Both the position numbers and the translations under genes were made by a program. The notes under the pieces were generated by a model that worked only from the letters and a program-made list of their open reading frames with translations, made no database searches and was not told where the DNA came from. Below are positions 1 through 64,000 of a stretch of 64,000 nt of DNA, piece after piece. Positions within the stretch are counted from its first letter, which is position 1. Every line of letters starts with the position of its first letter. Source of the stretch: an uncultured Oscillospiraceae bacterium. GTDB lineage: Bacteria > Bacillota > Clostridia > Oscillospirales > Oscillospiraceae. The stretch lies in assembly GCA_949841465.1 (NCBI GenBank), contig CATKZW010000002.1, positions 37,961 through 101,960 of the forward strand, given 5' to 3'.

Positions 1-2
1 TT

Positions 3-488
3 ATTGACCCGGATCAGGCGGTCATCGGCGGGCAGTGGGACCGGGGGACGGGGAAAATCGCCCCCACTGTCCTGGACCGTGCCGCCTGGGACGACGCGGC
101 CATGCAGGAGGAGATTTTCGGCCCCATCCTGCCCGTGCTCACCTTTGACAGCTTCGAGCAGCTGTACGCAGACCTGGCGGACCGCCCCCTGCCCCTGGCG
201 CTTTACCTGTTTTCTCAGAACAAGGCCCGCGTCCGGGAGGCCATGTCCAGGCTGCGCTTTGGCGGCGGGTGCGTCAACGACGTGGTCATTCACCTGGCAA
301 CCAGCGAGATGGGCTTCGGCGGCGTGGGGGAGAGCGGTATGGGGGCCTACCATGGACGAGCGGGCTTTGACGCCTTCTCCCACACAAAAAGCATCGTGGA
401 CAAAAAGACCTGGATAGATCTGCCCATGCGGTATCAGCCCTATCGGAAGGAGCTGTACGGCAGGCTGCTGCGCCTGTTTCTGAGGTAG
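3..488 (+). CDS. Aldehyde dehydrogenase, C-terminal part (gene starts before the window)
   Basis: EEIFGPILP, PLALYLFS and FGGVGESGMGAYHG ALDH motifs; the frame is open from base 3. Confidence 0.92.
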   Translation: MDPDQAVIGGQWDRGTGKIAPTVLDRAAWDDAAMQEEIFGPILPVLTFDSFEQLYADLADRPLPLALYLFSQNKARVREAMSRLRFGGGCVNDVVIHLATSEMGFGGVGESGMGAYHGRAGFDAFSHTKSIVDKKTWIDLPMRYQPYRKELYGRLLRLFLR

Positions 489-516
489 GGCCGGGACTGC
501 GCCGCGGTATGGGATG

Positions 517-566
517 ACAGCAGCGCCGGAGAGGGGCGGGAGGCCTCCTCTCCGGCGCTGTTTGTC
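517..566 (+). terminator. Intrinsic terminator after the ALDH gene
   Basis: 14-bp stem CAGCGCCGGAGAGG (521-534) / CCTCTCCGGCGCTG (547-560), followed by TTTGT. Confidence 0.7.
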
Positions 567-709
567 CACTGTTAAGCACAGCGAGCGCCGCAAAAGGAGG
601 TATCCGCGGCCATTGACGTGGAGGAGCAGCGCGGAACGTGCACATTGCACAGAGTATCCCTTGGGATTTTTACCAAAATTCGTGCAATAAGACTGGATAA
701 TTTTCCATC

Positions 710-761
710 TTGTAGAAATCGAAGTTTAGGAGTATTCTTAAAGTAATTAATTTAATAAATT
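710..761 (+). promoter_or_regulatory. Candidate sigma-A promoter of the sugar operon with a downstream AT-rich near-palindrome (possible ROK operator)
   Basis: TTGTAG(710-715)-17 bp-TATTCT(733-738); AATTTAATAAATT at 749-761 in an AT-rich island. Confidence 0.4.
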
Positions 762-870
762 CACAGGATCTGGACAGGGGCATGCCCCTGTCTGCCGCCT
801 GATGGCGGCAGACCCCGACCGCCCCCGGCAGAACGGGGCCCGCCGTGAGAAGAGAAAGGAAGGATTCATT

Positions 871-2028
871 ATGCCTCTGGTTCCAATGAAAGCTATTCTG
901 GACGCCACTGAAACGTACAACTATGCCCAAGGTGCGTTCAACGTCAACGCCGTGTGCCAGGCCAAAGCCGTTATTGAGGTGCACGAGATGTTCCGTTCCG
1001 CCGCCATCCTCCAGGGCGCGGACCTGGCCAACGCCTTCATGGGGGGGCGTACCGACTTCGCCCAAGGCACCCTGGAGGACAAGAAGAAGGGCGCGCTGAA
1101 CATCGCCAACGCGGTGAAGAAGTACGCCGAGACCAGTCCCATCCCCGTGGCCCTGCACCTGGACCACGGCAAGAATATGGAGTCCTGCGTGGCCGCCATC
1201 GCCGGCGGGTACACCTCCGTGATGATCGACGGCTCCTCCCTGCCCTTCGACGAGAACGTGGAGCTCACCCGCGAGGTGGTGAAGTACGCCCACGAGCGGG
1301 GCGTCACCGTGGAGGGTGAGCTGGGCGTGCTGGCCGGGGTGGAGGACCATGTGTTTGCCGCCAACTCCACCTATACCAACCCCATGGACGCGGTGAAGTT
1401 CTTCCGCCAGACCGGAGTGGACGCCCTGGCCATCAGCTACGGTACCAAGCACGGGGCCAACAAGGGGAAGGACACCGTCATTCGCAAGGAGATTGCCATC
1501 GCCACCAAGGAGTGCATGCTGCACGAGGGCATCGAGGGCACTCTGGTGAGCCACGGCTCATCCACCGTGCCCCAGTACATCGTCTCCGAGATCAACGCCC
1601 TGGGCGGCGATATCCACGACGCCTACGGCATCAAGAAGGAACAGCTCAAAGAGGTGTCCAAGCTGGGCATCCGCAAGATCAACGTGGACACCGACATCCG
1701 CCTGGCCGTCACCCGCAACCTGCGGGAGCTGTTCCGGGACGAGCCGGAGCTGCGGGAGAGCTCCACCGTCAGCGCCATCTACCAGCTCCTGCTGGCCAAC
1801 CCCTCCGCCTTTGACCCCCGGGTGTTCCTGCCCCCCATCATGGACACCGTCATGTACGGCAATGTGCCCGACGAGGACGTGGGCTGCATTGTGGACTGCA
1901 TCGAGCGGGGCGTGAAGGAGGTCGTGGGCACCCTGATCGTGGAGTTTGACAGCGTGGGCAGGGCCCCGCTCATTGAGAACGTCTCCCTGGACGAGATGGC
2001 GGAGCGGTATCGGAAGAAGGGCATCTGA
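871..2028 (+). CDS. fba: Class II fructose/tagatose-bisphosphate aldolase family protein
   Basis: VALHLDHG, TSVMIDGS, VEGELG, LAISYGTKHG and KINVDTD motifs; SD GAAAGGAAGG upstream of ATG 871. Confidence 0.88.
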   Translation: MPLVPMKAILDATETYNYAQGAFNVNAVCQAKAVIEVHEMFRSAAILQGADLANAFMGGRTDFAQGTLEDKKKGALNIANAVKKYAETSPIPVALHLDHGKNMESCVAAIAGGYTSVMIDGSSLPFDENVELTREVVKYAHERGVTVEGELGVLAGVEDHVFAANSTYTNPMDAVKFFRQTGVDALAISYGTKHGANKGKDTVIRKEIAIATKECMLHEGIEGTLVSHGSSTVPQYIVSEINALGGDIHDAYGIKKEQLKEVSKLGIRKINVDTDIRLAVTRNLRELFRDEPELRESSTVSAIYQLLLANPSAFDPRVFLPPIMDTVMYGNVPDEDVGCIVDCIERGVKEVVGTLIVEFDSVGRAPLIENVSLDEMAERYRKKGI

Positions 2029-2161
2029 ACCAGGCGGAGGGGAGGCGCAGCGGCGGTAAGGGTCAGCCCCCTGCGGTATGAACTGTCCCCGCAGGGGGAC
2101 AGGGGTGCGCCTCCCACGTTCCGTGCTGTACACTGCAAACTATTGATTGGAGAATCAAGCT

Positions 2162-3325
2162 ATGGGAAAAAACATTCTCGTCGCCCACGGCGGCGGGCCC
2201 ACCGCCGTGATCAACTGCTCCCTGCAAGGGGTGGTGGAGGCCGCCCGGGCGTCCGGGCAGGTGGACAAAATCTACGCCGCCCGCTTTGGCGCGGAAGGCA
2301 TCCTGGCCGGAGACCTCATCGACCTGACGGACGTGCCCGCTGCCGTCATCGCCCGCCTGCGGAACACCCCCGCCTCCGCCATCGGCTCCTGCCGCCGGAA
2401 GCTGGGGGAGGCGGACTACCCCACCGTGCTGGAAACGCTGAGAAGGTTCGAGATCGACTGCTTCTTCTACAACGGCGGCAACGACTCCATGGACACCTGC
2501 AATAAAGTAAACGAGCTGGCAAAAAAAGAGGGGTTGGACGTCCGGGTCATCGGGATCCCCAAGACCATGGACAACGACCTGGATCTCACCGACCACTGCC
2601 CTGGCTTCGGCTCCGCCGCCCGGTACGCCGCGCTCAGCTCCGCCGAGCTGGCCCTGGACGCCTCCGGCCTGCCCATCCACGTGGTGGTGCTGGAGCTGAT
2701 GGGCCGCAACGCGGGCTGGGTCACCGCCGCCAGCGCAATGGCGGCGCGGCTCACCGACTGCCAGGTGCTGACCTACCTGCCCGAGGTCCCGGTGGACGAG
2801 GACAGGATGCTGGCCGACATTGAGAAGGGCTACGCCAAGGGGAAGGGCCTGCTGGTCGCCGTCAGCGAGGGCGTCTGCGGCCTGGACGGCAAGCCTTTGG
2901 CCGACACCGGCATGGTGGACGGCTTCGGCCACACGGTGCCCGGCGGCACCGCCCAGCACATCACCGACCAGATCATCCGGAAGCTGGGCCTCAAGTCCCG
3001 GGCGGAAAAGCCGGGGCTGTTGGGCCGGGCCAGCATCCCCTATGTGTCCTCCACCGACCGGGAGGAGGCATATGCCGTGGGCCGCTTCGCGGTGGAATCC
3101 GCGCTGAACGGGGAGAGCGGGTATATGGTAGCCATCGACGCGGTGCGCAGCCCGTCCTACTCCAGCAGCCTGTCGCTGGTGCCGCTGGACAAGGTGGCCA
3201 ATGTGGAGAAGAAGTTCCCCCTGGAGTGGATCGTGGACGGCAATCAGATCGCGGACGGGTTCTTTGATTATGCGATGCCTCTGATGGGGGATGCGTTCCC
3301 GGAATACGCTTTGCTGAGAAAGTGA
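2162..3325 (+). CDS. pfp: Phosphofructokinase (PfkA family), PPi-dependent signature
   Basis: HGGGPTAVIN, GGNDS (Asp at the donor-specificity position), PKTMDND and ELMGRNAGW motifs. Confidence 0.85.
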   Translation: MGKNILVAHGGGPTAVINCSLQGVVEAARASGQVDKIYAARFGAEGILAGDLIDLTDVPAAVIARLRNTPASAIGSCRRKLGEADYPTVLETLRRFEIDCFFYNGGNDSMDTCNKVNELAKKEGLDVRVIGIPKTMDNDLDLTDHCPGFGSAARYAALSSAELALDASGLPIHVVVLELMGRNAGWVTAASAMAARLTDCQVLTYLPEVPVDEDRMLADIEKGYAKGKGLLVAVSEGVCGLDGKPLADTGMVDGFGHTVPGGTAQHITDQIIRKLGLKSRAEKPGLLGRASIPYVSSTDREEAYAVGRFAVESALNGESGYMVAIDAVRSPSYSSSLSLVPLDKVANVEKKFPLEWIVDGNQIADGFFDYAMPLMGDAFPEYALLRK

Positions 3326-3335
3326 GAAAAGGGAT

Positions 3336-4172
3336 ATGAAACATATTTACTTGAACTTGAAGCGGTTTGACGTGCCTGTGGAGCTGGGCGGCGTGAACCG
3401 GCTGGCCCCTATAAAGGACTGGGGCGCGGCGGTGGTAAACGGCACCCAGGAGGCGCTGCGCAGATATGACCCGGCCAAGGTGGAGTTCGTCCAGTACCTG
3501 CCGGAGGCTCACCTGCTGGGGGCGGTTTCCGCGCTGACCGAGGGCAGCCCGGTGCAGCTGGGCAGCCAGGGCGTGTACCGCATGAACACGGCGGCGGGGG
3601 GTAACTTCGGGGCCTTCACCACCAACCGGCCCGCCTCCATTGTCAAGGCCATGGGCTGCACCTCCACCCTCATCGGCCACTGCGAGGAGCGCAACGACAA
3701 GAAGGGCGTCCTGGCCGAGGCGGGGGTGACGGACATGAGCGCCGTCAACCGTCTGCTGAACCAGGAGATCAAATGCGCTCAGGACGCGGGGCTGACGGTG
3801 CTGTACTGCATCGGCGAGACCGCCGAGGAGCAGCCCCAGTGGGAGCAGGTGCTGGGCGAGCAGCTGGATGTCGGCCTGGACGGCGTGGACAAGGGCCGGG
3901 TGGTCATCGGCTATGAGCCGGTGTGGTCCATCGGTCCGGGCAAAACCCCGGCGGACAAGGACTACATTACCAAAATCGCCCGCTTCGTCAAGGAGCGCAC
4001 AGCTGGCATGGACGTGGTGTACGGCGGCGGGCTGAAGGCGGACAACGCCGCCATGCTGGCCTCCATTGAGGAGATCGACGGCGGGCTGATCGCCCTGACC
4101 CGCTTCCAGGGCGAAATCGGCTTCTATCCCGACGAGTATCTGGAGATCATCCGTTTGTACTTGGGCGAATAA
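3336..4172 (+). CDS. Divergent triose-phosphate isomerase family protein
   Basis: NLK, GHCEER, YEPVWSIGPG and YGGG motifs; catalytic Lys, His and Glu are retained but the flanking motifs are non-canonical. Confidence 0.85.
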   Translation: MKHIYLNLKRFDVPVELGGVNRLAPIKDWGAAVVNGTQEALRRYDPAKVEFVQYLPEAHLLGAVSALTEGSPVQLGSQGVYRMNTAAGGNFGAFTTNRPASIVKAMGCTSTLIGHCEERNDKKGVLAEAGVTDMSAVNRLLNQEIKCAQDAGLTVLYCIGETAEEQPQWEQVLGEQLDVGLDGVDKGRVVIGYEPVWSIGPGKTPADKDYITKIARFVKERTAGMDVVYGGGLKADNAAMLASIEEIDGGLIALTRFQGEIGFYPDEYLEIIRLYLGE

Positions 4173-4272
4173 AAAGAGGAGCGAAACGCAGTTTCGCGGT
4201 CAAAAGTTTTTCTTTTTGGTTCTTTTTCTTTTTCCAAAAAGAAAAAGAATACCACCAACAAGGAGGGCGCAC

Positions 4273-5757
4273 ATGAAACTGGAATTTGAATACGGTCACG
4301 GCCTGATGGCCGCCGACCTGCCCGACAGCACCTACGTGTTCATCCCCGGCGAGACCGTGGCCGATCCCCCCTGCCTGCCCCAGGACTGGGACAGCTTGTA
4401 TAACGCCACTCTGGAGAGTATTCGCAATCCCATCGTCATGCCGCCCCTCAAGGAGCTGGCCGGCCCTGGCAAGACGGTGGTGTTCGTCATCCCGGACATT
4501 GTGAAGGGCGGCTGCCAGCCCACCGCTCACCGGAAGGTGTCCATCCGGGCTTGTCTGGACGAGCTGTACGCCGCCGGGGTGGAGAAAAAGGACATCCTGC
4601 TGCTGTTCTCCAACGGTCTGCATCCTCGGGCCACCGTGGGCGAGATGAAGCAGATTCTGGGCGAGGAGCTGTTCAACGAGTTCTATTGGACCGGCCAGAT
4701 CACCAGCCACGACAGCGAGGACTATGACCATATGGCGGATCTGGGGGTCACCCGCCGGGGGGACCCGGTGCTGATGAACAAGTACGTGTTCGACTGTGAT
4801 ATCCCCATCCTGATCGGCCACACCCAGGGCAATCCCTACGGCGGCTATTCCGGCGGGTACAAGCACTGCGCCACCGGCATTACCCACTGGCGGAGCATTG
4901 CCAGCCACCACGTCCCCGACGTGATGCACCGGGCGGACTTCACCCCGGTGTCCGGCAAGAACCTGATGCGCACCAAGTTCGACGAGATCGGCATGTGGAT
5001 GGAGGAGAAGATGGGCCATCCCTTCTTCTGCTGCGACGCGGTGCTGGACACCTACTCCCGTCAGATCGCCGTCTTCTCCGGCTACGCCAAGGAGATGATG
5101 CCGGTGAGCTGGGAGGTCGCCGACAAGCGCACCTACGTGCTCTGGGCGGAGAAGAAGTACGACGTGATGGTGTTCGGCATGCCCCAGGCCTTCCACTACG
5201 GCGACGGCATGGGCACCAACCCCATCCAGATGATGCAGGCGCTCAGCGCTCAGGTCATCCGCCACAAGCGGGTGATGAAGGACAACTGCGTTATCATCTG
5301 CTCGTCCATCTGCAACGGCTACTTCCACGACGAGCGCTGGCCCTACCTGCGGGAGCTGTACGAGCTGTTCCAGCACGACTATATGAACGTTCTGCCGGAT
5401 ATGAACCGCTACGGCGAGTATTTCGCCACCAACCAGGAGTACATCCGCAAGTACCGCTTCGCCAACGCCTTCCACCCCTTCCACGGCTTTTCCATGATGA
5501 GCTGCGGTCACATCGCCGAGATGAACACCGCCGCCATCTACATCGTAGGGGCCCAGGAGCCGGGCATCGCCCGGGGCATGGGGCTCAAGACCCGGGCCAC
5601 CTTTGAAGAGGCGCTGGCGGACGCAAAGAAAAAGTTTGTGGGGGAGAATCCCAGCATCCTGGCCCTGCCCAAGACCTTCAAGGTGGGCGCGGTCCACCTG
5701 TGCATGAAGGACCAGCCCTACGACGGCACCAACGGCTGCGGCTGCTGCGGGTGCTGA
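4273..5757 (+). CDS. LarA (lactate racemase)/DUF2088 family nickel-pincer-dependent racemase/epimerase
   Basis: PDIV, SHD and GGYSGGYK motifs, with His at +16 from the Lys; SD AAGGAGG upstream of ATG 4273. Confidence 0.8.
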   Translation: MKLEFEYGHGLMAADLPDSTYVFIPGETVADPPCLPQDWDSLYNATLESIRNPIVMPPLKELAGPGKTVVFVIPDIVKGGCQPTAHRKVSIRACLDELYAAGVEKKDILLLFSNGLHPRATVGEMKQILGEELFNEFYWTGQITSHDSEDYDHMADLGVTRRGDPVLMNKYVFDCDIPILIGHTQGNPYGGYSGGYKHCATGITHWRSIASHHVPDVMHRADFTPVSGKNLMRTKFDEIGMWMEEKMGHPFFCCDAVLDTYSRQIAVFSGYAKEMMPVSWEVADKRTYVLWAEKKYDVMVFGMPQAFHYGDGMGTNPIQMMQALSAQVIRHKRVMKDNCVIICSSICNGYFHDERWPYLRELYELFQHDYMNVLPDMNRYGEYFATNQEYIRKYRFANAFHPFHGFSMMSCGHIAEMNTAAIYIVGAQEPGIARGMGLKTRATFEEALADAKKKFVGENPSILALPKTFKVGAVHLCMKDQPYDGTNGCGCCGC

Positions 5758-5837
5758 ACGCCCACCCTGTGAACGGCAAGACGGCCCCGGGCAGGCCCAG
5801 GGGCTGAACATGAGAAAAGAGTAAAGGAAGGTGTCGT

Positions 5838-6668
5838 ATGAGCAAAACAACGCAGGCAAAGAGGCCCTTGACCCAGGCGGAAAAGCGGAATAAGACGATC
5901 AACCGGCTGTGGCTGCTGCTGTCCCTGGTGGTGGCGCTGATCGTGTGGTTCCTGCTGTCCATCGGGGAGAAAACCGGGCGCAGTTTCCCGTTCTTATTCT
6001 CCATTGGCGGCAGGGACTCGGTAATCCAGGGCCTCCAGACCATGATTGAGCGCGACGCGCTGTGGAGCGATTTCGCCAGCAGTATGATCTCGGTGGCCAT
6101 GGGCTTCGGTCTGGGCTTCCTAACCTCCCTGCCCATGGCCTTCCTCATGGCCTGGTACACCCCGGTGCGCAAAATCATCGAGCCCTGGATCAACTTCATC
6201 CGCAACATCCCCGCCCTGGCCTACGCGCCCCTGGTGGTCCTCATGCTGGGCGTGGGGCGTACCCCGTCCGTGGTGCTGATCTGGATCTGCACCTTCATGA
6301 CCATGTGCATCACTATCTTCCACGGCATCCGCAACATCGACAACACCCTGGTCAAGGCGGCCAAGGTGCTGGGCGCCACCGACATGGATATCTTTTTCCG
6401 CATCACCCTGCCCGCCACGGTGCCCTTCATCCTCACCGCCGTGCGCCTGGGCCTGAGCGCGGGCCTGACCACCCTGCTGGCGGCTGAGTCCACCGGCGCA
6501 AGGGCCGGCCTGGGCATGCGCATCCGCACCCTCCAGAGCACCTTTGAGACCAACGCCATGCTGGGCTACATCATCATCATCGGCATCATCGGCACGCTGC
6601 TGAACATCCTTGTGGACTTCATCGAAAGGAGGCTGACCTCATGGCAGGAGAAGCGGGAAGAGGCGTAA
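5838..6668 (+). CDS. ABC transporter permease, NitT/TauT (SsuC/TauC) type
   Basis: Hydrophobic helices, RNIPALAYAPL, the EAA-like loop AAKVLGA, and AAESTGARAGLG. Confidence 0.9.
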   Translation: MSKTTQAKRPLTQAEKRNKTINRLWLLLSLVVALIVWFLLSIGEKTGRSFPFLFSIGGRDSVIQGLQTMIERDALWSDFASSMISVAMGFGLGFLTSLPMAFLMAWYTPVRKIIEPWINFIRNIPALAYAPLVVLMLGVGRTPSVVLIWICTFMTMCITIFHGIRNIDNTLVKAAKVLGATDMDIFFRITLPATVPFILTAVRLGLSAGLTTLLAAESTGARAGLGMRIRTLQSTFETNAMLGYIIIIGIIGTLLNILVDFIERRLTSWQEKREEA

Positions 6669-7435
6669 AAATTCAGATTAAAAACGTCAAGAAAGAATAC
6701 CACGGCGACCACGGCACCACCGTGGCCCTCAACGGCGTCAACCTGGACATCATGGAGAACGAGTTTGTCTGCGTGGTGGGCCCCTCCGGCTGCGGCAAGT
6801 CCACTCTGCTGAACATCCTGGCCGGCCTCCACGAGGCCACCTCCGGCGAGTGCTGCCTGGACGGTGAGCTCATCCACGGCACCGATGTGAAGCGGGGCGT
6901 GGTGTTCCAGCAGTACGCCCTGTTCCCCTGGCAGACCGTGATCCAGAACGTCATGTTTGGTCCCCAGATGAAGCGCCTGCCCAAGACGGAGTGCGAGACC
7001 ATCGCCCGCAAGTACATCAAGATGGTGGGGCTGGAGGACTTTGAAAACTCCTTCCCCAAGGAGCTGTCCGGCGGCATGAAGCAGCGGGTGGCCATCGCCC
7101 GGGCCTACGCCAACAATCCCGAGGTACTGCTCATGGACGAGCCCTTCGGCGCGCTGGACGCCCAGACCCGCGCCCAGCTCCAGACCGAGCTGCTCAAGAC
7201 CTGGGAGGAGGAAAAGAAGACCTGCTTCTTCATCACCCACGACGTGGACGAGGCCGTGCTGCTGGCCCAGCGGGTGGTCATCATGTCCGCCCGGCCCGGG
7301 CGCATCAAGCGGATCGTGGACATCGACATCCCCTATCCCCGGGACCAGGGCACCAAGAGCGACCCCCGGTTCATGGAGCTGAAGGCGGAGATCTGGAACG
7401 AGGTCTACCAGGAGTACCTGGAGGTCCGCAAGTAA
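6641..7435 (+). CDS. ABC transporter ATP-binding protein, NitT/TauT (SsuB/TauB) type; true start may be slightly downstream
   Basis: GPSGCGKST, LSGGMKQR, LLMDEPFGALDAQTR and ITHDVDEA motifs. Confidence 0.92.
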   Translation: MAGEAGRGVKIQIKNVKKEYHGDHGTTVALNGVNLDIMENEFVCVVGPSGCGKSTLLNILAGLHEATSGECCLDGELIHGTDVKRGVVFQQYALFPWQTVIQNVMFGPQMKRLPKTECETIARKYIKMVGLEDFENSFPKELSGGMKQRVAIARAYANNPEVLLMDEPFGALDAQTRAQLQTELLKTWEEEKKTCFFITHDVDEAVLLAQRVVIMSARPGRIKRIVDIDIPYPRDQGTKSDPRFMELKAEIWNEVYQEYLEVRK

Positions 7436-7501
7436 CCCGTACCTGGCCGCCCCAAGGCGGTGAACATACAGGTAAACGCAACAAACAAATCAAGGAGGAA
7501 C

Positions 7502-8578
7502 ATGAAAATGAAGAAATTGACTGCTCTGCTGCTGGCCCTGGTCATGATGATGTCCCTGATGGCCTGCGGCGGCGACGCCGGCAAGACCAGCACGCCCCCG
7601 GCCAGCGAGCCCGCCGCCCCCGCCAGCGAGCCTGCCGCTCCTGAGGGCACGCCCGAGCCTGCCGGTCCCGAGCCCATCAAGCTGACCATCGCCTATATGC
7701 CCAACTACGCCTCCCTCTGGGGCGTGCTGTCCGCCATGGAGCAGGGCTTCTTTGAGGAAGAGGGCATCACCCTTGAGCTGAAGGAGTTCCCCGACGGCCC
7801 CTCTGAGGTGGCCGCCATGGAGAGCGGCGACGTCCAGCTGGCCTACATCGGCAAGGGCGCCCACCGCCTGTGCATCCTGGGCAACGCCATCATCTTCGCG
7901 CCCAGCTCCGTCCACACCGTGGATAAGGTGGTGTGCATGCCCGACAGCGGCATCCAGTCCGTGGAGGACCTGAGGGGCAAGACCATCGCCTTCAACGCCG
8001 GTTCCTCCTCCGAGACCACCTTTGACAACGCCCTGAAAGTGGGCGGCCTGACCCGGGACGATGTGGACCCCTACGACATGGGCATTGACTACATGGTGCC
8101 CGCCGCCGTGTCTCGCTCCATCGACGCCGCCGTGTGCTGGAACCCGTACTCCGGCCAGATCCTCCAGCAGGTGGAGGGCTCCTACGAGATCGAGTTCGCC
8201 GACGGCTCCACCAACATCTCCAGCTGGATCTGCCTGCCCAAGTACGCCGAGGAGAACCACGACGTCCTGGTGCGCTTCAGCCGCGCCCTGTACAAGGGCA
8301 TGGACTGGGGCTCCAAGGAGGAGAACTACGACACCGTGGCCCAGTACTGCGCCAACCAGACCAAGACCAGCCTGGAGGCCAACCAGCTCCAGGTGGGCGA
8401 CGCCCATTGGTTCAACATCGCTGACCTGACCTCCGGCCTCTCCGACGGCGCCATCAGGAAGTACTACGAGGGGATGCAGAACGACATGGTCCAGGGCGGC
8501 AACATCGAGGCCGGCCAGGCCAAGGAGGACGTGGGCGACTTCGTCCTGTTCGACGTGATGGAGGAGGCCCTGAAGTAA
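7502..8578 (+). CDS. ABC transporter substrate-binding lipoprotein, SsuA/TauA-like
   Basis: Lipobox SLMAC, a Pro/Ala linker, DLRGKTIA and DAAVCWNP motifs; SD AAGGAGG. Confidence 0.88.
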   Translation: MKMKKLTALLLALVMMMSLMACGGDAGKTSTPPASEPAAPASEPAAPEGTPEPAGPEPIKLTIAYMPNYASLWGVLSAMEQGFFEEEGITLELKEFPDGPSEVAAMESGDVQLAYIGKGAHRLCILGNAIIFAPSSVHTVDKVVCMPDSGIQSVEDLRGKTIAFNAGSSSETTFDNALKVGGLTRDDVDPYDMGIDYMVPAAVSRSIDAAVCWNPYSGQILQQVEGSYEIEFADGSTNISSWICLPKYAEENHDVLVRFSRALYKGMDWGSKEENYDTVAQYCANQTKTSLEANQLQVGDAHWFNIADLTSGLSDGAIRKYYEGMQNDMVQGGNIEAGQAKEDVGDFVLFDVMEEALK

Positions 8579-8684
8579 GCCCCATCCCAAATCAAACAGC
8601 GTTCCGCACATAGGAACGGGCCCTATGGGACGGCAGATTAGGTCCGCCCCATGGGGCCCGTTTTCTCCGAAAGGAGGAGAGCAC

Positions 8685-10556
8685 ATGGAGATCAACATTA
8701 CATTTGCCCCGGAGGCCGGGGAACCCGTCCGCTTCGCCGCCGGGGAGCTGACCGCCTATCTGGGGCGGATGCTGGCGGAGGAGACGGGGACGCTGTCCGT
8801 CAGCCTGGAGGTCCGTCCGGACCGGGAACCCGGCCTGCCCGACTGGTTCTCCGTAAATCTGGAGGAAAGGGGCGGGACTGTGGCCGGAAACAGCGGGCGG
8901 GCGGTGCTGCTGGGCGTGTACGACTGCCTGCGCCGCCTGGGGTGCCGCTTCCCCGCCCCGGTGAAGGGCTGCGAGACGGTGCCCAGCCTCACCCGACAGG
9001 CGCTGGCCCTCCGGTATGAGCACCGGGCGTCCTTTTACCACCGGGGTGTGTGCATCGAGGGGGCGGACAGCCGGGAAAACCTGCTGGATTTCATCGACTG
9101 GCTGCCTAAGGCGGGATACAACAGCTTTTTCCTGCAATTCAGGACCCCTTACGCCTTTTTCAAGCGCTGGTATCTCCACGAGCGCAACCCCCTGCGAAAG
9201 GCGGAGCCCTTCTCCCCCGCGGACGTGCCGGTCTGGACGGAGGAGGCGGAGGGAGCGCTGAAACGCCGGGGCCTGCTGCTCCACAAGGTGGGCCACGGCT
9301 GGACCGGGGCGGCGCTGGGCTTCGACGCCCAGTCCTGGGACGCGGACCCGGAGCCGCTGTCGGAGGAAAAGCGCCCCCTGGCCGCCCAGGTGGACGGCGT
9401 GCGGGGGCTGTACAAGGGCGTGAGCGCCAACACCAACCTGTGCTTCCGCAACGGGGACGCGGCGGAGGTCTTTGCCGCCCTGGTGGCGGACTACGCCCAG
9501 GCCCACCCCGGCGTGGATTACCTCCACGTCTGGCTGGCGGACACCTATAACAACGTGTGCGAGTGCGAAGGGTGCCGGGCCACCACCCTCTCCGACCAGT
9601 ATGTAGAGCTGCTCAACGAGATCGACCGCCGCCTCACCGCCCAGGGGCTGGATACCAAAATCGTGTTCCTGCTCTACCAGGAGCTGCTGTGGCCGCCGGT
9701 GAAGGCCCGGCTGACCAACCCGGAGCGGTTTGTGCTCATGTTCGCCCCCATCAGCCGCACCTTCGAGCAGTCCTACCCGGCGGTGGGGGAGCTGCCCCCC
9801 ATCCCAGCCTACGAGCGGAATCGGATCGAGCTGCCCACCAGCCTGGAGGAAAACCTGGCCTTCCTCCGGGGCTGGCAGAGGCAGTTCGCGGGGGACAGCT
9901 TTGTCTACGACTACCCCCTGGGCCGGGCCCACTACGGCGATTTCGGCTATGTGAAGCTGGCCAGGGTCGTCAGTGGGGACGTGAAACGGCTGAAACAGCT
10001 GGGCCTCAACGGCTATATCAGCTGCCAGGAGCTGCGCTCGGGCCTGCCCAACTTCTTCCCCAACTATGTGCTGGGCCGGACGTTGATGGACGAGCGCGCC
10101 GATGTGAACGAGCTGATGGCCGAGTATTTCTCCGCCGCCTACGGGGAGGACTGGCCCGCCGTGGCGGATTATCTGTTCCAGCTGTCCGGCCTGAGCAGCA
10201 CCGACTACGTCAACGGCAAGGGACCGCGCACAGACCAAGACATGGCCGCCCGGATGGAGGCCGTCCGGGAGCTGTGCCTGGACTTCACCCCCACCCTGGA
10301 CGCCCACCGCACCCCCCAGGGCTGGCAGACCCCTTTCTGGGCGGCGCTGGACTACCACCGGGCGTATGTGCTCAAGCTGTCCCGAGCCCTGCGGCATCTG
10401 GCCCTGGGCGAGGCGGAGAAGGCGGCGGAGAGCCGGCGGGCTTTCCTGGAGCTGATCTGCGAAAAAGAGCCGGACTTCCAACCCTGGCTGGACGTGTACC
10501 GGGTGCTGGAGGTCACGGAAAACTATACCGGCTTCCGCGGGGGCGCGGAGGCGTGA
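8685..10556 (+). CDS. DUF4838-like putative glycoside hydrolase (cytoplasmic)
   Basis: N-terminal FAAGELTAYL / LLGVYDCLRRLGCRF segment, HVWLADTYNNVCECEGC and FVYDY; no signal peptide; SD AAGGAGG. Confidence 0.65.
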   Translation: MEINITFAPEAGEPVRFAAGELTAYLGRMLAEETGTLSVSLEVRPDREPGLPDWFSVNLEERGGTVAGNSGRAVLLGVYDCLRRLGCRFPAPVKGCETVPSLTRQALALRYEHRASFYHRGVCIEGADSRENLLDFIDWLPKAGYNSFFLQFRTPYAFFKRWYLHERNPLRKAEPFSPADVPVWTEEAEGALKRRGLLLHKVGHGWTGAALGFDAQSWDADPEPLSEEKRPLAAQVDGVRGLYKGVSANTNLCFRNGDAAEVFAALVADYAQAHPGVDYLHVWLADTYNNVCECEGCRATTLSDQYVELLNEIDRRLTAQGLDTKIVFLLYQELLWPPVKARLTNPERFVLMFAPISRTFEQSYPAVGELPPIPAYERNRIELPTSLEENLAFLRGWQRQFAGDSFVYDYPLGRAHYGDFGYVKLARVVSGDVKRLKQLGLNGYISCQELRSGLPNFFPNYVLGRTLMDERADVNELMAEYFSAAYGEDWPAVADYLFQLSGLSSTDYVNGKGPRTDQDMAARMEAVRELCLDFTPTLDAHRTPQGWQTPFWAALDYHRAYVLKLSRALRHLALGEAEKAAESRRAFLELICEKEPDFQPWLDVYRVLEVTENYTGFRGGAEA

Positions 10557-10571
10557 AAGGAGGAGTTTCCC

Positions 10572-11393
10572 ATGCGTCACGACTACTATTACTACGACCG
10601 GGAGCAGCTGCTGGCGGCCCCGAAGCTGCCCATCCAGGTGCTGGCGGACAACGACGCGGTGTTCCAGGCCATGGCCTGGGAGATGGCGGAGGAGATCCGG
10701 CGGAAAAACGCCCTGGGGGAGCGGACGGTGTTCATCTGCCCCGTGGGGCCGGTGGGGCAGTACCCCTATTTCGTGGACATCGTCAACCGTGAGGGCATCA
10801 GCCTGAAAAACGTCTGGTTCCTCAACATGGACGAGTACCTGACGGACGAGAAGGAGTGGGTGGACAAGGACCATCCTCTCAGCTTTCGGGGCTTTATGGA
10901 CCGCGCTGTGTACGCTAAAATCCGCCCCGAGCTGCTCATGCCCGAGGGACAGCGGGTGTTCCCCGACCCCAAGGCCCCGGACCGCATGACCCGGCTGGTG
11001 GAGGAGCTGGGCGGGGTGGACATCTGCTTCGGCGGCATCGGCATCAACGGCCATTTGGCCTTCAACGAGGCCCAGGATGAGCTGACCCCAGAGCAGTTCA
11101 AGGCCCTGCGCACCCGGGTGCTGCCCATCTCCCCGGAGACCCGGACGGCCAACGCCATCGGCGACTTCAACGGCGCGCTGGACGACATGCCCCGCTGGTG
11201 CGTCACCATCGGCATGAACGAGATTTACAACGCCCGGAAGGTGCGTCTGGGCTGCTTCCGGAACTGGCACCGGGCGGTGGTGCGCCACGCGGCCTACGGC
11301 GAGGTGTCCGCCCATTTCCCTGCCACCCTGCTCCAGGACCATCCGGATGCGCTGCTGCGCCTCACAGAGTTCGTGGCCAAGCCCGCCGACTGA
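10572..11393 (+). CDS. nagB: Glucosamine-6-phosphate deaminase/isomerase-like protein
   Basis: NMDEY and GGIGINGHLAFNE motifs, TIGMNEI. Confidence 0.78.
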   Translation: MRHDYYYYDREQLLAAPKLPIQVLADNDAVFQAMAWEMAEEIRRKNALGERTVFICPVGPVGQYPYFVDIVNREGISLKNVWFLNMDEYLTDEKEWVDKDHPLSFRGFMDRAVYAKIRPELLMPEGQRVFPDPKAPDRMTRLVEELGGVDICFGGIGINGHLAFNEAQDELTPEQFKALRTRVLPISPETRTANAIGDFNGALDDMPRWCVTIGMNEIYNARKVRLGCFRNWHRAVVRHAAYGEVSAHFPATLLQDHPDALLRLTEFVAKPAD

Positions 11394-11408
11394 CAGAAAG
11401 GAGCCGGT

Positions 11409-12560
11409 ATGCCGCAAACCTACATTGTAAACGGGCAGGTCTATCTGGACCGCCGCTTCCAGCCCATGACCGTGGGCATGCACGGCGGGGTCATCCGCCT
11501 GCTGCCCCCCGGCGCGCCCATCCCGGAGGGGGCGGAGACGGTGGACGCCGCCGGGATGAAGGTGGTCCCCGGCTTCATCGACGTCCACACCCACGGCGGC
11601 GTGGGGGTGGATGTGAACGGCGCGGACGCGGATGATCTGGAGAAGCTGTGCCGCTTTTTTGCCGGGAACGGCACCACCGCGTGGCTGTGCTCTGTGCTCA
11701 CCGACACGGTGGAGCAGACCAATTGGTGCATTGATCAGTTCAAGGCCCACAAGGCGGTGGGCCAGCCCACCGCCGAGCTGCTGGGCATCCATCTGGAGGG
11801 CCCCTTCCTGGCCGCTGAGTACAAGGGGGCCATGCCGGAGCACCTGCTGAGGGCCGGCGACCCGGCGCTGCTGGGGGCCTATCAGGAGCGGGCGGAGGGC
11901 AATATCCGCTACCTCACCGTCTCTCCGGAGGCGGAGGGGGTGATCGGCCTGATCCCGGAGGCCCAAAGGCTGGGCATTGTCGCCGCCATCGGCCACTCCG
12001 GGGCGGACTATGAGACCTCCATGGAGGCCATTGCCGCCGGGGCCCGGGCCTGCACCCACACCTTCAACGCCATGGGGCTGTTCCACCAGCACCGCCCCGC
12101 CATCATGGGGGCCGTGCTGGAGTCCGATGTGTACTGCGAGATGATCTGTGACGGGCGGCACCTCCATCCCGGCGCGGTGCGCCTGCTCATCAAGACCAAG
12201 GGCCTGGACCGGGTGGTGGCCGTCACCGACTCCATCATGGCCGCGGGCCTGCCCGACGGGCGCTACCACCTGGGGGTCAACGACGTGGTGGTGGAGGAGG
12301 GGGACGCCAAGCTGGCCTCCACCGGCGTGCGGGCGGGGAGCACCCTCACCCAGGATACCGCCCTGCGCAGCCTGATGGCATTCACCGGGCAGCCCATGGA
12401 GGAGCTGCTGCCCGCCCTGACGGAGAATCCAGCCAGGCTCATCGGCGTGCTTGACCGCAAGGGCTCCATTGCCGAAGGCAAGGATGCGGACCTGGTGCTG
12501 CTGGACGGGGAAAACCAGGTGCGCACCGTGTTCTGCCGGGGCCGGCGGGTGAAGGGCTGA
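11409..12560 (+). CDS. nagA: N-acetylglucosamine-6-phosphate deacetylase
   Basis: PGFIDVHTHG, HLEGPF, GHS, THTFNAM, DGRHLHP and VTDS motifs. Confidence 0.93.
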   Translation: MPQTYIVNGQVYLDRRFQPMTVGMHGGVIRLLPPGAPIPEGAETVDAAGMKVVPGFIDVHTHGGVGVDVNGADADDLEKLCRFFAGNGTTAWLCSVLTDTVEQTNWCIDQFKAHKAVGQPTAELLGIHLEGPFLAAEYKGAMPEHLLRAGDPALLGAYQERAEGNIRYLTVSPEAEGVIGLIPEAQRLGIVAAIGHSGADYETSMEAIAAGARACTHTFNAMGLFHQHRPAIMGAVLESDVYCEMICDGRHLHPGAVRLLIKTKGLDRVVAVTDSIMAAGLPDGRYHLGVNDVVVEEGDAKLASTGVRAGSTLTQDTALRSLMAFTGQPMEELLPALTENPARLIGVLDRKGSIAEGKDADLVLLDGENQVRTVFCRGRRVKG

Positions 12561-12565
12561 CGACA

Positions 12566-12597
12566 AAAGCGCATTGCGGCATGCCGCAATGCGCTTT
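12566..12597. terminator. Bidirectional terminator (32-bp perfect palindrome) between nagA and the ROK gene
   Basis: AAAGCGCATTGCGGCA|TGCCGCAATGCGCTTT. Confidence 0.8.
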
Positions 12598-12614
12598 CCC
12601 CTGAGCCATCCGGA

Positions 12615-13844
12615 TTATTCCGCACAAACCTGGAGTCCGTGGGCGATGGCCACCGCCGCCGCCCCTCTGGCCCCGCTGTACCGGTCCGGTTCCACAAATA
12701 TGAAATTTGTGTCCCCCCGGGTGACCTTGCAGATGTTGCGGCGGGCCACATCCAGCAGCTGCCGGCGGTTGGCAGGGCTTTGGAACAGCTCACCGTCGAT
12801 GAGCAGGGCGTGGGGGCAGGTAAAGTTGACGATGTTGGCAATCGCCACTCCCAGGGTGTACACCGCCCGCTCCACGATGAGGTAGACCGCCGGGTCTCCC
12901 GCCTCCTGGGCCTGGAGAATCTGGGCCATGGCGGGCGCCTCCCCTTTGGCGCACAGGGAGCGGAGGATGGGCGCCTCCCCCTTGGCCAGGGCGTCCATGC
13001 ACCGGGCGATGATGGCCCGGCTGCTGGAGATGGCCTCTAGACAGCCGTGGTTGCCGCAGGTGCACTGAGGGCCGTTGGACTCCATCACCATGTGGCCCAC
13101 CTCCCCCGCCCCCACGATGGAGCCGTAGGAGCTGGAGGTGTTCAGGATCAGCGGGCAGGCAATGCCGGTATGGATAAACAGATAGGCGAAGGTGGGAACG
13201 TCGTTGAGCTGCTCCCGCTGGAACAGGGAGGCGCCGCAGGCGCGGGCGCAGGCGTTGTTCTCTACGCAGATGGGCTTGTGAAAGTCCAAACGGCGGCGCA
13301 CGTCCCGCAGGATGTTCTTGTCGAACCAGTTGAAGCTGGGGCGGACCCGGAGTATGCCCGTCTCGGTGTCCACCAGGCCGGGCAGGCAGAAGCCCAGGGC
13401 GTCGATGTCGTCAAAGCCCAGTTTCAGCTCCGCCAGCAGGTCCCGAACCAGCCGGCAGGTCATGTCCAGGTTGTACTCGTAGTCCCGGTCGGCCGCGGCG
13501 GCCTCCGCCTGGCCCAGCACCCGGCCCCGGAAGTCGGTGACGCACGCGGTGCTGTCTGTCCCCCGCATCTCCACCCCCACATACCGGCGGGCCTGGGGCA
13601 CGATGTCCAACAGGCGGCTCTTCCGGCCGGAGCGCTGGTCGGCGCTCTCCTGCTGGTCCAGCTCCTGCACCAGCCCCTCGGCGATCATGGCGCTGATGTT
13701 GGTGGTGATGGTGGGCAGAGTCAAGCCCAGCCGCTTGGCGATGTCTGCCCGGGTGATGGGGGCGCAGTGGTACACCATGCGGAGGATGGAGGACTGGTTG
13801 GCCGCCCTGACCCGGGGGAGGTTGTTGCCCTTGACAAACTGCAT
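12615..13844 (-). CDS. ROK family transcriptional repressor (NagC/XylR-like)
   Basis: N-terminal HTH (TRADIAKRLGLTLPTIT), GRKS linker, ENNAC and GEVGHMVMESNGPQCTCGNHGCLE zinc motif. Confidence 0.92.
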   Translation of the reverse strand: MQFVKGNNLPRVRAANQSSILRMVYHCAPITRADIAKRLGLTLPTITTNISAMIAEGLVQELDQQESADQRSGRKSRLLDIVPQARRYVGVEMRGTDSTACVTDFRGRVLGQAEAAAADRDYEYNLDMTCRLVRDLLAELKLGFDDIDALGFCLPGLVDTETGILRVRPSFNWFDKNILRDVRRRLDFHKPICVENNACARACGASLFQREQLNDVPTFAYLFIHTGIACPLILNTSSSYGSIVGAGEVGHMVMESNGPQCTCGNHGCLEAISSSRAIIARCMDALAKGEAPILRSLCAKGEAPAMAQILQAQEAGDPAVYLIVERAVYTLGVAIANIVNFTCPHALLIDGELFQSPANRRQLLDVARRNICKVTRGDTNFIFVEPDRYSGARGAAAVAIAHGLQVCAE

Positions 13845-14001
13845 CTGATCACCTTCTTTCCGGAGAATTTTTACAAAGCGCGGTGAATGCGCCATGGCGG
13901 CAGGGTGTATACCGTATTTTCTTAAAAATATTATACAAAGCCCGGGAAAAGGTGTCAAGCGGCCGGGGAAAAACAGTGGAAAAGAAGAAGGGGGTATTTT
14001 T

Positions 14002-14787
14002 ATGGCGGTGTTTTTTCTGGTGAGCTTTCTAGCCAGCATCGTGGGGGCCATCTGCGGCATCGGCGGCGGGGTGGTCATCAAGCCGGTGCTGGACATGCTG
14101 GGGCTGGAGACGGTGGCGGCCATCAGCTTTTTGTCCGGCTGCACGGTGCTGTCCATGAGCTGCTATTCCGTCACCCGGGCGCTGGCCAAGGGGGACAGCG
14201 GCGTGGACCTGAAAACAGGCACTCCACTGGCCCTGGGCGCGGCCCTGGGCGGGCTGGCGGGCAAGCAGCTGTTTGACCTGGTCCGCTCCCTGTTCGAAAA
14301 TCAAGGCCGGGTGGGTGCGGTGCAGGCGGCCTGCTTGGGGATCATCACCCTGGGCACCCTGGCCTACACCCTGAACAAGGCCCGCATCCCTACCCACAGA
14401 GTCGCTGCCCCCCCGGCCTGCGTTGCCATCGGGCTGTGCCTGGGGATCATGTCCAGCTTTTTGGGCATCGGCGGCGGCCCCATCAACCTGGTGGTTCTAT
14501 ACTTCTTTTTCAGCATGGACACCAAAACCGCCGCCTCCAACAGCCTGTACATCATCCTGTTCAGCCAGCTGGCCAGTCTGCTGTCCACCCTGGTCACCCG
14601 CACGGCGCCCGATTTCCGCTGGCCGGTGCTGCTGGTGATGGTGTGCGGCGGTGTGTGCGGCGGCGTGGTGGGCCGCACGCTGAACAAGCGGATGGACAAC
14701 AGGCTGGTGGAGCGGCTGTTCATCGGCCTGATGGCCGCCATTGTGCTCATCTGCGTGTACAACGTGTACCGGGGGCTGTCCGCCTGA
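14002..14787 (+). CDS. TauE/SafE (TSUP) family sulfite/organosulfonate exporter
   Basis: Duplicated GIGGG motifs (GAICGIGGGVVIKP, SSFLGIGGGPIN) in a polytopic membrane protein. Confidence 0.85.
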   Translation: MAVFFLVSFLASIVGAICGIGGGVVIKPVLDMLGLETVAAISFLSGCTVLSMSCYSVTRALAKGDSGVDLKTGTPLALGAALGGLAGKQLFDLVRSLFENQGRVGAVQAACLGIITLGTLAYTLNKARIPTHRVAAPPACVAIGLCLGIMSSFLGIGGGPINLVVLYFFFSMDTKTAASNSLYIILFSQLASLLSTLVTRTAPDFRWPVLLVMVCGGVCGGVVGRTLNKRMDNRLVERLFIGLMAAIVLICVYNVYRGLSA

Positions 14788-14929
14788 GCGTGTCCCGGAA
14801 ACAGAGGAAAAGGCCGGGCTGCCACGTAACCGCCCAACGCTTGACCCACTTTCTGTATGATATCGTGATACTACTTTTCCCTGTTGGTACAATTTCTAAC
14901 TTTGCCAAAGAAAACCAGCGGCTGAATTT

Positions 14930-14958
14930 GAATACGCTTCCAAATCCTGCGGATAATA
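14930..14958 (+). promoter_or_regulatory. Candidate forespore (sigma-F/G-like) promoter of spoVT
   Basis: GAATA(14930-14934)-17 bp-GATAATA(14952-14958), resembling the GHATA...CATAMTA consensus. Confidence 0.4.
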
Positions 14959-15017
14959 CAGATGGAACGATACAAAAAATGCCGTGGGGAGCCGCGGCAG
15001 AACGCAGGAGGAAAACC

Positions 15018-15200
15018 ATGAAAGCGACTGGGATCGTACGCCGCATCGACGACCTGGGCCGGGTGGTGATCCCCAAGGAAATCCGACGCACTATGCGTAT
15101 CCGCGAGGGCGACCCATCTCTGATAACATTGGAATGGTGGAAAAGGTTTTGCGTTGGAATGATGGATCTGTCAAAACGGACAGGATGGAGTTGTACATAG
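15018..15200 (+). pseudogene. spoVT: 5' fragment of stage V sporulation protein T (about 33 codons of the AbrB domain) fused to an unrelated 27-aa tail
   Basis: MKATGIVRRIDDLGRVVIPKEIRRTMRIREGDP matches the SpoVT N-terminus, then similarity is lost abruptly; SD CAGGAGG; no C-terminal GAF half in the window. Confidence 0.85.
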
Positions 15201-15257
15201 TGACGGAAAGATTTGGAGATGCCATGGGCATCCATAACGAGACGATTCGAAGATGGA

Positions 15258-15299
15258 AATGCCGCAATCGCTTTGGGGACAAGCGATTGCGGCGTTTTG
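15258..15299 (+). terminator. Intrinsic terminator downstream of the spoVT fragment
   Basis: Perfect 13-bp stem GCCGCAATCGCTT (15261-15273) / AAGCGATTGCGGC (15281-15293), followed by GTTTTG. Confidence 0.65.
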
Positions 15300-15427
15300 A
15301 CTGTTCCGGTGCGGGGATGGCACAGCTGTGCAGGACATGGGTATTCCGGCGATTTGTCAACAGGTCCAGTTCCTAACGCTGCCCACGGCTTGTTGTAACG
15401 ATTGCGAATATAGCTCTTAACAATCTT

Positions 15428-15462
15428 AAAAACGCCGTCGGCCTGAGGCCGACGGCGTTTTT
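15428..15462. terminator. Bidirectional terminator after ireB
   Basis: AAAAACGCCGTCGGCC-TGA-GGCCGACGGCGTTTTT. Confidence 0.85.
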
Positions 15463-15463
15463 C

Positions 15464-15718
15464 TTACTTCTCGTGAAGATAGCTCTTGAGTAGCACCTGA
15501 AGCAGCTCATCCCGGTCCAGCTGGCGGATGAGGGTGCGGGCGTTGTTGTGGTTGGTGATATAGGTTGGGTCCTCGCTGAGGATATAGCCCACAATCTGGT
15601 TGATGGGGTTATAGCCCTTTTCCCGCAGAGAATTGTAGACGGAGGACAGGATGGCTTTGATCTCCTCGTCCTTGTTCAAGCTGACGCTGAATTTACGTGT
15701 ATAGTCCATGTCATTCAA
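15464..15718 (-). CDS. ireB: IreB/ReoM family regulatory phosphoprotein (UPF0297); start is TTG 15718 or ATG 15709
   Basis: [38 protein letters not shown] is the family signature; Thr phosphosite context DYTRKF. Confidence 0.93.
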
Positions 15719-15860
15719 TGGGCGCACCCCCTCTTTGTTTACTGATATTTTAGCCCAGACCGAGCCAATTGTAAAGAGGTAAAATGATAAATTTCAGTTA
15801 AGAAAACCAGCCGCCCGGCTTTTCTGCCGGACAGCTGGAAAATGCTGGCTGTGCAGGGTG

Positions 15861-16772
15861 TCAGCCGATGCGCTTAGCACCCACGATATAGGGGGCATAG
15901 TAACCGTAAATGCTGTCGTACTGCACGGTGTAGGAGGTAGTGGAGGCGTGGATGAATTGACCATTGCCCGCGTACATACCCACGTGGGTGGTGGGCAGGG
16001 TGCCGCCGGAGCTGTCAAAGCGGCGGTCAAAGAAGAAGATCAGGTCGCCGGGCTGCATGGCGTCGGTGGACACAAAGTAACCGCTGTTATAATACTGGCT
16101 GGAGGAGCCGCGGGCGATGGAGTGGCCCAGCTGCTTGTAGATGTAATATGTAAAGCCGGAGCAGTCAAAGGAGTTGGGGCCGGAGCCGCCGGACACATAC
16201 CGCTTGCCCAGCAGGCTCTGGGCGATAGCCACGGCGGCGGCGCCCAGCTCGCTGGAGCCTTCGTAATCAGCGCCCACCAGAGTGACGTACTCAGCGGATA
16301 TGTAGCCGGAGTCGATCTCGTACCAGCCGTTGCCGGGGTCGGACACGATGTCCACCACTGTGCCGGCCTTCAAAGAGGCTACCTTGTCATAAGAGGTGTC
16401 CGGGCCGGAGCGGACGTTGAGCACGCTGGCGGTGACGAGGCCCCGCTGCTGCTCGGGCTCGGTGCCCTGGGCGGCGGGGATGATGGTGCCGTCCGTCAGA
16501 GCCACGGTGAGCCACTCGCCGGACATGTAGCCCGTGTTCTCGCCGTAGGTCACCCTGTACCAGCCCTCGCCGGTGTCCTCCTCTACGATGACCTCAGCGC
16601 CCTTGGCGGCCATTGCGATGGTGTCGGAATCAGTGCTGGCCTCGCTGCGCAGGCGCAGGGAGTCGGCGGTAACAGTGCCGGTGCCGATGGAGGCGAAAGT
16701 CACGCCGGTGCCCATGGTGAGAATCAAGCCCGCAGCGGCCACCGTTTTGACCGCCCTCATTTTAAAATTCAT
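15861..16772 (-). CDS. Secreted peptidoglycan endopeptidase with 2 SH3b domains and NlpC/P60
   Basis: Signal peptide, LRLRSEAST and LNVRSGPDT SH3 repeats, FDCSGF, HVGMY and FIHAS. Confidence 0.92.
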   Translation of the reverse strand: MNFKMRAVKTVAAAGLILTMGTGVTFASIGTGTVTADSLRLRSEASTDSDTIAMAAKGAEVIVEEDTGEGWYRVTYGENTGYMSGEWLTVALTDGTIIPAAQGTEPEQQRGLVTASVLNVRSGPDTSYDKVASLKAGTVVDIVSDPGNGWYEIDSGYISAEYVTLVGADYEGSSELGAAAVAIAQSLLGKRYVSGGSGPNSFDCSGFTYYIYKQLGHSIARGSSSQYYNSGYFVSTDAMQPGDLIFFFDRRFDSSGGTLPTTHVGMYAGNGQFIHASTTSYTVQYDSIYGYYAPYIVGAKRIG

Positions 16773-16815
16773 TGGAATGACCTCCAGTAATATTTTCTTT
16801 GGTAAAGACGGTCTG

Positions 16816-17106
16816 TTACTTTCCGGCCAGCGCCCGCATCAGCCAGATGGAGCCCATATCGACGGCGGAGAACAGGTCGGGCAGGTCGCTCTTTTTCACC
16901 ACCCGGTCCCGGCTTTTCAGGTCGGGGTCGGTGAGCTGCAGCTGAAGATGCACCTTGTTGGCCAGTTCCAGGGAGCCGTCTTTTTCGGAGCTCATCACCT
17001 GGATCATCACGATGTATTTGTCGGCCATGGAGCCGTAGTAGATCAAATTGTCCTTGCGGCGGAGCGGGTGCCCTTTATAAGTAAGGACGGTGCTTTTGTC
17101 TGCCAT
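16816..17106 (-). CDS. Conserved hypothetical protein, probably co-transcribed with the NlpC/P60 gene
   Basis: 96-aa ORF with SD GAGGAGG, typical codon usage and a strong upstream promoter. Confidence 0.75.
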   Translation of the reverse strand: MADKSTVLTYKGHPLRRKDNLIYYGSMADKYIVMIQVMSSEKDGSLELANKVHLQLQLTDPDLKSRDRVVKKSDLPDLFSAVDMGSIWLMRALAGK

Positions 17107-17125
17107 GGGAACCTCCTCAAAAAGT

Positions 17126-17188
17126 TGTAACAGTTTGTAACTGGTTTGTAACTATTGCTAGTATAACCCTGGAACCGCCGCTTGTCAA
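17126..17188 (-). promoter_or_regulatory. Sigma-A promoter with three TGTAAC direct repeats (WalR-type box) just downstream
   Basis: Minus strand TTGACA(17188-17183)-17 bp-TATACT(17165-17160); TGTAAC at 17126, 17136 and 17147 on the plus strand. Confidence 0.75.
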
Positions 17189-17283
17189 CAGGATATTGGA
17201 TAAAATTTTCTGGAAATTCAAAAACCTGCCGGTCTCGCCGGAAAACGGCAGGACTGACAGGTTTGATCCCGGAAAATGGGGGA

Positions 17284-17562
17284 TTATGCGGCGAAAGCAG
17301 CCCAGCCCAGCAGGGCGGCGTGGGCCAGCAGGCACAGGGGGACGAAGCGGCGGAACAGGGGCTTGCGGGTTTTATGATGGAACAGGGCCATGCCCAGCAG
17401 CGCCCCGGCAGAGCCGCCCAGGAACGCACAGCCCAGCAGGGCTGCCTCGGGGATGCGGCGTTGGCGGAGCTTGGCCATCAGTTTGTCCCATCCGAAGAGG
17501 ACGAGAGCCAGGGCGCTGGTCACGCCTAGCCAGATCAATAGAAGACGGACAGATTCTCTCAT
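17284..17562 (-). CDS. DUF1294 family small membrane protein
   Basis: LFGWDKLMAK...RRIPE...GGSAGALLGMALFHHKTRK signature. Confidence 0.85.
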   Translation of the reverse strand: MRESVRLLLIWLGVTSALALVLFGWDKLMAKLRQRRIPEAALLGCAFLGGSAGALLGMALFHHKTRKPLFRRFVPLCLLAHAALLGWAAFAA

Positions 17563-17572
17563 GGACGGCCTC

Positions 17573-17896
17573 TCAATACGGTTCTTTGATTCCATGGACG
17601 ACGCCGCTGTGGTCGGCTTCACTCTGCCAGCGCTCACAGTTGATTTCCTCACCAACCCGGACAGCGTCATACTGCTCTTGGGTGCATTCCAAGGTATACC
17701 GGCCTCCCACGCCGCCCTGCTCAATGGTGATGTTGCAACGCTCCGGGTCTGTATTGTTCTTACCAACCACGGTGACGACCCCGCCCATCGCGTAATAATG
17801 CTTGTTGTCCACCTTGAACATCTGCACGGCGGCGAACGCGCAGATGAGAATCAGAGCGACCAGAAAACCGGCCGTGAACTTTATCCAGGTTTTCAT
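17573..17896 (-). CDS. Hypothetical exported/membrane-anchored protein
   Basis: SD GGAGG, an N-terminal hydrophobic helix, 107 aa. Confidence 0.65.
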   Translation of the reverse strand: MKTWIKFTAGFLVALILICAFAAVQMFKVDNKHYYAMGGVVTVVGKNNTDPERCNITIEQGGVGGRYTLECTQEQYDAVRVGEEINCERWQSEADHSGVVHGIKEPY

Positions 17897-17963
17897 GGGA
17901 TAACCTCCATTTATTTATAATGTATAAGCCATGCAAAATTTTGTCCCGCAGCCAAAATTTCTC

Positions 17964-17992
17964 TTGACGCGGGACGGGAATTATGGTATTAT
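17964..17992 (+). promoter_or_regulatory. Sigma-A promoter of rpoBC
   Basis: TTGACG(17964-17969)-17 bp-TATTAT(17987-17992) with an extended -10 TG. Confidence 0.75.
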
Positions 17993-18173
17993 TAACTGCT
18001 TTTAATACACAGGTGGTTATAGAAAGTCTTTCCCACCTGATACAGTTAAGTATAGCAGATTTGCACAAAGAACGCAAGAGGAAATTTTCAAATCATGACA
18101 ACTGCCCCGGGCGTATCACATCAGTCCCGGCCCGGGCGGCCGAAATTTTGACGAAGTGGAGCGTGATTGGCAA

Positions 18174-21926
<3,753 letters not shown>

Positions 21927-21943
21927 GAAGGGAGGGTGAGACT

Positions 21944-25858
<3,915 letters not shown>

Positions 25859-25899
25859 GCCTCCCTGCCGGGGACCCGGTATTCCTGTCACATCAAATC

Positions 25900-25938
25900 A
25901 AGCCGCCGCGCGTATGTTTGATACGCGCGGCGGCTTTT
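25900..25938 (+). terminator. rpoBC terminator
   Basis: AAGCCGCCGCGCGTAT / ATACGCGCGGCGGCTT followed by TT. Confidence 0.85.
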
Positions 25939-26236
25939 GCCGTCCGTCATATTTCACAGCAGCCCCCCGCCGCCTGTTTCCCCAATATGACCTGATCCCG
26001 CCTGCTCAAAAGAGATAAATGGCAGGCAAATCAGGCAGGGTTTGGCGGCATTCCAAACACTTTCCTCCTTTTTCGCCCAATGCGACATAATCACCCTGAA
26101 TTTCCTTTTCTTTTTTGTGCATCTTGACTTTGCAGAGCGGGCACGCTATAATATTAATATCAATGCGTGCCTATGGCGCATGAAAAACAATTCTCAGAAT
26201 TTTCCGCCGGGTTTGACGGAAGTTTGGAGGGCACTT

Positions 26237-28495
26237 ATGAGAATCAAAGCAGACCAACTCAGCGAAGCCATCAAGCGCTTCAGCGACGGGACCAGTTCAG
26301 ACGCCTACCAGTTCATGGGCTGCCACCGGCAGACGGTGGACGGGCAGGAGGGCTACATCTTCCGGGTGTGGGCGCCCCACGCCAAGAGCGTGCGGGTATT
26401 GGGCCAATTCAACAACTGGGACAAGGGTTCCCCGGCAATGGAGCGCATCGCCCCCGCCATCTGGGAGCGGTTCATCCCCGGCGTGCAGACCTACGATGAG
26501 TACAAATACTACATCGAGCGGCCTGACGGCACCTTCGTGTTCCGGTCCGATCCCTACGGCACCCACTCCGCCACCCGCCCGGAGAACGCCAGCAAGGTGT
26601 TCGACCTGGACGGCTTTGAGTGGACCGACGGGGCCTATCTCCGCGCACGGGGCAAAAAGGACGTGCTGAAAAGCCCGGTGAACATCTACGAGATGCACCT
26701 GGGCTCCTGGCGGCGGCACGAGGACGGCAACTTCCTGTCCTACGTGGACTGCGCCCGCCAGCTGATCCCCTACCTGAAGGACATGGGCTACACCCATGTG
26801 GAGCTGCTCCCCGTCAGCGAGTACCCCTACGACCCCTCCTGGGGCTATCAGGTCACCGGGTACTACGCCCCCACCTCCCGGTACGGCACCCCCCACGACT
26901 TCATGAGGTTTGTGGATATGTGCCACGAGGCGGGCATCGGCGTCATTATCGACTGGGTGGGCGCCCACTTCCCCCGGGACGAGTGCGGCCTGTTCGAGTT
27001 TGACGGCGGCTTCTGCTACGAGCCCGCCGACCCCCTGCGCCGGGAGCACCCCGACTGGGGCACCCGCATTTTCGACTACGGCCGGTATGAGGTGCGCTCC
27101 TTCCTGATCTCCAACGTGGTGTACTGGCTGGACAAGTTCCATGTGGACGGCATCCGGGTGGACGCGGTGGCCTCCATGCTCTACCTGGACTACGGCCGCA
27201 GGAACGGCGAATGGCGGCCCAACCAGTATGGCAACAACATCAACCTGGACGCGGTGGCCTTCCTCCAGGACATGAACGCCGCCGCCTTCGCCTTCAGCCC
27301 CTCCGCCATCATGGTGGCCGAGGAGTCCACCGCCTACGCCAACGTCACCAAGCCCAAGGACGGCTTCAACGGGCTGGGCTTCAACTTCAAGTGGAACATG
27401 GGCTGGATGCACGACATGATCGACTATATGTCCACCGACCCGCTGTTCCGCAAGGGCAAGCACAATAACGTCACCTTCTCCCTGACCTACGCCTTCTCGG
27501 AGAACTTCGTACTCCCCCTGTCCCACGACGAGGTGGTCCACGGCAAATGCTCCCTGGTGAACAAGATGCCCGGCGAGTACGGCGAGAAGTTCCAGAGCCT
27601 GCGGGCTTTCTACGGCTATATGATGACCCACCCGGGCAAGAAGCTGCTGTTTATGGGCGGCGAATTCGCCCAGTTCATTGAATGGGACGAGAAAAAAGAG
27701 CTGGACTGGATGCTGCTGGACTACGACAAGCACCGCGAGATGCAGGCCTACGTCCGCGACCTGAACCACTACTATCTGGACCACCCCGCCCTGTGGCGCA
27801 ACGACACCAACTGGGAGGGCTTCCAGTGGATCTCCTGCGACGACTGGCAGCAGAGCGTCATCTCCTTCCGCCGCATCGACGAGAAGGGGAAGGAGGTCAT
27901 CGTGGTGTGCAACTTCTGCCCCGTCCTCCGGGAGGGCTACTCCATCGGTGTGCCCAAGGCGGGCACCTATGTCCCCGTGCTGTCCAGCGACGACGTCAAG
28001 TACGGCGGCAGCGGCGTGGAGCTTGCCCCCGTGAAGGCCGTGAAGGAAGAGCTGCACGGCCTGGACTACTCCATCACCCTGACCCTCCCCCCCATGTCCA
28101 CCGTGTTCTATGAGCGCAAGGCCGCCCGGGGCGCCAAGGACGAGGCCGATGAGGAGGCGCCCAAGGCCGCGGAGGAACCCAAGGCCAAGAAGGCGGCCAA
28201 GGCCGAAAAGGCCGCGGAGGCCGTCAAGTCCGATGCGGCTGAGGCGGCGGATGCCGTCAAGCCCAAGCGGGGCAGAAAGAAAAAGGCGGATGCCGCCGAT
28301 GCTGTGCAGGCCCCGGCGGCCGAGCCCGCGCCCAAGAAGAAGCCGGGCCGGAAGCCCAAGGCGGAAAAGGCCGCCGAACCCGTCCAGGACGAAAAGCCCA
28401 AGCGCAAGCCCCGCGCGAAAAAGGCGGACGACGGCGAGGAGAAGCCCAAGGCTGTCCGCAAGCCCCGCGCCAAAAAACCTGAGACAGAAAATTAA
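26237..28495 (+). CDS. glgB: 1,4-alpha-glucan branching enzyme with a long Lys/Ala-rich C-terminal extension
   Basis: [35 protein letters not shown] and [12 protein letters not shown]; SD GGAGG. Confidence 0.97.
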
Positions 28496-28515
28496 TTTTT
28501 GAGGGGGAGTTCAAC

Positions 28516-29706
28516 TTGTTCCAGCGTAAAAAAGAGTGTATCGCCATGCTCCTGGCCGGCGGCCAGGGCAGCCGCCTTTACGTGCTCACGAAGGACACCG
28601 CCAAGCCCGCGGTGCCCTTCGGCGGCAAGTACCGCATCATTGATTTTCCGCTGTCCAACTGCATCAACTCCGGCATCGACACGGTGGGCGTGCTCACCCA
28701 GTACCAGCCCCTGGAGCTCAACGACTACATCGGCAACGGCCAGCCCTGGGATCTGAACCGCAACTGGGGCGGAGCCCATGTCCTGCCCCCCTATACCGGG
28801 ACCAAATCCGACTCCTGGTACAAGGGCACCGCCAACGCCATCTATCAGAACATAGCCTTCGTGGACCGCTACAACCCCGAGTACGTGGCCGTGCTGGGCG
28901 GCGACCACATCTATAAGATGGATTACAACAAGATGCTCCAGTACCACAAGGAGAAGGGGGCCGAGTGCACCATCGCCGTCATGCCCGTCAGCATGGAAGA
29001 GGCCACCCGCATGGGCATCATGAGCACCGATGAAAACGGCGCCATCGTCGACTTTGAGGAGAAGCCCAAGCAGCCCAAGAGCAACCTGGCCTCCATGGGT
29101 ATCTATATCTTCACCTGGGCCACCCTGCGGGAATACCTCATCGCCGATGAGGAGGACCCCAACTCCGAAAACGACTTCGGCAAGAACATCATCCCCAACT
29201 TCCTGAAGGACGGCCGGCCCATGTATGCCTATTCCTTCGAGGGCTATTGGAAGGACGTGGGCACCCTGGACAGCCTGTGGGACGCCAACATGGACCTGCT
29301 GGACCCCAGCGACCCCATCAACATGCGCGACCCCAGCTTCCGCATCTACGCCCGGAACTACTCCGCCCCCGCCACCCGCATGGGCAGCGGCGCCAAGGTC
29401 ACCAATTCCTTCGTGGCCGAGGGCTGCACCATCCGGGGCAGCGTGGAGCACTCCGTGCTGTACACCGGCTGCCAGATCGAGGAGGGCGCGGTGGTTACCG
29501 GCGCGGTCATCATGCCAAACACCGTAGTACATAAGGGCGCCAACGTGAGCTACTGCATCGTGGGTGAGCAGTGTGTGGTGGAGGAGGGCGCCAAGATCGG
29601 TGAGCGTCCCGAGAACTACCTGGATGGCGACTGGGGCATCGCCGTGGTGGGCCACCAGAGGACCATTGCGGCAGGCTCCGTTGTCAAACCCAAGGAAATT
29701 GTTTAA
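28516..29706 (+). CDS. glgC: Glucose-1-phosphate adenylyltransferase (TTG start)
   Basis: [25 protein letters not shown] and DHIYKMDY. Confidence 0.97.
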
Positions 29707-29719
29707 GGGGGTGCCCACC

Positions 29720-30844
29720 ATGAAAATGACTGGTATTATTTTTTCTGAGATGTATTCCGGAACACTGAACTCCTTCACCCAGGACCGCAATATGGCCGCC
29801 ATCCCCTTCGGCGGACGCTACCGCCTGGTGGACTTCGCGCTGTCCAACATGGTCAACTCCGGCATCCTCAACGTGGGCGTGCTGGTCAAGCAGCACTATC
29901 AGTCCCTGATGGATCACCTGAGCAACAGCCAGGAGTGGGATCTGAACCGCAAGAACGGCGGGCTCCAGCTGCTGCCCCCCTTCGCCACCGAGGACGCCAA
30001 CAGCGGCGGCAGCCGGGGCAAGCTGGACGAGCTGCGCAACGCTCTGGACTACCTGGAGAACATCGCCGTCACCCCCTATGTCCTGATGGCGGACGCCTAT
30101 GTGGTGTGCAACATCGACTACCGCGCCGCCCTGGAGGACCACATCGCCAGCGGCTGCGACATCACCATGCTGGCCACTAAGGAGACGGGGACCTCTCAGC
30201 TCAAGTGCGCCTCCGTCATGAACACGGACAACGGCCGCCGGGTGATCTCTTATGCGCTGGAGTGCCCGGCCAAGCCCGGCGAGTATGCCAGCATGGGCAA
30301 CATGATTATCTCCCGGGAGTTCCTCATCAACGTCATCCGGGACTACACCTCCCGGGGCATCTACGACTTCCTGCGGGACTTCATTCAGCACGAGTTCAAC
30401 CGGGGCCGCCTGTCCATCAACCTCTATGAGGTGGACACCACGGTGCTGCGCATCCGGGACGTGAACGAATACTTCCAGAACAGCCTGGCCATCCTGAACG
30501 ACGACGTGTCCGCTGCCCTGTTCCGGGGCGACCGGCCCATCCACACCCGCGTCACCGACGAGGTGCCCGCCTCCTACGGCCTGGAGTGCCAGGTGCAGAA
30601 CTGTGTTATCGCCGACGGCTGCTTCGTGGACGGCAGCGTGGAGAACAGCGTCCTCTCCCGGGGGGTGAAGATCGGCAAGGGCGCCAAGGTGAAAAACTGC
30701 ATCATCATGCAGGGCAGCGTGGTGGGCGAGGGCGCCTGCCTGGAGAATGTCATTGTGGACAAGTGGGTCACCATCAGCGGCGGCGCCCAGCTTAAAGGAC
30801 TGGAGTCCAATCCCGTTGTCATTCGCAAAGGAGTTACCGTATGA
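29720..30844 (+). CDS. glgD: Glucose-1-phosphate adenylyltransferase subunit GlgD
   Basis: GlgC paralog (AAIPFGGRYRLVDFALSNMVNSG, WDLNRKNGGL) located between glgC and glgA. Confidence 0.93.
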   Translation: MKMTGIIFSEMYSGTLNSFTQDRNMAAIPFGGRYRLVDFALSNMVNSGILNVGVLVKQHYQSLMDHLSNSQEWDLNRKNGGLQLLPPFATEDANSGGSRGKLDELRNALDYLENIAVTPYVLMADAYVVCNIDYRAALEDHIASGCDITMLATKETGTSQLKCASVMNTDNGRRVISYALECPAKPGEYASMGNMIISREFLINVIRDYTSRGIYDFLRDFIQHEFNRGRLSINLYEVDTTVLRIRDVNEYFQNSLAILNDDVSAALFRGDRPIHTRVTDEVPASYGLECQVQNCVIADGCFVDGSVENSVLSRGVKIGKGAKVKNCIIMQGSVVGEGACLENVIVDKWVTISGGAQLKGLESNPVVIRKGVTV

Positions 30845-32274
30845 AAATCTTATTAGCTACCAGCGAGGCCGCGCCTTATATCAAGACCGGCGGCCTTGGC
30901 GACGTGGCCGCAGCCCTGCCCAAGGCCCTGGCCGAGACACCCAACACGGAGGTGTACGTTTTTCTGCCCTACTACAAGGCCATCAAGGACAACCCGGAGT
31001 TCGAGATTGAATACCTCACCAATTTTACCGTCCCGCTGTCCTGGCGGAACGTGTACTGCGGCCTGTTTCGGGCGGTGAGCAAGAGGAAAAAGCTCCAGTA
31101 TTATTTCATCGACAACGAATACTATTTCTATCGGGACGGCTGCTACGGCCACTATGACGACGGCGAGCGCTTCGCCTTCTACTCCAAGGCCATCCTGGAG
31201 TCCCTCCAGTACCTGGACTGGTACCCTGATGTGATCCACGCCAACGACTGGCAGACCGCCATGGTGCCGGTGTTCCTCCGGGCGTGCTATATGGGCGCGG
31301 AGAAGTACCGGCCCATCAAGACCCTGTTCACCATCCACAACATGGAGTACCAGGGCCGCTTCCCCGACGCCTTTGTGGACGAGGTGCTGGGCCTGCCCGG
31401 CGACTGGAAGGGCACGATGCAGTTCGACGGCTGCACCAACCTGATGAAGGCCGCCATCCACACCGCCGACCGGGTGAGCACCGTGTCCCGGACCTACGCG
31501 AATGAGATCCAGGACCCCTACTTCTCCCACGGCCTCCACGATGTGCTGCGTCAGCACGCCTACAAGCTCAGCGGCGTGGTCAACGGTATCGACACCGAGG
31601 TGTTCAACGCCGAGACCGACCCCCTGATCTACGCCAACTTCACCGCCGACACCCTGGAGAAGAAGGCGGAGAACAAAAAGTTCCTCCAGGAGCGGCTGGG
31701 GCTGGCCGTCCGGGACGACGTCCCCGTGGTCATCATGATTACCCGTCTGGTGGGACACAAGGGCGTGGACCTAGTTCAGGCCGTCATGGACGATCTGATG
31801 TGGGACGATCTGCAGCTGGTCGTCATCGGCACCGGCGAGTGGCAGTATGAGAACATGTTCCGGGCCTACGCCGGCAACTTCCCCGCCAAGATGTCCGCCA
31901 ACATCGTGTTTGACAACACCCTGGCCCACCAGGCCTACGCCGGGGCGGACCTGGTGCTCATGCCCTCCAAGCAGGAGCCCTGCGGCCTGACCCAGCTCAT
32001 CGCCATGCGCTACGGCACCATTCCCATCGTCCGGGAGACCGGCGGCCTGTTCGACACCGTCCCCGCCTACGACATAGAGACCGGCGAGGGCAACGGCTTC
32101 ACCTTCAAGAGCTACAACGCCCACGACATGCTGGGAGCCGTGCGCCGGGCAGAGGAGCTGTTCCACGACAAGGAGCACTGGACCGCCCTGCAGAAGAGCG
32201 TCATGGCCTACGACAGCTCCTGGAAGCGTTCTGTCCAGGAATATTGGGATATTTTTAACTCCTTGGTGGACTAA
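30841..32274 (+). CDS. glgA: Glycogen synthase
   Basis: KTGGLGDV, IHANDWQT, TIHNMEYQG and MPSKQEPCGL. Confidence 0.97.
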   Translation: MKILLATSEAAPYIKTGGLGDVAAALPKALAETPNTEVYVFLPYYKAIKDNPEFEIEYLTNFTVPLSWRNVYCGLFRAVSKRKKLQYYFIDNEYYFYRDGCYGHYDDGERFAFYSKAILESLQYLDWYPDVIHANDWQTAMVPVFLRACYMGAEKYRPIKTLFTIHNMEYQGRFPDAFVDEVLGLPGDWKGTMQFDGCTNLMKAAIHTADRVSTVSRTYANEIQDPYFSHGLHDVLRQHAYKLSGVVNGIDTEVFNAETDPLIYANFTADTLEKKAENKKFLQERLGLAVRDDVPVVIMITRLVGHKGVDLVQAVMDDLMWDDLQLVVIGTGEWQYENMFRAYAGNFPAKMSANIVFDNTLAHQAYAGADLVLMPSKQEPCGLTQLIAMRYGTIPIVRETGGLFDTVPAYDIETGEGNGFTFKSYNAHDMLGAVRRAEELFHDKEHWTALQKSVMAYDSSWKRSVQEYWDIFNSLVD

Positions 32275-32486
32275 AACTGCTGTTATCTCTGATATTGTGC
32301 CTGTTTTCACTTTTTTCGAAAACACAGGAAAAAATGAAAAAAATTAGTGCACAACTCTTACCTTTTATGGTATAATAAAAGGGCGCATCGTCGCGCCCCG
32401 TGTGAACACAGCCCGCGGGAGCGGGCTGTGTTCTTTTTCATCAATTCCCCGGCTTTTTGCCGGTCAAGAAGGAGTCAATATATCCT

Positions 32487-34883
32487 ATGGATCAGAAACA
32501 AATCATCTCTCAACTGGAAGACACTGTGCTGGTGCGTTACGGATGCCCCTTGAAGAGCGCCTCCCCTCAGCAGGTGTACCGCGCCCTGTGCTATGTGGTC
32601 AACGGAATGCTGGCCAGCAAGAGCGCCGAATTCTACCGCAAGAACGAGGGCAAGCAGGTATACTACATGTCCATGGAATTCCTGGTGGGCACCTCCCTGC
32701 GCAACAACCTCTACAACCTGGGGCTGGAGGACATGTTCACCAAGGCTCTGGCCGACTGCGGCGTGGACATCCACGACCTGTATGAGATGGAGCCCGATGC
32801 GGGCCTGGGCAACGGCGGCCTGGGCCGCCTGGCCTCCTGCTATATGGACTCCGCCTCCAGCCTGGACCTGCCCATGACGGGCTACTCCATCCGGTATGAG
32901 TTCGGCATCTTCAAGCAGAAGATCGTGGACGGCTGGCAGGTGGAATTCCCCGACGACTGGCTGAATATGGGCGACGTGTGGCTGGTGCCCCATGAGGGCG
33001 AGGCGGTGGAGGTCCGCTTCGGCGGCCACGTCCACGGCTGGGAGGACAACGGGAAGTACCGGGTCAAGCATCTGGACTTCCAGTCCGTCATGGCGGTGCC
33101 CAACGAGATGTATATCTCCGGCCACGACAGCAAGGCGGTCAATCCCCTGGTGCTGTGGTCCGCCAAGTCTCCCAACAGCTTCGACATGTCCGCCTTCTCC
33201 CGCGGCGACTACGCCAAGGCTCTGGAGGGCGACACCATGGCCGAGGTGATCTCCAAAGTTCTCTACCCCGCCGACGACCATATCGAGGGCAAGCGGCTGC
33301 GCCTGCGCCAGCAGTACCTGCTGGTGTCCGCCTCAATGCAGACCATTCTCAGGAAGCACCTGCGGGACAACCACACCCTGGACAATCTGCCCGACAAGGT
33401 GTCCATCCATATCAACGACACCCATCCCGCCCTGTGCGTGCCTGAGCTGATGCGCCTGCTGGTGGATGAGCACAGCTACAGCTGGGACAAGGCGTGGGAC
33501 ATCACCTGCCGCACCCTGTCCTACACCAACCACACCGTTATGAGCGAGGCGTTGGAGCGTTGGAATGTGAACCTGTTCCAGCAGCTTCTGCCCCGGGTGT
33601 ACCAGATCGTGCAGGAGATCGACCGCCGTCTGCGGGTGGATCTCCACGGCTACTATGGCAACGATATGGGCAAGATTGAGTATATGGCCGTCATCAGTAA
33701 GGACGAGATCCGCATGGCCAACCTGTGCCTGTCCGCCTGCCACAAGGTCAACGGCGTGTCTAAGCTCCACTCGGAGATTCTGACCAACTCCATCTTCCGG
33801 GACTACTACCAGATGGAACCGGACCACTTCTGCAACGTCACCAACGGCATCGCCTACCGCCGCTGGCTGTGCCAGTCCAACCCCCAGCTCACCGCGCTGC
33901 TGAAGGAGCTGATCGGCGACGGTTTTGTCAGCGACTCCACGCAATTGGAGAAGCTGCTCAAGTACAAGGACGACAGCAAGGTGCTCCAGAGGCTCCAGGA
34001 CATTAAGCTGGAGAACAAAAAGCGGCTGGCGGACCTGATTCTCAAGCGCAACGGCATCATCGTGGACCCCAGCTCCCTGTTCGACGTGCAGATCAAGCGC
34101 CTGCATGAGTACAAGCGCCAGCTGCTCAACGTGCTCCAGATTCTGCACATGTACCTGGAGATCAAGGCGAACCCCAACGCTCCCTTCCAGCCCCGCACCT
34201 TCATCTTCGCCGCCAAGGCGTCCGCCGGATATATCATGGCCAAGCAGATCATCCAGCTCATTGTGTCCGTATCCAATATGATCAACGCCGATCCGGTGGC
34301 CCGTGACAAGCTGAAGGTGGTATTCATGGAGGACTACAACGTCTCCCTGGCGGAAATCATCATCCCCGCCGCCGAGATTTCCGAGCAGATTTCCATCGCC
34401 GGCAAGGAGGCCAGCGGCACCGGCAACATGAAGCTGATGATCAACGGCGCGGTGACCCTGGGCACCCTGGACGGCGCCAACGTGGAGATTCACGAGCAGG
34501 TGGGCGACGACAACATCGTGCTCTTCGGCCTCAAGACCGAGGAGGTCAACGACCTGTGGCGCTGGGGCTACAACCCGCTGGACTACGTCCGCAGCGATCC
34601 CGAGCTGAAGGCGGTTATGGACCTGCTCATGGGCGGCGTCGGCGGGATGCACTTTGACGACATCGTCCGCTCCCTCACCACCAACCACAAGGGCCCCGCC
34701 GATCCCTATATGTGCCTGGCCGACTTCCACGACTATGTCCGGGCTCAGCGGGACATATCCGCCATCTACGGCGACAAGGCCCGGTTCAACAGGATGTCCC
34801 TGGTGAACATTGCCAAGGCGGGCTTCTTCTCCGCCGACCGGGCGGTGGAAGAGTACGCCCGAAATATCTGGTATCTGAAATGA
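32487..34883 (+). CDS. glgP: Glycogen/alpha-glucan phosphorylase
   Basis: GLGNGGLGRLASC, INDTHP and the PLP motif EASGTGNMK. Confidence 0.97.
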   Translation: MDQKQIISQLEDTVLVRYGCPLKSASPQQVYRALCYVVNGMLASKSAEFYRKNEGKQVYYMSMEFLVGTSLRNNLYNLGLEDMFTKALADCGVDIHDLYEMEPDAGLGNGGLGRLASCYMDSASSLDLPMTGYSIRYEFGIFKQKIVDGWQVEFPDDWLNMGDVWLVPHEGEAVEVRFGGHVHGWEDNGKYRVKHLDFQSVMAVPNEMYISGHDSKAVNPLVLWSAKSPNSFDMSAFSRGDYAKALEGDTMAEVISKVLYPADDHIEGKRLRLRQQYLLVSASMQTILRKHLRDNHTLDNLPDKVSIHINDTHPALCVPELMRLLVDEHSYSWDKAWDITCRTLSYTNHTVMSEALERWNVNLFQQLLPRVYQIVQEIDRRLRVDLHGYYGNDMGKIEYMAVISKDEIRMANLCLSACHKVNGVSKLHSEILTNSIFRDYYQMEPDHFCNVTNGIAYRRWLCQSNPQLTALLKELIGDGFVSDSTQLEKLLKYKDDSKVLQRLQDIKLENKKRLADLILKRNGIIVDPSSLFDVQIKRLHEYKRQLLNVLQILHMYLEIKANPNAPFQPRTFIFAAKASAGYIMAKQIIQLIVSVSNMINADPVARDKLKVVFMEDYNVSLAEIIIPAAEISEQISIAGKEASGTGNMKLMINGAVTLGTLDGANVEIHEQVGDDNIVLFGLKTEEVNDLWRWGYNPLDYVRSDPELKAVMDLLMGGVGGMHFDDIVRSLTTNHKGPADPYMCLADFHDYVRAQRDISAIYGDKARFNRMSLVNIAKAGFFSADRAVEEYARNIWYLK

Positions 34884-34928
34884 TCCGCCCAGGCTGGGCG
34901 GCCACATAAAGAAGAGGAGGTCTGGAGC

Positions 34929-35837
34929 ATGAAGCAGGTATGCTTCGGCGTGGACATCGGCGGCACCACGGTTAAGCTGGGCCTGGTGAGCCGGGAGGGG
35001 GAGCTGCTGGACAAGCGGGAATTTCCCACCTTTCGGGATCTGGGAGCCACCTTTGACGACATCGCGGACCATATGCGTCAGGTGATGGAGTCCTTCCCAG
35101 ACTGCCAGTGCGTGGGCGCGGGCGTAGGCGTGCCCGGTCCCATCGTGGAGCAGTCCAGGGTGATTCATTGTGCCAACCTGGGCTGGGAAAACGTAAACGT
35201 GGCGCAGGAGCTGTCCAGCCGGGCCAACGTGCCTGTCCGGGTGGGCAACGACGCGAACCTGGCCGCTCTGGGCGAACAGTGGCAGGGCGCGGGCAAGGGC
35301 TGCCGCAGCCTGGTGATGCTCACTGTGGGCACCGGCATCGGCGGCGGCATCATCTGCGACGGCAGGATCGTGGCCGGGGCCACCGGCGCGGGCGGCGAGG
35401 TGGGCCATATGCCCGTCCCCTTCCACACCGACTGGCAGTGCGGCTGCGGCAAAAAGGGCTGCCTGGAGGTCACCGCCTCCGCCACGGGCATCATCCGAGC
35501 GGCGCGGCAGTTCTCTCCCTTTAAGGAGATGGACAAGGTCACCGCCAAGGACGTGTACGACGCGGCCGCCGCCGGCGACAAGAACGCCGTGGCCGTGGTG
35601 GCGGAGTCCTCCGCCGCCCTGGGGTATGCCGCCGCCGCCATCAGCTGCGTGGTTAATCCGGAGATCATTCTGCTGGGGGGCGGCGTGTCCGCCGCGGGCA
35701 GCGCCCTGCTGGACCCGGTGGAAGCCGCCTTCAAGGCCTTCGCCTTCTCCTCCTGCGCCGGGGCCCGGTTTGCCCTGGCACAGTTGGGCAACAACGCGGG
35801 TATCTACGGCGGCGCGGCCCTGTTCTTCACCGAATAA
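34929..35837 (+). CDS. glcK: ROK family glucokinase
   Basis: GVDIGGT, GNDANLAALGE and GEVGH...CGCGKKGCLE; no HTH. Confidence 0.88.
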   Translation: MKQVCFGVDIGGTTVKLGLVSREGELLDKREFPTFRDLGATFDDIADHMRQVMESFPDCQCVGAGVGVPGPIVEQSRVIHCANLGWENVNVAQELSSRANVPVRVGNDANLAALGEQWQGAGKGCRSLVMLTVGTGIGGGIICDGRIVAGATGAGGEVGHMPVPFHTDWQCGCGKKGCLEVTASATGIIRAARQFSPFKEMDKVTAKDVYDAAAAGDKNAVAVVAESSAALGYAAAAISCVVNPEIILLGGGVSAAGSALLDPVEAAFKAFAFSSCAGARFALAQLGNNAGIYGGAALFFTE

Positions 35838-35903
35838 AGCATTAACGTTTTCTCCGCCCTTCTGGGGCGGAGATGGAAAAATTGAATTGAGGAGTGATCC
35901 ACC

Positions 35904-37166
35904 ATGCTGAAGTTAGACCTGTCTAAGCTGGAGGGCGTGATTTCCCAGGATCAGATCAACGCCATGGCCCCCGAGGTGGAGGCCGCCCACGCCAAGCTCT
36001 ACGACCCTGCGGCCCCCGGCTCCGATTTCGTGGGCTGGGTGCGCCTGCCCGAGGACTACGACAAGGACGAGTTTGCCCGCATCCAGAAGGCCGCCGCCAA
36101 GATTCGCCAGGACTCCCAGGTGCTGGTGGCCATCGGCATCGGCGGGTCCTATCTGGGCGCCCGCACCGCTCTGGAGGTGCTGCCCATCGACGGGCCTGAG
36201 ATCTGCTTTGTGGGCTGCTCGCTCAGCCCCAACGAGCTGCAGAAGGTCATCAAGAAGGTAGAGGGCAAGGACTGGTCCATCAACGTCATCTCCAAGTCCG
36301 GCGGCACCACCGAGCCCGCCGTGGCCTTCCGGGTGTTCCGGGACCTGCTGGTGAAGCAGTACGGCGAGGACGCCGACAAGCGCATCTACGCCACCACCGA
36401 CAAGGCCCGCGGGGCGCTGAAATCCCTGGCCGACTCCAACGGCTGGGAGAGCTTCGTGGTGCCCGACGATGTGGGCGGCCGGTTCTCCGTGCTGTCCGCC
36501 GTGGGTCTGCTGCCCATCGCCGCAGGCGGCATTGACATCGCCGAGCTGATGGGCGGCGCCCGGGACGCCATGAACGCCTACGACAAGCGGGACATGTCCA
36601 ACCCTGTGTGGCAGTATGTGGCCGCCCGCAATCTGCTGTACCGCCAGGGCAAGAAGATCGAGCTGTTCTGCACCTACGAGCCCTCCTACTCCTTCATTGG
36701 CGAGTGGCTGAAGCAGCTGTTCGGCGAGTCCGAGGGCAAGGACGGCAAGGGCATTTTCCCCGCCTCCGCCCAGTTCACCACCGATCTGCACTCCCTGGGG
36801 CAGTATATCCAGGACGGCGAGCGGCACCTGTTTGAGACGGTGATCTATGTGGACGACACCGGATGCGACATCGCCATCCCCTACAGCGACGACAACGGAG
36901 ACAACCTGAACTATCTGGCGGGCAAGCCCCTCAGCTTCGTCCGGGAGATGGCGTTCCAGGGTACCTTGGCCGCCCACCAGGACGGCGGCGCGCCCTCCGT
37001 GGTGCTCCGTCTGGACAAGATGGACGTGCGCGCTTTGGGCGAGCTGTTCTATTTCTTCGAGCTGTCCTGCGGCATCAGCGGTCATATCCTGGGCGTCAAC
37101 CCCTTCAACCAGCCCGGCGTGGAGGCCTACAAGAAGAACATGTTTGCCCTGCTGGGCCGTCCGTAA
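35904..37166 (+). CDS. pgi: Glucose-6-phosphate isomerase
   Basis: IGIGGSYLG, SKSGGTTE, GGRFSVLS, QLFGESEGK and FNQPGVEAYK. Confidence 0.97.
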   Translation: MLKLDLSKLEGVISQDQINAMAPEVEAAHAKLYDPAAPGSDFVGWVRLPEDYDKDEFARIQKAAAKIRQDSQVLVAIGIGGSYLGARTALEVLPIDGPEICFVGCSLSPNELQKVIKKVEGKDWSINVISKSGGTTEPAVAFRVFRDLLVKQYGEDADKRIYATTDKARGALKSLADSNGWESFVVPDDVGGRFSVLSAVGLLPIAAGGIDIAELMGGARDAMNAYDKRDMSNPVWQYVAARNLLYRQGKKIELFCTYEPSYSFIGEWLKQLFGESEGKDGKGIFPASAQFTTDLHSLGQYIQDGERHLFETVIYVDDTGCDIAIPYSDDNGDNLNYLAGKPLSFVREMAFQGTLAAHQDGGAPSVVLRLDKMDVRALGELFYFFELSCGISGHILGVNPFNQPGVEAYKKNMFALLGRP

Positions 37167-37328
37167 GCTCCTTTTTCCTGGGCGCTGCGCCCGTTGCGCG
37201 GGCACGTGCAGCCTGAGCTGCCGTAAGGTAGCCCACGGGAAAAACCGAAAAGGACTTTTGAGCGTTTCCATCGGGACAGTAAAGGCCCATGTTCTCACAA
37301 TCACAAACGCTGCCTTTATCGTCACGCG

Positions 37329-37365
37329 AATCGGCCCTTTCCCACCGGGAAAGGGCCGATTTTTA
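37329..37365. terminator. Bidirectional terminator
   Basis: AATCGGCCCTTTCCC-ACC-GGGAAAGGGCCGATT followed by TTT, between convergent genes. Confidence 0.85.
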
Positions 37366-38076
37366 TGCTTCGGTCTGAATTACCGTCAGTTGGCCGCGGC
37401 CCACCGCCCCCCGCTCCCACAGCAGGGCCAGCGCCTGGTCCGCACAATCCTCGGGGAGCTCCAGCTCCGGCAGCCGCAGGACGAGCCCATCCAGTGAGCC
37501 CCCAGGGTACAGCTCCAGGCGCCGGCCCCACCGTCCCCCGCCGGGGCCAAAGGCCGCCGTCACGTCCGCCCCCGCTGCCGGAGGCGTCACCGGCAGGCCG
37601 AACCTTGCCTGGAGGTAACGGGCATAGTCCAGCCCGCCGGGCACGTCGATGAGCAGGACCCGCACCTGGGGGCAAAGCCGCTCCGCCGCCCCCTCAAGCT
37701 CAGGACACAGCCGGGGCGCGGACAGGGCCACCCGCCCCCGGCGGCGGGGTATTCCCGCCCTGTCCAGCGCCCCCAGGGCCAGCACATCCGCCGTCCCCCG
37801 CCACAGGGGGACCGGGTCCACCGGGCGCAGCAGAGCCAGCCGGTCCCCGTAGGGGAAGTCCGAACCCAGAATCACTCGGCCCGCCCCCGCCCGGACCAGG
37901 GCCCGCTCCGCCTTTCGGAGCCGCCGCCGGAGCCTCCAGGGGGCCAGGCCATCCGGCTCATGGACCACCGCCCGCAGGATGCGCAGCGGCCCCAAAGCCG
38001 TCTCCTCCAGCTGGAGGCGTCCCTTTTCCCGCACCAGCGCCAGCTGCCCTACCATGTACATCACCTCATGGACCAA
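37363..38076 (-). CDS. Hypothetical protein (start uncertain, 38076 or 38061 region)
   Basis: 237-aa ORF filling the gap between terminators, with plausible codon usage; no motif recognised. Confidence 0.6.
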   Translation of the reverse strand: MVHEVMYMVGQLALVREKGRLQLEETALGPLRILRAVVHEPDGLAPWRLRRRLRKAERALVRAGAGRVILGSDFPYGDRLALLRPVDPVPLWRGTADVLALGALDRAGIPRRRGRVALSAPRLCPELEGAAERLCPQVRVLLIDVPGGLDYARYLQARFGLPVTPPAAGADVTAAFGPGGGRWGRRLELYPGGSLDGLVLRLPELELPEDCADQALALLWERGAVGRGQLTVIQTEA

Positions 38077-38160
38077 TATGCTTCAATGCCGGCAAACATG
38101 CGCCGGACAAAGCTGTTGACGGAGTATCACATGATCTGACCCTATGCGCAGGAAAACGGC

Positions 38161-38196
38161 AGCGGTGCCGGGGAGGTGTCCCCGGCGCCGCTTTTT
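38161..38196. terminator. Terminator-like hairpin after the C39-like gene
   Basis: AGCGGTGCCGGGA / TCCCGGCGCCGCT followed by TTTT. Confidence 0.65.
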
Positions 38197-38215
38197 GCTC
38201 TGATCAGCGGTTACG

Positions 38216-39223
38216 TTACCGCTGAAAGCTGATGTAGCCGTAATGGGGGGTGGCGTAATCGGTGAGGCCGAAGGAATATCCCATGGCGGTCAGGCTTTTG
38301 GCCTGGGAGGCCATGGAGCCGGAGCCATTCCTGGCGGGGTCCACGGCCAGGTAGCCCCCCTGGCTGTCCCGGCCCACAATCACGATCCAGTGGTGCCGGG
38401 TGGAGGAGGAGTGGACGGCGGCCACGATGGGGAGCCCGTCGGCCAGGGCGGCGTCTATGGCGGCCTGCAGCTCACCCAGGCTGCCCACATAGCTGTCCGT
38501 CTTGTAGGCGGTCCGATAGACATTCCCGTCGGAGCCTGTGTACAGCTCCCCCTCCAGGCTCCGGCACAGCACGCCGCTGTAGATCATGTCGGCGGTGGCG
38601 TACCGGTTTCCGCCCACAATGAGATTGACCGCCATGGCCGCCGAGGTGGCCTTGCAGGTGTTCGTGTCCTGCCGGAGGAAGGACACCCGGCTCAGGTTGG
38701 CGGCCAGCACCCCGCCGGACGCAGCGGAGGCGGCGGATCGGCCCGGCTTCAGCAGCCTGCCCTGCTTTAACAGCTGGAGCAGGCTGGTGTTTTGGGCCGC
38801 TGAACCGGAATAGCCCGCAATCCCGTTGGCGGAGGCTATCTGGGCGCGGTAGGAGTAGCTGGGGTCTGCGCCCAGGGCGCTCAGCGCGGCCGCGATGGAG
38901 GGCGATTCCCCGGTATAGGCGGGAAAGAAGGGGGAATCGTCCTCCGCCGGGGCGGCGGGGTCGATTAGCACGCCCTTCTTGAGCAGCTCCAGCATCCGGG
39001 TGTTCTGGGCGGCGGTGCCGCGGTAGTCAGTGATGCCGTTGGCGGCGGCGATTTTTGCCCGGCTGGAGTAGGATGGGTCGGCACCCAGAGCGTCCAGCGC
39101 GGCGGCGATAGACGCCGTGCTTCCGGTGTACTGTGGGAAATAGGAGGCCGCGCCGGCAGCGGCGGTGAGTGTGGGGAGCGTCAGGCACAGTGCCAGTGCC
39201 AGCGCGGCAAGTCGTTTCTTCAT
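38216..39223 (-). CDS. Secreted protein: two DUF3597-like cell-wall-binding repeats plus a C39-like cysteine peptidase domain
   Basis: Signal peptide; repeat SIAAAL.ALGADPSYS.RA.IA.ANGI..Y.G.AAQNT twice; QDTNTCKATSAAMA, HHWIVIVG and DPA. Confidence 0.75.
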   Translation of the reverse strand: MKKRLAALALALCLTLPTLTAAAGAASYFPQYTGSTASIAAALDALGADPSYSSRAKIAAANGITDYRGTAAQNTRMLELLKKGVLIDPAAPAEDDSPFFPAYTGESPSIAAALSALGADPSYSYRAQIASANGIAGYSGSAAQNTSLLQLLKQGRLLKPGRSAASAASGGVLAANLSRVSFLRQDTNTCKATSAAMAVNLIVGGNRYATADMIYSGVLCRSLEGELYTGSDGNVYRTAYKTDSYVGSLGELQAAIDAALADGLPIVAAVHSSSTRHHWIVIVGRDSQGGYLAVDPARNGSGSMASQAKSLTAMGYSFGLTDYATPHYGYISFQR

Positions 39224-39427
39224 GGTAAAGACCTTCCTTTCTGTCCGTAGCGTGGGTAGGTATGGGCGGTGGGGCGGTCTGAGGGATAGTGGAGCTCCCG
39301 CCGGCGGGAACTCCATTATCCCTGCAATCTATCAATTCGTCCATAAAAAGGGTTGGCTTTACCGTTTTTCATAAATTGCCCGCATGTAAATATTGGAACG
39401 GCCATTCCGCCGCTTCTGTACTATGGT

Positions 39428-41503
39428 TTAGTTGAACAGCTCCGCATTTTCCTCAAACAGCTCCCGCACCTTCCGTTTCAGCAGCCGGTGGCTGGATTTT
39501 TTCAGCTCCGGGTCAGCGGCAATCAGCGCCTCCGCCGCCTCCCGCGCCTCCTTGAGCAGCTCCATGTCGGCGGCAAAGTCCGCCACCTTCAGCTGGGGCA
39601 GGCCGTGCTGGCGCTTGCCGAAGAAGTCGCCGGGGCCCCGCAGGCGCAGGTCCTCCTCCGCGATTTGGAAGCCGTCGTTGGTGGCGCACAGCGCCCGCAG
39701 GCGCTCCCGAGCCGTCTCGCTGCGGCTGGAGGTGACCAGCACGCACCAGCTCTGGTGCTTCCCCCGGCCCACCCGGCCCCGGAGCTGGTGGAGCTGGCTT
39801 AACCCGAACCGCTCCGCGTTCTCCACCACCATCAGGGAGGCGTTGGGCACGTCCACTCCCACCTCAATGACGGTGGTGGACACCAGCACGTCCAGCTCTC
39901 CCGCCGTGAAGGCGGCCATCACGTCCTCCTTCTCCCTGGATTTCAGCTTTCCGTGGACGAAGCCCACCCGCAGGTCCGGGAACACCCTTTCCTGCAATTC
40001 TTTGGCGTAGGCGGTGACGGCTTTCAGGTCCATGGCCGGGCCGTCCTCCCAGCCGCCGCCGTTCTCCTCCACCGAGGGGCACACGATGTATACCTGCCGT
40101 CCCTCGCCCACCTGCTTGCGGACAAAGCCGTACATCCTCTGCCGCTTATCCTCCCCGATGGCGAAGGTGGACACCGGGGTCCGCCCTGGCGGCAGCTCGT
40201 CCATGATGGACACGTCCAAATCGCCGTAGATGATGAGAGCCAGCGTCCGGGGGATGGGGGTGGCGGACATGACCAGCACGTGGGGGGGGACCGCCCCGCC
40301 CTTTTCCGCCAGCGCCGCCCGCTGGGCCACGCCGAACCGGTGCTGCTCGTCGGCAATGACCAGGCCCAGATCCCGGTACTCCACACCCTGGGAGAACAGG
40401 GCGTGGGTGCCCACAATCAGGTCGATCTCCCCCGCGGCCAGGGCGGCCAGCAGGGCTTTTTTCTCTTTCCCCTTCACCGAGGCGGTGAGCAGGGCCACCC
40501 GCACCCCGGCGGGGGTGAGCAGGGCGTCCATGGTCCGGGCATGCTGCTCCGCCAGCAGCTCGGTGGGAGCCATCAGGGCGCACTGCACCCCGTTTTTCAC
40601 CGCCGCCCAGGCCCCGAAGGCGGCCACCGCCGTCTTGCCGGAGCCCACGTCGCCCTGGACCAGCCGGTTCATGGCCTTGCCCGAACGCAGGTCGGCGGCG
40701 ATGTCCTCCATGGCCCGCCGCTGGGCGTTGGTGGGGGCGAAGGGCAGCAGGGCGGCGAACTCCTCCACCGCGCCCTCTAAGGGCCGTCCCTCCCCGGCCG
40801 AGCGCCGGTCCTTGAGCTGAGCCAGCCCGCAGGTGAGGATGAACAGCTCCTCGAATACCAGCCGCCGCCGGGCCATGGCCAGCTCCTCAAAGGAGGGCGG
40901 GTAGTGGATGTTCTTCCGGGCAAACTGGGTCTGGCAAAGCTGGTGATCCTTGCGCACCTGGGCGGGCAGGACCTCGGGCAGACCGTCCAGGCACTCGTCC
41001 ACCGCCCGGCGGGTGAGCCCGGCCAGCAGGTTATTGGAGATCCCCGCCGTCAGAGGGTATACCGGCATGATGAGCCCCGTGGACCGGGCCGACCCCTCCC
41101 GCTCAAAGACGGGGTTGGTCATGGCGGCCGTCTGCCCCTGGCGCTCCACCGTGCCGTAGAACACGTAGGTCTGTCCGGTGCACATGACCTCCCGGATATA
41201 GTCCTGGTTGAAAAAGGTGATGTTCAGCGTGCCGGTGTCGTCCACCGCCCGCACCTTCACCAGGGTCAGCCCCCGGCGCACAAAGCTCACCCTGGGCGGG
41301 GCCGCCACCATGGCGGCCACACAGCAGGGCCGGTCCTCCGGCGCGTCCGCCACGGCATGGCATTCCCGCCGGTCCTCATACCGCTGGGGCAGATGGTCCA
41401 GGGTGTCCCCCAGGGTGTGCAGGCCCAGCTTCTCCAGTTTTTTCCCCCTGGCGGGTCCCACCCCCGGCAGGTCGGTCAGGGGGGTCTCTCGTGTCAGCGG
41501 CAT
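39428..41503 (-). CDS. recG: ATP-dependent DNA helicase RecG
   Basis: LVQGDVGSGKT, ADEQHRFGV, MSATPIPRTL, VIEVGVDVPNA and RFGLSQLHQLRGRVGRG. Confidence 0.98.
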   Translation of the reverse strand: MPLTRETPLTDLPGVGPARGKKLEKLGLHTLGDTLDHLPQRYEDRRECHAVADAPEDRPCCVAAMVAAPPRVSFVRRGLTLVKVRAVDDTGTLNITFFNQDYIREVMCTGQTYVFYGTVERQGQTAAMTNPVFEREGSARSTGLIMPVYPLTAGISNNLLAGLTRRAVDECLDGLPEVLPAQVRKDHQLCQTQFARKNIHYPPSFEELAMARRRLVFEELFILTCGLAQLKDRRSAGEGRPLEGAVEEFAALLPFAPTNAQRRAMEDIAADLRSGKAMNRLVQGDVGSGKTAVAAFGAWAAVKNGVQCALMAPTELLAEQHARTMDALLTPAGVRVALLTASVKGKEKKALLAALAAGEIDLIVGTHALFSQGVEYRDLGLVIADEQHRFGVAQRAALAEKGGAVPPHVLVMSATPIPRTLALIIYGDLDVSIMDELPPGRTPVSTFAIGEDKRQRMYGFVRKQVGEGRQVYIVCPSVEENGGGWEDGPAMDLKAVTAYAKELQERVFPDLRVGFVHGKLKSREKEDVMAAFTAGELDVLVSTTVIEVGVDVPNASLMVVENAERFGLSQLHQLRGRVGRGKHQSWCVLVTSSRSETARERLRALCATNDGFQIAEEDLRLRGPGDFFGKRQHGLPQLKVADFAADMELLKEAREAAEALIAADPELKKSSHRLLKRKVRELFEENAELFN

Positions 41504-41666
41504 GGTTCAATCACCTCCGGCGGCCTTGCAGGCTCCCGCTGTATTTTTCAACTTGGTTCACTATACCACATTTTCCCCGTCGAAAACAATCCCGGAGGGG
41601 ATTTTTCCCTTTCCGGCTGGTATAAATTGTATCGCCCCCGTCCACAATATGACCGGAGGTGTTGTT

Positions 41667-42443
41667 ATGAACAACAAACGAACATGGATCGAAAAGCTAA
41701 GCGATTTCATCTCAGGAAAGGGTTTCTATCTTGTGGTACTCATCTGTGTGGCCGCCATTGCGCTGTCCGGCTATTATCTGGTCCAAGGGGTGCGCGGCGG
41801 TCTGGACCGGACCCTGGACCAGCCGGTGAGCGGTTCCGCCGCCATCCCGGACACGCCCTCCGCCGCCCCAACTCCGCGGCCCTCCGTCAAGCCCTCTGCT
41901 TCCCCCGCCGTGTCCGCCCAGGTCTCCGCCTCCCCGAGCCCCTCGGCAGCTCCTTCCGCCATGCCTACGCCTTCTCCGGCGCCCTCCGCCGCGCCCGCAT
42001 CCACTCCGGCGCCCTCTCTGGCCCCCGCGCCCCTGGTCTTCACCTGGCCGGTGAAGGGCACGGTGGAGGCCGGGTTCGCCGTGGAGGTGCTGGCCTATAA
42101 CGTGACCATGGGCGACTGGCGCACCCACAGCGGCCTGGACATCTCCGCCGCCTTGGGTACCCAGGTGCTGTCCGCCGCCGCCGGCACGGTGAAGGCGGTG
42201 TATGAGGACGACCTGCTGGGCACCGTGGTGGAGATCGACCACGGGGACGAGCTGGTGAGCCAGTACGCCAACCTGGCCGCCGTGCCCACGGTGTCCGTGG
42301 GGGATCAGGTGGGCACCGGGACGGTGATCGGTTCCGTAGGGGCCACCGCCGCCGCCGAGAGCGGCCAGACCGCCCATCTCCACTTCGCCATGTACCGGAG
42401 CGGAAGCCCCGTGGACCCCGCCGAATACCTGCCGGAGCAGTGA
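41667..42443 (+). CDS. Membrane-anchored M23 family peptidase (SpoIIQ-like)
   Basis: N-terminal KGFYLVVLIC TM helix, Pro/Ser linker, WRTHSGLDI (HxxxD) and HLHFAM (HxH); SD GGAGGTG. Confidence 0.85.
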   Translation: MNNKRTWIEKLSDFISGKGFYLVVLICVAAIALSGYYLVQGVRGGLDRTLDQPVSGSAAIPDTPSAAPTPRPSVKPSASPAVSAQVSASPSPSAAPSAMPTPSPAPSAAPASTPAPSLAPAPLVFTWPVKGTVEAGFAVEVLAYNVTMGDWRTHSGLDISAALGTQVLSAAAGTVKAVYEDDLLGTVVEIDHGDELVSQYANLAAVPTVSVGDQVGTGTVIGSVGATAAAESGQTAHLHFAMYRSGSPVDPAEYLPEQ

Positions 42444-42502
42444 GGCGCTTTCCCGGGAAATCGAACGGCTATTTCACGCAAAGCGTATCCGTTCGGAGCG
42501 CA

Positions 42503-42537
42503 GAGAAGCCCGGCCCCTTTGGGGCCGGGCTTCTCTC
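42503..42537. terminator. Bidirectional terminator
   Basis: GAGAAGCCCGGCCCC-TTT-GGGGCCGGGCTTCTC. Confidence 0.85.
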
Positions 42538-42552
42538 ATAAAAACGGGTGAA

Positions 42553-43062
42553 TTACAGCTTCAGGGAGGGGGCGGAGTAGGTCCGGCCGGCCAGTTCACT
42601 GTTGAGCATGTACAGAGCCTTGGCGTCGCCGCCGAACAGCTCCATCTTGCGGACCATGCCGGAGGAATTGACCTCCTCCTCGCCCTGCTCCTTGACGAAC
42701 CAGTCCAGGAACTGCACGGTGCGGTGATCCTTTGCCTCCAGGGCGGCGTCATAGATGGCGTTGATGAGGCCGGTGACGTACTGCTCGTGGGCGTGGGCGG
42801 CCTTCAGGGGGTCCATCAGCTCCTTGTACTCCTTATCGGGCTTGGCAATGGCGCCCAGGGTGACGGTCTGGTCGTTGTTGTGCAGGTACTTGTAGATGAG
42901 CATGGCGTGGTCCTGCTCCTCCTTGGCCTGGATCTCGTACCAGTTGGCGAAGCCGTCCAGCCCCTGGTTGGCGTAGAAGTTGGCCATATCCAGATACAAA
43001 TAGGCGGAGTACAGCTCCTTGTTCACCTGATCGTTCAGCAGTTCGGCGACTTTTTTGTCCAT
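42553..43062 (-). CDS. ftnA: Non-heme ferritin
   Basis: QVNKELYSAYLY, EEQDHA, HEQYVT and FLDWFVKEQGEEE ferroxidase motifs. Confidence 0.94.
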   Translation of the reverse strand: MDKKVAELLNDQVNKELYSAYLYLDMANFYANQGLDGFANWYEIQAKEEQDHAMLIYKYLHNNDQTVTLGAIAKPDKEYKELMDPLKAAHAHEQYVTGLINAIYDAALEAKDHRTVQFLDWFVKEQGEEEVNSSGMVRKMELFGGDAKALYMLNSELAGRTYSAPSLKL

Positions 43063-43109
43063 AATGGAAAACTCTCCTCGTTTCATTTAGATGTGCGCTC
43101 AGCGGCGCG

Positions 43110-43149
43110 TTTCCATGGAAAAGTATATCACGTTTTTTCCCGGTGTCAA
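43110..43149 (-). promoter_or_regulatory. Ferritin promoter with an adjacent palindrome
   Basis: TTGACA(43149-43144)-16 bp-TATACT(43127-43122) with extended TG; TTTCCATGGAAA at 43110-43121. Confidence 0.65.
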
Positions 43150-44816
43150 CCGCTTCCCGCCGCCTGGAGCAGCGCCTGGTTCACGTCGGCCGCGATGGCC
43201 AGCATGGCTTCCGCCGGCACCTTGCGGACCTGCCGGTCATAGGTGTACAGGCCGTTGGTCTCTCCCTCCACGTCGCTGAGCTGGGTATAGATGCATCCGC
43301 ACAGCCCGTTGGGGATGGAGGGCAGCACCATATCGCCGTACAGCCCCTGGATGCGCTCCATAAGCTCCTCCTTGGACTGGGATTGCTCACCGTAGCCATA
43401 GTTTTTCCGTTTCAGGGTGACGTGGCCCTCCACCCGGCGGGAAAAGCCGCCGCATTCGCTGAGCAGCAGGAATTTCCCCGGCCTGTTCCCCTCCAGCACC
43501 CGGCTGTGGAAGTAGACGTGCTCGCTCTGCACGTCGCTCTCCTTCTGGGCAAACCAGCCGGACGTGCTCATCAAAAACCGGGTGGGGTCGGCGGGCTTGA
43601 GCAGGCGGTAGATGCGGTCGGAGTCGTACTGCCCCCAGCCCTCGTTGAAGATGGTCCAGCCTACGATGCAGGGGTGGCTGTAGAGGTGGGCGATGGTTTC
43701 CAGGCAGTGGCGCTCGAAGAAGGACTTGCGCAGCATGCCGCCGCCCCGGCCCAGGTCGTTTCGTTTTTTGCTGACAAAGGTGGGGATGACGGTGTCCCGG
43801 ATGTAATCGTACTCTCCCGAGTTCACCATGTCCTGGATCACCAGCATGCCCAGCCGGTCGCAGGCGTGGTAGAAGGCCTCCGGCTCGATTTTGATGTGCT
43901 TGCGCAGGGTGTTGAAGCCCAGCTCCTTCATCCGCAGCACGTCCCGCTCGTACTCCTCCGGGTCACGGGGGAGGAACAGGCCGTCCTCGAAATAGCCCTG
44001 GTCCAGCACGCCGTGGAGGAACACCGGCTTCCCGTTCAGGCACAGGCGGGGGCGGCCGTTCAGCTCCCGGGTGTCCACGGTGCGCAGGGCGAAGTAGCTC
44101 TCCACCTTGTCGGTGGAGGTGGCGACGGTCATGGTGTACAGATACGGGTCCTCCGGGGTCCACAGGTGGGGCTCCGGTATGTCCAGGCGCAGGGGCCCCT
44201 TTCCGGCGGCGGTGAGGATATGGCCGTTCTCCAGGGGGACGGTCACGGCATAATCCTCCCCAGCCGTGTCCGCCTGGATGGTGACGCCGGTCAGGTCCGG
44301 GGTCAGGCGCAGGGCGGTCACCGACCCCCGTTCCGGCACGGCCTCCAGCCACACCGGCTGCCAGATGCCGGACACCGGGGTATACCACATCCCATGGGGG
44401 CGCTTATTCTGCTTGCCGTAGGGATAGTCGTGGGACAGGGTATCGACGGCCTTCACTTCCAGCCGGTTTTCACCCGGCCTCAGCACGTCGGTGATATCCA
44501 CCGAGAAGGGCAGGTATCCCCCCTCGTGGCGGGCCAGGGGGACGCCGTTGACGATGACCTCGGCCACCTGGTCCACCGCCCCGAAGTGGAGCCATGCCCG
44601 GCGGCCCTGGGGCAGGAAGCCCGCAGGGAGGGCGAAAGCGGTCTTGTACCGCAGCACGTCCCCTACCGTCCCCCGCCAGGCGGCCAGGGGGGCCTGGGGC
44701 GGCCAGGGGGTGCGGATGGGCCTGCCGTTCAGCGTCCAGCCCTGATTCAATGGGAAAAAACTGTCCCGCCGGAGCTGTGGGCGGGGGTAATAACGGTCCC
44801 AGCTTCTCTGCTCCAT
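43146..44816 (-). CDS. Glycoside hydrolase family 2
   Basis: YPRPQLRR, LHFGAVD, HGVLDQGY, FNTLRKHIK, WTIFNEGWGQ (acid/base) and LSECGG (nucleophile). Confidence 0.9.
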   Translation of the reverse strand: MEQRSWDRYYPRPQLRRDSFFPLNQGWTLNGRPIRTPWPPQAPLAAWRGTVGDVLRYKTAFALPAGFLPQGRRAWLHFGAVDQVAEVIVNGVPLARHEGGYLPFSVDITDVLRPGENRLEVKAVDTLSHDYPYGKQNKRPHGMWYTPVSGIWQPVWLEAVPERGSVTALRLTPDLTGVTIQADTAGEDYAVTVPLENGHILTAAGKGPLRLDIPEPHLWTPEDPYLYTMTVATSTDKVESYFALRTVDTRELNGRPRLCLNGKPVFLHGVLDQGYFEDGLFLPRDPEEYERDVLRMKELGFNTLRKHIKIEPEAFYHACDRLGMLVIQDMVNSGEYDYIRDTVIPTFVSKKRNDLGRGGGMLRKSFFERHCLETIAHLYSHPCIVGWTIFNEGWGQYDSDRIYRLLKPADPTRFLMSTSGWFAQKESDVQSEHVYFHSRVLEGNRPGKFLLLSECGGFSRRVEGHVTLKRKNYGYGEQSQSKEELMERIQGLYGDMVLPSIPNGLCGCIYTQLSDVEGETNGLYTYDRQVRKVPAEAMLAIAADVNQALLQAAGSG

Positions 44817-44923
44817 GCCGATCTCCTCTTTTCCTTCCGTTTGTGTTATATTTTACGGCAGAGCGTTCTGGCTTACCGGGCGGGCATCTTGTCAGGCGCC
44901 GCGTCCATTCATAAACTATTTTA

Positions 44924-44952
44924 ATTATATCACATTCGGAAGAAAATGGCAA
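44924..44952 (-). promoter_or_regulatory. Sigma-A promoter of the GH2 gene
   Basis: TTGCCA(44952-44947)-17 bp-TATAAT(44929-44924) with extended TG. Confidence 0.7.
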
Positions 44953-45111
44953 CGGTGGTTTCGGCACTTTTGCGGCGGATGTGCCGCTTGCCAGCGAGAG
45001 AGTGCCTACAGAAAAAACGGCACAGCAGAGCTTCGGCTTGTTTGGCGCAGCCTCCCAGCAGTTCTTTGTGACCTCCGGCCCAGCCGGAGGCTTTCGCCGT
45101 CCGGACAGGGC

Positions 45112-45155
45112 AAAATGAAAACCCTCCGGCGTAAACCGGAGGGCCTTCATTTTTT
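45112..45155. terminator. Bidirectional terminator in the GH2-dac intergenic region
   Basis: AAAATGAA..CCCTCCGG / CCGGAGGG..TTCATTTT. Confidence 0.75.
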
Positions 45156-45340
45156 GAGAAAAGAGAGAGGGAGGAGATTGTCTGGTTTTTTGTTCCTGAC
45201 GTGATTATAATACCAGACTCCCCCGGGGAAATGTTGGACGATTTGAGAACCTTTTGTGAAGAAATCGTGAACGTTGTGAAATTTTCGTGAACAGCCGGAG
45301 AAATGGGGCAAAACGCGGCAAAAATCGACCAAAATCGCCC

Positions 45341-46705
45341 TCAGCGCCGCCCACGGTAATGGTAACCGGACCGCCGTCCGCCCCCGGTGCGGCTGTACCG
45401 CCGCCGGGCCTTCCGCCGGGGCAGCACCACCGTCACCAGCACCACCAGCGCCAGAAGGCCCAACGAGCCAAGAATCACCAGCACCTTCACCCACCACTGG
45501 GACCAGTAGTACTGAATCTGCTGGATCGTGTACAGGAATTCGGACCGCTCCACGCTGTCCGCCGCCACCATGTCCAGGGTGCCGTAGGTCTCCCCCTGGT
45601 ACTCCAGGGTGACGGTGCCCAGCTTATCCCCGGCGGCGATGGGGGCCTCCACCGACTTAGGCAGGTCGAACTTCAAATCCACCTGCTTTGGGTCGAAGTC
45701 GGAGGGCATGGTGGCCTGGATCTCGCCCACGGGCTGGGCCAGCACGTAGTCCCCCTCGTCGGACAGGGTGACGGGCACCTCCCGGATGACGTTCTCTGTG
45801 TCCTGGTCCAGCAGGGTGATCCGGTGGAAGTTGTCGAAGGCCCACTCCAGCAACCGCTTGCTCTCGGAGAAGGAGAACTTGTGCCCGGTGCCCTCCTCGT
45901 CCTCGGTGCCCAGCACCACGCAGTAGAAGGTGCGGCCCAGTTCGTCCACGGCAGCGGAGGCCAGGCAGCGCCCCGCCTCGCCGGTGTAGCCGGTCTTGAT
46001 GCCGATGGCCTTGGAATATATGTAGCCGCCGCCGGAGTAGAAGCCGGTGAGCAGGCCGTTGGAGCTGAAGATGGTGCGCTCCGGCTGCAAATTAGTGGCC
46101 GGGAGGGTGTGGGAGGCAGAACGGACGATGGTGCGGAAGGTCTCGTTCTGCATGGCGGCGTAGGCCATCAGATAGATATCATAAGCGGTGGTATAGTGCT
46201 CCGGGTCGTGGAGGCCGTGGGGGTTGGCGAAGTGGGTGTCCTGCATGCCCAGCTCCTGGGCCTTGGCATTCATCCTGGCTACGAATTCCGCCGAGGTGCC
46301 CGCCACCGCCTCCGACAGGATGTTGCACGCCTCATTGCCGGAGGGCAGCAGGTCGCAGTACAGCAGGTCCAGCACCGACAGCGTCTCCCCCGCCTTGATG
46401 CCCGCCGTGGAGCTGTTCCAGGGCAGGTCCACCGCCTGGGCGGAGGCGGTGACCATGGTGTTCAGGGAGATTTCGCCTGACTCCACCGCCTCCAGTACCA
46501 CCAGGGAGGTCATGATCTTGGTGATGGAGGCGGGGTAGCGCCGCTCACGGGCGTGGAAATCGTAGAGGACCTCCTGGCTGTCCCCGTCCACGATGATAAC
46601 GGCCGCAGCCTGGGGCTGCGGGTCCTCCAGGGCCAGGGCGGGGCAGGTGAGGGACAGGGCCATGAGCCCCGCCAGGAGCAGAGAAAGAAATCGATATTTT
46701 TTCAT
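45341..46705 (-). CDS. D-alanyl-D-alanine carboxypeptidase (peptidase S11) with a C-terminal membrane anchor
   Basis: PASITKIM (SxxK), SGN, FANPHGL and KTG motifs; signal peptide; C-terminal TM plus basic tail. Confidence 0.93.
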   Translation of the reverse strand: MKKYRFLSLLLAGLMALSLTCPALALEDPQPQAAAVIIVDGDSQEVLYDFHARERRYPASITKIMTSLVVLEAVESGEISLNTMVTASAQAVDLPWNSSTAGIKAGETLSVLDLLYCDLLPSGNEACNILSEAVAGTSAEFVARMNAKAQELGMQDTHFANPHGLHDPEHYTTAYDIYLMAYAAMQNETFRTIVRSASHTLPATNLQPERTIFSSNGLLTGFYSGGGYIYSKAIGIKTGYTGEAGRCLASAAVDELGRTFYCVVLGTEDEEGTGHKFSFSESKRLLEWAFDNFHRITLLDQDTENVIREVPVTLSDEGDYVLAQPVGEIQATMPSDFDPKQVDLKFDLPKSVEAPIAAGDKLGTVTLEYQGETYGTLDMVAADSVERSEFLYTIQQIQYYWSQWWVKVLVILGSLGLLALVVLVTVVLPRRKARRRYSRTGGGRRSGYHYRGRR

Positions 46706-46850
46706 AGGAATCTCCCATAATCTATGATATAATAGTAGGCGCCGCTTTGAGGCGGCCTGTTTCAAGTGTAAGTTTATATGATTATATCAGAAAGTTTTCC
46801 CCTGCGCAACTGGGGAAAACAGGGTTTTGGACGAATTTGGAGGGGGCAGA

Positions 46851-47204
46851 ATGAAGCTGGCACAGGGGGACCGCCGTCCGGCGGCGGTGATCACGGCGGC
46901 CTTCGCCGTCATGACCCTGTGTTTCGCCCTGCGAAGCACAGGAGGCGCCGCCCTTCCGCCGCTTCCATACGCTCCGTCCCCGGCAGCGACTGAGGCCGTA
47001 CAAATCGGGCGGGTGGACGTGAACACTGCGGGGCTGGAGGAGCTGATGACCCTGCCCGGCATCGGTGAGGTCCGGGCCCAGGCTATCCTGGACGACCGGG
47101 CGGCCAACGGCCCCTTCCGTTACCCGGAGGACCTGATCCGGGTGAAGGGGATCGGGGAGGGCGTCCTCAGCGGCATATTGGACCAGATCACAGCAGGAGG
47201 ATAG
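46851..47204 (+). CDS. comEA: ComEA-like helix-hairpin-helix DNA-binding protein
   Basis: VDVNTAGLEELMTLPGIGEVRAQAI and DLIRVKGIG. Confidence 0.85.
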   Translation: MKLAQGDRRPAAVITAAFAVMTLCFALRSTGGAALPPLPYAPSPAATEAVQIGRVDVNTAGLEELMTLPGIGEVRAQAILDDRAANGPFRYPEDLIRVKGIGEGVLSGILDQITAGG

Positions 47205-47288
47205 AAAAGGGTCCGGAACGCAGCCGGCCGGAGGCAGGCGCATCCCAGACGGCACAGCGGCCGGACTCTAAAGCGAGGAGGACAAAAA

Positions 47289-47981
47289 ATGCCCAGAATA
47301 TTGGTAGTTGACGACGAGCGCGTCATGGTAAAAGGGATCAAATTCAACCTGGAAAACGAGGGCTATCAGGTGGATACCGGCTCCGACGGCGAGGAAGCGG
47401 TGGACAAGGCCAGGACGGGCCAGTTTGACCTCATCATATTGGACCTGATGATGCCCAAGATCGACGGGCTCCAGGCGTGCATGAAAATCCGGGAGTTCTC
47501 CAACGTCCCCATCATCATGCTGACGGCGAAAAGCGAGGACGCGGATAAGATCATCGGCTTCGAGTGCGGGGCGGACGACTACATCACCAAGCCCTTTAAC
47601 ATCCTGGAGCTGAAGGCTCGGATTCGGGCTTTACTGCGCCGGGCGGGGGCCGCCGCCCAGCAGCAGCGGGAGGCCGACCGCCTGACCCAGGGGGCCATCA
47701 CCCTGGACGTGGCGGAGCGGGCCGCCTGGCGGGACGGCGAGCGGGTGGACCTGACCGCCAAGGAGTTCGACCTGATGGCGCTGCTGATGCAGAACCCGGG
47801 CCGGGTGTACAGCCGGGAAAACCTGCTGAATCTGGTGTGGGGGTATGAGTATATCGGGGAGTTCCGCACGGTGGACGTGCACATCCGCCGCCTGCGGGAG
47901 AAGCTGGAGCCCGACCCCGCCAGCCCCGAGCACATCCTGACCAAGTGGGGCGTGGGGTACTACCTGGCCAATAACCAGTAA
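47289..47981 (+). CDS. OmpR family response regulator
   Basis: LVVDD, LDLMMP, GADDYITKPF and RTVDVHIRRLREKLE...TKWGVGY. Confidence 0.96.
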   Translation: MPRILVVDDERVMVKGIKFNLENEGYQVDTGSDGEEAVDKARTGQFDLIILDLMMPKIDGLQACMKIREFSNVPIIMLTAKSEDADKIIGFECGADDYITKPFNILELKARIRALLRRAGAAAQQQREADRLTQGAITLDVAERAAWRDGERVDLTAKEFDLMALLMQNPGRVYSRENLLNLVWGYEYIGEFRTVDVHIRRLREKLEPDPASPEHILTKWGVGYYLANNQ

Positions 47982-48221
47982 GGGCCTTCCTTTTTCTTTA
48001 AGAGGAAAAAGGAAGCGAAAAAGAAACTTTTGTCCCGTTTTGCAGGTGGGCAATCATCCAGCGTACTGCGTCGACCACCAAACGGGGAAATATAAAAATT
48101 GATAAAAATTAAATCATTTTTTAAATCCTTTAGTTGTCGTGCGAGTACTTTTCTTTTACAAGATACGGCTGTCAGCGGTCTAAAAGTTCTTTCTGGTTCT
48201 CTTTCTTTCAAGAAAGAGAAC
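47979..48221. repeat. AT-rich hairpin/terminal-inverted-repeat element (MITE/REPIN-like), copy between the response regulator and kinase genes
   Basis: Starts TAAGGGCCTTCCTTTTTCTTT (21 nt identical at 57619); the right end CGGTCTAAAAGTTCTTT...hairpin is an inverted, related arm. Confidence 0.6.
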
Positions 48222-48267
48222 AAAACCAATAAGGAAGAGAACAAAACCAATGGGGAGGTGAGCGCCT

Positions 48268-49710
48268 ATGGCGGGAAAACAGCGGGAGAAAGGGGTGCCC
48301 TTTTTCCGCAGCATCCAGACCAAATACGCCCTGACCTACCTGCTGGTGGTGGCGGCCATCCTCATCGTGATGAATACCTACCCCGTGCTCATGGCGGAAA
48401 ACATGGTGTTCGTCTCCAAGGAGAGCACCTTGAAACAGCAGGCCCTGGTCATCGGCTCCACCCTGGCGGTGTCCGAGACGATGACCCGCGAGAGCGTGGA
48501 GCAGACCATGGCCCTGCTGGAGGAGGCCCAGGGCACCCGGGTGCTGGTCACCGACGCCTCCGCCCGGGTGCTGTACGACAGCTCCACCCTGGACAACCGC
48601 CTGGGGGACTACGCCCTGATGGGGGAGGTGGTGTTCGCCCTCCGGGGGCAGGACGCCGCCCGCTCGGAGTACCGGGACGGGGCCATCCGCACCAAGGCGG
48701 CGGTGCCTGTGATGTACCACGGCATGACCCTGGGGGCGGTGTACCTCTATGAATACGACACCGAGCAGGCGGATGTGCTGCGCTCCATCCTGTTCAACCT
48801 GCGCTATATCTCCATCGTCATCTGCGTGGTGGCTCTGGTGCTGGTGGTGCTGCTGTCCAAAACCCTGACCCGCAACACCGTCCGCCTGCTCTCCGCCATC
48901 CGCCATGTGCGGGAGGGCGAATACAGCCACCGGGTGGAATCCCAGGGCCGGGACGAGATGGCCCGGCTTGCCGACGAGTTCAACCAGCTCACCGACCGCC
49001 TCCAGACCACCGAGGAGGCCCGGCGGCGGTTCGTGTCCGACGCATCCCACGAGCTGAAAACCCCTCTGGCCTCCATCCGCCTGCTCACCGACTCCATTTT
49101 GCAGAATCCGTCGGTGGACATGGCTACCGTGCGGGAATTCGTGTCCGACATCGGGGAGGAGGCGGAGCGCCTGACCCGCATCAGCGAACACCTGCTGGCC
49201 CTGACCCGGCTGGACGCCGGGGCGGAGCGGGCCAGCGAGCCGGTGGAGCTGGGCCGGGTGGTGGAGAAGGTGGCCCACCTGCTCTCCCCCGTGGCCCAGA
49301 CCGGGTCGGTGGAGCTCAAGACCAGCCTGGAGCCCGCCTGCGCCCTGCTGGCCAACGAGGACGACATCTACCAGGTGGCCTTCAACCTGATTGAGAACGC
49401 CATCAAGTATAACCTGCCCGGGGGCCGGGTGGATGTGGTGGTGTGCCGCCGGGGGAATAAGGTGGTCCTCACCGTCACCGACACCGGCCTGGGCATACCC
49501 GAGGACGACCTGCCCAAGATTTTTGACCGCTTCTACCGGGTGGACAAGGCCCGGTCCCGGGCGGCGGGGGGCACCGGCCTGGGGCTGTCCATCGCACGGG
49601 ACACCGCCCGCCTCCATGGCGGCGACGTCACCGCGGGCCCCAACCCCGCCAGACGGGGCACCCGGTTTGAGGCGGAGTTTCCCGCCCTGGGAGAGGAGGA
49701 AACGCCATGA
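48268..49710 (+). CDS. Sensor histidine kinase (2 TM, HAMP, HisKA, HATPase)
   Basis: FVSDASHELKTPL, NLIENAIKY, DTGLGI, FDRFYRVDKARSR and GGTGLGL. Confidence 0.96.
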   Translation: MAGKQREKGVPFFRSIQTKYALTYLLVVAAILIVMNTYPVLMAENMVFVSKESTLKQQALVIGSTLAVSETMTRESVEQTMALLEEAQGTRVLVTDASARVLYDSSTLDNRLGDYALMGEVVFALRGQDAARSEYRDGAIRTKAAVPVMYHGMTLGAVYLYEYDTEQADVLRSILFNLRYISIVICVVALVLVVLLSKTLTRNTVRLLSAIRHVREGEYSHRVESQGRDEMARLADEFNQLTDRLQTTEEARRRFVSDASHELKTPLASIRLLTDSILQNPSVDMATVREFVSDIGEEAERLTRISEHLLALTRLDAGAERASEPVELGRVVEKVAHLLSPVAQTGSVELKTSLEPACALLANEDDIYQVAFNLIENAIKYNLPGGRVDVVVCRRGNKVVLTVTDTGLGIPEDDLPKIFDRFYRVDKARSRAAGGTGLGLSIARDTARLHGGDVTAGPNPARRGTRFEAEFPALGEEETP

Positions 49711-50645
49711 GGAAAACGCTGGCCCGTTTCCTGGCGGCGGCTGTGCTGCTGGCGCTGGCCTTCGGCTGCGCCCCCAGCCGGGAGGAGGAGCAGGAGGGCC
49801 TTAAGCTTTGGTTCCCCGTGGACCCCGCCCAGGAAAAGCTGTCCGCCACCCTGGGCGCCTGCCCCTATGCGGGCGCAGAGCGGTCCATCCCCAGCCTGCT
49901 GTCCGCCCTGCTGGCGGGTCCCCCGGCGGAGGAGCTGGAGCTCACCGCCGTCATTCCCGCCGGCACCCGGCTGCTGAGCTGGTCGCTGGAGAACCGGGTG
50001 GCCAATGTGGAGCTGTCCGCCGCCTACGCGGAGCTGGTGGGCGTCAGGCTGACCCTGGCGGACTCCTGCATCACCCTCACCCTGGCCCAGCTGGAGGGGG
50101 TGGACGGGGTGCGCATCACCGTCAACGGGGGCGGCCAGTCCTACCGGGACCGCCACCCTCTCTACCCAGAGGACATGCTGTTCACCGGGGCGGAGGAGGT
50201 GCCGGTGGAGGTCACCGCCGCCCTCTACTTCCGCCGGGACGGCGGGGATTCCCTGGGCTATGAGCTGCGCAAGTTCCGGCTCACCGAGGACAAAATCCCG
50301 GCCAAGGCGGTGCTCGCCGCCCTCATCGCCGGGCCGGAGGACAAGGGGCTGCTGCCCCTGCTGCCCGCCGAGCTGACGGTGCGCTCGGCCTGGGTGGAGG
50401 AGGGTGTCTGCACCGCCGACCTGTCCGCCCAGCTGCTGGAAGTGCCTGAGGAGGCGCGGGCGCTGGCGGTGGAATCCATCGTGGCCACGCTGTGCAGCCT
50501 GGACACCGTGGAGCGGGTGCAGATCCTCATCGACGGGGCGCCCGCGGGGGAGTTCGGCGGGCTGGACCTGTCCGGGCCCCTGCCCCAGGCATCGGAACCC
50601 GCCCCTCAGAATATTCCAGCGGCTTCAAGCCCTAACCATAAATAA
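49707..50645 (+). CDS. GerMN-domain lipoprotein (two GerMN-like repeats)
   Basis: Lipobox LAFGC; twice the pattern L.ALLAGP...L...P....L.S..LE..V..V.LS...ITLTL.Q/S. Confidence 0.78.
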   Translation: MRKTLARFLAAAVLLALAFGCAPSREEEQEGLKLWFPVDPAQEKLSATLGACPYAGAERSIPSLLSALLAGPPAEELELTAVIPAGTRLLSWSLENRVANVELSAAYAELVGVRLTLADSCITLTLAQLEGVDGVRITVNGGGQSYRDRHPLYPEDMLFTGAEEVPVEVTAALYFRRDGGDSLGYELRKFRLTEDKIPAKAVLAALIAGPEDKGLLPLLPAELTVRSAWVEEGVCTADLSAQLLEVPEEARALAVESIVATLCSLDTVERVQILIDGAPAGEFGGLDLSGPLPQASEPAPQNIPAASSPNHK

Positions 50646-50659
50646 AGGAGAGACAAACC

Positions 50660-51934
50660 ATGAACTTTGACACCAACTGCCTCCACGCTGGCTACCGCCC
50701 CGGCAACGGGGAGCCCCGGAACATCCCCATCATCCAGTCCACCACCTTCCGCTACGAGACCAGCGAGGACATGGGCAGGCTGTTTGACCTGGAGGCGTCG
50801 GGCTACTTCTACACCCGGCTGCAAAACCCCACCAGCGACGCTGTGGCCGCCCGGCTGTGCGCCCTGGAGGGGGGCACGGCGGCCATGCTGCTGTCCTCGG
50901 GACAGGCGGCCAACTTCTTTGCCGTGTTCAACATCGCCTCTGCGGGGGACCACATCGTGGCCTCCTCCACCATCTACGGCGGCACCTACAACCTGTTCGC
51001 CGTCACCATGAAGCGGATGGGCATTGAGTTCACCTTCGTGGACCCGGACTGCTCGGAGGACGAGCTGAACGCCGCCTTCCGGCCGCACACCAAGGCGCTG
51101 TTCGGCGAGACCATCGCCAATCCGGCCCTGACGGTGCTGGACATTGAGAAGTTCGCCAAGGCTGCCCACGCCCACGGCGTGCCCCTCATTGTGGACAACA
51201 CCTTCGCCACCCCGGCGCTGTGCCGTCCCTTTGAGTGGGGGGCGGACATTGTCACCCACTCCACCACCAAGTATCTGGACGGCCACGCCGCTGCCGTGGG
51301 CGGGGCCATTGTGGACTCCGGGAACTTTGACTGGAACGCCCACGCCGACAAGTACCCCGGTCTGACCACCCCCGACGACAGCTACCATGGCGTGACCTAC
51401 ACCCAGCGGTTCGGCCAGGGCGGCGCTTATGTCACCAAGGCGGTGGTGCAGCTCATGCGGGACTTCGGCTCTGCCCCCGCTCCCATGAACGCCTGGCTGC
51501 TGGGCATGGGCATGGAGACCCTCCCCCTGCGCATGGCTCGGCACTGCTCCAATGCCCAGGGCGTGGCGGAGTGGCTGCAAAAGCAGGAAAAGGTTTCCTG
51601 GGTGCGGTACGCGGGCCTGCCCGGGGACAAATACTATGATCTGGCCCGGAAGTACCTCCCCCAGGGGTGCTGCGGCGTGGTGTCCTTTGGGGTGAAGGGC
51701 GGCCGGGCCGCCGCAGAGCGGTTCATGGCGGGGCTGAAGCTGGCCTCCATCGCCACCCACGTGGCGGACGCCAAGACCTGCGTGCTCCACCCCGCCTCCG
51801 CCACCCACCGGCAGATGAACGACGCGGAGCTGGCCGCCGCCGGGGTGTCCCCGGACCTGGTGCGCCTGTCCGTGGGCATTGAGGATCTGGACGACCTCAT
51901 CGCCGACCTGGAGCAGGCGTTGAACCGAGTATAA
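50660..51934 (+). CDS. metY: O-acetylhomoserine aminocarboxypropyltransferase / cysteine synthase
   Basis: YTRLQNPT, LEGG, IVDNTF, HSTTKYLDGH (PLP Lys) and VRLSVGIE. Confidence 0.92.
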   Translation: MNFDTNCLHAGYRPGNGEPRNIPIIQSTTFRYETSEDMGRLFDLEASGYFYTRLQNPTSDAVAARLCALEGGTAAMLLSSGQAANFFAVFNIASAGDHIVASSTIYGGTYNLFAVTMKRMGIEFTFVDPDCSEDELNAAFRPHTKALFGETIANPALTVLDIEKFAKAAHAHGVPLIVDNTFATPALCRPFEWGADIVTHSTTKYLDGHAAAVGGAIVDSGNFDWNAHADKYPGLTTPDDSYHGVTYTQRFGQGGAYVTKAVVQLMRDFGSAPAPMNAWLLGMGMETLPLRMARHCSNAQGVAEWLQKQEKVSWVRYAGLPGDKYYDLARKYLPQGCCGVVSFGVKGGRAAAERFMAGLKLASIATHVADAKTCVLHPASATHRQMNDAELAAAGVSPDLVRLSVGIEDLDDLIADLEQALNRV

Positions 51935-52100
51935 GGTCCTTCTTTTTCTTCCTGAAGAAAGAAAAAGAGGCAAAAAGAAAGACTTTTAGACTGTTTCTGA
52001 TATAGAATTGCAGTGTTGTCGATGGTTGCTTTTCGGTAGAGGCAGTCTAAAAGCTTCTTTTATTCGCTTCCTTTTTTTCATAAGGAAAAGGAGGGGGCTT
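51932..52100. repeat. AT-rich hairpin/terminal-inverted-repeat element (MITE/REPIN-like), copy after metY
   Basis: Inner IR CTTTTAGACTG (51983-51993) / CAGTCTAAAAG (52043-52053), each flanked by a T-rich/A-rich hairpin; begins at the TAA stop. Confidence 0.62.
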
Positions 52101-52130
52101 GTCCTGAGATAAAAAAATTTTAAAAACACC

Positions 52131-52161
52131 TTGACCTTTCACCTTGTGGAAGGTGTATCAT
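52131..52161 (+). promoter_or_regulatory. MerR-type promoter with a 19-bp spacer and dyad operator
   Basis: TTGACC(52131-52136)-19 bp-TATCAT(52156-52161); the spacer contains CACCTT-gtgg-AAGGTG. Confidence 0.82.
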
Positions 52162-52182
52162 TTGCCCAGTAAGGGAGGGAAG

Positions 52183-52836
52183 ATGATGAAGATCAATCAG
52201 GTGGAGCAGCTGGTGGGCATCACCAAAGGCAATATCCGGTTCTATGAAAAGGAAGGGCTGCTCACCCCCGGCCGGAATAGTGAGAACGGCTACCGGGACT
52301 ACAGCGACGCCGACGTGGCGTGGCTGAAAAAAATCAAGCTGCTGCGGATGCTGGACGTGCCCATTGAGGAGATCCTGCGCCTCAAGTCCGGGACGCTGAC
52401 CCTGGAGGACGCCATGGGGCGGCACATTATCCAGCTGGAGCGCAGGCAGGCCAATCTGGCGGCGGCCCAGGGCGTATGCGCCCAGATCCGGGAGCGCCGC
52501 TGCCAGCTGGACGGCCTGGACGCCGACGAGGTGCTTTCCGGCATGGAGCGGCAGGAACAGGAGGGGACAAAGTTTATGAACGTAGGAAAACAGGATAAGC
52601 TGACCCGGTACGTCAGCCCCGTGGGGGCGGCGGTGGTGGTGCTGGCCATGATGGCGGCGTTCATTGCCCTGATCGTGTGGGGCTTCACCGTCGCGCCGGA
52701 GGATGCTCCGCCCATCGGCGTTGTCATTGCCATCGCGGCGATTCCGGTCATCGTCATCATCGGCGTGCTGTCGGCGCTGTACCAGCGCATCAAGCAGATC
52801 AAGGGAGGGGAAGAGGATGCTGCTGCTCAATATTGA
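52183..52836 (+). CDS. MerR family regulator with two C-terminal transmembrane helices
   Basis: KINQVEQLVGITKGNIRFYEKEGLL...NGYRDYS HTH; two hydrophobic segments near the C-terminus. Confidence 0.9.
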   Translation: MMKINQVEQLVGITKGNIRFYEKEGLLTPGRNSENGYRDYSDADVAWLKKIKLLRMLDVPIEEILRLKSGTLTLEDAMGRHIIQLERRQANLAAAQGVCAQIRERRCQLDGLDADEVLSGMERQEQEGTKFMNVGKQDKLTRYVSPVGAAVVVLAMMAAFIALIVWGFTVAPEDAPPIGVVIAIAAIPVIVIIGVLSALYQRIKQIKGGEEDAAAQY

Positions 52837-53128
52837 CCACATCCCCGGCCGGGAGATTGAGGCGCTGTCCATCGTGAAGGGCTCGGTGGTCCAGTGCAAG
52901 AGCTTCGGCAAGGACTTTATGGCCGGGATGAAAACCTTTGTGGGCGGCGAGATCGAGAGCTACACCGCCATGCTCAACGAGGCCCGTCAGCTGGCCACCA
53001 AGCGGATGGTGGACGAGGCGGAAAAGCTGGGGGCGGACGCGGTGGTGAACATCCGCTACGCCTCGGCCTCCATCATGCAGGGGGCGGCGGAGATCACCGT
53101 GTACGGCACCGCCGTGCGGTGCAAATAA
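52817..53128 (+). CDS. YbjQ/UPF0145 family protein
   Basis: GKDFMAGMKTFVGGE...YTAML.EAR...LGADAVVNIRY...YGTAV. Confidence 0.9.
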   Translation: MLLLNIDHIPGREIEALSIVKGSVVQCKSFGKDFMAGMKTFVGGEIESYTAMLNEARQLATKRMVDEAEKLGADAVVNIRYASASIMQGAAEITVYGTAVRCK

Positions 53129-53226
53129 GCCTTTGACCCGGTGTAACCTTTGGACATCCGAAGGGGAGGGGCTTGTCCCACCCCTATATGGCACAAATCG
53201 TTTGTTTTCAGAAAGAAGGTTCTTAT

Positions 53227-53940
53227 ATGCTTCGCATTGAACACTACTCCAAGACCTATCCCGGCGGCAAAAAGGCTGTGGACGACCTGACCCTCCATGT
53301 GCGCCCCGGGGAAATCTATGGCTTCATCGGTCACAACGGGGCGGGCAAGACCACCACCCTGCGGGCCTGCGCCGGGGTGATGGACTTCACCGAGGGCACC
53401 ATCACCATCGACGGCCATGACGTGAAAAAGGACCCGGTGGGGGCCAAGCGGGTCACCGCCTTCCTGCCCGACAACCCGGACCTGTACGAGTTCATGAAGG
53501 GCATCGACTACCTGAACTTCATTGCCGACCTGTACGACATCCCGGCGGACCAGCGGACAAAGGACATCGGCAGGTTCGGCGACGCCTTCGAGCTCACCGG
53601 CAGCCTGGGCTCCCCCATCGGCAGCTACTCCCACGGCATGCGGCAGAAGCTGGCCCTCATCTCCGCGTTCATCCGCCACCCCAGGCTGCTCATTTTAGAC
53701 GAGCCCTTCGTGGGCCTAGACCCCTCCGCCTCCCACATCATGAAGGGGTATCTGGCGGAGCTGTGCCGGGGCGGCTCGGCGGTGTTCTTCTCCACCCACG
53801 TGCTGGAGGTGGCGGAAAAGCTGTGTCACCAGATTGCCATCATCAAGGACGGGCGGCTGGTGAAGTGCGGCCCCACCGAGGCGCTGGTGGGCGACTCCTC
53901 TCTGGAGGACGTGTTCCTGGAGCTGGAGGGAGAGAAATGA
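53227..53940 (+). CDS. ABC transporter ATP-binding protein (exporter type)
   Basis: GHNGAGKTT, YSHGMRQK, LDEPFVGLDP and FSTHVLEVAEKLC. Confidence 0.93.
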   Translation: MLRIEHYSKTYPGGKKAVDDLTLHVRPGEIYGFIGHNGAGKTTTLRACAGVMDFTEGTITIDGHDVKKDPVGAKRVTAFLPDNPDLYEFMKGIDYLNFIADLYDIPADQRTKDIGRFGDAFELTGSLGSPIGSYSHGMRQKLALISAFIRHPRLLILDEPFVGLDPSASHIMKGYLAELCRGGSAVFFSTHVLEVAEKLCHQIAIIKDGRLVKCGPTEALVGDSSLEDVFLELEGEK

Positions 53941-55526
53941 AAAAGTTTCTGGCGCTGATGAAGGTCAGCGTGAAATCCATGCTGCTGTCCTCCACCAATT
54001 CCCGGGGGCGCAGCAAAAAGAAGGCGGCCTCCGGCGCGGGGGTCATCCTGCTCATCGCCTTTTTGGGCCTTTACATGTCCGGGATGTACAGCTCTATGCT
54101 GATGTCGGTGCTGGCCCCCGCCCATATGGAGGTGTTGGTGTTCATCTTTATGGGCATGGGCGCGCTGGCGGGGGGACTGCTGTTCACCACCTTTGCGGTG
54201 AAGGGCGTGGTGTTCGGCGGCAAGGACAACAACCTGCTGCTGAGCATGCCCGTGTCCTCCACCGCGCTGATGACCAGCCGGGTGTCGGCCATCTACCTGG
54301 AAAACCTGCTGGTCTCCCTCTTCGTGCTGGGCCCCGCCGGGGTGGTGTGCGCCTTCATGACCCAGAGCGGGGTGGGCCGTGACCCGCTGTTCTGGGTGCG
54401 GCTGCTCATCGCGGTTCTGGCCCTGCCCCTGCTGGACACGGCGCTGTCTGTGCTGTTCGGGGCGCTGGTGGCCTTTTTGTCCGCCAAGGTGTCCAAGGGG
54501 GCGCTGGGCCAGAACATCATCATGGGCGTCTATCTGGCGGCGGTGTTTTACTTCTCCTTCAACCTCAACGGCATGATTGAGGGCCTGGCCGCCAACGCCG
54601 CCGGGGTGAAGGAATCGCTCAGCTGGGCCGCCCCCATGCTGTGGATGGCGGACGGCATCATGGGAAACTGGGGGCTGCTGCTGGCCTTCGCGGCCTGCTG
54701 CATTGTACCCTTTGCCCTGGTGGTGTTCGGGCTGGGCCGGGTGTACCGCAAGGCGGTCACCGCCTTTGCCGCCCGGTCCGCTCGGAACGACTACAGGCTG
54801 TCCGCCCAGTCCGCCTCAGGGCAGAAAAAGGCCCTGCTGTGCATGGAGGCCCGCCGGTTTTTCGGCATCCCCATGTACTTCTGGAACTCCGGCCTGGGCT
54901 TGATCATGCTGGTGGCCATGGGTGTGGCGGCGCTGGTGATGCGGGAGGAGCTGCGGATGTACCTGGGTCTGCTGGAGGGCCTCCCCGCGATGCCGCTGGC
55001 GGCGCTGGTGATGGGCTTCTGCCTGTCCATGACCGTCATTGCCGCGCCCTCCATCAGCCTGGAGGGCAAATACCTGTGGATCCTCCGGGAGGCCCCGGTG
55101 GGAGAGGGGACCCTGCTGGGGCTGAAAACCGGCTTCGAGCTGCTGTTCAGCATACCTTGCACGGTGATTGCCGGGGCGTGCATCGCCATTGCCTTAGGGC
55201 TGCCCCTGTGGCAGGGTGCGGCACTGGTTGCCGTCACGCTCCTGTTTGCCGCAGGGCACGCCGCCTTTGGGACGCTCATCGGGCTGGCTTTCCCGAAGCT
55301 GGACGCGGTGAACGAAACGGTGGTGGTCAAGCAGTCCATGGCCGTTATGCTGGGGACATTTGTGCCTATGGCTGCGCTGGGGCTGTGCGCCCTGCTGTAC
55401 TGGCTGGGCGGCATGGTGAACGGCGCGCTGGCGCTGGCCCTGCCCGCGGTGCTGCTGGCGGCGCTGACGGCGGTGTGCGCCGCCATCCTGGCCAAGCGGG
55501 GGCCCGCCATGCTGAAAGCGCTGTAA
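53937..55526 (+). CDS. ABC-2-type exporter permease
   Basis: About 12-14 hydrophobic helices, DNNLLLSMPV and SISLEGKYLWILR; overlaps the ATPase stop codon. Confidence 0.85.
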   Translation: MKKFLALMKVSVKSMLLSSTNSRGRSKKKAASGAGVILLIAFLGLYMSGMYSSMLMSVLAPAHMEVLVFIFMGMGALAGGLLFTTFAVKGVVFGGKDNNLLLSMPVSSTALMTSRVSAIYLENLLVSLFVLGPAGVVCAFMTQSGVGRDPLFWVRLLIAVLALPLLDTALSVLFGALVAFLSAKVSKGALGQNIIMGVYLAAVFYFSFNLNGMIEGLAANAAGVKESLSWAAPMLWMADGIMGNWGLLLAFAACCIVPFALVVFGLGRVYRKAVTAFAARSARNDYRLSAQSASGQKKALLCMEARRFFGIPMYFWNSGLGLIMLVAMGVAALVMREELRMYLGLLEGLPAMPLAALVMGFCLSMTVIAAPSISLEGKYLWILREAPVGEGTLLGLKTGFELLFSIPCTVIAGACIAIALGLPLWQGAALVAVTLLFAAGHAAFGTLIGLAFPKLDAVNETVVVKQSMAVMLGTFVPMAALGLCALLYWLGGMVNGALALALPAVLLAALTAVCAAILAKRGPAMLKAL

Positions 55527-55559
55527 TCCCTGCGCCAAACGAAAAAGGAGCGTGCGGAT

Positions 55560-56378
55560 ATGACGGAAAAGGTATTTCAGACCGCCCTGGGGAACGTCCG
55601 CTACTGGGTGGGCGGCCCGGGGGAGGGAGCGCCCTGGCTGGTGTTCCTGCCTGGGCTTACGGCGGACCACCGCCTGTTTGACAAGCAGGTGGAGGCGTTC
55701 GCCCCCCGCTTCAACTGCTTGGCGTGGGACGCGCCCGCCCACGGCGCGTCCCGGCCCTTCGCGCTGGCCTTTTCCATGGACGACCTGGCGGACTACCTCC
55801 ACGCCATCCTGGAGCGGGAGGGGGCGGGGCGCCCGGTGCTGATCGGCCAGTCCATGGGCGGGTACATCTCCCAGGCGTATATGGAACGGTATCCGGGGGC
55901 CGTGTCCGGGTTTATCTCCATCGACTCCTGCTCGTTGAAGCGGAAGTATTATACGGCCATGGAGCTGTACCTGCTCAAGCACACGGAATGGATGTACCTG
56001 GCTTTCCCCTGGAAGCTGCTGGTGCAGGTGGGAAGCAACGGCACCGCCACGTCGGAGTACGGCCGCGCCCTCATGGGGCGGTTCATGGAATCCTATGAAA
56101 AACGGGAGTACTGCGCCCTGGCGGCCCATGGCTACCAAATTGTGGCCCAGTCGGTGGAGGCGGACCGCGCCTATGACATCTCCTGCCCGGCCCTGCTGAT
56201 CTGCGGGGAGAAGGACGGGGCGGGGTCCGCCAAGCGCTACAACCGGGAGTGGACGAAGCAGGACGGCCTGCCGCTGGTGTGGATACCTGGGGCGGGACAC
56301 AATTCCAACACCGACGCGCCGGAACTGGTGAACCGGGAGATCGAGAAGTTTGTGTCGTCCATTGTTCTGGTGAACTAG
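55560..56378 (+). CDS. Alpha/beta hydrolase
   Basis: FLPGLTADH, WDAPAHG, GQSMGG nucleophile elbow, GEKD and GAGHNSN. Confidence 0.9.
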   Translation: MTEKVFQTALGNVRYWVGGPGEGAPWLVFLPGLTADHRLFDKQVEAFAPRFNCLAWDAPAHGASRPFALAFSMDDLADYLHAILEREGAGRPVLIGQSMGGYISQAYMERYPGAVSGFISIDSCSLKRKYYTAMELYLLKHTEWMYLAFPWKLLVQVGSNGTATSEYGRALMGRFMESYEKREYCALAAHGYQIVAQSVEADRAYDISCPALLICGEKDGAGSAKRYNREWTKQDGLPLVWIPGAGHNSNTDAPELVNREIEKFVSSIVLVN

Positions 56379-56385
56379 ATATCGA

Positions 56386-56416
56386 AAGGCCCCCGACGGA
56401 ATCCGCCGGGGGCCTT
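56386..56416 (+). terminator. Terminator of the MerR operon
   Basis: AAGGCCCCCG / CGGGGGCCTT stem. Confidence 0.7.
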
Positions 56417-56523
56417 GTGTTGACAGGGGTGGTATAATAGCCGCAGAGCGATATTATAATTTGACTCAAATATAATGCCATACGGCGCACTGCGCCTGCG
56501 GCACAGGCGGGGAACGGGGGCAT

Positions 56524-57621
56524 ATGGGTATGGAACGGACGGGAAAGCGTGTGCTGGTGGCCATGAGCGGCGGGGTGGATTCCAGCGTGGCGGCGTGGCT
56601 GCTGAAAGAGCAGGGCTATGAGTGCATCGGTGTGACCATGAAGCTGTTCGGCAGCGACGCGGTGGGGCTGGACAAGGGCCATCCCTGCTGTACTCTGGAC
56701 GACGTGGAGGACGCCCGGGAGGTGGCCCGGCGGATGGGCATTCCCCACTACGTGTTCAACTTTTCGGACGATTTTGAGGAGAAGGTTATCCGGCGGTTCA
56801 TCGATGCCTACGAGCGGGGGGAGACGCCAAATCCCTGCATCGACTGCAACCGCTTCCTGAAATTCGACCGTCTGCACCGCCGGGCGCTGGAGCTGAAATG
56901 CGATTACATCGCCACTGGGCACTACGCCCAGATCGTGGACTGCGGCACAGGAAATCTCCGCATGAAAAAGGCCGCCGACCTGAGCCGGGACCAGAGCTAT
57001 GTCCTCTACCCCATCCCCCGGGCGCAGCTGGCCCGCACCCTCTTTCCCCTGGGGGGACTGAGCAAGGCGCAGGTGCGGGAGATCGCGGAGGAGCAGGGCT
57101 TTGTCAACGCCCGCAAGCACGACAGCCAGGACATCTGCTTTGTCCCCGACGGGGACTACCTGTCGTTCATGGAGCGTCACACCGGCAAGACCTATCCCGC
57201 CGGGGATATCATCGACCAGACGGGGAAGGTGGTGGGCCGGCACCGGGGTGCGGCGGGGCTCACCATCGGTCAGCGCCGGGGGGTTGGGGTGTCCTCCTCT
57301 GGACGCATCTACGTGTGCGCCAAGTGCATGGCGGACAATACGGTCACCGTGGGCCCAGAGGAGGCGCTGTATTCTACAGAGTGCATGGCGGCGGACTGGA
57401 ACTGGCTCATGGAGCCGCCCGCGGGGCCCTTCCCGGCTCTGGTCAAGACCCGCTACCGCCAGATGGAACAGCCGGTCACCGTAATCCCCAAGGGGGACCA
57501 GGTCAGGCTGGCCTTTGACGAGCCCCAGCGGGCGGTGACGCCGGGACAGGCGGCGGTGGCGTACACCAGGGACGGTGCCGTGCTGGGCGGGGGCACCATC
57601 ATCGGAGTGATAAAGGAGTAA
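56524..57621 (+). CDS. mnmA: tRNA 2-thiouridine(34) synthase (CxxC-containing type)
   Basis: AMSGGVDSS, TPNPCIDCN, ATGHYA, DQSY, DSQDICF and TPGQAAV. Confidence 0.96.
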   Translation: MGMERTGKRVLVAMSGGVDSSVAAWLLKEQGYECIGVTMKLFGSDAVGLDKGHPCCTLDDVEDAREVARRMGIPHYVFNFSDDFEEKVIRRFIDAYERGETPNPCIDCNRFLKFDRLHRRALELKCDYIATGHYAQIVDCGTGNLRMKKAADLSRDQSYVLYPIPRAQLARTLFPLGGLSKAQVREIAEEQGFVNARKHDSQDICFVPDGDYLSFMERHTGKTYPAGDIIDQTGKVVGRHRGAAGLTIGQRRGVGVSSSGRIYVCAKCMADNTVTVGPEEALYSTECMAADWNWLMEPPAGPFPALVKTRYRQMEQPVTVIPKGDQVRLAFDEPQRAVTPGQAAVAYTRDGAVLGGGTIIGVIKE

Positions 57622-57655
57622 GGGCCTTCCTTTTTCTTTCAGGAAAGAGGAACAA
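57619..57655. repeat. Single arm of the AT-rich hairpin repeat family
   Basis: TAAGGGCCTTCCTTTTTCTTT, identical to 47979-47999; overlaps the stop codons of mnmA and the DUF362 gene. Confidence 0.55.
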
Positions 57656-58502
57656 GCTCGTACTCACGGCTGCCGATGCCAAGGTCGGCGGCGGCCTCCA
57701 CCGTGTGGACGCCGTGGAGGGACTCGATTCGCTCAATGAGGTCGCCCTTGCCCGGGTCGTCGGACTGGTACACCAAATCCAGGCAGGCCTGGTCCAGGGC
57801 CACCGGGTCCAGGGAGGCCAGGATGCCGATGTCCCCGATTTTGGGGTCGGCGGCCACGGCGCAGCAGTCGCAGTCCACGGACATGTTCTTCATGACGTTG
57901 ATATAGGCCGCCTTGCCCTTAAAACGGTCATGGATGGACCAGGCCGCGTCCGCCATGGATTCCAGGAAGGAATCATGGTCGGAATCCCAGAACTTGTCCA
58001 TGTCCCCAGCGCCGTGGATATACTGCTTGCCGCGGGAGGATGCGATGCCGATGGAGATGTTCTTCAGCGCGCCGCCGAAGCCCCCCATGGGGTGGCCCTT
58101 GAAGTGGGTGAGCACCAGCAGGGAATCATAATTGGCCAGATTGGCCCCCACAAAGTTCTTGTGGATAACCTTGCCGCAGGGGATGGGCAGCTCCAGATCC
58201 TCCTTCTCGTCCAGAATGTCCACCTCGGCAGCGTTGACCCAGCCGTGCCGCTCCATGGTGATCTTGTGGGCTTTGGTGGTGTTGCGCCCGCCGTCGTAGG
58301 CGGTGTTGCACTCCACGATGGCGCCGCCCACCTTGTCGATCATGGGCTTCCAGAAGTCGGGGCGGAGGAAGTTCTGGTTGCCCGGCTCGCCGGAGTGGAC
58401 CTTGACGGCCACCTTGCCGGGGAGCTGGATGCCCAGGGCGTCGTACAGGCGGAGCACGGCCTCAGGAGACAGGTCGCGGGTGAAGTAAACGGTGGATTTC
58501 AT
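57639..58502 (-). CDS. DUF362 family putative Fe-S protein
   Basis: VAVKVHSGEPGN, LTHFKGHPMGGFGGALKN, SVDCDC and DPVALDQAC. Confidence 0.88.
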   Translation of the reverse strand: MKSTVYFTRDLSPEAVLRLYDALGIQLPGKVAVKVHSGEPGNQNFLRPDFWKPMIDKVGGAIVECNTAYDGGRNTTKAHKITMERHGWVNAAEVDILDEKEDLELPIPCGKVIHKNFVGANLANYDSLLVLTHFKGHPMGGFGGALKNISIGIASSRGKQYIHGAGDMDKFWDSDHDSFLESMADAAWSIHDRFKGKAAYINVMKNMSVDCDCCAVAADPKIGDIGILASLDPVALDQACLDLVYQSDDPGKGDLIERIESLHGVHTVEAAADLGIGSREYELVPLS

Positions 58503-58656
58503 GGTAGTCCTCCTCGGTAGTTGATAAAATCATAGATAGTTTATCGGAAATGGAGCGGCGCGTCAAGGGGGAAATGATCATTTGCCCCTTGCGGCCCCTT
58601 GCGCCGCCGGAGTGATTGTGGTACAATGCCGAAAAGTTCAGACAGGAGGGTATGGG

Positions 58657-59196
58657 GTGACTGCGTTAGTCATGAATTGCAGCCCGGTGAGAGATGGGGC
58701 CACAGCCGAAATTGTCCGCATTGCAGCCAAGTGCCTGCGGGCAAGATATACGGTTGAAGCCGTCTGTATCGACGACTATCAGATTCATTTCTGCAAGGGG
58801 TGCAGAAGCTGCCACACAACCGCAAAATGCGTCCAGCGGGACGATGTGGAACGATTGATGGGGCAGTTCGAGCAGGCGGACCGCATTGTGCTGGTTTCGC
58901 CTTCCTATTGGGCCGACGTACCTGGACAATTCAAAGCGTTCATTGACAGGTGCACCCCTTGGTGTAATACCCATGAGCCCCACGCGGTGATCGGCGGCGG
59001 AAAGAAAGGGTATGCGGTCGTGCTGAGGACGGGGCCCGGTATGAGGGAATGCGAGCGGATCTCCCAGACCATAGAGCATTTCTATGGACATTTAGAGATT
59101 GCCTTTTGCGATAGCCTGAGACTGTGCTCCGTTGACGGCAGGGAAGCGGTGGTCCCAAGACAGGCGGAGATCGAGTCGTTCTGCGCCGGGATATGA
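58657..59196 (+). CDS. Iron-sulfur flavoprotein / flavodoxin-family (NADPH-dependent FMN reductase-like)
   Basis: GTG start after GGAGG; CKGCRSCHTTAKC (Cx2Cx2Cx5C), SPSYW and KAFIDR. Confidence 0.82.
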   Translation: MTALVMNCSPVRDGATAEIVRIAAKCLRARYTVEAVCIDDYQIHFCKGCRSCHTTAKCVQRDDVERLMGQFEQADRIVLVSPSYWADVPGQFKAFIDRCTPWCNTHEPHAVIGGGKKGYAVVLRTGPGMRECERISQTIEHFYGHLEIAFCDSLRLCSVDGREAVVPRQAEIESFCAGI

Positions 59197-59204
59197 ACGT
59201 ACAT

Positions 59205-59243
59205 AAAAGGCCCCTCCCCGTAAAGCACGGAGAGGGGCTTTTT
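59205..59243. terminator. Bidirectional terminator
   Basis: AAAAGGCCCCTCCCCG / CGGAGAGGGGCTTTT. Confidence 0.7.
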
Positions 59244-59247
59244 CGCG

Positions 59248-60951
59248 TTACTCGATTCCGCTCAGATCAAACCCGTCCAGCCAGGCGCTGGCGGTCTCGC
59301 ACACGCCCCGCAGGCACGCCTCGTCGAAGGGGGTGTCCAGGCCGGCGTGCTTCAGCAGGTCGGTGAAGGTGCGGCTGCCGCCCTGGCAGGTGTAGGCCAT
59401 ATACTTCTCCCAGGCCTCCTTCCGGTCCTTTTGCAGCAGCGCCCAGAACTCCAGCGCCACCGTCTGGGCCAGGCAGTAGTCGATATAATAGAAGGGCATC
59501 CCGTAGATGTGGCTCTGGCGCTGCCACGCCTCGCCGTCGGCGAAGAAGGGGATGCCGCCGTCCAGCCGCATCCAGGGCATATACACTCCCTGCAGCTGCT
59601 TCCATACCGCGTGGCGCTGGGCGGGGGTCATGTCCGGGTTGGCGTACACCTCGTGCTGGAAGTGGTCCACCAGGGTGCCATAGGGGATGAAGGTGAGCGC
59701 CCCGGCCAGGTGGCTGTACAGGTACTTCCGGGTGTCCGGGCCGAAGAAGCCCTCGGTCCAGGGCCAGGCCATGAACTCCATGGACATGGAGTGGACCTCG
59801 CAGGCCTCCATACCGGGCCAGATATAGCCGGTGGGCACCCGGTCCCGGTTCATCCAGTAGGCGAAGGCGTGGCCCGCCTCGTGGGTGATCACCTCGATGT
59901 CCCCCTGGGTGCCGTTGAAGTTGGCGAAGATGAAGGGGACTTTATAGCCCGCGATGCCGGTGCAGTAGCCGCCGCCGGCCTTGCCCTCGGTGGACAGCAG
60001 GTCCATCAGCTGGTTGTTCAGCATGGTCTGGAAGAACTCGGAAGTCTCGGGGGACAGCTCGTCGTAGAACTTCCTGCCCTGGGCCACGATGTCGTCGGGA
60101 GTGCCCTGGGGCTTGGGGTTGCCGGAGCGGAATTTCAGCGCCGCGTCGGCGTAGCTCAGCGGGTACTCCACCCCGATGCGCTCTGCCTGGGCCCGGTAGA
60201 TCCGGTCGGCCAGAGGGACCAGATACTCCACCACGGCGGCGCGGAACTTCTCCACGTCCTCCTTGGTATAGCAGTTGCGGCCCATGCGGTAGTAGCCCAG
60301 AGTGGTGTAGCCCTCATAGCCCAGCTTGCGGCCCATCTCGTCCCGCAGGTGGGTGAGTTCGTCATAGATGCGGTCCAGCTCGGGCTGGTTGTCCTTGAAC
60401 CACTGCCCCACGGCTTTCCACGCCGCCAGGCGGCGGGCGTCGTCCGGGTCGTTCTGGAAGGGGCCCATCTGGGACAGGGTGTAGGTCTTGCCCTCAAAGG
60501 GGACCTTGGCGGAGGCGATGAGCTTTTGGTGTGCCTGGGTCAGGTCATTTTCCTGCTGGAGCTGGGGCACGATCTCAGGGGAAAAGGTTTTCAGGGCGAT
60601 CTCGGTGTTGATGAACATCAGGCTGCCATACTCCGCCTCGAAATCCTTCCGGAAGGGGGACTCCAGCATGGCGATGTTCCACGCCTGTTCGCACTCCTGC
60701 AGCTCGGGGATGGCGGCGTTCCAGAAGTTCATCTCGCCATCGTAAAATTCGTCCCGCGTGTCGATGGAGTTGCGGATCATGGCCAGGTTGGACAGGGTGT
60801 CCAGCTGACGGGAGACCTCGTCCTCCTCCAGGAACACCGCCTTGGCCTGCTCATAGCTTTCCGCCGCCTTCAAACGGGCGGTGAAGCCGGACAGCTGCGC
60901 CTTGACCGCCTCCAGGTCGGGGCGCTCATAGGGCATCTCGGAAAATTTCAT
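59248..60951 (-). CDS. M3 family oligoendopeptidase
   Basis: THEAGHAF (HExxH), EVHSMSME and PFYYIDYCLA. Confidence 0.93.
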   Translation of the reverse strand: MKFSEMPYERPDLEAVKAQLSGFTARLKAAESYEQAKAVFLEEDEVSRQLDTLSNLAMIRNSIDTRDEFYDGEMNFWNAAIPELQECEQAWNIAMLESPFRKDFEAEYGSLMFINTEIALKTFSPEIVPQLQQENDLTQAHQKLIASAKVPFEGKTYTLSQMGPFQNDPDDARRLAAWKAVGQWFKDNQPELDRIYDELTHLRDEMGRKLGYEGYTTLGYYRMGRNCYTKEDVEKFRAAVVEYLVPLADRIYRAQAERIGVEYPLSYADAALKFRSGNPKPQGTPDDIVAQGRKFYDELSPETSEFFQTMLNNQLMDLLSTEGKAGGGYCTGIAGYKVPFIFANFNGTQGDIEVITHEAGHAFAYWMNRDRVPTGYIWPGMEACEVHSMSMEFMAWPWTEGFFGPDTRKYLYSHLAGALTFIPYGTLVDHFQHEVYANPDMTPAQRHAVWKQLQGVYMPWMRLDGGIPFFADGEAWQRQSHIYGMPFYYIDYCLAQTVALEFWALLQKDRKEAWEKYMAYTCQGGSRTFTDLLKHAGLDTPFDEACLRGVCETASAWLDGFDLSGIE

Positions 60952-60966
60952 ATGACATACATCTCC

Positions 60967-61461
60967 TTATTCATTCGATACGATGGTTTTGCCGTCCAGC
61001 ACGGCCCGCACCAGACGGTCGTCCCCGTGCTTATACTCCAGTGTGAGCAGGAAGGGCGGGTGGTCCTCCGCCAGCAGCTTGAGGAAGATCTTGTCCCCCT
61101 CCCAGATGGGCAGCTCCGGCACCTTCTCCTTGGGCACCCAGGCCAGCTCGCCCTCGTCGCAGTCCCGGGCCAGCTCCCCGGTCCAGTCCGTGGCGGTGAA
61201 CAGGTGCATGTACTCCCCGTCCCAGCCCTCGTTGAGGAAGGTGACCACGCCCCGGAAGCGGAAGCCGGTGAGGGTCAGGCCGGTCTCCTCCAGCACCTCC
61301 CGGCGGAAGCACTCGTCGGGGCTCTCCCCCTCCTCAAAGTGGCCGCCCACGCCAATCCACTTGTCCTTGTTGACGTCCACCTTCTTTTTTACCCGGTGGA
61401 GCATCAAATATTCGCCTTGGGCGTTTTCCAGATAGCCCAGGGTGCTGTTGCGCATGTTCAC
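60967..61461 (-). CDS. Nudix hydrolase (8-oxo-dGTP diphosphatase-like)
   Basis: Nudix box GGHFEEGESPDECFRREVLEETGL. Confidence 0.9.
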   Translation of the reverse strand: MNMRNSTLGYLENAQGEYLMLHRVKKKVDVNKDKWIGVGGHFEEGESPDECFRREVLEETGLTLTGFRFRGVVTFLNEGWDGEYMHLFTATDWTGELARDCDEGELAWVPKEKVPELPIWEGDKIFLKLLAEDHPPFLLTLEYKHGDDRLVRAVLDGKTIVSNE

Positions 61462-61560
61462 GGTGTCCCTCCTCTGTCATCACGCCTCGCCTGTTCGCGG
61501 CGCGCGGCTTAGGCCTACGGCCGCTTTGCGGCCTAACGGCTGCTCACGACGGCTCGGACA

Positions 61561-61905
61561 CTAGAAAGGCAGGTTCAGCCCGCCGGTGAACTTGGCCATC
61601 TGGCTGGCCGCGTCGTCGTTGGCCTTGCGCAGGGCCTCGTTGACGGCGGCCACGATCAGGTCCTGGAGCATCTCCACGTCCTCCGGGTCCACCGCCTCGG
61701 GGTCGATGGTGACGCCCACCAGCTCCTTCTTCCCAGACACCGTGGCGGACACCACGCCGCCCCCCGCGGCGGCCTCGTAGGTTTTGCTTTCCAGCTCCTC
61801 CTGGGCCTTCATCATGTCCTGCTGCATCTTCTGGGCCTGACGGATCATGTTGTTCATGTTGCCGCCCATGCCGCCCATACCGCGGCTGTTGAATCCCTTT
61901 GCCAT
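61561..61905 (-). CDS. ybaB: YbaB/EbfC nucleoid-associated protein
   Basis: [15 protein letters not shown] and [16 protein letters not shown]; downstream of dnaX. Confidence 0.93.
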
Positions 61906-61933
61906 GTTCGATTGCCTCCTATGTCGAAATATA

Positions 61934-63718
61934 TTACTCCACGATGATGTTGCTGCCGCCCCGGGCCAGGAACGCGGCCAGCGCGTCCCCCTCCTCTGCG
62001 GGGGCGGGGGCCTCCTCGGGCGGGGCTTGGCCCACCCGGACCTCCGGCTGATGGGCGATGCCGGTGAGCTGCTGGCACAGCCGGGCCATGGGCCGGACGA
62101 TGTCCGGACGGCTGAGCTGGTCCTTCAAAAAGTTGTTTGCCACCCACAGGGTGAACTTTCCCCCGTCAAAACGGCCTTCCGCCATGGCGGGGTTGCTGAG
62201 GAAGCTGTAGTCGCTCACCGCCAGCGCACCCTTGAGCTGGTCCCGGAAGGCGGGCCAGCCTGGCCAGCCGGGGACGTTCTGCGGGGCGGGTTCAGGCGCG
62301 GGTGTGGGCTCCGGCTCCGGCGCGGGAGGCGGTTCGGGCCAGGGCTCGGCCGCCTGTTTAAACGGCTGGGGCCTTGGCGCGGGGGCGGGTTCGTCCCAGG
62401 GGGGCGCGTCCTCGTCCCGCAGGGGGGGCTCGTCGGGCAGGGGCGGCTCCTCCCAGGGGACCTCCTCCCGGGCAGGGGGCTCCGGCGGTACAGGCGGGGC
62501 CTCCCGGCGGGGAGCCGGGGGCGTTTCCCGCTTTGGGGCAGGGGCCGGCTGAGAAACCGGAGCCGCCTGGGGCGCGGGAATTCCTCCCTGCTCCAGCCGG
62601 GCCACACGGGCGGACAGGCCCGCCGGGGAGTCGTCCAGGGCGGGGTCGCACAGGGCCAGCAGGCACAGCTCCATATCGGTGCGGCGGTTGGCGGACCGGG
62701 CCAGGTCCGCCGCCGTGCGCTGCAGGCGGCCCAGCATGTGGGCCAGCCGGGGCACGTCAAATTGGGCGGACAGCTTTTTGAGGGTTTCCCCGTCGAAGCC
62801 GCCGGTCATCAGGGCCGCGCCGGCCTTGGGGGCGGTCTTGCGGACCAGCAGGTCCCGGACCAGGGCGGACAGCTCCCCCGTCAGGGCCGCCATCTCCTTG
62901 CCGTTGGCGTACAGCCGGTCCAGCCGCTCCAGGGCGGCGGTGATGTCGCCGGAGGCCGCGCACTGGAGCAGGGCGGCGGCCTCCAGGTTGCCCGCCAGGC
63001 CCAGGGCGGACAGCACCCGGTCCTCGTCCACCGTCCCGCCTCCACCGGAGCACTGGTCCAGCAGCGATAATGCGTCCCGCATGCCGCCGTCGGCCAGCCG
63101 GGCGATAAGGGCGGCTCCGCCCTCCGTCAGGCCGATGCCCTCCTCCTTGGAAATGCGCAGCAGGTGGGCGGCGATGTCGCCGGGATGGATGCGCTTGAAG
63201 GCGAACTGCTGGCACCGGCTTTTGATGGTGGCCAGCACCTTGTGCACCTCAGTGGTGGCCAGGATGAACATCAGGTGCTCCGGCGGCTCCTCCAGGATCT
63301 GGAGCAGGGCGTTGAACGCTTGGTTGGACAGCATGTGGACCTCGTCGATGATGTACACCCGCTTTTTCACGGTGGCGGGGGTGTACGCCGCCTCGTCCAG
63401 GATGGAGCGGATGTCGTCCACGCCGTTGTTGGAGGCGGCGTCCAGCTCCAGCACGTCCAGGATGGAGCCGTTGAGGATGCCCAGGCAGGCGGGGCACTGG
63501 TTGCAGGGGTTGCCGTCCTGGGGGTTCTCGCAGTTCACCGCCCGGGCCAGCAGCTTGGCGCAGGAGGTTTTGCCCGTCCCCCGGGTGCCGGTGAACAGGT
63601 AGGCGTGGGACAGGCGGCCGGACTGCACCTGCCGCTTCAGGGTCTGGGTGACGTGGTCCTGGCCCACCACCTGGTCGAAGGTGCGGGAGCGCCACTTGCG
63701 GTATAGGGCCTGATACAT
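61934..63718 (-). CDS. dnaX: DNA polymerase III subunit gamma/tau
   Basis: [40 protein letters not shown] and [12 protein letters not shown]. Confidence 0.98.
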
Positions 63719-63733
63719 GGGATCACCTCCGGT

Positions 63734-63772
63734 AAATAAAAAGAAATGCGCAGCGCTTTCAGTACGCTGCGC
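63734..63772 (-). terminator. Terminator between the SRP RNA and dnaX
   Basis: GCGCAGCG / CGCTGCGC stem followed on the minus strand by ATTTCTTTTTATTT. Confidence 0.65.
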
Positions 63773-63933
63773 CTATCATCGCGCTTCCTTGTCACGCTCA
63801 CGTTGGGCTGGCTCACGGCCCGGCTTCCTTCCGACTCGGACTGGTCTCCGGCCCGCTGCGCGGGTCTGAGCCCGTCCTCGCTCCGGTCCATCCGGGCCTG
63901 CCAGCCTACGCTCGCGCTTCGGCCCAGAACAAG

Positions 63934-64000
63934 ACCGCGCACCGGCCTTTGAAGAGCAGAATATACCCGTTACCCATACAGCCGGCTCAAGATCGGCAGC
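63934..64000 (-). ncRNA. ffs: Signal recognition particle RNA (large bacterial type), 3' end only
   Basis: Minus strand ...CTTGAGCCGGCTGTATGGGTAACGGG...GGTGCGCGGT resembles the 3' end of Bacillus-type scRNA (...GGTGCACGGT); canonical position upstream of dnaX. Confidence 0.75.

Follow-up and report, generated by a model that had tools for sequence, protein, structure and literature searches.

The window analysed here, a stretch of 64,000 nucleotides from a gut-dwelling member of the Clostridia, carries ten co-oriented genes (871-12560) that probably form one operon, adjoined by genes for a ROK-family repressor and a TauE/SafE permease lying on diverging strands (Table 1). Pfam and NCBIfam scans confirmed all twelve genes listed in an earlier note on this DNA, although two starts had to be moved, that of the ROK gene from 14156 to 13845, as read from its start and ribosome binding site, and that of tauE from 13894 to 14003. 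That note had also described the cluster as devoid of a sugar kinase, and the scans agree, as neither a sugar kinase nor a PTS component was found among the ten operon genes. The promoter and leader sequence is kept at orthologous loci; RNAalifold applied to six leader sequences predicted 15 pairs, five of them with compensatory changes, and no Rfam family matched the leader. A perfect σ70-like promoter for the ROK gene is located at 13958-13930.

Table 1. Coordinates of the genes and regulatory features of the locus.
Feature	Position	Strand	Basis
Operon promoter region with structured 5' leader	650-870	+	AT-rich box, -35 TTGTAG, -10 TATTCT
Operon leader hairpins	773-792 and 790-813	+	Downstream of the -10; followed by RBS GAAAGGAAGG
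Class II ketose-bisphosphate aldolase paralogue	871-2028	+	PF01116, 238 bits
PPi-type phosphofructokinase (PFK) paralogue	2162-3325	+	NF010675, 433 bits
Divergent TIM-family isomerase	3336-4172	+	PF00121, 117 bits
Single-His LarA homologue (LarAH)	4273-5757	+	PDB 9q3j, 896 bits; 9q2u, 798 bits
NitT/TauT-family ABC permease	5838-6668	+	PF00528
ABC ATPase	6641-7435	+	PF00005
NMT1/SsuA/TauA-fold lipoprotein SBP	7502-8578	+	PF09084, 69 bits
GH185-like glycoside hydrolase, cytoplasmic (DUF4838)	8685-10556	+	PF16126
Divergent NagB-family deaminase/isomerase paralogue	10572-11393	+	TIGR00502, 92 bits (below cutoff)
NagA-family deacetylase paralogue	11409-12560	+	TIGR00221, 284 bits
ROK-family repressor, N-terminal winged helix	12615-13845	-	PF00480 and HTH_24/MarR
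TauE/SafE (TSUP) anion permease	14003-14787	+	PF01925, 112 bits

All enzymes of the operon are additional paralogues that share 28-37% identity with the other copies in the genome. The aldolase (35% identical to the other Fba genes) scored below the cutoffs of all FBA/TBA equivalog models, and its closest PDB entry is the Giardia FBA 3gak. The PFK, 32% identical to the other Pfk (contig C30), exceeds the NF010675 cutoff for PPi-PFK (273 bits), matches PDB 3hno with 282 bits and contains the GGNDS and PKTMDND (PKT) motifs, which upholds its earlier assignment to the PPi type. The NagB-like protein was found by NCBIfam only (TIGR00502 cutoff, 237 bits); it retains the catalytic NMDEY and NGHLAFNE motifs, and in every cluster orthologue the shorter FICPVGP takes the place of the phosphate loop GLxTGxxP. 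NagA exceeds its TIGR00221 cutoff (226 bits) and keeps the metal ligands, but its anion pincer is shifted, reading FNAMGLFHQHRPA where B. subtilis has HHREPG and the paralogue on contig C4 has THRSPG. In both NagA and the NagB-like protein the catalytic residues and the cationic residues of the anion site are kept, with phosphate loops remodelled in all cluster orthologues. A mycobacterial NagA takes GlcNAc6S and refuses GlcNAc.

LarAH falls within the single-His (His to Asn) LarA subfamily and is roughly 80% identical to LarA_Bw from Blautia wexlerae (PDB 9q3j) and roughly 70% to LarA_Sp from Streptococcus plurextorum (PDB 9q2u; also solved as 9q3k) (Gatreddi et al. 2025, PMC12611868). All cofactor and active-site residues described for these proteins, which have no assigned substrate, are retained; the conserved positions comprise D75, K78, H117, N187, K197, H213, H308, Y309, H404 and R434, and dN/dS is 0.05-0.10. 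Glycolysis-like neighbour genes are shared as well, as those authors also noted (PMC12611868). By contrast, LarAH stands here among amino-sugar genes, together with a sulfonate-type importer, a GH185-like enzyme and TauE, in a genome devoid of LarC and LarE; its cofactor acquisition is therefore unaccounted for, which counts against the explanation favoured below. The role of 2-hydroxy-acid racemase first proposed for it is not supported; a member of the single-His subfamily did not racemise lactate (PMC12611868). The TIM-like protein shares 28% identity with the housekeeping Tpi and falls below the cutoffs of all TPI equivalog models; it retains the catalytic N/K, GHCEER and YEPVWSIGPG motifs, with YGGS changed to YGGG.

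The importer is of the NitT/TauT type, as had been proposed, and is SsuA/TauA-like by family scans and PDB matches. For the permease and ATPase, NCBIfam gave best matches of the SaoP/TauC/SsuC and SaoA/TauB types, none of which reached its cutoff. The SBP, with the lipobox LMAC, reaches 108 bits against TIGR01728 (SsuA_fam; cutoff 163 bits), and in the PDB it comes nearest to SsuA (3e4r and 2x26), TauA (6ssy) and ThiY (3ix1). It should be noted that NMT1-type SBPs also bind non-anionic ligands, for example pyrimidines (3ix1), another point against the favoured explanation. The tauE gene is the sole copy in the genome (tblastn).

No signal peptide was detected in the DUF4838 protein, a candidate exo-6-sulfo-β-N-acetylglucosaminidase by its sequence. 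Its residues Q151, H204, D286, Y410 and R606 are spaced like Q174, H227, D309, Y436 and R633 of Sp_0475 from S. pneumoniae, a cytoplasmic exo-6-sulfo-β-GlcNAcase (Bains et al. 2023, PMC10570127), the equivalences being drawn only from spacing and conservation pattern. Among 136 family representatives (33-56% identity), the H204 and D286 columns are invariant, Y410 is Tyr in 135, and the Q151 column holds Gln in 122 and Glu in 12. The sulfate-binding position R606 is Arg in only 27 of the 136 and in all 54 close orthologues; the same conservation pattern has been published for GH185 cluster 3 (PMC10570127). In the characterised enzyme, R633 contributes about 23 kJ/mol to the recognition of sulfate, and a 6-phosphate is a 525,000-fold poorer substrate (PMC10570127). 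The two proteins share the DUF4838 domain, cytoplasmic location and length (about 620-650 aa); an AF2 model of the operon protein (pLDDT 83.5) matches GH115, GH67, GH20, GH84 and GH89 folds, and GH115, GH84 and GH20 are also structural neighbours of Sp_0475. They differ in context, as Sp_0475 adjoins PTS and GH1 genes and not NagA/NagB, LarAH or TauE (PMC10570127). That Sp_0475 is the only characterised GH185 member makes this link less firm.

We surveyed 80 species-level loci retrieved through the LarA homologue. The entire cluster is present in the same order in about 23 of these genomes, so the gene arrangement is not due to chance. The constant partner of LarAH is the TIM-like gene (69/80 loci, mostly directly upstream), followed by the SBP family (58), the aldolase (49), PFK (47), NagA (42), TauE (42, within 10 kb and often directly downstream), the NagB-like gene (41) and the DUF4838 gene (23). 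None of the approximately 40 species clusters bearing both NagA and NagB contains a kinase or a PTS. In one sister cluster (L060) the order is sulfatase, aldolase, PFK, TIM, LarAH, TauE and rSAM-SPASM, a radical-SAM gene of anSME-like type; in another (L082) a sulfatase with a CQPSR motif is fused to LarAH, with two tauE genes and then rSAM-SPASM coming after it, and in a third (L083) rSAM-SPASM and TauE lie near LarAH. Sulfatase or anSME-like genes occur near LarAH at only about 6 of 83 loci. Other LarAH clusters carry sugar kinases (some FGGY), type I phosphodiesterase, GDPD or HAD genes, or split transketolase, HIBADH-family (YihU-like) dehydrogenase and Fe-ADH genes.

Taken together, these data give circumstantial support to the earlier proposal of an amino sugar carrying an anion at C6, most plausibly GlcNAc 6-sulfate. 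We consider it an evenly balanced proposition, from the sequence, that the operon serves the catabolism of 6-O-sulfated N-acetylglucosamine (6-sulfo-GlcNAc). This is strengthened by the sulfate-binding Arg of the GH185-like glycosidase, by the conservation of the SsuA-like importer and TauE alongside LarAH, by the sulfatase and anSME-like genes of sister clusters and by the remodelled yet cationic anion sites of NagA and NagB; it is further supported by the lack of a kinase/PTS phosphorylation step in the cluster and by the divergent paralogy of every enzyme. The scarcity of sulfatase/anSME-like genes near LarAH weighs against it, as does the chance that TauE serves LarAH in another way.

We think it unlikely that this is a conventional Nag/Aga-type operon serving GlcNAc or GalNAc glycosides that bear no sulfate. 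A kinase encoded elsewhere would then make the 6-phosphate, the PFK, aldolase and TIM would have the usual phosphate esters as substrates (as in a tagatose branch, for example), LarAH would be an accessory sugar-phosphate epimerase, and the links to TauE and to the SsuA-like importer would have no meaning for sulfur chemistry. The known GalNAc (Aga) route consists of NagA, NagB, PFK and class II aldolase, the set present here, and the succession of deacetylase, deaminase/isomerase, 1-kinase and class II aldolase is that of the Nag/Aga systems (NagA-NagB; AgaA-AgaI/S-PfkA/AgaZ-KbaY). Several observations count against a sulfated substrate on this side: NagA scores above the NCBIfam equivalog threshold of the standard 6-phosphate enzyme, Arg-based anion sites cannot tell sulfate from phosphate, a kinase-sized ROK protein is encoded 20 kb off (34929-35837), and LarAH also occurs with the sugar kinase (including FGGY), phosphodiesterase-type, GDPD or HAD genes mentioned above. 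In addition, a phosphorylated sugar was tentatively modelled in LarA_Sp (Gatreddi et al., PMC12611868). However, the operon differs from Nag/Aga systems in having neither a PTS nor a kinase for the 6-phosphate, in consisting of divergent paralogues throughout and in adding a TIM paralogue, LarAH, a TauT-type ABC system, GH185 and TauE. Left unexplained are the GH185-like enzyme with its sulfate-binding Arg, a sulfonate-type ABC in place of a sugar ABC or PTS, the conserved TauE and sister-cluster sulfatase/anSME genes, the private TIM and the remodelled NagA/NagB phosphate loops.

Removal of the sulfate from a 6-sulfated amino sugar before the lower pathway, with unsulfated intermediates downstream and export of sulfate by TauE, appears rather improbable. 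The agent could be LarAH, through oxidation-assisted elimination at the hexose level, in keeping with its fusion or adjacency to a sulfatase in two sister clusters, or the genome's lone sulfatase (contig C31). According to the account in PMC7326374 of Egan et al. 2016, the ats2 system of B. breve UCC2003 likewise devotes a transporter and cytoplasmic enzymes to cross-fed free GlcNAc-6S, but desulfates it inside the cell with a sulfatase and an anSME before an ordinary pathway; the operon has neither gene, and an anSME homologue was not found in this genome. Moreover, no C6 phosphorylation would be left although NagA and NagB retain anion sites, and private PFK, aldolase and TIM paralogues would be needless.

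The earlier note had allowed for either a 6-sulfate or a 6-sulfonate; the sulfate ester is retained, and a C-S sulfonate is less likely given GH185 and the gut setting. We consider it very improbable that the substrate is a sulfoquinovose-type amino sugar or conjugate, degraded by a true sulfoglycolysis variant exporting a C3 sulfonate. TauE-family exporters do serve known sulfonate pathways, the importer is SsuA/TauA-like, and the split transketolase, YihU-like dehydrogenase and Fe-ADH of other LarAH clusters recall sulfo-TK and sulfo-EMP. The latter (YihS/YihV/YihT/YihU, C3-sulfonate export) resembles the route proposed below in its logic: an isomerase and a C1-phosphorylating enzyme act in turn on a hexose that bears a sulfur oxyanion at C6, the product is split into DHAP and a sulfo-triose, and the cell then gets rid of the sulfo-triose. 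Nevertheless, the protein families defining sulfo-EMP are all absent here (sulfoquinovosidase, SQ isomerase, PfkB kinase and class I SFP aldolase, among the ten genes); its substrate is the C-S sulfonate sulfoquinovose, whereas that of the operon is probably an amino-sugar sulfate ester. The characterised GH185 enzyme acts on a sulfate ester. To our knowledge, no sulfonated N-acetylhexosamine has been reported in the gut.

Intact import of a phosphorylated or phosphonylated amino sugar, such as a GlcNAc-phosphate wall-polymer fragment, is hardly credible, despite the weak Phosphonate-bd match of the SBP (24 bits) and the GDPD, HAD and type I phosphodiesterase genes flanking some LarAH clusters, as housekeeping PFK, aldolase and TPI would be enough, the characterised GH185 enzyme rejects 6-phosphate, and nothing would account for the links with TauE, sulfatase and anSME. 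MurNAc and GlcNAc-malate, raised earlier as alternatives, are not supported, since the genes defining those pathways are absent.

Gene identities, cluster conservation, paralogy and motifs are direct observations, from which we infer every step of a 6-sulfo-GlcNAc route; the individual steps are rated lower than the substrate itself. The SsuA/TauA-like lipoprotein and its ABC system would import the sulfated sugar, from which the cytoplasmic GH185-like hydrolase would release GlcNAc-6S. The NagA paralogue would deacetylate it, and the NagB-like paralogue would deaminate and isomerise the product to fructose-6-sulfate. After C1 phosphorylation by the PPi-PFK paralogue, the 1-phospho-6-sulfo-ketose would be cleaved to DHAP and a sulfated triose by the class II aldolase paralogue. 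In the most speculative step, the sulfated triose would be processed by the TIM paralogue together with LarAH, the single-His nickel-pincer enzyme, possibly with release of sulfate through enediolate or hydride-shuttle chemistry. TauE would export sulfate or a sulfo-C3 product, and the ROK protein would repress both the operon and the two diverging promoters, those of rok and tauE. As substrate we envisage either free GlcNAc-6S or short 6S-GlcNAc-β-glycosides released from mucin or keratan-type host glycans, and a supply is conceivable because B. bifidum releases GlcNAc-6S and does not consume it, leaving it free in the gut. The operon would most likely represent an undescribed route in which the sulfate stays on the sugar.

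The ORF listing and the profile scans bore out the gene set that the earlier note had ascribed to this operon of ten co-oriented genes, including its statement that the cluster has no sugar kinase: neither a sugar kinase nor a PTS component was found among the ten genes by profile scans. No convincing terminator was found within 871-12560. The ROK and TauE genes lie beyond and, given their starts, diverge from a 157-bp spacer that contains a perfect sigma70-like promoter.

Genes of the operon and the divergent ROK and TauE genes, with the basis of each call
Feature	Coordinates	Strand	Basis
Class II aldolase	871-2028	+	ORF listing, profile scans
PPi-type PFK	2162-3325	+	NF010675, 433 bits vs 273-bit cutoff
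Divergent TIM-family protein	3336-4172	+	profile scans
LarA homologue (LarAH)	4273-5757	+	profile scans
NitT/TauT-type permease and ATPase	5838-7435	+	profile scans
NMT1/SsuA-like lipoprotein SBP	7502-8578	+	profile scans
DUF4838 protein	8685-10556	+	PF16126
NagB-like protein	10572-11393	+	NCBIfam match alone, below cutoff
NagA	11409-12560	+	above nagA cutoff
ROK protein with winged helix	start 13845	-	start read from sequence
TauE	start 14003	+	start read from sequence; PF01925

A genome-collection scan with LarAH as query yielded 80 species-level loci, spanning Oscillospiraceae, Lachnospiraceae, Christensenellales, Anaerovoracaceae and Sphaerochaetaceae, in which co-occurrence was counted by tblastn and by clustering of GC3-filtered ORFs (high-GC DNA). 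Near LarAH were found the TIM-like gene (69 loci), the SsuA-like SBP (58), the ATPase (55), the permease (50), the aldolase (49), PFK (47), NagA (42), the NagB-like gene (41), TauE (42), ROK (27) and DUF4838 (23), and the complete gene order of the window is kept in about 23 species. A second type of cluster is devoid of DUF4838 and carries a two-component system and, in some cases, a PGI. In further types, TIM-LarAH-TauE is joined by a split transketolase, dehydrogenases, RPE and a FucA-like aldolase, and in another LarAH is accompanied by a type I phosphodiesterase-family protein and a HIBADH-family dehydrogenase. This variety shows that the constant core consists of the TIM paralogue, LarAH, the TauT-type ABC transporter and often TauE, to which the amino-sugar genes form one front end among several. 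Of the co-occurrences foreseen in the earlier note, that with TauE was thus recovered, the links to sulfatases proved modest (sulfatase or anSME-like genes at about 6 of 83 loci), and LarC (PF01969) was present in some LarAH-bearing genomes and absent from 18 of 50, mostly the closest relatives of the window. Two evolutionary rates were observed within the operon (871-12560) when the window was compared with loci L001, L003, L004, L010 and L019 from other genomes: dN/dS is about 0.05-0.2 for the aldolase, PFK, TIM, LarAH, permease and ATPase, and about 0.2-0.55 for the SBP, the DUF4838 protein, the NagB-like protein and NagA.

An aldehyde dehydrogenase gene upstream (3-488) was rejected as a member of the unit because it occurs near LarAH in 1 of the 80 loci and a terminator-like hairpin lies after it. 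The 5' leader, which separates the promoter from the aldolase start, contains two adjacent GC-rich hairpins (773-813) that six orthologous loci keep, 5 of the 15 pairs showing compensatory changes; no Rfam family matched this leader, and the hairpins may constitute a regulatory or stabilising RNA. The 100-bp gap between the TIM and LarAH genes (4173-4272) has a hairpin at 4181-4197 that is terminator-like when scored on the - strand. A palindrome, ATTTT-N4-AAAAT, is present upstream of the operon (666-679) and in the rok-tauE spacer (13916-13929), with 15 sites in the whole 3.09 Mb genome. It is a candidate ROK operator; it was not retained as a shared operator or counted for co-regulation, since the pattern was picked after the sites had been seen and is not kept exactly in orthologous loci.

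The hydrolase of the operon matches DUF4838 (PF16126, 40 bits vs a 26.6-bit cutoff), which spans two families, GH163 (endo-GlcNAcase) and GH185, and its N-terminus, MEINITFAPEAGE, has no signal peptide, as expected of a cytoplasmic enzyme. The founding and sole characterised GH185 enzyme, Sp_0475 of S. pneumoniae, is a cytoplasmic exo-6-sulfo-beta-GlcNAcase whose preference for the 6-sulfate over an unsulfated substrate is 110,000-fold and which acts very poorly on the 6-phosphate (PMC10570127). Most of its sulfate recognition is supplied by R633, described as "not highly conserved" in GH185, a family in which Asp and Tyr are conserved and the Gln is replaced by Glu in a few members (PMC10570127). 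In the DUF4838 protein and 53 orthologues, Q151, H204, D286, Y410 and R606 are invariant, with successive spacings of 53, 82, 124 and 196 residues, compared to 53, 82, 127 and 197 for Q174, H227, D309, Y436 and R633 of Sp_0475. An exhaustive HMMER search (E below 1e-95) gave 136 DUF4838 representatives of 33-56% identity, in which the corresponding columns contain Gln in 122 and Glu in 12, His in 136, Asp in 136 and Tyr in 135; Arg occupies the R606 column, matched to R633 by position only, in 27. This pattern is that of the published GH185 description, namely Gln with few Glu, Asp, Tyr and a variable Arg. None of the representatives has the exact residue positions of Sp_0475, which is absent from the named members of the cluster and has neither a PDB entry nor a detectable relative in the PDB. 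Because Sp_0475 was compared through its published positions and not by direct alignment, the assignment is based on how the residues are spaced and conserved. In agreement with it, an AlphaFold model of the DUF4838 protein (pLDDT 83.5) retrieved GH67, GH115, GH20, GH84 and GH89, the neighbours reported for Sp_0475. We concluded that the DUF4838 protein is a putative GH185 member that keeps the Arg placed, by position, as the counterpart of R633.

The enzymes of the cluster are only 28-37% identical to their counterparts in the same genome, which has other copies of Fba, Pfk and Tpi as well as two additional nagB-nagA pairs. The cluster NagA scores 284.5 bits with TIGR00221 (cutoff 225.65 bits), and its metal ligands HxH, E, H, H and D align with those of 2vhl. 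In solved NagA structures the 6-phosphate is held by a [H/R]-R-E-P-G loop. This canonical pincer is missing from the cluster NagA, where H-Q-H-R-P-A stands instead, the Arg one residue out of place and the Glu gone, as in nearly all cluster orthologues, whereas the NagA paralogue on contig C4 of the same genome keeps a canonical T-H-R-S-P-G loop. The NagB-like protein reaches 92.5 bits with TIGR00502, under the 236.9-bit cutoff, and has no Pfam match; it retains NMDEY and NGHLAFNE with the catalytic Asp, His and Glu, has an Arg at the K208 equivalent, and carries FICPVGP, two residues shorter, in place of the phosphate loop GLxTGxxP. Since the anion residues are kept and the loops altered, NagA and the NagB-like protein would still expect an anion at C6, in a changed pocket. 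A mycobacterial NagA can deacetylate GlcNAc-6-sulfate, its Km being 7-fold higher, and GlcNAc is not its substrate. The PFK has the GGNDS and PKTMDND motifs, the Asp and Lys of which we take to be the PPi-determining positions. The TIM paralogue keeps its catalytic residues, its best equivalog scores (64-82 bits) lying below cutoffs of 130-883 bits. In PFK, aldolase and TIM alike, the catalytic and the Arg/Lys anion-site residues are kept, which is uninformative as to sulfate or phosphate.

An ordinary Nag/Aga operon served by a distant kinase could be proposed from the same enzymes, and one candidate GlcNAc kinase exists, a kinase-sized ROK gene (34929-35837, about 300 aa, without HTH); beside the altered loops of NagA and the NagB-like protein, we consider this arrangement unlikely. 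The only other ROK-family gene of the genome, it adjoins glycogen genes. We favour, at about even confidence, an operon serving GlcNAc-6-sulfate and its beta-glycosides. The amino sugar with an anion at C6 proposed in the earlier note thereby gains support, the GH185 pattern favouring the 6-sulfate over a C-S sulfonate.

The transport genes were compared with sulfur systems. The SBP scores 108 bits with SsuA_fam, below the 163.5-bit cutoff, and the permease 96-131 bits with TauC/SsuC-like models, likewise below cutoffs; the nearest solved relatives of the SBP are SsuA and TauA, at weak E values of 1e-9 to 1e-8. TauE, the sole copy in the genome, scores 112 bits with PF01925 (cutoff 32.6 bits). 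In a Sphaerochaetaceae MAG (L060), the operon begins with a sulfatase with an SGSH_C domain and continues, in this order, with the aldolase, PFK, TIM, LarAH, TauE and a radical-SAM/SPASM gene. On a metagenome contig (L082), a sulfatase N-terminal domain with the formylglycine motif CQPSR is fused to LarAH, and a pair of TauE genes and one radical-SAM/SPASM gene come next (10001-15115); coming from a single contig, the fusion may be a frameshift or assembly artefact. The fused protein (763 aa) joins a short Cys-type sulfatase domain, which has the CQPSR motif and an ELYDYVTDP tail and lacks the middle, to a full LarA homologue. In Subdoligranulum sp. 4_3_54A2FAA (L083, GCA_000238635.1), a carrier of the transketolase variant, LarAH lies near radical-SAM/SPASM and TauE genes, and two more loci have sulfatases at most 7 kb away. 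As a link to sulfur, direct adjacency and fusion carry more weight than bare counts. In L083 (7056-9703), an IS110-family transposase sits between the TIM paralogue and LarAH, and a glyoxalase/VOC-family gene immediately upstream of TIM may hint at a 2-oxoaldehyde intermediate.

The genome of the window itself encodes one sulfatase, and no anSME-like homologue was found in it. Early desulfation of the substrate, by LarAH or by that lone sulfatase, is rather improbable; dedicated paralogues down to TIM and the lack of a sulfatase in the operon argue that the sulfate stays on through aldol cleavage. A C-S sulfonate substrate, which the SsuA- and TauA-like importer would suit, is still less probable: in contrast to sulfo-EMP sulfoglycolysis, none of its families (YihS-type isomerase, PfkB-type SF kinase, class I SFP aldolase, YihU reductase) is represented among the twelve genes. 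A phospho-sugar is very improbable. The MurNAc and GlcNAc-malate alternatives of the earlier note were rejected because profile scans detected neither a MurQ-type etherase nor an LmbE-type deacetylase.

LarAH matches two solved structures, LarA_Bw (PDB 9q3j, 896 bits) and LarA_Sp (9q2u, 798 bits). Its N187 aligns with N185 of LarA_Sp, the Asn that replaces the second catalytic His, and all residues described for the subfamily are present: the NPN-tethering K197, the nickel ligand H213, the remaining catalytic H117, the ribose/phosphate-binding D75 and K78, and H308, Y309, H404 and R434. From its sequence, LarAH is thus a member of the single-His (His to Asn) LarA subfamily. Lactate racemisation was not found for a member of this subfamily, and a role in carbohydrate metabolism is the authors' speculation (PMC12611868); the adjustment of a 2-hydroxy-acid stereocentre, suggested earlier for LarA, is for this reason unsupported. 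A 316.5-Da adduct of LarA_Sp was tentatively modelled as C9H19O10P (PMC12611868). By our arithmetic, this formula has a mass of 318.07 Da, almost that of sulfoquinovosyl-glycerol, C9H18O10S (318.06 Da), and telling a phospho- from a sulfo-ligand is beyond the resolving power of intact-protein MS.

In the genome of the window, which is 93% complete, and in about 20 other LarAH-bearing genomes, no LarC match and no LarE above cutoff were found, nor any LarB by tblastn. LarE exceeded its cutoff solely in LarC-positive controls. In three Lachnospiraceae loci (L061, L065 and L066), larE, larB and larC directly follow LarAH-TauE. Among LarC/LarE-negative genomes, LarAH has a dN/dS of 0.05-0.10, that is, it is under strong purifying selection without LarB, LarC and LarE, which implies scavenging of the cofactor or another maturation route: the NPN cofactor would be either acquired from outside or made by other genes.

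Taken together, these results suggest the following pathway. GlcNAc-6-sulfate would keep its sulfate while the NagA, NagB, PPi-PFK and aldolase paralogues deacetylate it, deaminate it, phosphorylate it at C1 and, by aldol cleavage, split it to give a sulfated triose. On this triose the TIM paralogue and the single-His LarAH would act, taking the sulfate off or rearranging it with no sulfatase involved. Retention of the sulfate throughout is proposed tentatively. It is likewise conceivable, if doubtful, that gut Clostridia and some spirochaetes perform a sulfatase-free "sulfated-sugar glycolysis" through LarAH, without LarB, LarC and LarE in this lineage. No paper dealing with how fructose-6-sulfate or glyceraldehyde-3-sulfate is metabolised came up in a full-text search.

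Colonic mucin is protected by sulfation and, to our knowledge, known microbial use of sulfated sugars needs sulfatases and radical-SAM maturases. GlcNAc-6-sulfate is reportedly released in the gut by B. bifidum, which does not consume it; known assimilation, in B. breve, proceeds via a sulfatase cluster (cited via PMC7326374). If the proposed pathway is true, butyrate-producing Clostridia would have a new, sulfatase-independent and sulfate-retaining way to use host mucus, and could also feed on GlcNAc-6-sulfate that other bacteria set free. The pathway would broaden the physiological role of GH185 and provide a first testable substrate class for a structurally solved, functionally orphan nickel-pincer branch, the many carriers of which without cofactor-synthesis genes raise the question of nickel-pincer cofactor sharing in communities.

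Follow-up and report, generated by a model that had tools for sequence, protein, structure and literature searches.

The forespore gene spoVT of an uncultured Oscillospiraceae bacterium is split by a site-specific recombination system

In the draft genome of an uncultured Oscillospiraceae bacterium (136 contigs, 3.09 Mb), a site-specific recombination system has divided the sporulation gene spoVT, which is no decayed pseudogene, since both its halves are intact and join in frame. The 5' half lies within the window analysed here, a stretch of 64,000 nucleotides corresponding to C2:37961-101960, while the 3' half is found on another contig, C16, fused to the gene of a large serine recombinase (LSR). 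Taken as a whole, these data are probably best explained by an LSR element which has split spoVT, in a locus that was also scrambled, and where recombination between the two element ends, attL and attR, could restore the gene in the forespore; this reading is drawn from sequence comparison. In C. difficile and B. subtilis spoVT is a forespore gene of the sigma-F/G class, and in C. difficile its product is needed for heat-resistant spores (PMC3789822).

The features of the window that bear on the split gene are listed below, with coordinates counted from its first nucleotide.

14928..14958 (+): sigma-G/F-type promoter of spoVT, with -35 TTGAATAC, 17-nt spacer and -10 GATAATA, identified by alignment with relatives
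15006..15011 (+): Shine-Dalgarno sequence AGGAGG, read from the sequence and conserved in relatives
15018..15200 (+): chimeric ORF of 60 codons (183 bp), made of 33 spoVT codons and 27 element codons
15018..15116 (+): spoVT 5' half, codons 1-33, AbrB-type DNA-binding N-terminus, identified by tblastn, TIGR02851 and nucleotide identity
15108..15115 (+): attL copy of the common core, GGCGACCC (C2:53068-53075), whose 8 bp recur at attR, C16:32685-32692
15116..15205 (+): P' arm, a conserved stretch at the element's left end, which in the excised form would supply the last 27 recombinase codons (SLITLEWWKRFCVGMMDLSKRTGWSCT and stop), from the family alignment
15206..15405 (+): distal part of a 289-bp stub, with no conservation in other family members
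15406..15463 (no strand): rearrangement junction, then the ireB terminator hairpin; collinear rightward with the ireB loci of relatives
15464..15709 (-): ireB, first gene of a core block, identified by Pfam PF06135 (E 7.5e-37) and synteny
39414..44816 (-): native downstream neighbours of spoVT (GH2, ferritin, M23 peptidase, RecG), running from C2:82776 to 77374

The ORF at 15018..15200 translates as MKATGIVRRIDDLGRVVIPKEIRRTMRIREGDP followed by SLITLEWWKRFCVGMMDLSKRTGWSCT and a stop codon, the part after the break beginning with SLITLEWW. When the 3.09-Mb genome was searched by tblastn with B. subtilis SpoVT, 32 of the first 33 residues of this ORF were found to be identical (E 3.9e-15), and the similarity stops after the 8-bp core. 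The same residues are matched by positions 1-35 of the NCBIfam model TIGR02851 (E 1.6e-18, 67 bits), as well as by Pfam PF04014. The promoter and the 5' half, 211 nt in all, show 89-92% nucleotide identity to the intact spoVT loci of close relatives, and the fragment therefore represents the orthologous spoVT, not the abrB paralogue located on contig C31. The promoter elements, GAATA at 14930-14934 and GATAATA at 14952-14958, are conserved in the alignment ahead of the intact gene in G016, G004 and G015, and are replaced in more distant relatives (G011, G002 and G019) by the variants GCATA or GTATA and CATAATA or GATACTA.

The initial annotation of the window had described an intact Shine-Dalgarno sequence, a sigma-F/G-like promoter and about 33 SpoVT codons, followed by an abrupt loss of similarity, and all of this is borne out. 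It had also noted that the 3' part was absent and that no recombinase was adjacent. This is true of the window, where no 3' half is detected by tblastn over the 64 kb, and no LSR paralogue is present on contig C2; both the 3' half and the LSR gene are, however, located on contig C16.

The missing part was located in the genome by tblastn, which matched residues 28-177, including the GAF-like domain, at C16:32676-33122 (E 4.5e-25). The 3' half itself, codons 34-177, is intact at C16:32694-33125. An intact spoVT elsewhere, or the lack of any 3' half, would have spoken against the proposal of a gene awaiting reassembly; the second is at variance with the half found on C16, and no intact copy is detected in the assembly by tblastn. 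Positions 33-180 of TIGR02851 match the 3' half with 122 bits, and the full-length model is covered in two pieces; intact relatives score 184-233 bits, themselves below the 235.9-bit cut-off. The LSR gene adjoins the 3' half and reads in frame into it: an ORF starting at position 30969 of C16 passes without a stop through the LSR and into spoVT, giving a fused protein of 719 aa. The LSR part accounts for 575 aa, contains the Resolvase, Recombinase and Zn_ribbon_recom domains (PF00239, PF07508 and PF13408), and ends at attR.

The two attachment sites were delimited around the common core. attL reads CGCGAGGGCGACCC up to the break and ATCTCTGATAAC beyond it, and attR reads GTTGTCAGTAACGGCGACCC and CTTGGAGATT, respectively; each is found once in the genome by searches at up to 4-5 mismatches. 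Arms P and P' are imperfect inverted repeats of each other (GTTGTCAG/CTGATAAC). The P' arm matches the left end of the G002 element (same genus) at about 77% identity, and also aligns with an attP-form contig (L048). The junctions predicted for a reaction between the two sites are an attB, with CGCGAGGGCGACCC followed by CTTGGAGATT (in a longer form, ATGCGTATCCGCGAGGGCGACCC followed by CTTGGAGATTTACACC), and an attP, with GTCAGTAACGGCGACCC followed by ATCTCTGATAAC (in a longer form, GTGTTGTCAGTAACGGCGACCC followed by ATCTCTGATAACATTGG). Joined in silico, the two halves give a SpoVT of 177 aa, in which 172 residues are the same as in an intact relative (P0258; 5 differences). By exact look-up among 15 billion proteins, the fused 719-aa LSR-SpoVT protein is present, while the joined 177-aa SpoVT and the 602-aa attP-form recombinase of this strain are both absent; these absences are weak evidence, as rare variants are dropped by assemblies.

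At 84-92% identity, the LSR has over 100 clusters of related proteins, which with few exceptions are 719-738 aa long and carry PF15714 (SpoVT_C) fused in frame. In species-representative genomes (one genome per species), 439 relatives are found. The breakpoint was compared across Oscillospiraceae, as the initial annotation had proposed: in 72 of the best 80 loci of the 439 relatives SpoVT_C lies directly behind the LSR, and spoVT is cut at the same codon. These 80 loci include members of Oscillibacter, Dysosmobacter, Flavonifractor, Pseudoflavonifractor, Lawsonibacter and Intestinimonas, as well as Flintibacter muris DSM 110149. Besides the latter, the cultured bacteria in which the family occurs include Dysosmobacter segnis BX15, Pseudoflavonifractor sp. 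An85 and Flavonifractor sp. An100. The family normally takes the form of a simple contiguous cassette in direct orientation, larger than 10 kb. In the same-genus Pseudoflavonifractor sp. An85 (G002), both spoVT halves are on one contig and on the same strand, 17.3 kb apart; the parts which its element has in common with the one described here are limited to about 90 bp after the core and to the end carrying the recombinase and a small upstream gene, here called s.

Over 70 fused ORFs, the mean distance is 0.21 for the LSR and 0.42 for the adjoining host part, with a Pearson r of 0.36. The LSR is far less diverged than the host half, and is therefore decoupled from its hosts and horizontally mobile. 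In a few family recombinases SpoVT_C is lacking, and the ORF instead continues through attP into the element's left end; in one of them (P0099), NGDP is followed at the break by SQITLEWWERFCFGMMG, and the ORF sits on a 20-kb Logan contig running on into element cargo. Since ORFs of this attP form are found on metagenome contigs, excised or circular forms of the family exist in nature. The spoVT-cutting family is recurrent and apparently undescribed. Three of its members are inserted at sites other than spoVT.

A prophage nature of the element was considered and rejected. Only 3 LSR relatives are found among 2.9 million viral contigs (IMG/VR), against 439 in cellular genomes, and the cargo of the relatives (RhuM, PAPS-reductase-type and YhcG-type genes) is island-like, not phage.

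Gene s, of about 87 codons, is located directly upstream of the LSR gene. It is conserved throughout the family, and no match to it is found in Pfam, PHROG or NCBIfam. Ahead of it, an invariant G[ACT]ATA, followed after 17-18 nt by (G)GAAA(A/C)TA, is found in 20 family members, G000 included. In form it is similar to the overlapping consensus of sigma-F and sigma-G promoters in C. difficile (PMC3789822). The LSR gene is preceded, in this genome and in about half of the aligned family members overall, by TTGCTT and, 17 nt further on, TGATACAAT, which is a predicted extended -10 promoter of the sigma-A type. From its conservation, its position and its promoter-like motif, we infer that s may be a directionality factor, or the controller of one, and that recombination may be timed to the forespore.

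The surroundings of the two halves depart from those of other members of the family. Instead of a contiguous attL-attR cassette in direct orientation, this genome holds its halves on different contigs. The element DNA beside attL is limited to 289 bp (15116-15405) and is followed by core DNA in ancestral order, syntenic with relatives: ireB, an NlpC/P60 gene and, further on, rpoB (18156-21926) and rpoC (21944-25858). The description of this DNA as core genome (ireB, rpoBC) in the initial annotation is thus correct. The stub contains a 63-codon ORF (15185-15376) and a hairpin (15261-15293). The ORF produces only sub-threshold matches to HTH families (Pfam HTH_28, E 0.021, under the cut-off), and neither it nor the distal 200 bp of the stub has a homologue in the genome, the 80 family loci, the phage collection or PHROGs.

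Three relatives (G016, G015 and G007) have ireB loci whose homology to this region begins at window position 15406, with blastn matches starting at C2:53366-53387. The neighbour of ireB on this side is a DUF4358/transglutaminase gene in these relatives, as it is in most public contigs whose IreB is identical; this genome has that gene on contig C7. The native order behind spoVT is GH2, ferritin, M23, RecG and EF-G, both in L134, where spoVT is intact, and in the element-bearing L036, as well as in G016. Here, the GH2-RecG block is found 24-30 kb to the right of the 5' half and in the opposite orientation; in reverse, it shows 83% nucleotide identity to the DNA that immediately follows intact spoVT in L134, and likewise for G016 and L036. 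No spoVT remnant is present beside GH2 in this genome. Behind the 3' half on C16 come two orphan ORFs, and beyond them core DNA which relatives have elsewhere. To the left of s lies a cluster of AAA_5, DUF5682, VWA and DUF4132 genes, which was considered as candidate cargo; none of the 80 family loci contains it, and relatives have distant versions of it in other contexts.

By comparison of these gene orders, at least two or three rearrangements separate this genome from the canonical spoVT-element state. Models with a single inversion or a single translocation were tried, and each fails at one junction at least. Searches for repeats and inverted repeats at the junctions returned chance matches only, with no IS element and no second att-like site. 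The scrambled geometry is that of one strain, at 100% identity, and is found in none of the 80 family loci.

A second forespore gene of this genome, sigG, is also split by an LSR. Residues 1 to about 95, ending in RFSTYGVPM at the break, are encoded at C4:96298-96579 (-), and the remainder, beginning with IVGEIRRYLRDN, at C19:11430-11921 (+). Immediately before this remainder, a second LSR gene comes to its end at C19:11406. GTGCCGATG is the common core, and a perfect inverted repeat (GTTTCAACTTCGGAA/TTCCGAAGTTGAAAC) is found in the arms.

The course of events proposed for spoVT is as follows. The ORF at 15018..15200 is the attL of a mobile LSR element inserted in spoVT, and attR is the site on C16, where s is followed by the LSR gene running in frame into spoVT codons 34-177. 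The element is a member of a large, horizontally mobile family, cutting spoVT at the same position in Oscillospiraceae. At least two further rearrangements have scrambled the locus, leaving the 289-bp stub followed by ireB-rpoBC on one side, and the LSR end beside unrelated genes on the other. The LSR would be made from its sigma-A-type promoter and s from its sigma-F/G-type promoter, and s would act as, or control, a directionality factor. In the forespore, spoVT would thereby be restored through recombination of attL with attR, a rejoining that could later be undone by the recombinase alone. All the parts required for this reaction are intact in the strain. With the sites inverted, the reaction would be the inversion of a large core segment; with the sites in direct orientation, it would be the loop-out of a circle carrying rpoBC.

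The alternative that best survives is a dead end, possible though on balance doubtful, in which the insertion and the later rearrangements permanently inactivated spoVT, the strain is asporogenous or forms defective spores, and the intact state of the parts is a sign of recency. The restriction of the scrambled geometry to one strain at 100% identity points this way, and so does the lack of a joined form on record; the intact halves need not reflect selection, because insertion and rearrangement may both be recent. LSR insertions can be young, as the family is horizontally mobile, and those found at three other sites indicate that elements also land where no gene needs to be rebuilt. sigG is split too, and a strain in which both genes are split may be non-sporulating. 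Against a dead end, not a single inactivating mutation is found in the 5' half, the 3' half, the promoter, the arms of attL and attR, s or the LSR, and spoIVA is intact in this genome. The presence of the family at the same codon in hundreds of species, with intact 3' halves, is also hard to reconcile with the killing of a gene, unless losing the ability to sporulate carries no cost, or is favoured, in the gut.

The initial annotation had favoured a long-range inversion, and the rejoining of spoVT by inversion in this strain is possible. As a programmed and reversible event, in which attL and attR are inverted and the LSR, with a directionality factor, flips the core segment (ireB-rpoBC) in the forespore and back again after germination, it appears improbable. 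Canonical and intact attL and attR, core chromosome beside attL, and the forespore-type promoter ahead of s, together with the sigma-A-type promoter ahead of the LSR gene, are in line with such a switch, and, unlike the other geometry, it leaves the essential genes on the chromosome. It depends, however, on the relative orientation of C2 and C16: none of contigs C2, C16, C7, C4, C19 and C21 shows an end overlap, GC skew is weak or flat and gene-driven, and synteny scaffolding with 30 relatives and close public contigs met blocks of only 5-10 kb within the genus. Besides, all four flanks of attL and attR are unlike the native spoVT context, and the layout resembles the product of several unrelated rearrangements rather than a designed switch. 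Its strain-specific geometry, seen in none of the 80 family loci, and the lack of any attB or attP form of this strain on record also count against it.

To the same low degree, the sites could be direct repeats across a large arc, so that the reaction would loop out a non-replicating rpoBC circle, or rebuild spoVT on the circle, with reintegration needed before growth. The join between stub and ireB, which links a right end to a left end, is a signature of the translocation type and not of a single inversion, and speaks for this case. The loop-out of essential genes in the germ-line compartment would be hazardous, though, and no evidence for an rpoBC circle exists. Slightly less credence still is given to a complete reversible cycle in the germ line, in which s, made in the forespore, would switch a constitutive LSR to attL x attR recombination, the core including rpoBC would be flipped or looped out at each sporulation, the second LSR would act likewise on sigG, and the recombinase alone would resplit the gene after germination, with the arrangement inherited.

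An assembly artefact, in which C2 is a chimera joining the spoVT 5' end to the ireB region, is hardly credible: the draft does consist of 136 contigs, and a related contig (L039) diverges right after ireB, but three further assemblies on record (GCA_948615075.1, Logan ERR3199551 and Logan ERR3199605) contain, at 100% identity, the whole stretch from TauE through the spoVT 5' half and the stub to ireB. Nowhere else in the genome is the stub repeated in a way that could cause a misjoin, and the arrangement on C16 is found again in an ENA assembly of ERR3199531. The three ERR runs belong to the same study and contain this strain.

The preferred reading, an LSR-split spoVT that could be restored in the forespore, bears on what is known of intervening elements in sporulation genes. 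That all described elements reside in mother-cell genes, as the initial annotation stated, holds for every case in the searchable literature; none is reported in spoVT, and no paper dealing with spoVT together with an intervening element or a serine recombinase was found there. Irreversible excision is harmless in the known cases, because the elements sit in disposable mother-cell genes (PMC4191935). A mobile LSR family targeting one codon of spoVT, a forespore gene, breaks this rule, and its elements would either be cut out and put back in the inherited chromosome, or be heritable sporulation off-switches in gut Oscillospiraceae. This strain indicates, in addition, that att sites can become separated by core chromosome, so that large inversions or loop-outs could be driven by the recombinase. 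Together with its well-defined att sites, this enzyme also offers a ready-made integrase toolkit.

Among known systems, the skin elements in sigK (SpoIVCA in B. subtilis; skinCd of C. difficile, with CD1231 and the directionality factor CD1234) resemble the present one in several respects (PMC5025042). An LSR is found at one end of the element, the ORF of a sporulation regulator is interrupted, a short att core is common to both ends, precise recombination restores the ORF, and direction and timing are expected to be under the control of a small separate factor. The target of skin is, however, a mother-cell gene, whereas spoVT is a forespore (sigma-F/G) gene. Here, moreover, the recombinase ORF crosses the att site, so that integration swaps its C-terminal tail for SpoVT_C, and the candidate control gene s has a promoter motif of the forespore and not of the mother-cell type. 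Unlike skin, the element is not a contiguous cassette, and its excision is a prediction.

SPbeta, inserted in spsM of B. subtilis, offers a parallel in the division of labour, since a constitutive LSR (SprA) is joined by a small, separately regulated factor (SprB), which triggers the excision that rebuilds the sporulation gene (PMC4191935, PMC5499854). sprB also has its own sporulation-specific promoter, but this is of the mother-cell type, while s carries a forespore-type motif. SPbeta excision is specific to the mother cell, and the prophage stays in the spore genome (PMC4191935); the spoVT element would instead have to act in, or return to, the inherited chromosome. Unlike SPbeta, the LSR family described here is rarely viral.

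The gin element, in gerE of B. cereus ATCC 10987 (PMC5595907), is likewise a non-phage element with a serine recombinase which splits a small sporulation regulator; it differs in that gerE is a mother-cell gene, gin is contiguous, and its rearrangement has been shown experimentally. The nif genes of Calothrix sp. NIES-4101 differ from the present case in that a heterocyst is a terminally differentiated cell, neither the recombinases nor the host are related to those described here, and the inversion considered here is hypothetical. As described (PMC11249958), they are nevertheless rearranged by excisions as well as inversions, mediated by serine and tyrosine recombinases, and provide a precedent for inversion when gene fragments lie on opposite strands.

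In G000, the genome under study, spoVT is not the only sporulation gene in two pieces. The forespore sigma factor gene sigG is split too, with the break at ...STYGVPM|IVGEIRRY..., and its parts lie on two other contigs, C4 and C19:

G000 C4:96298-96579, (-), outside the window: sigG, first piece
G000 C19:~10000-11921, (+), outside the window: second large serine recombinase gene and sigG 3' half

On C19, the second recombinase gene stops 24 bp ahead of the sigG 3' half. The sigG split sites share the common core GTGCCGATG, and in their arms GTTTCAACTTCGGAA/TTCCGAAGTTGAAAC form an inverted repeat without mismatches.

In the family of elements cutting spoVT, the conserved small gene s and the recombinase gene downstream of it are preceded by promoter motifs of different types. 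Ahead of s, the forespore-type motif G.ATA, 17-18 nt, GAAA(A/C)TA is invariant in the alignment of family loci (A1), and a sigma-A-type extended -10 promoter, consisting of TTGCTT, 17 nt, then TGATACAAT, is found ahead of the recombinase gene. On its other side, s is directly adjoined by a cluster of five genes, including one for a DUF4132 protein of 1175 aa; distant versions of this DUF4132-AAA_5 cluster are present in the relatives' genomes G004, G007 and G015, each in differing contexts. The cluster may be either element cargo or chromosomal.

C16:30420-30490 and homologous positions in 19 family loci (A1): forespore-type promoter motif of s
C16:20073-30183: five-gene cluster (DUF4132, 546-aa protein, VWA_CoxE, DUF5682, AAA_5 ATPase)

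Some members of the family depart from the canonical arrangement:

L104 (= G003:C75, same-genus MAG) 5014-6821: recombinase (+), then minus-strand spoVT 5' half
L068 ~11666; L073 ~1900; L128 ~11700: recombinase P arm fused to non-spoVT DNA

The L104 junction, ...ATCAATAACGG|GTCGCCCTCGCGGATGCGCAT..., joins the P arm to a reversed B arm, and non-canonical geometries therefore recur in the spoVT recombinase family. In the other three members, unrelated DNA takes the place of spoVT beyond the P arm, as exemplified by the junction ...GTTATCAGTGACGGCGAT|CGCCTCCG...; these look like secondary integration sites.

A change around the att site was also observed within an otherwise normal SpoVT, the 177-aa protein P0129 (ENA), in which FFNDTATT replaces the eight residues surrounding that site, RIREGDPL. 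Recombination may have left this replacement as a scar, or it may have arisen as an artefact of assembly.

Within the window, a further segment seems out of place:

window 37363-46765, minus strand: ~9-kb block with RecG, M23, ferritin and GH2, plus two flanking genes

Its neighbours are plus-strand, and the RecG-GH2 part (window 39414-44816) is separated from EF-G and spoVT, its flanks in relatives; the block seems to have undergone local inversion and translocation. Contig L039 (ENA ERR3199531_4775), 99.84% identical to rpoB-ireB of G000, shows at 6200-6420 an allele switch inside the final ~45 nt of ireB, followed by unrelated DNA. Two readings fit this switch at the same hot spot: mosaicism between strains, or a chimera produced by co-assembly.

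A search of the whole G000 genome identified at least 20 additional loci with large serine recombinase paralogues, unusually many for a genome of 3 Mb.
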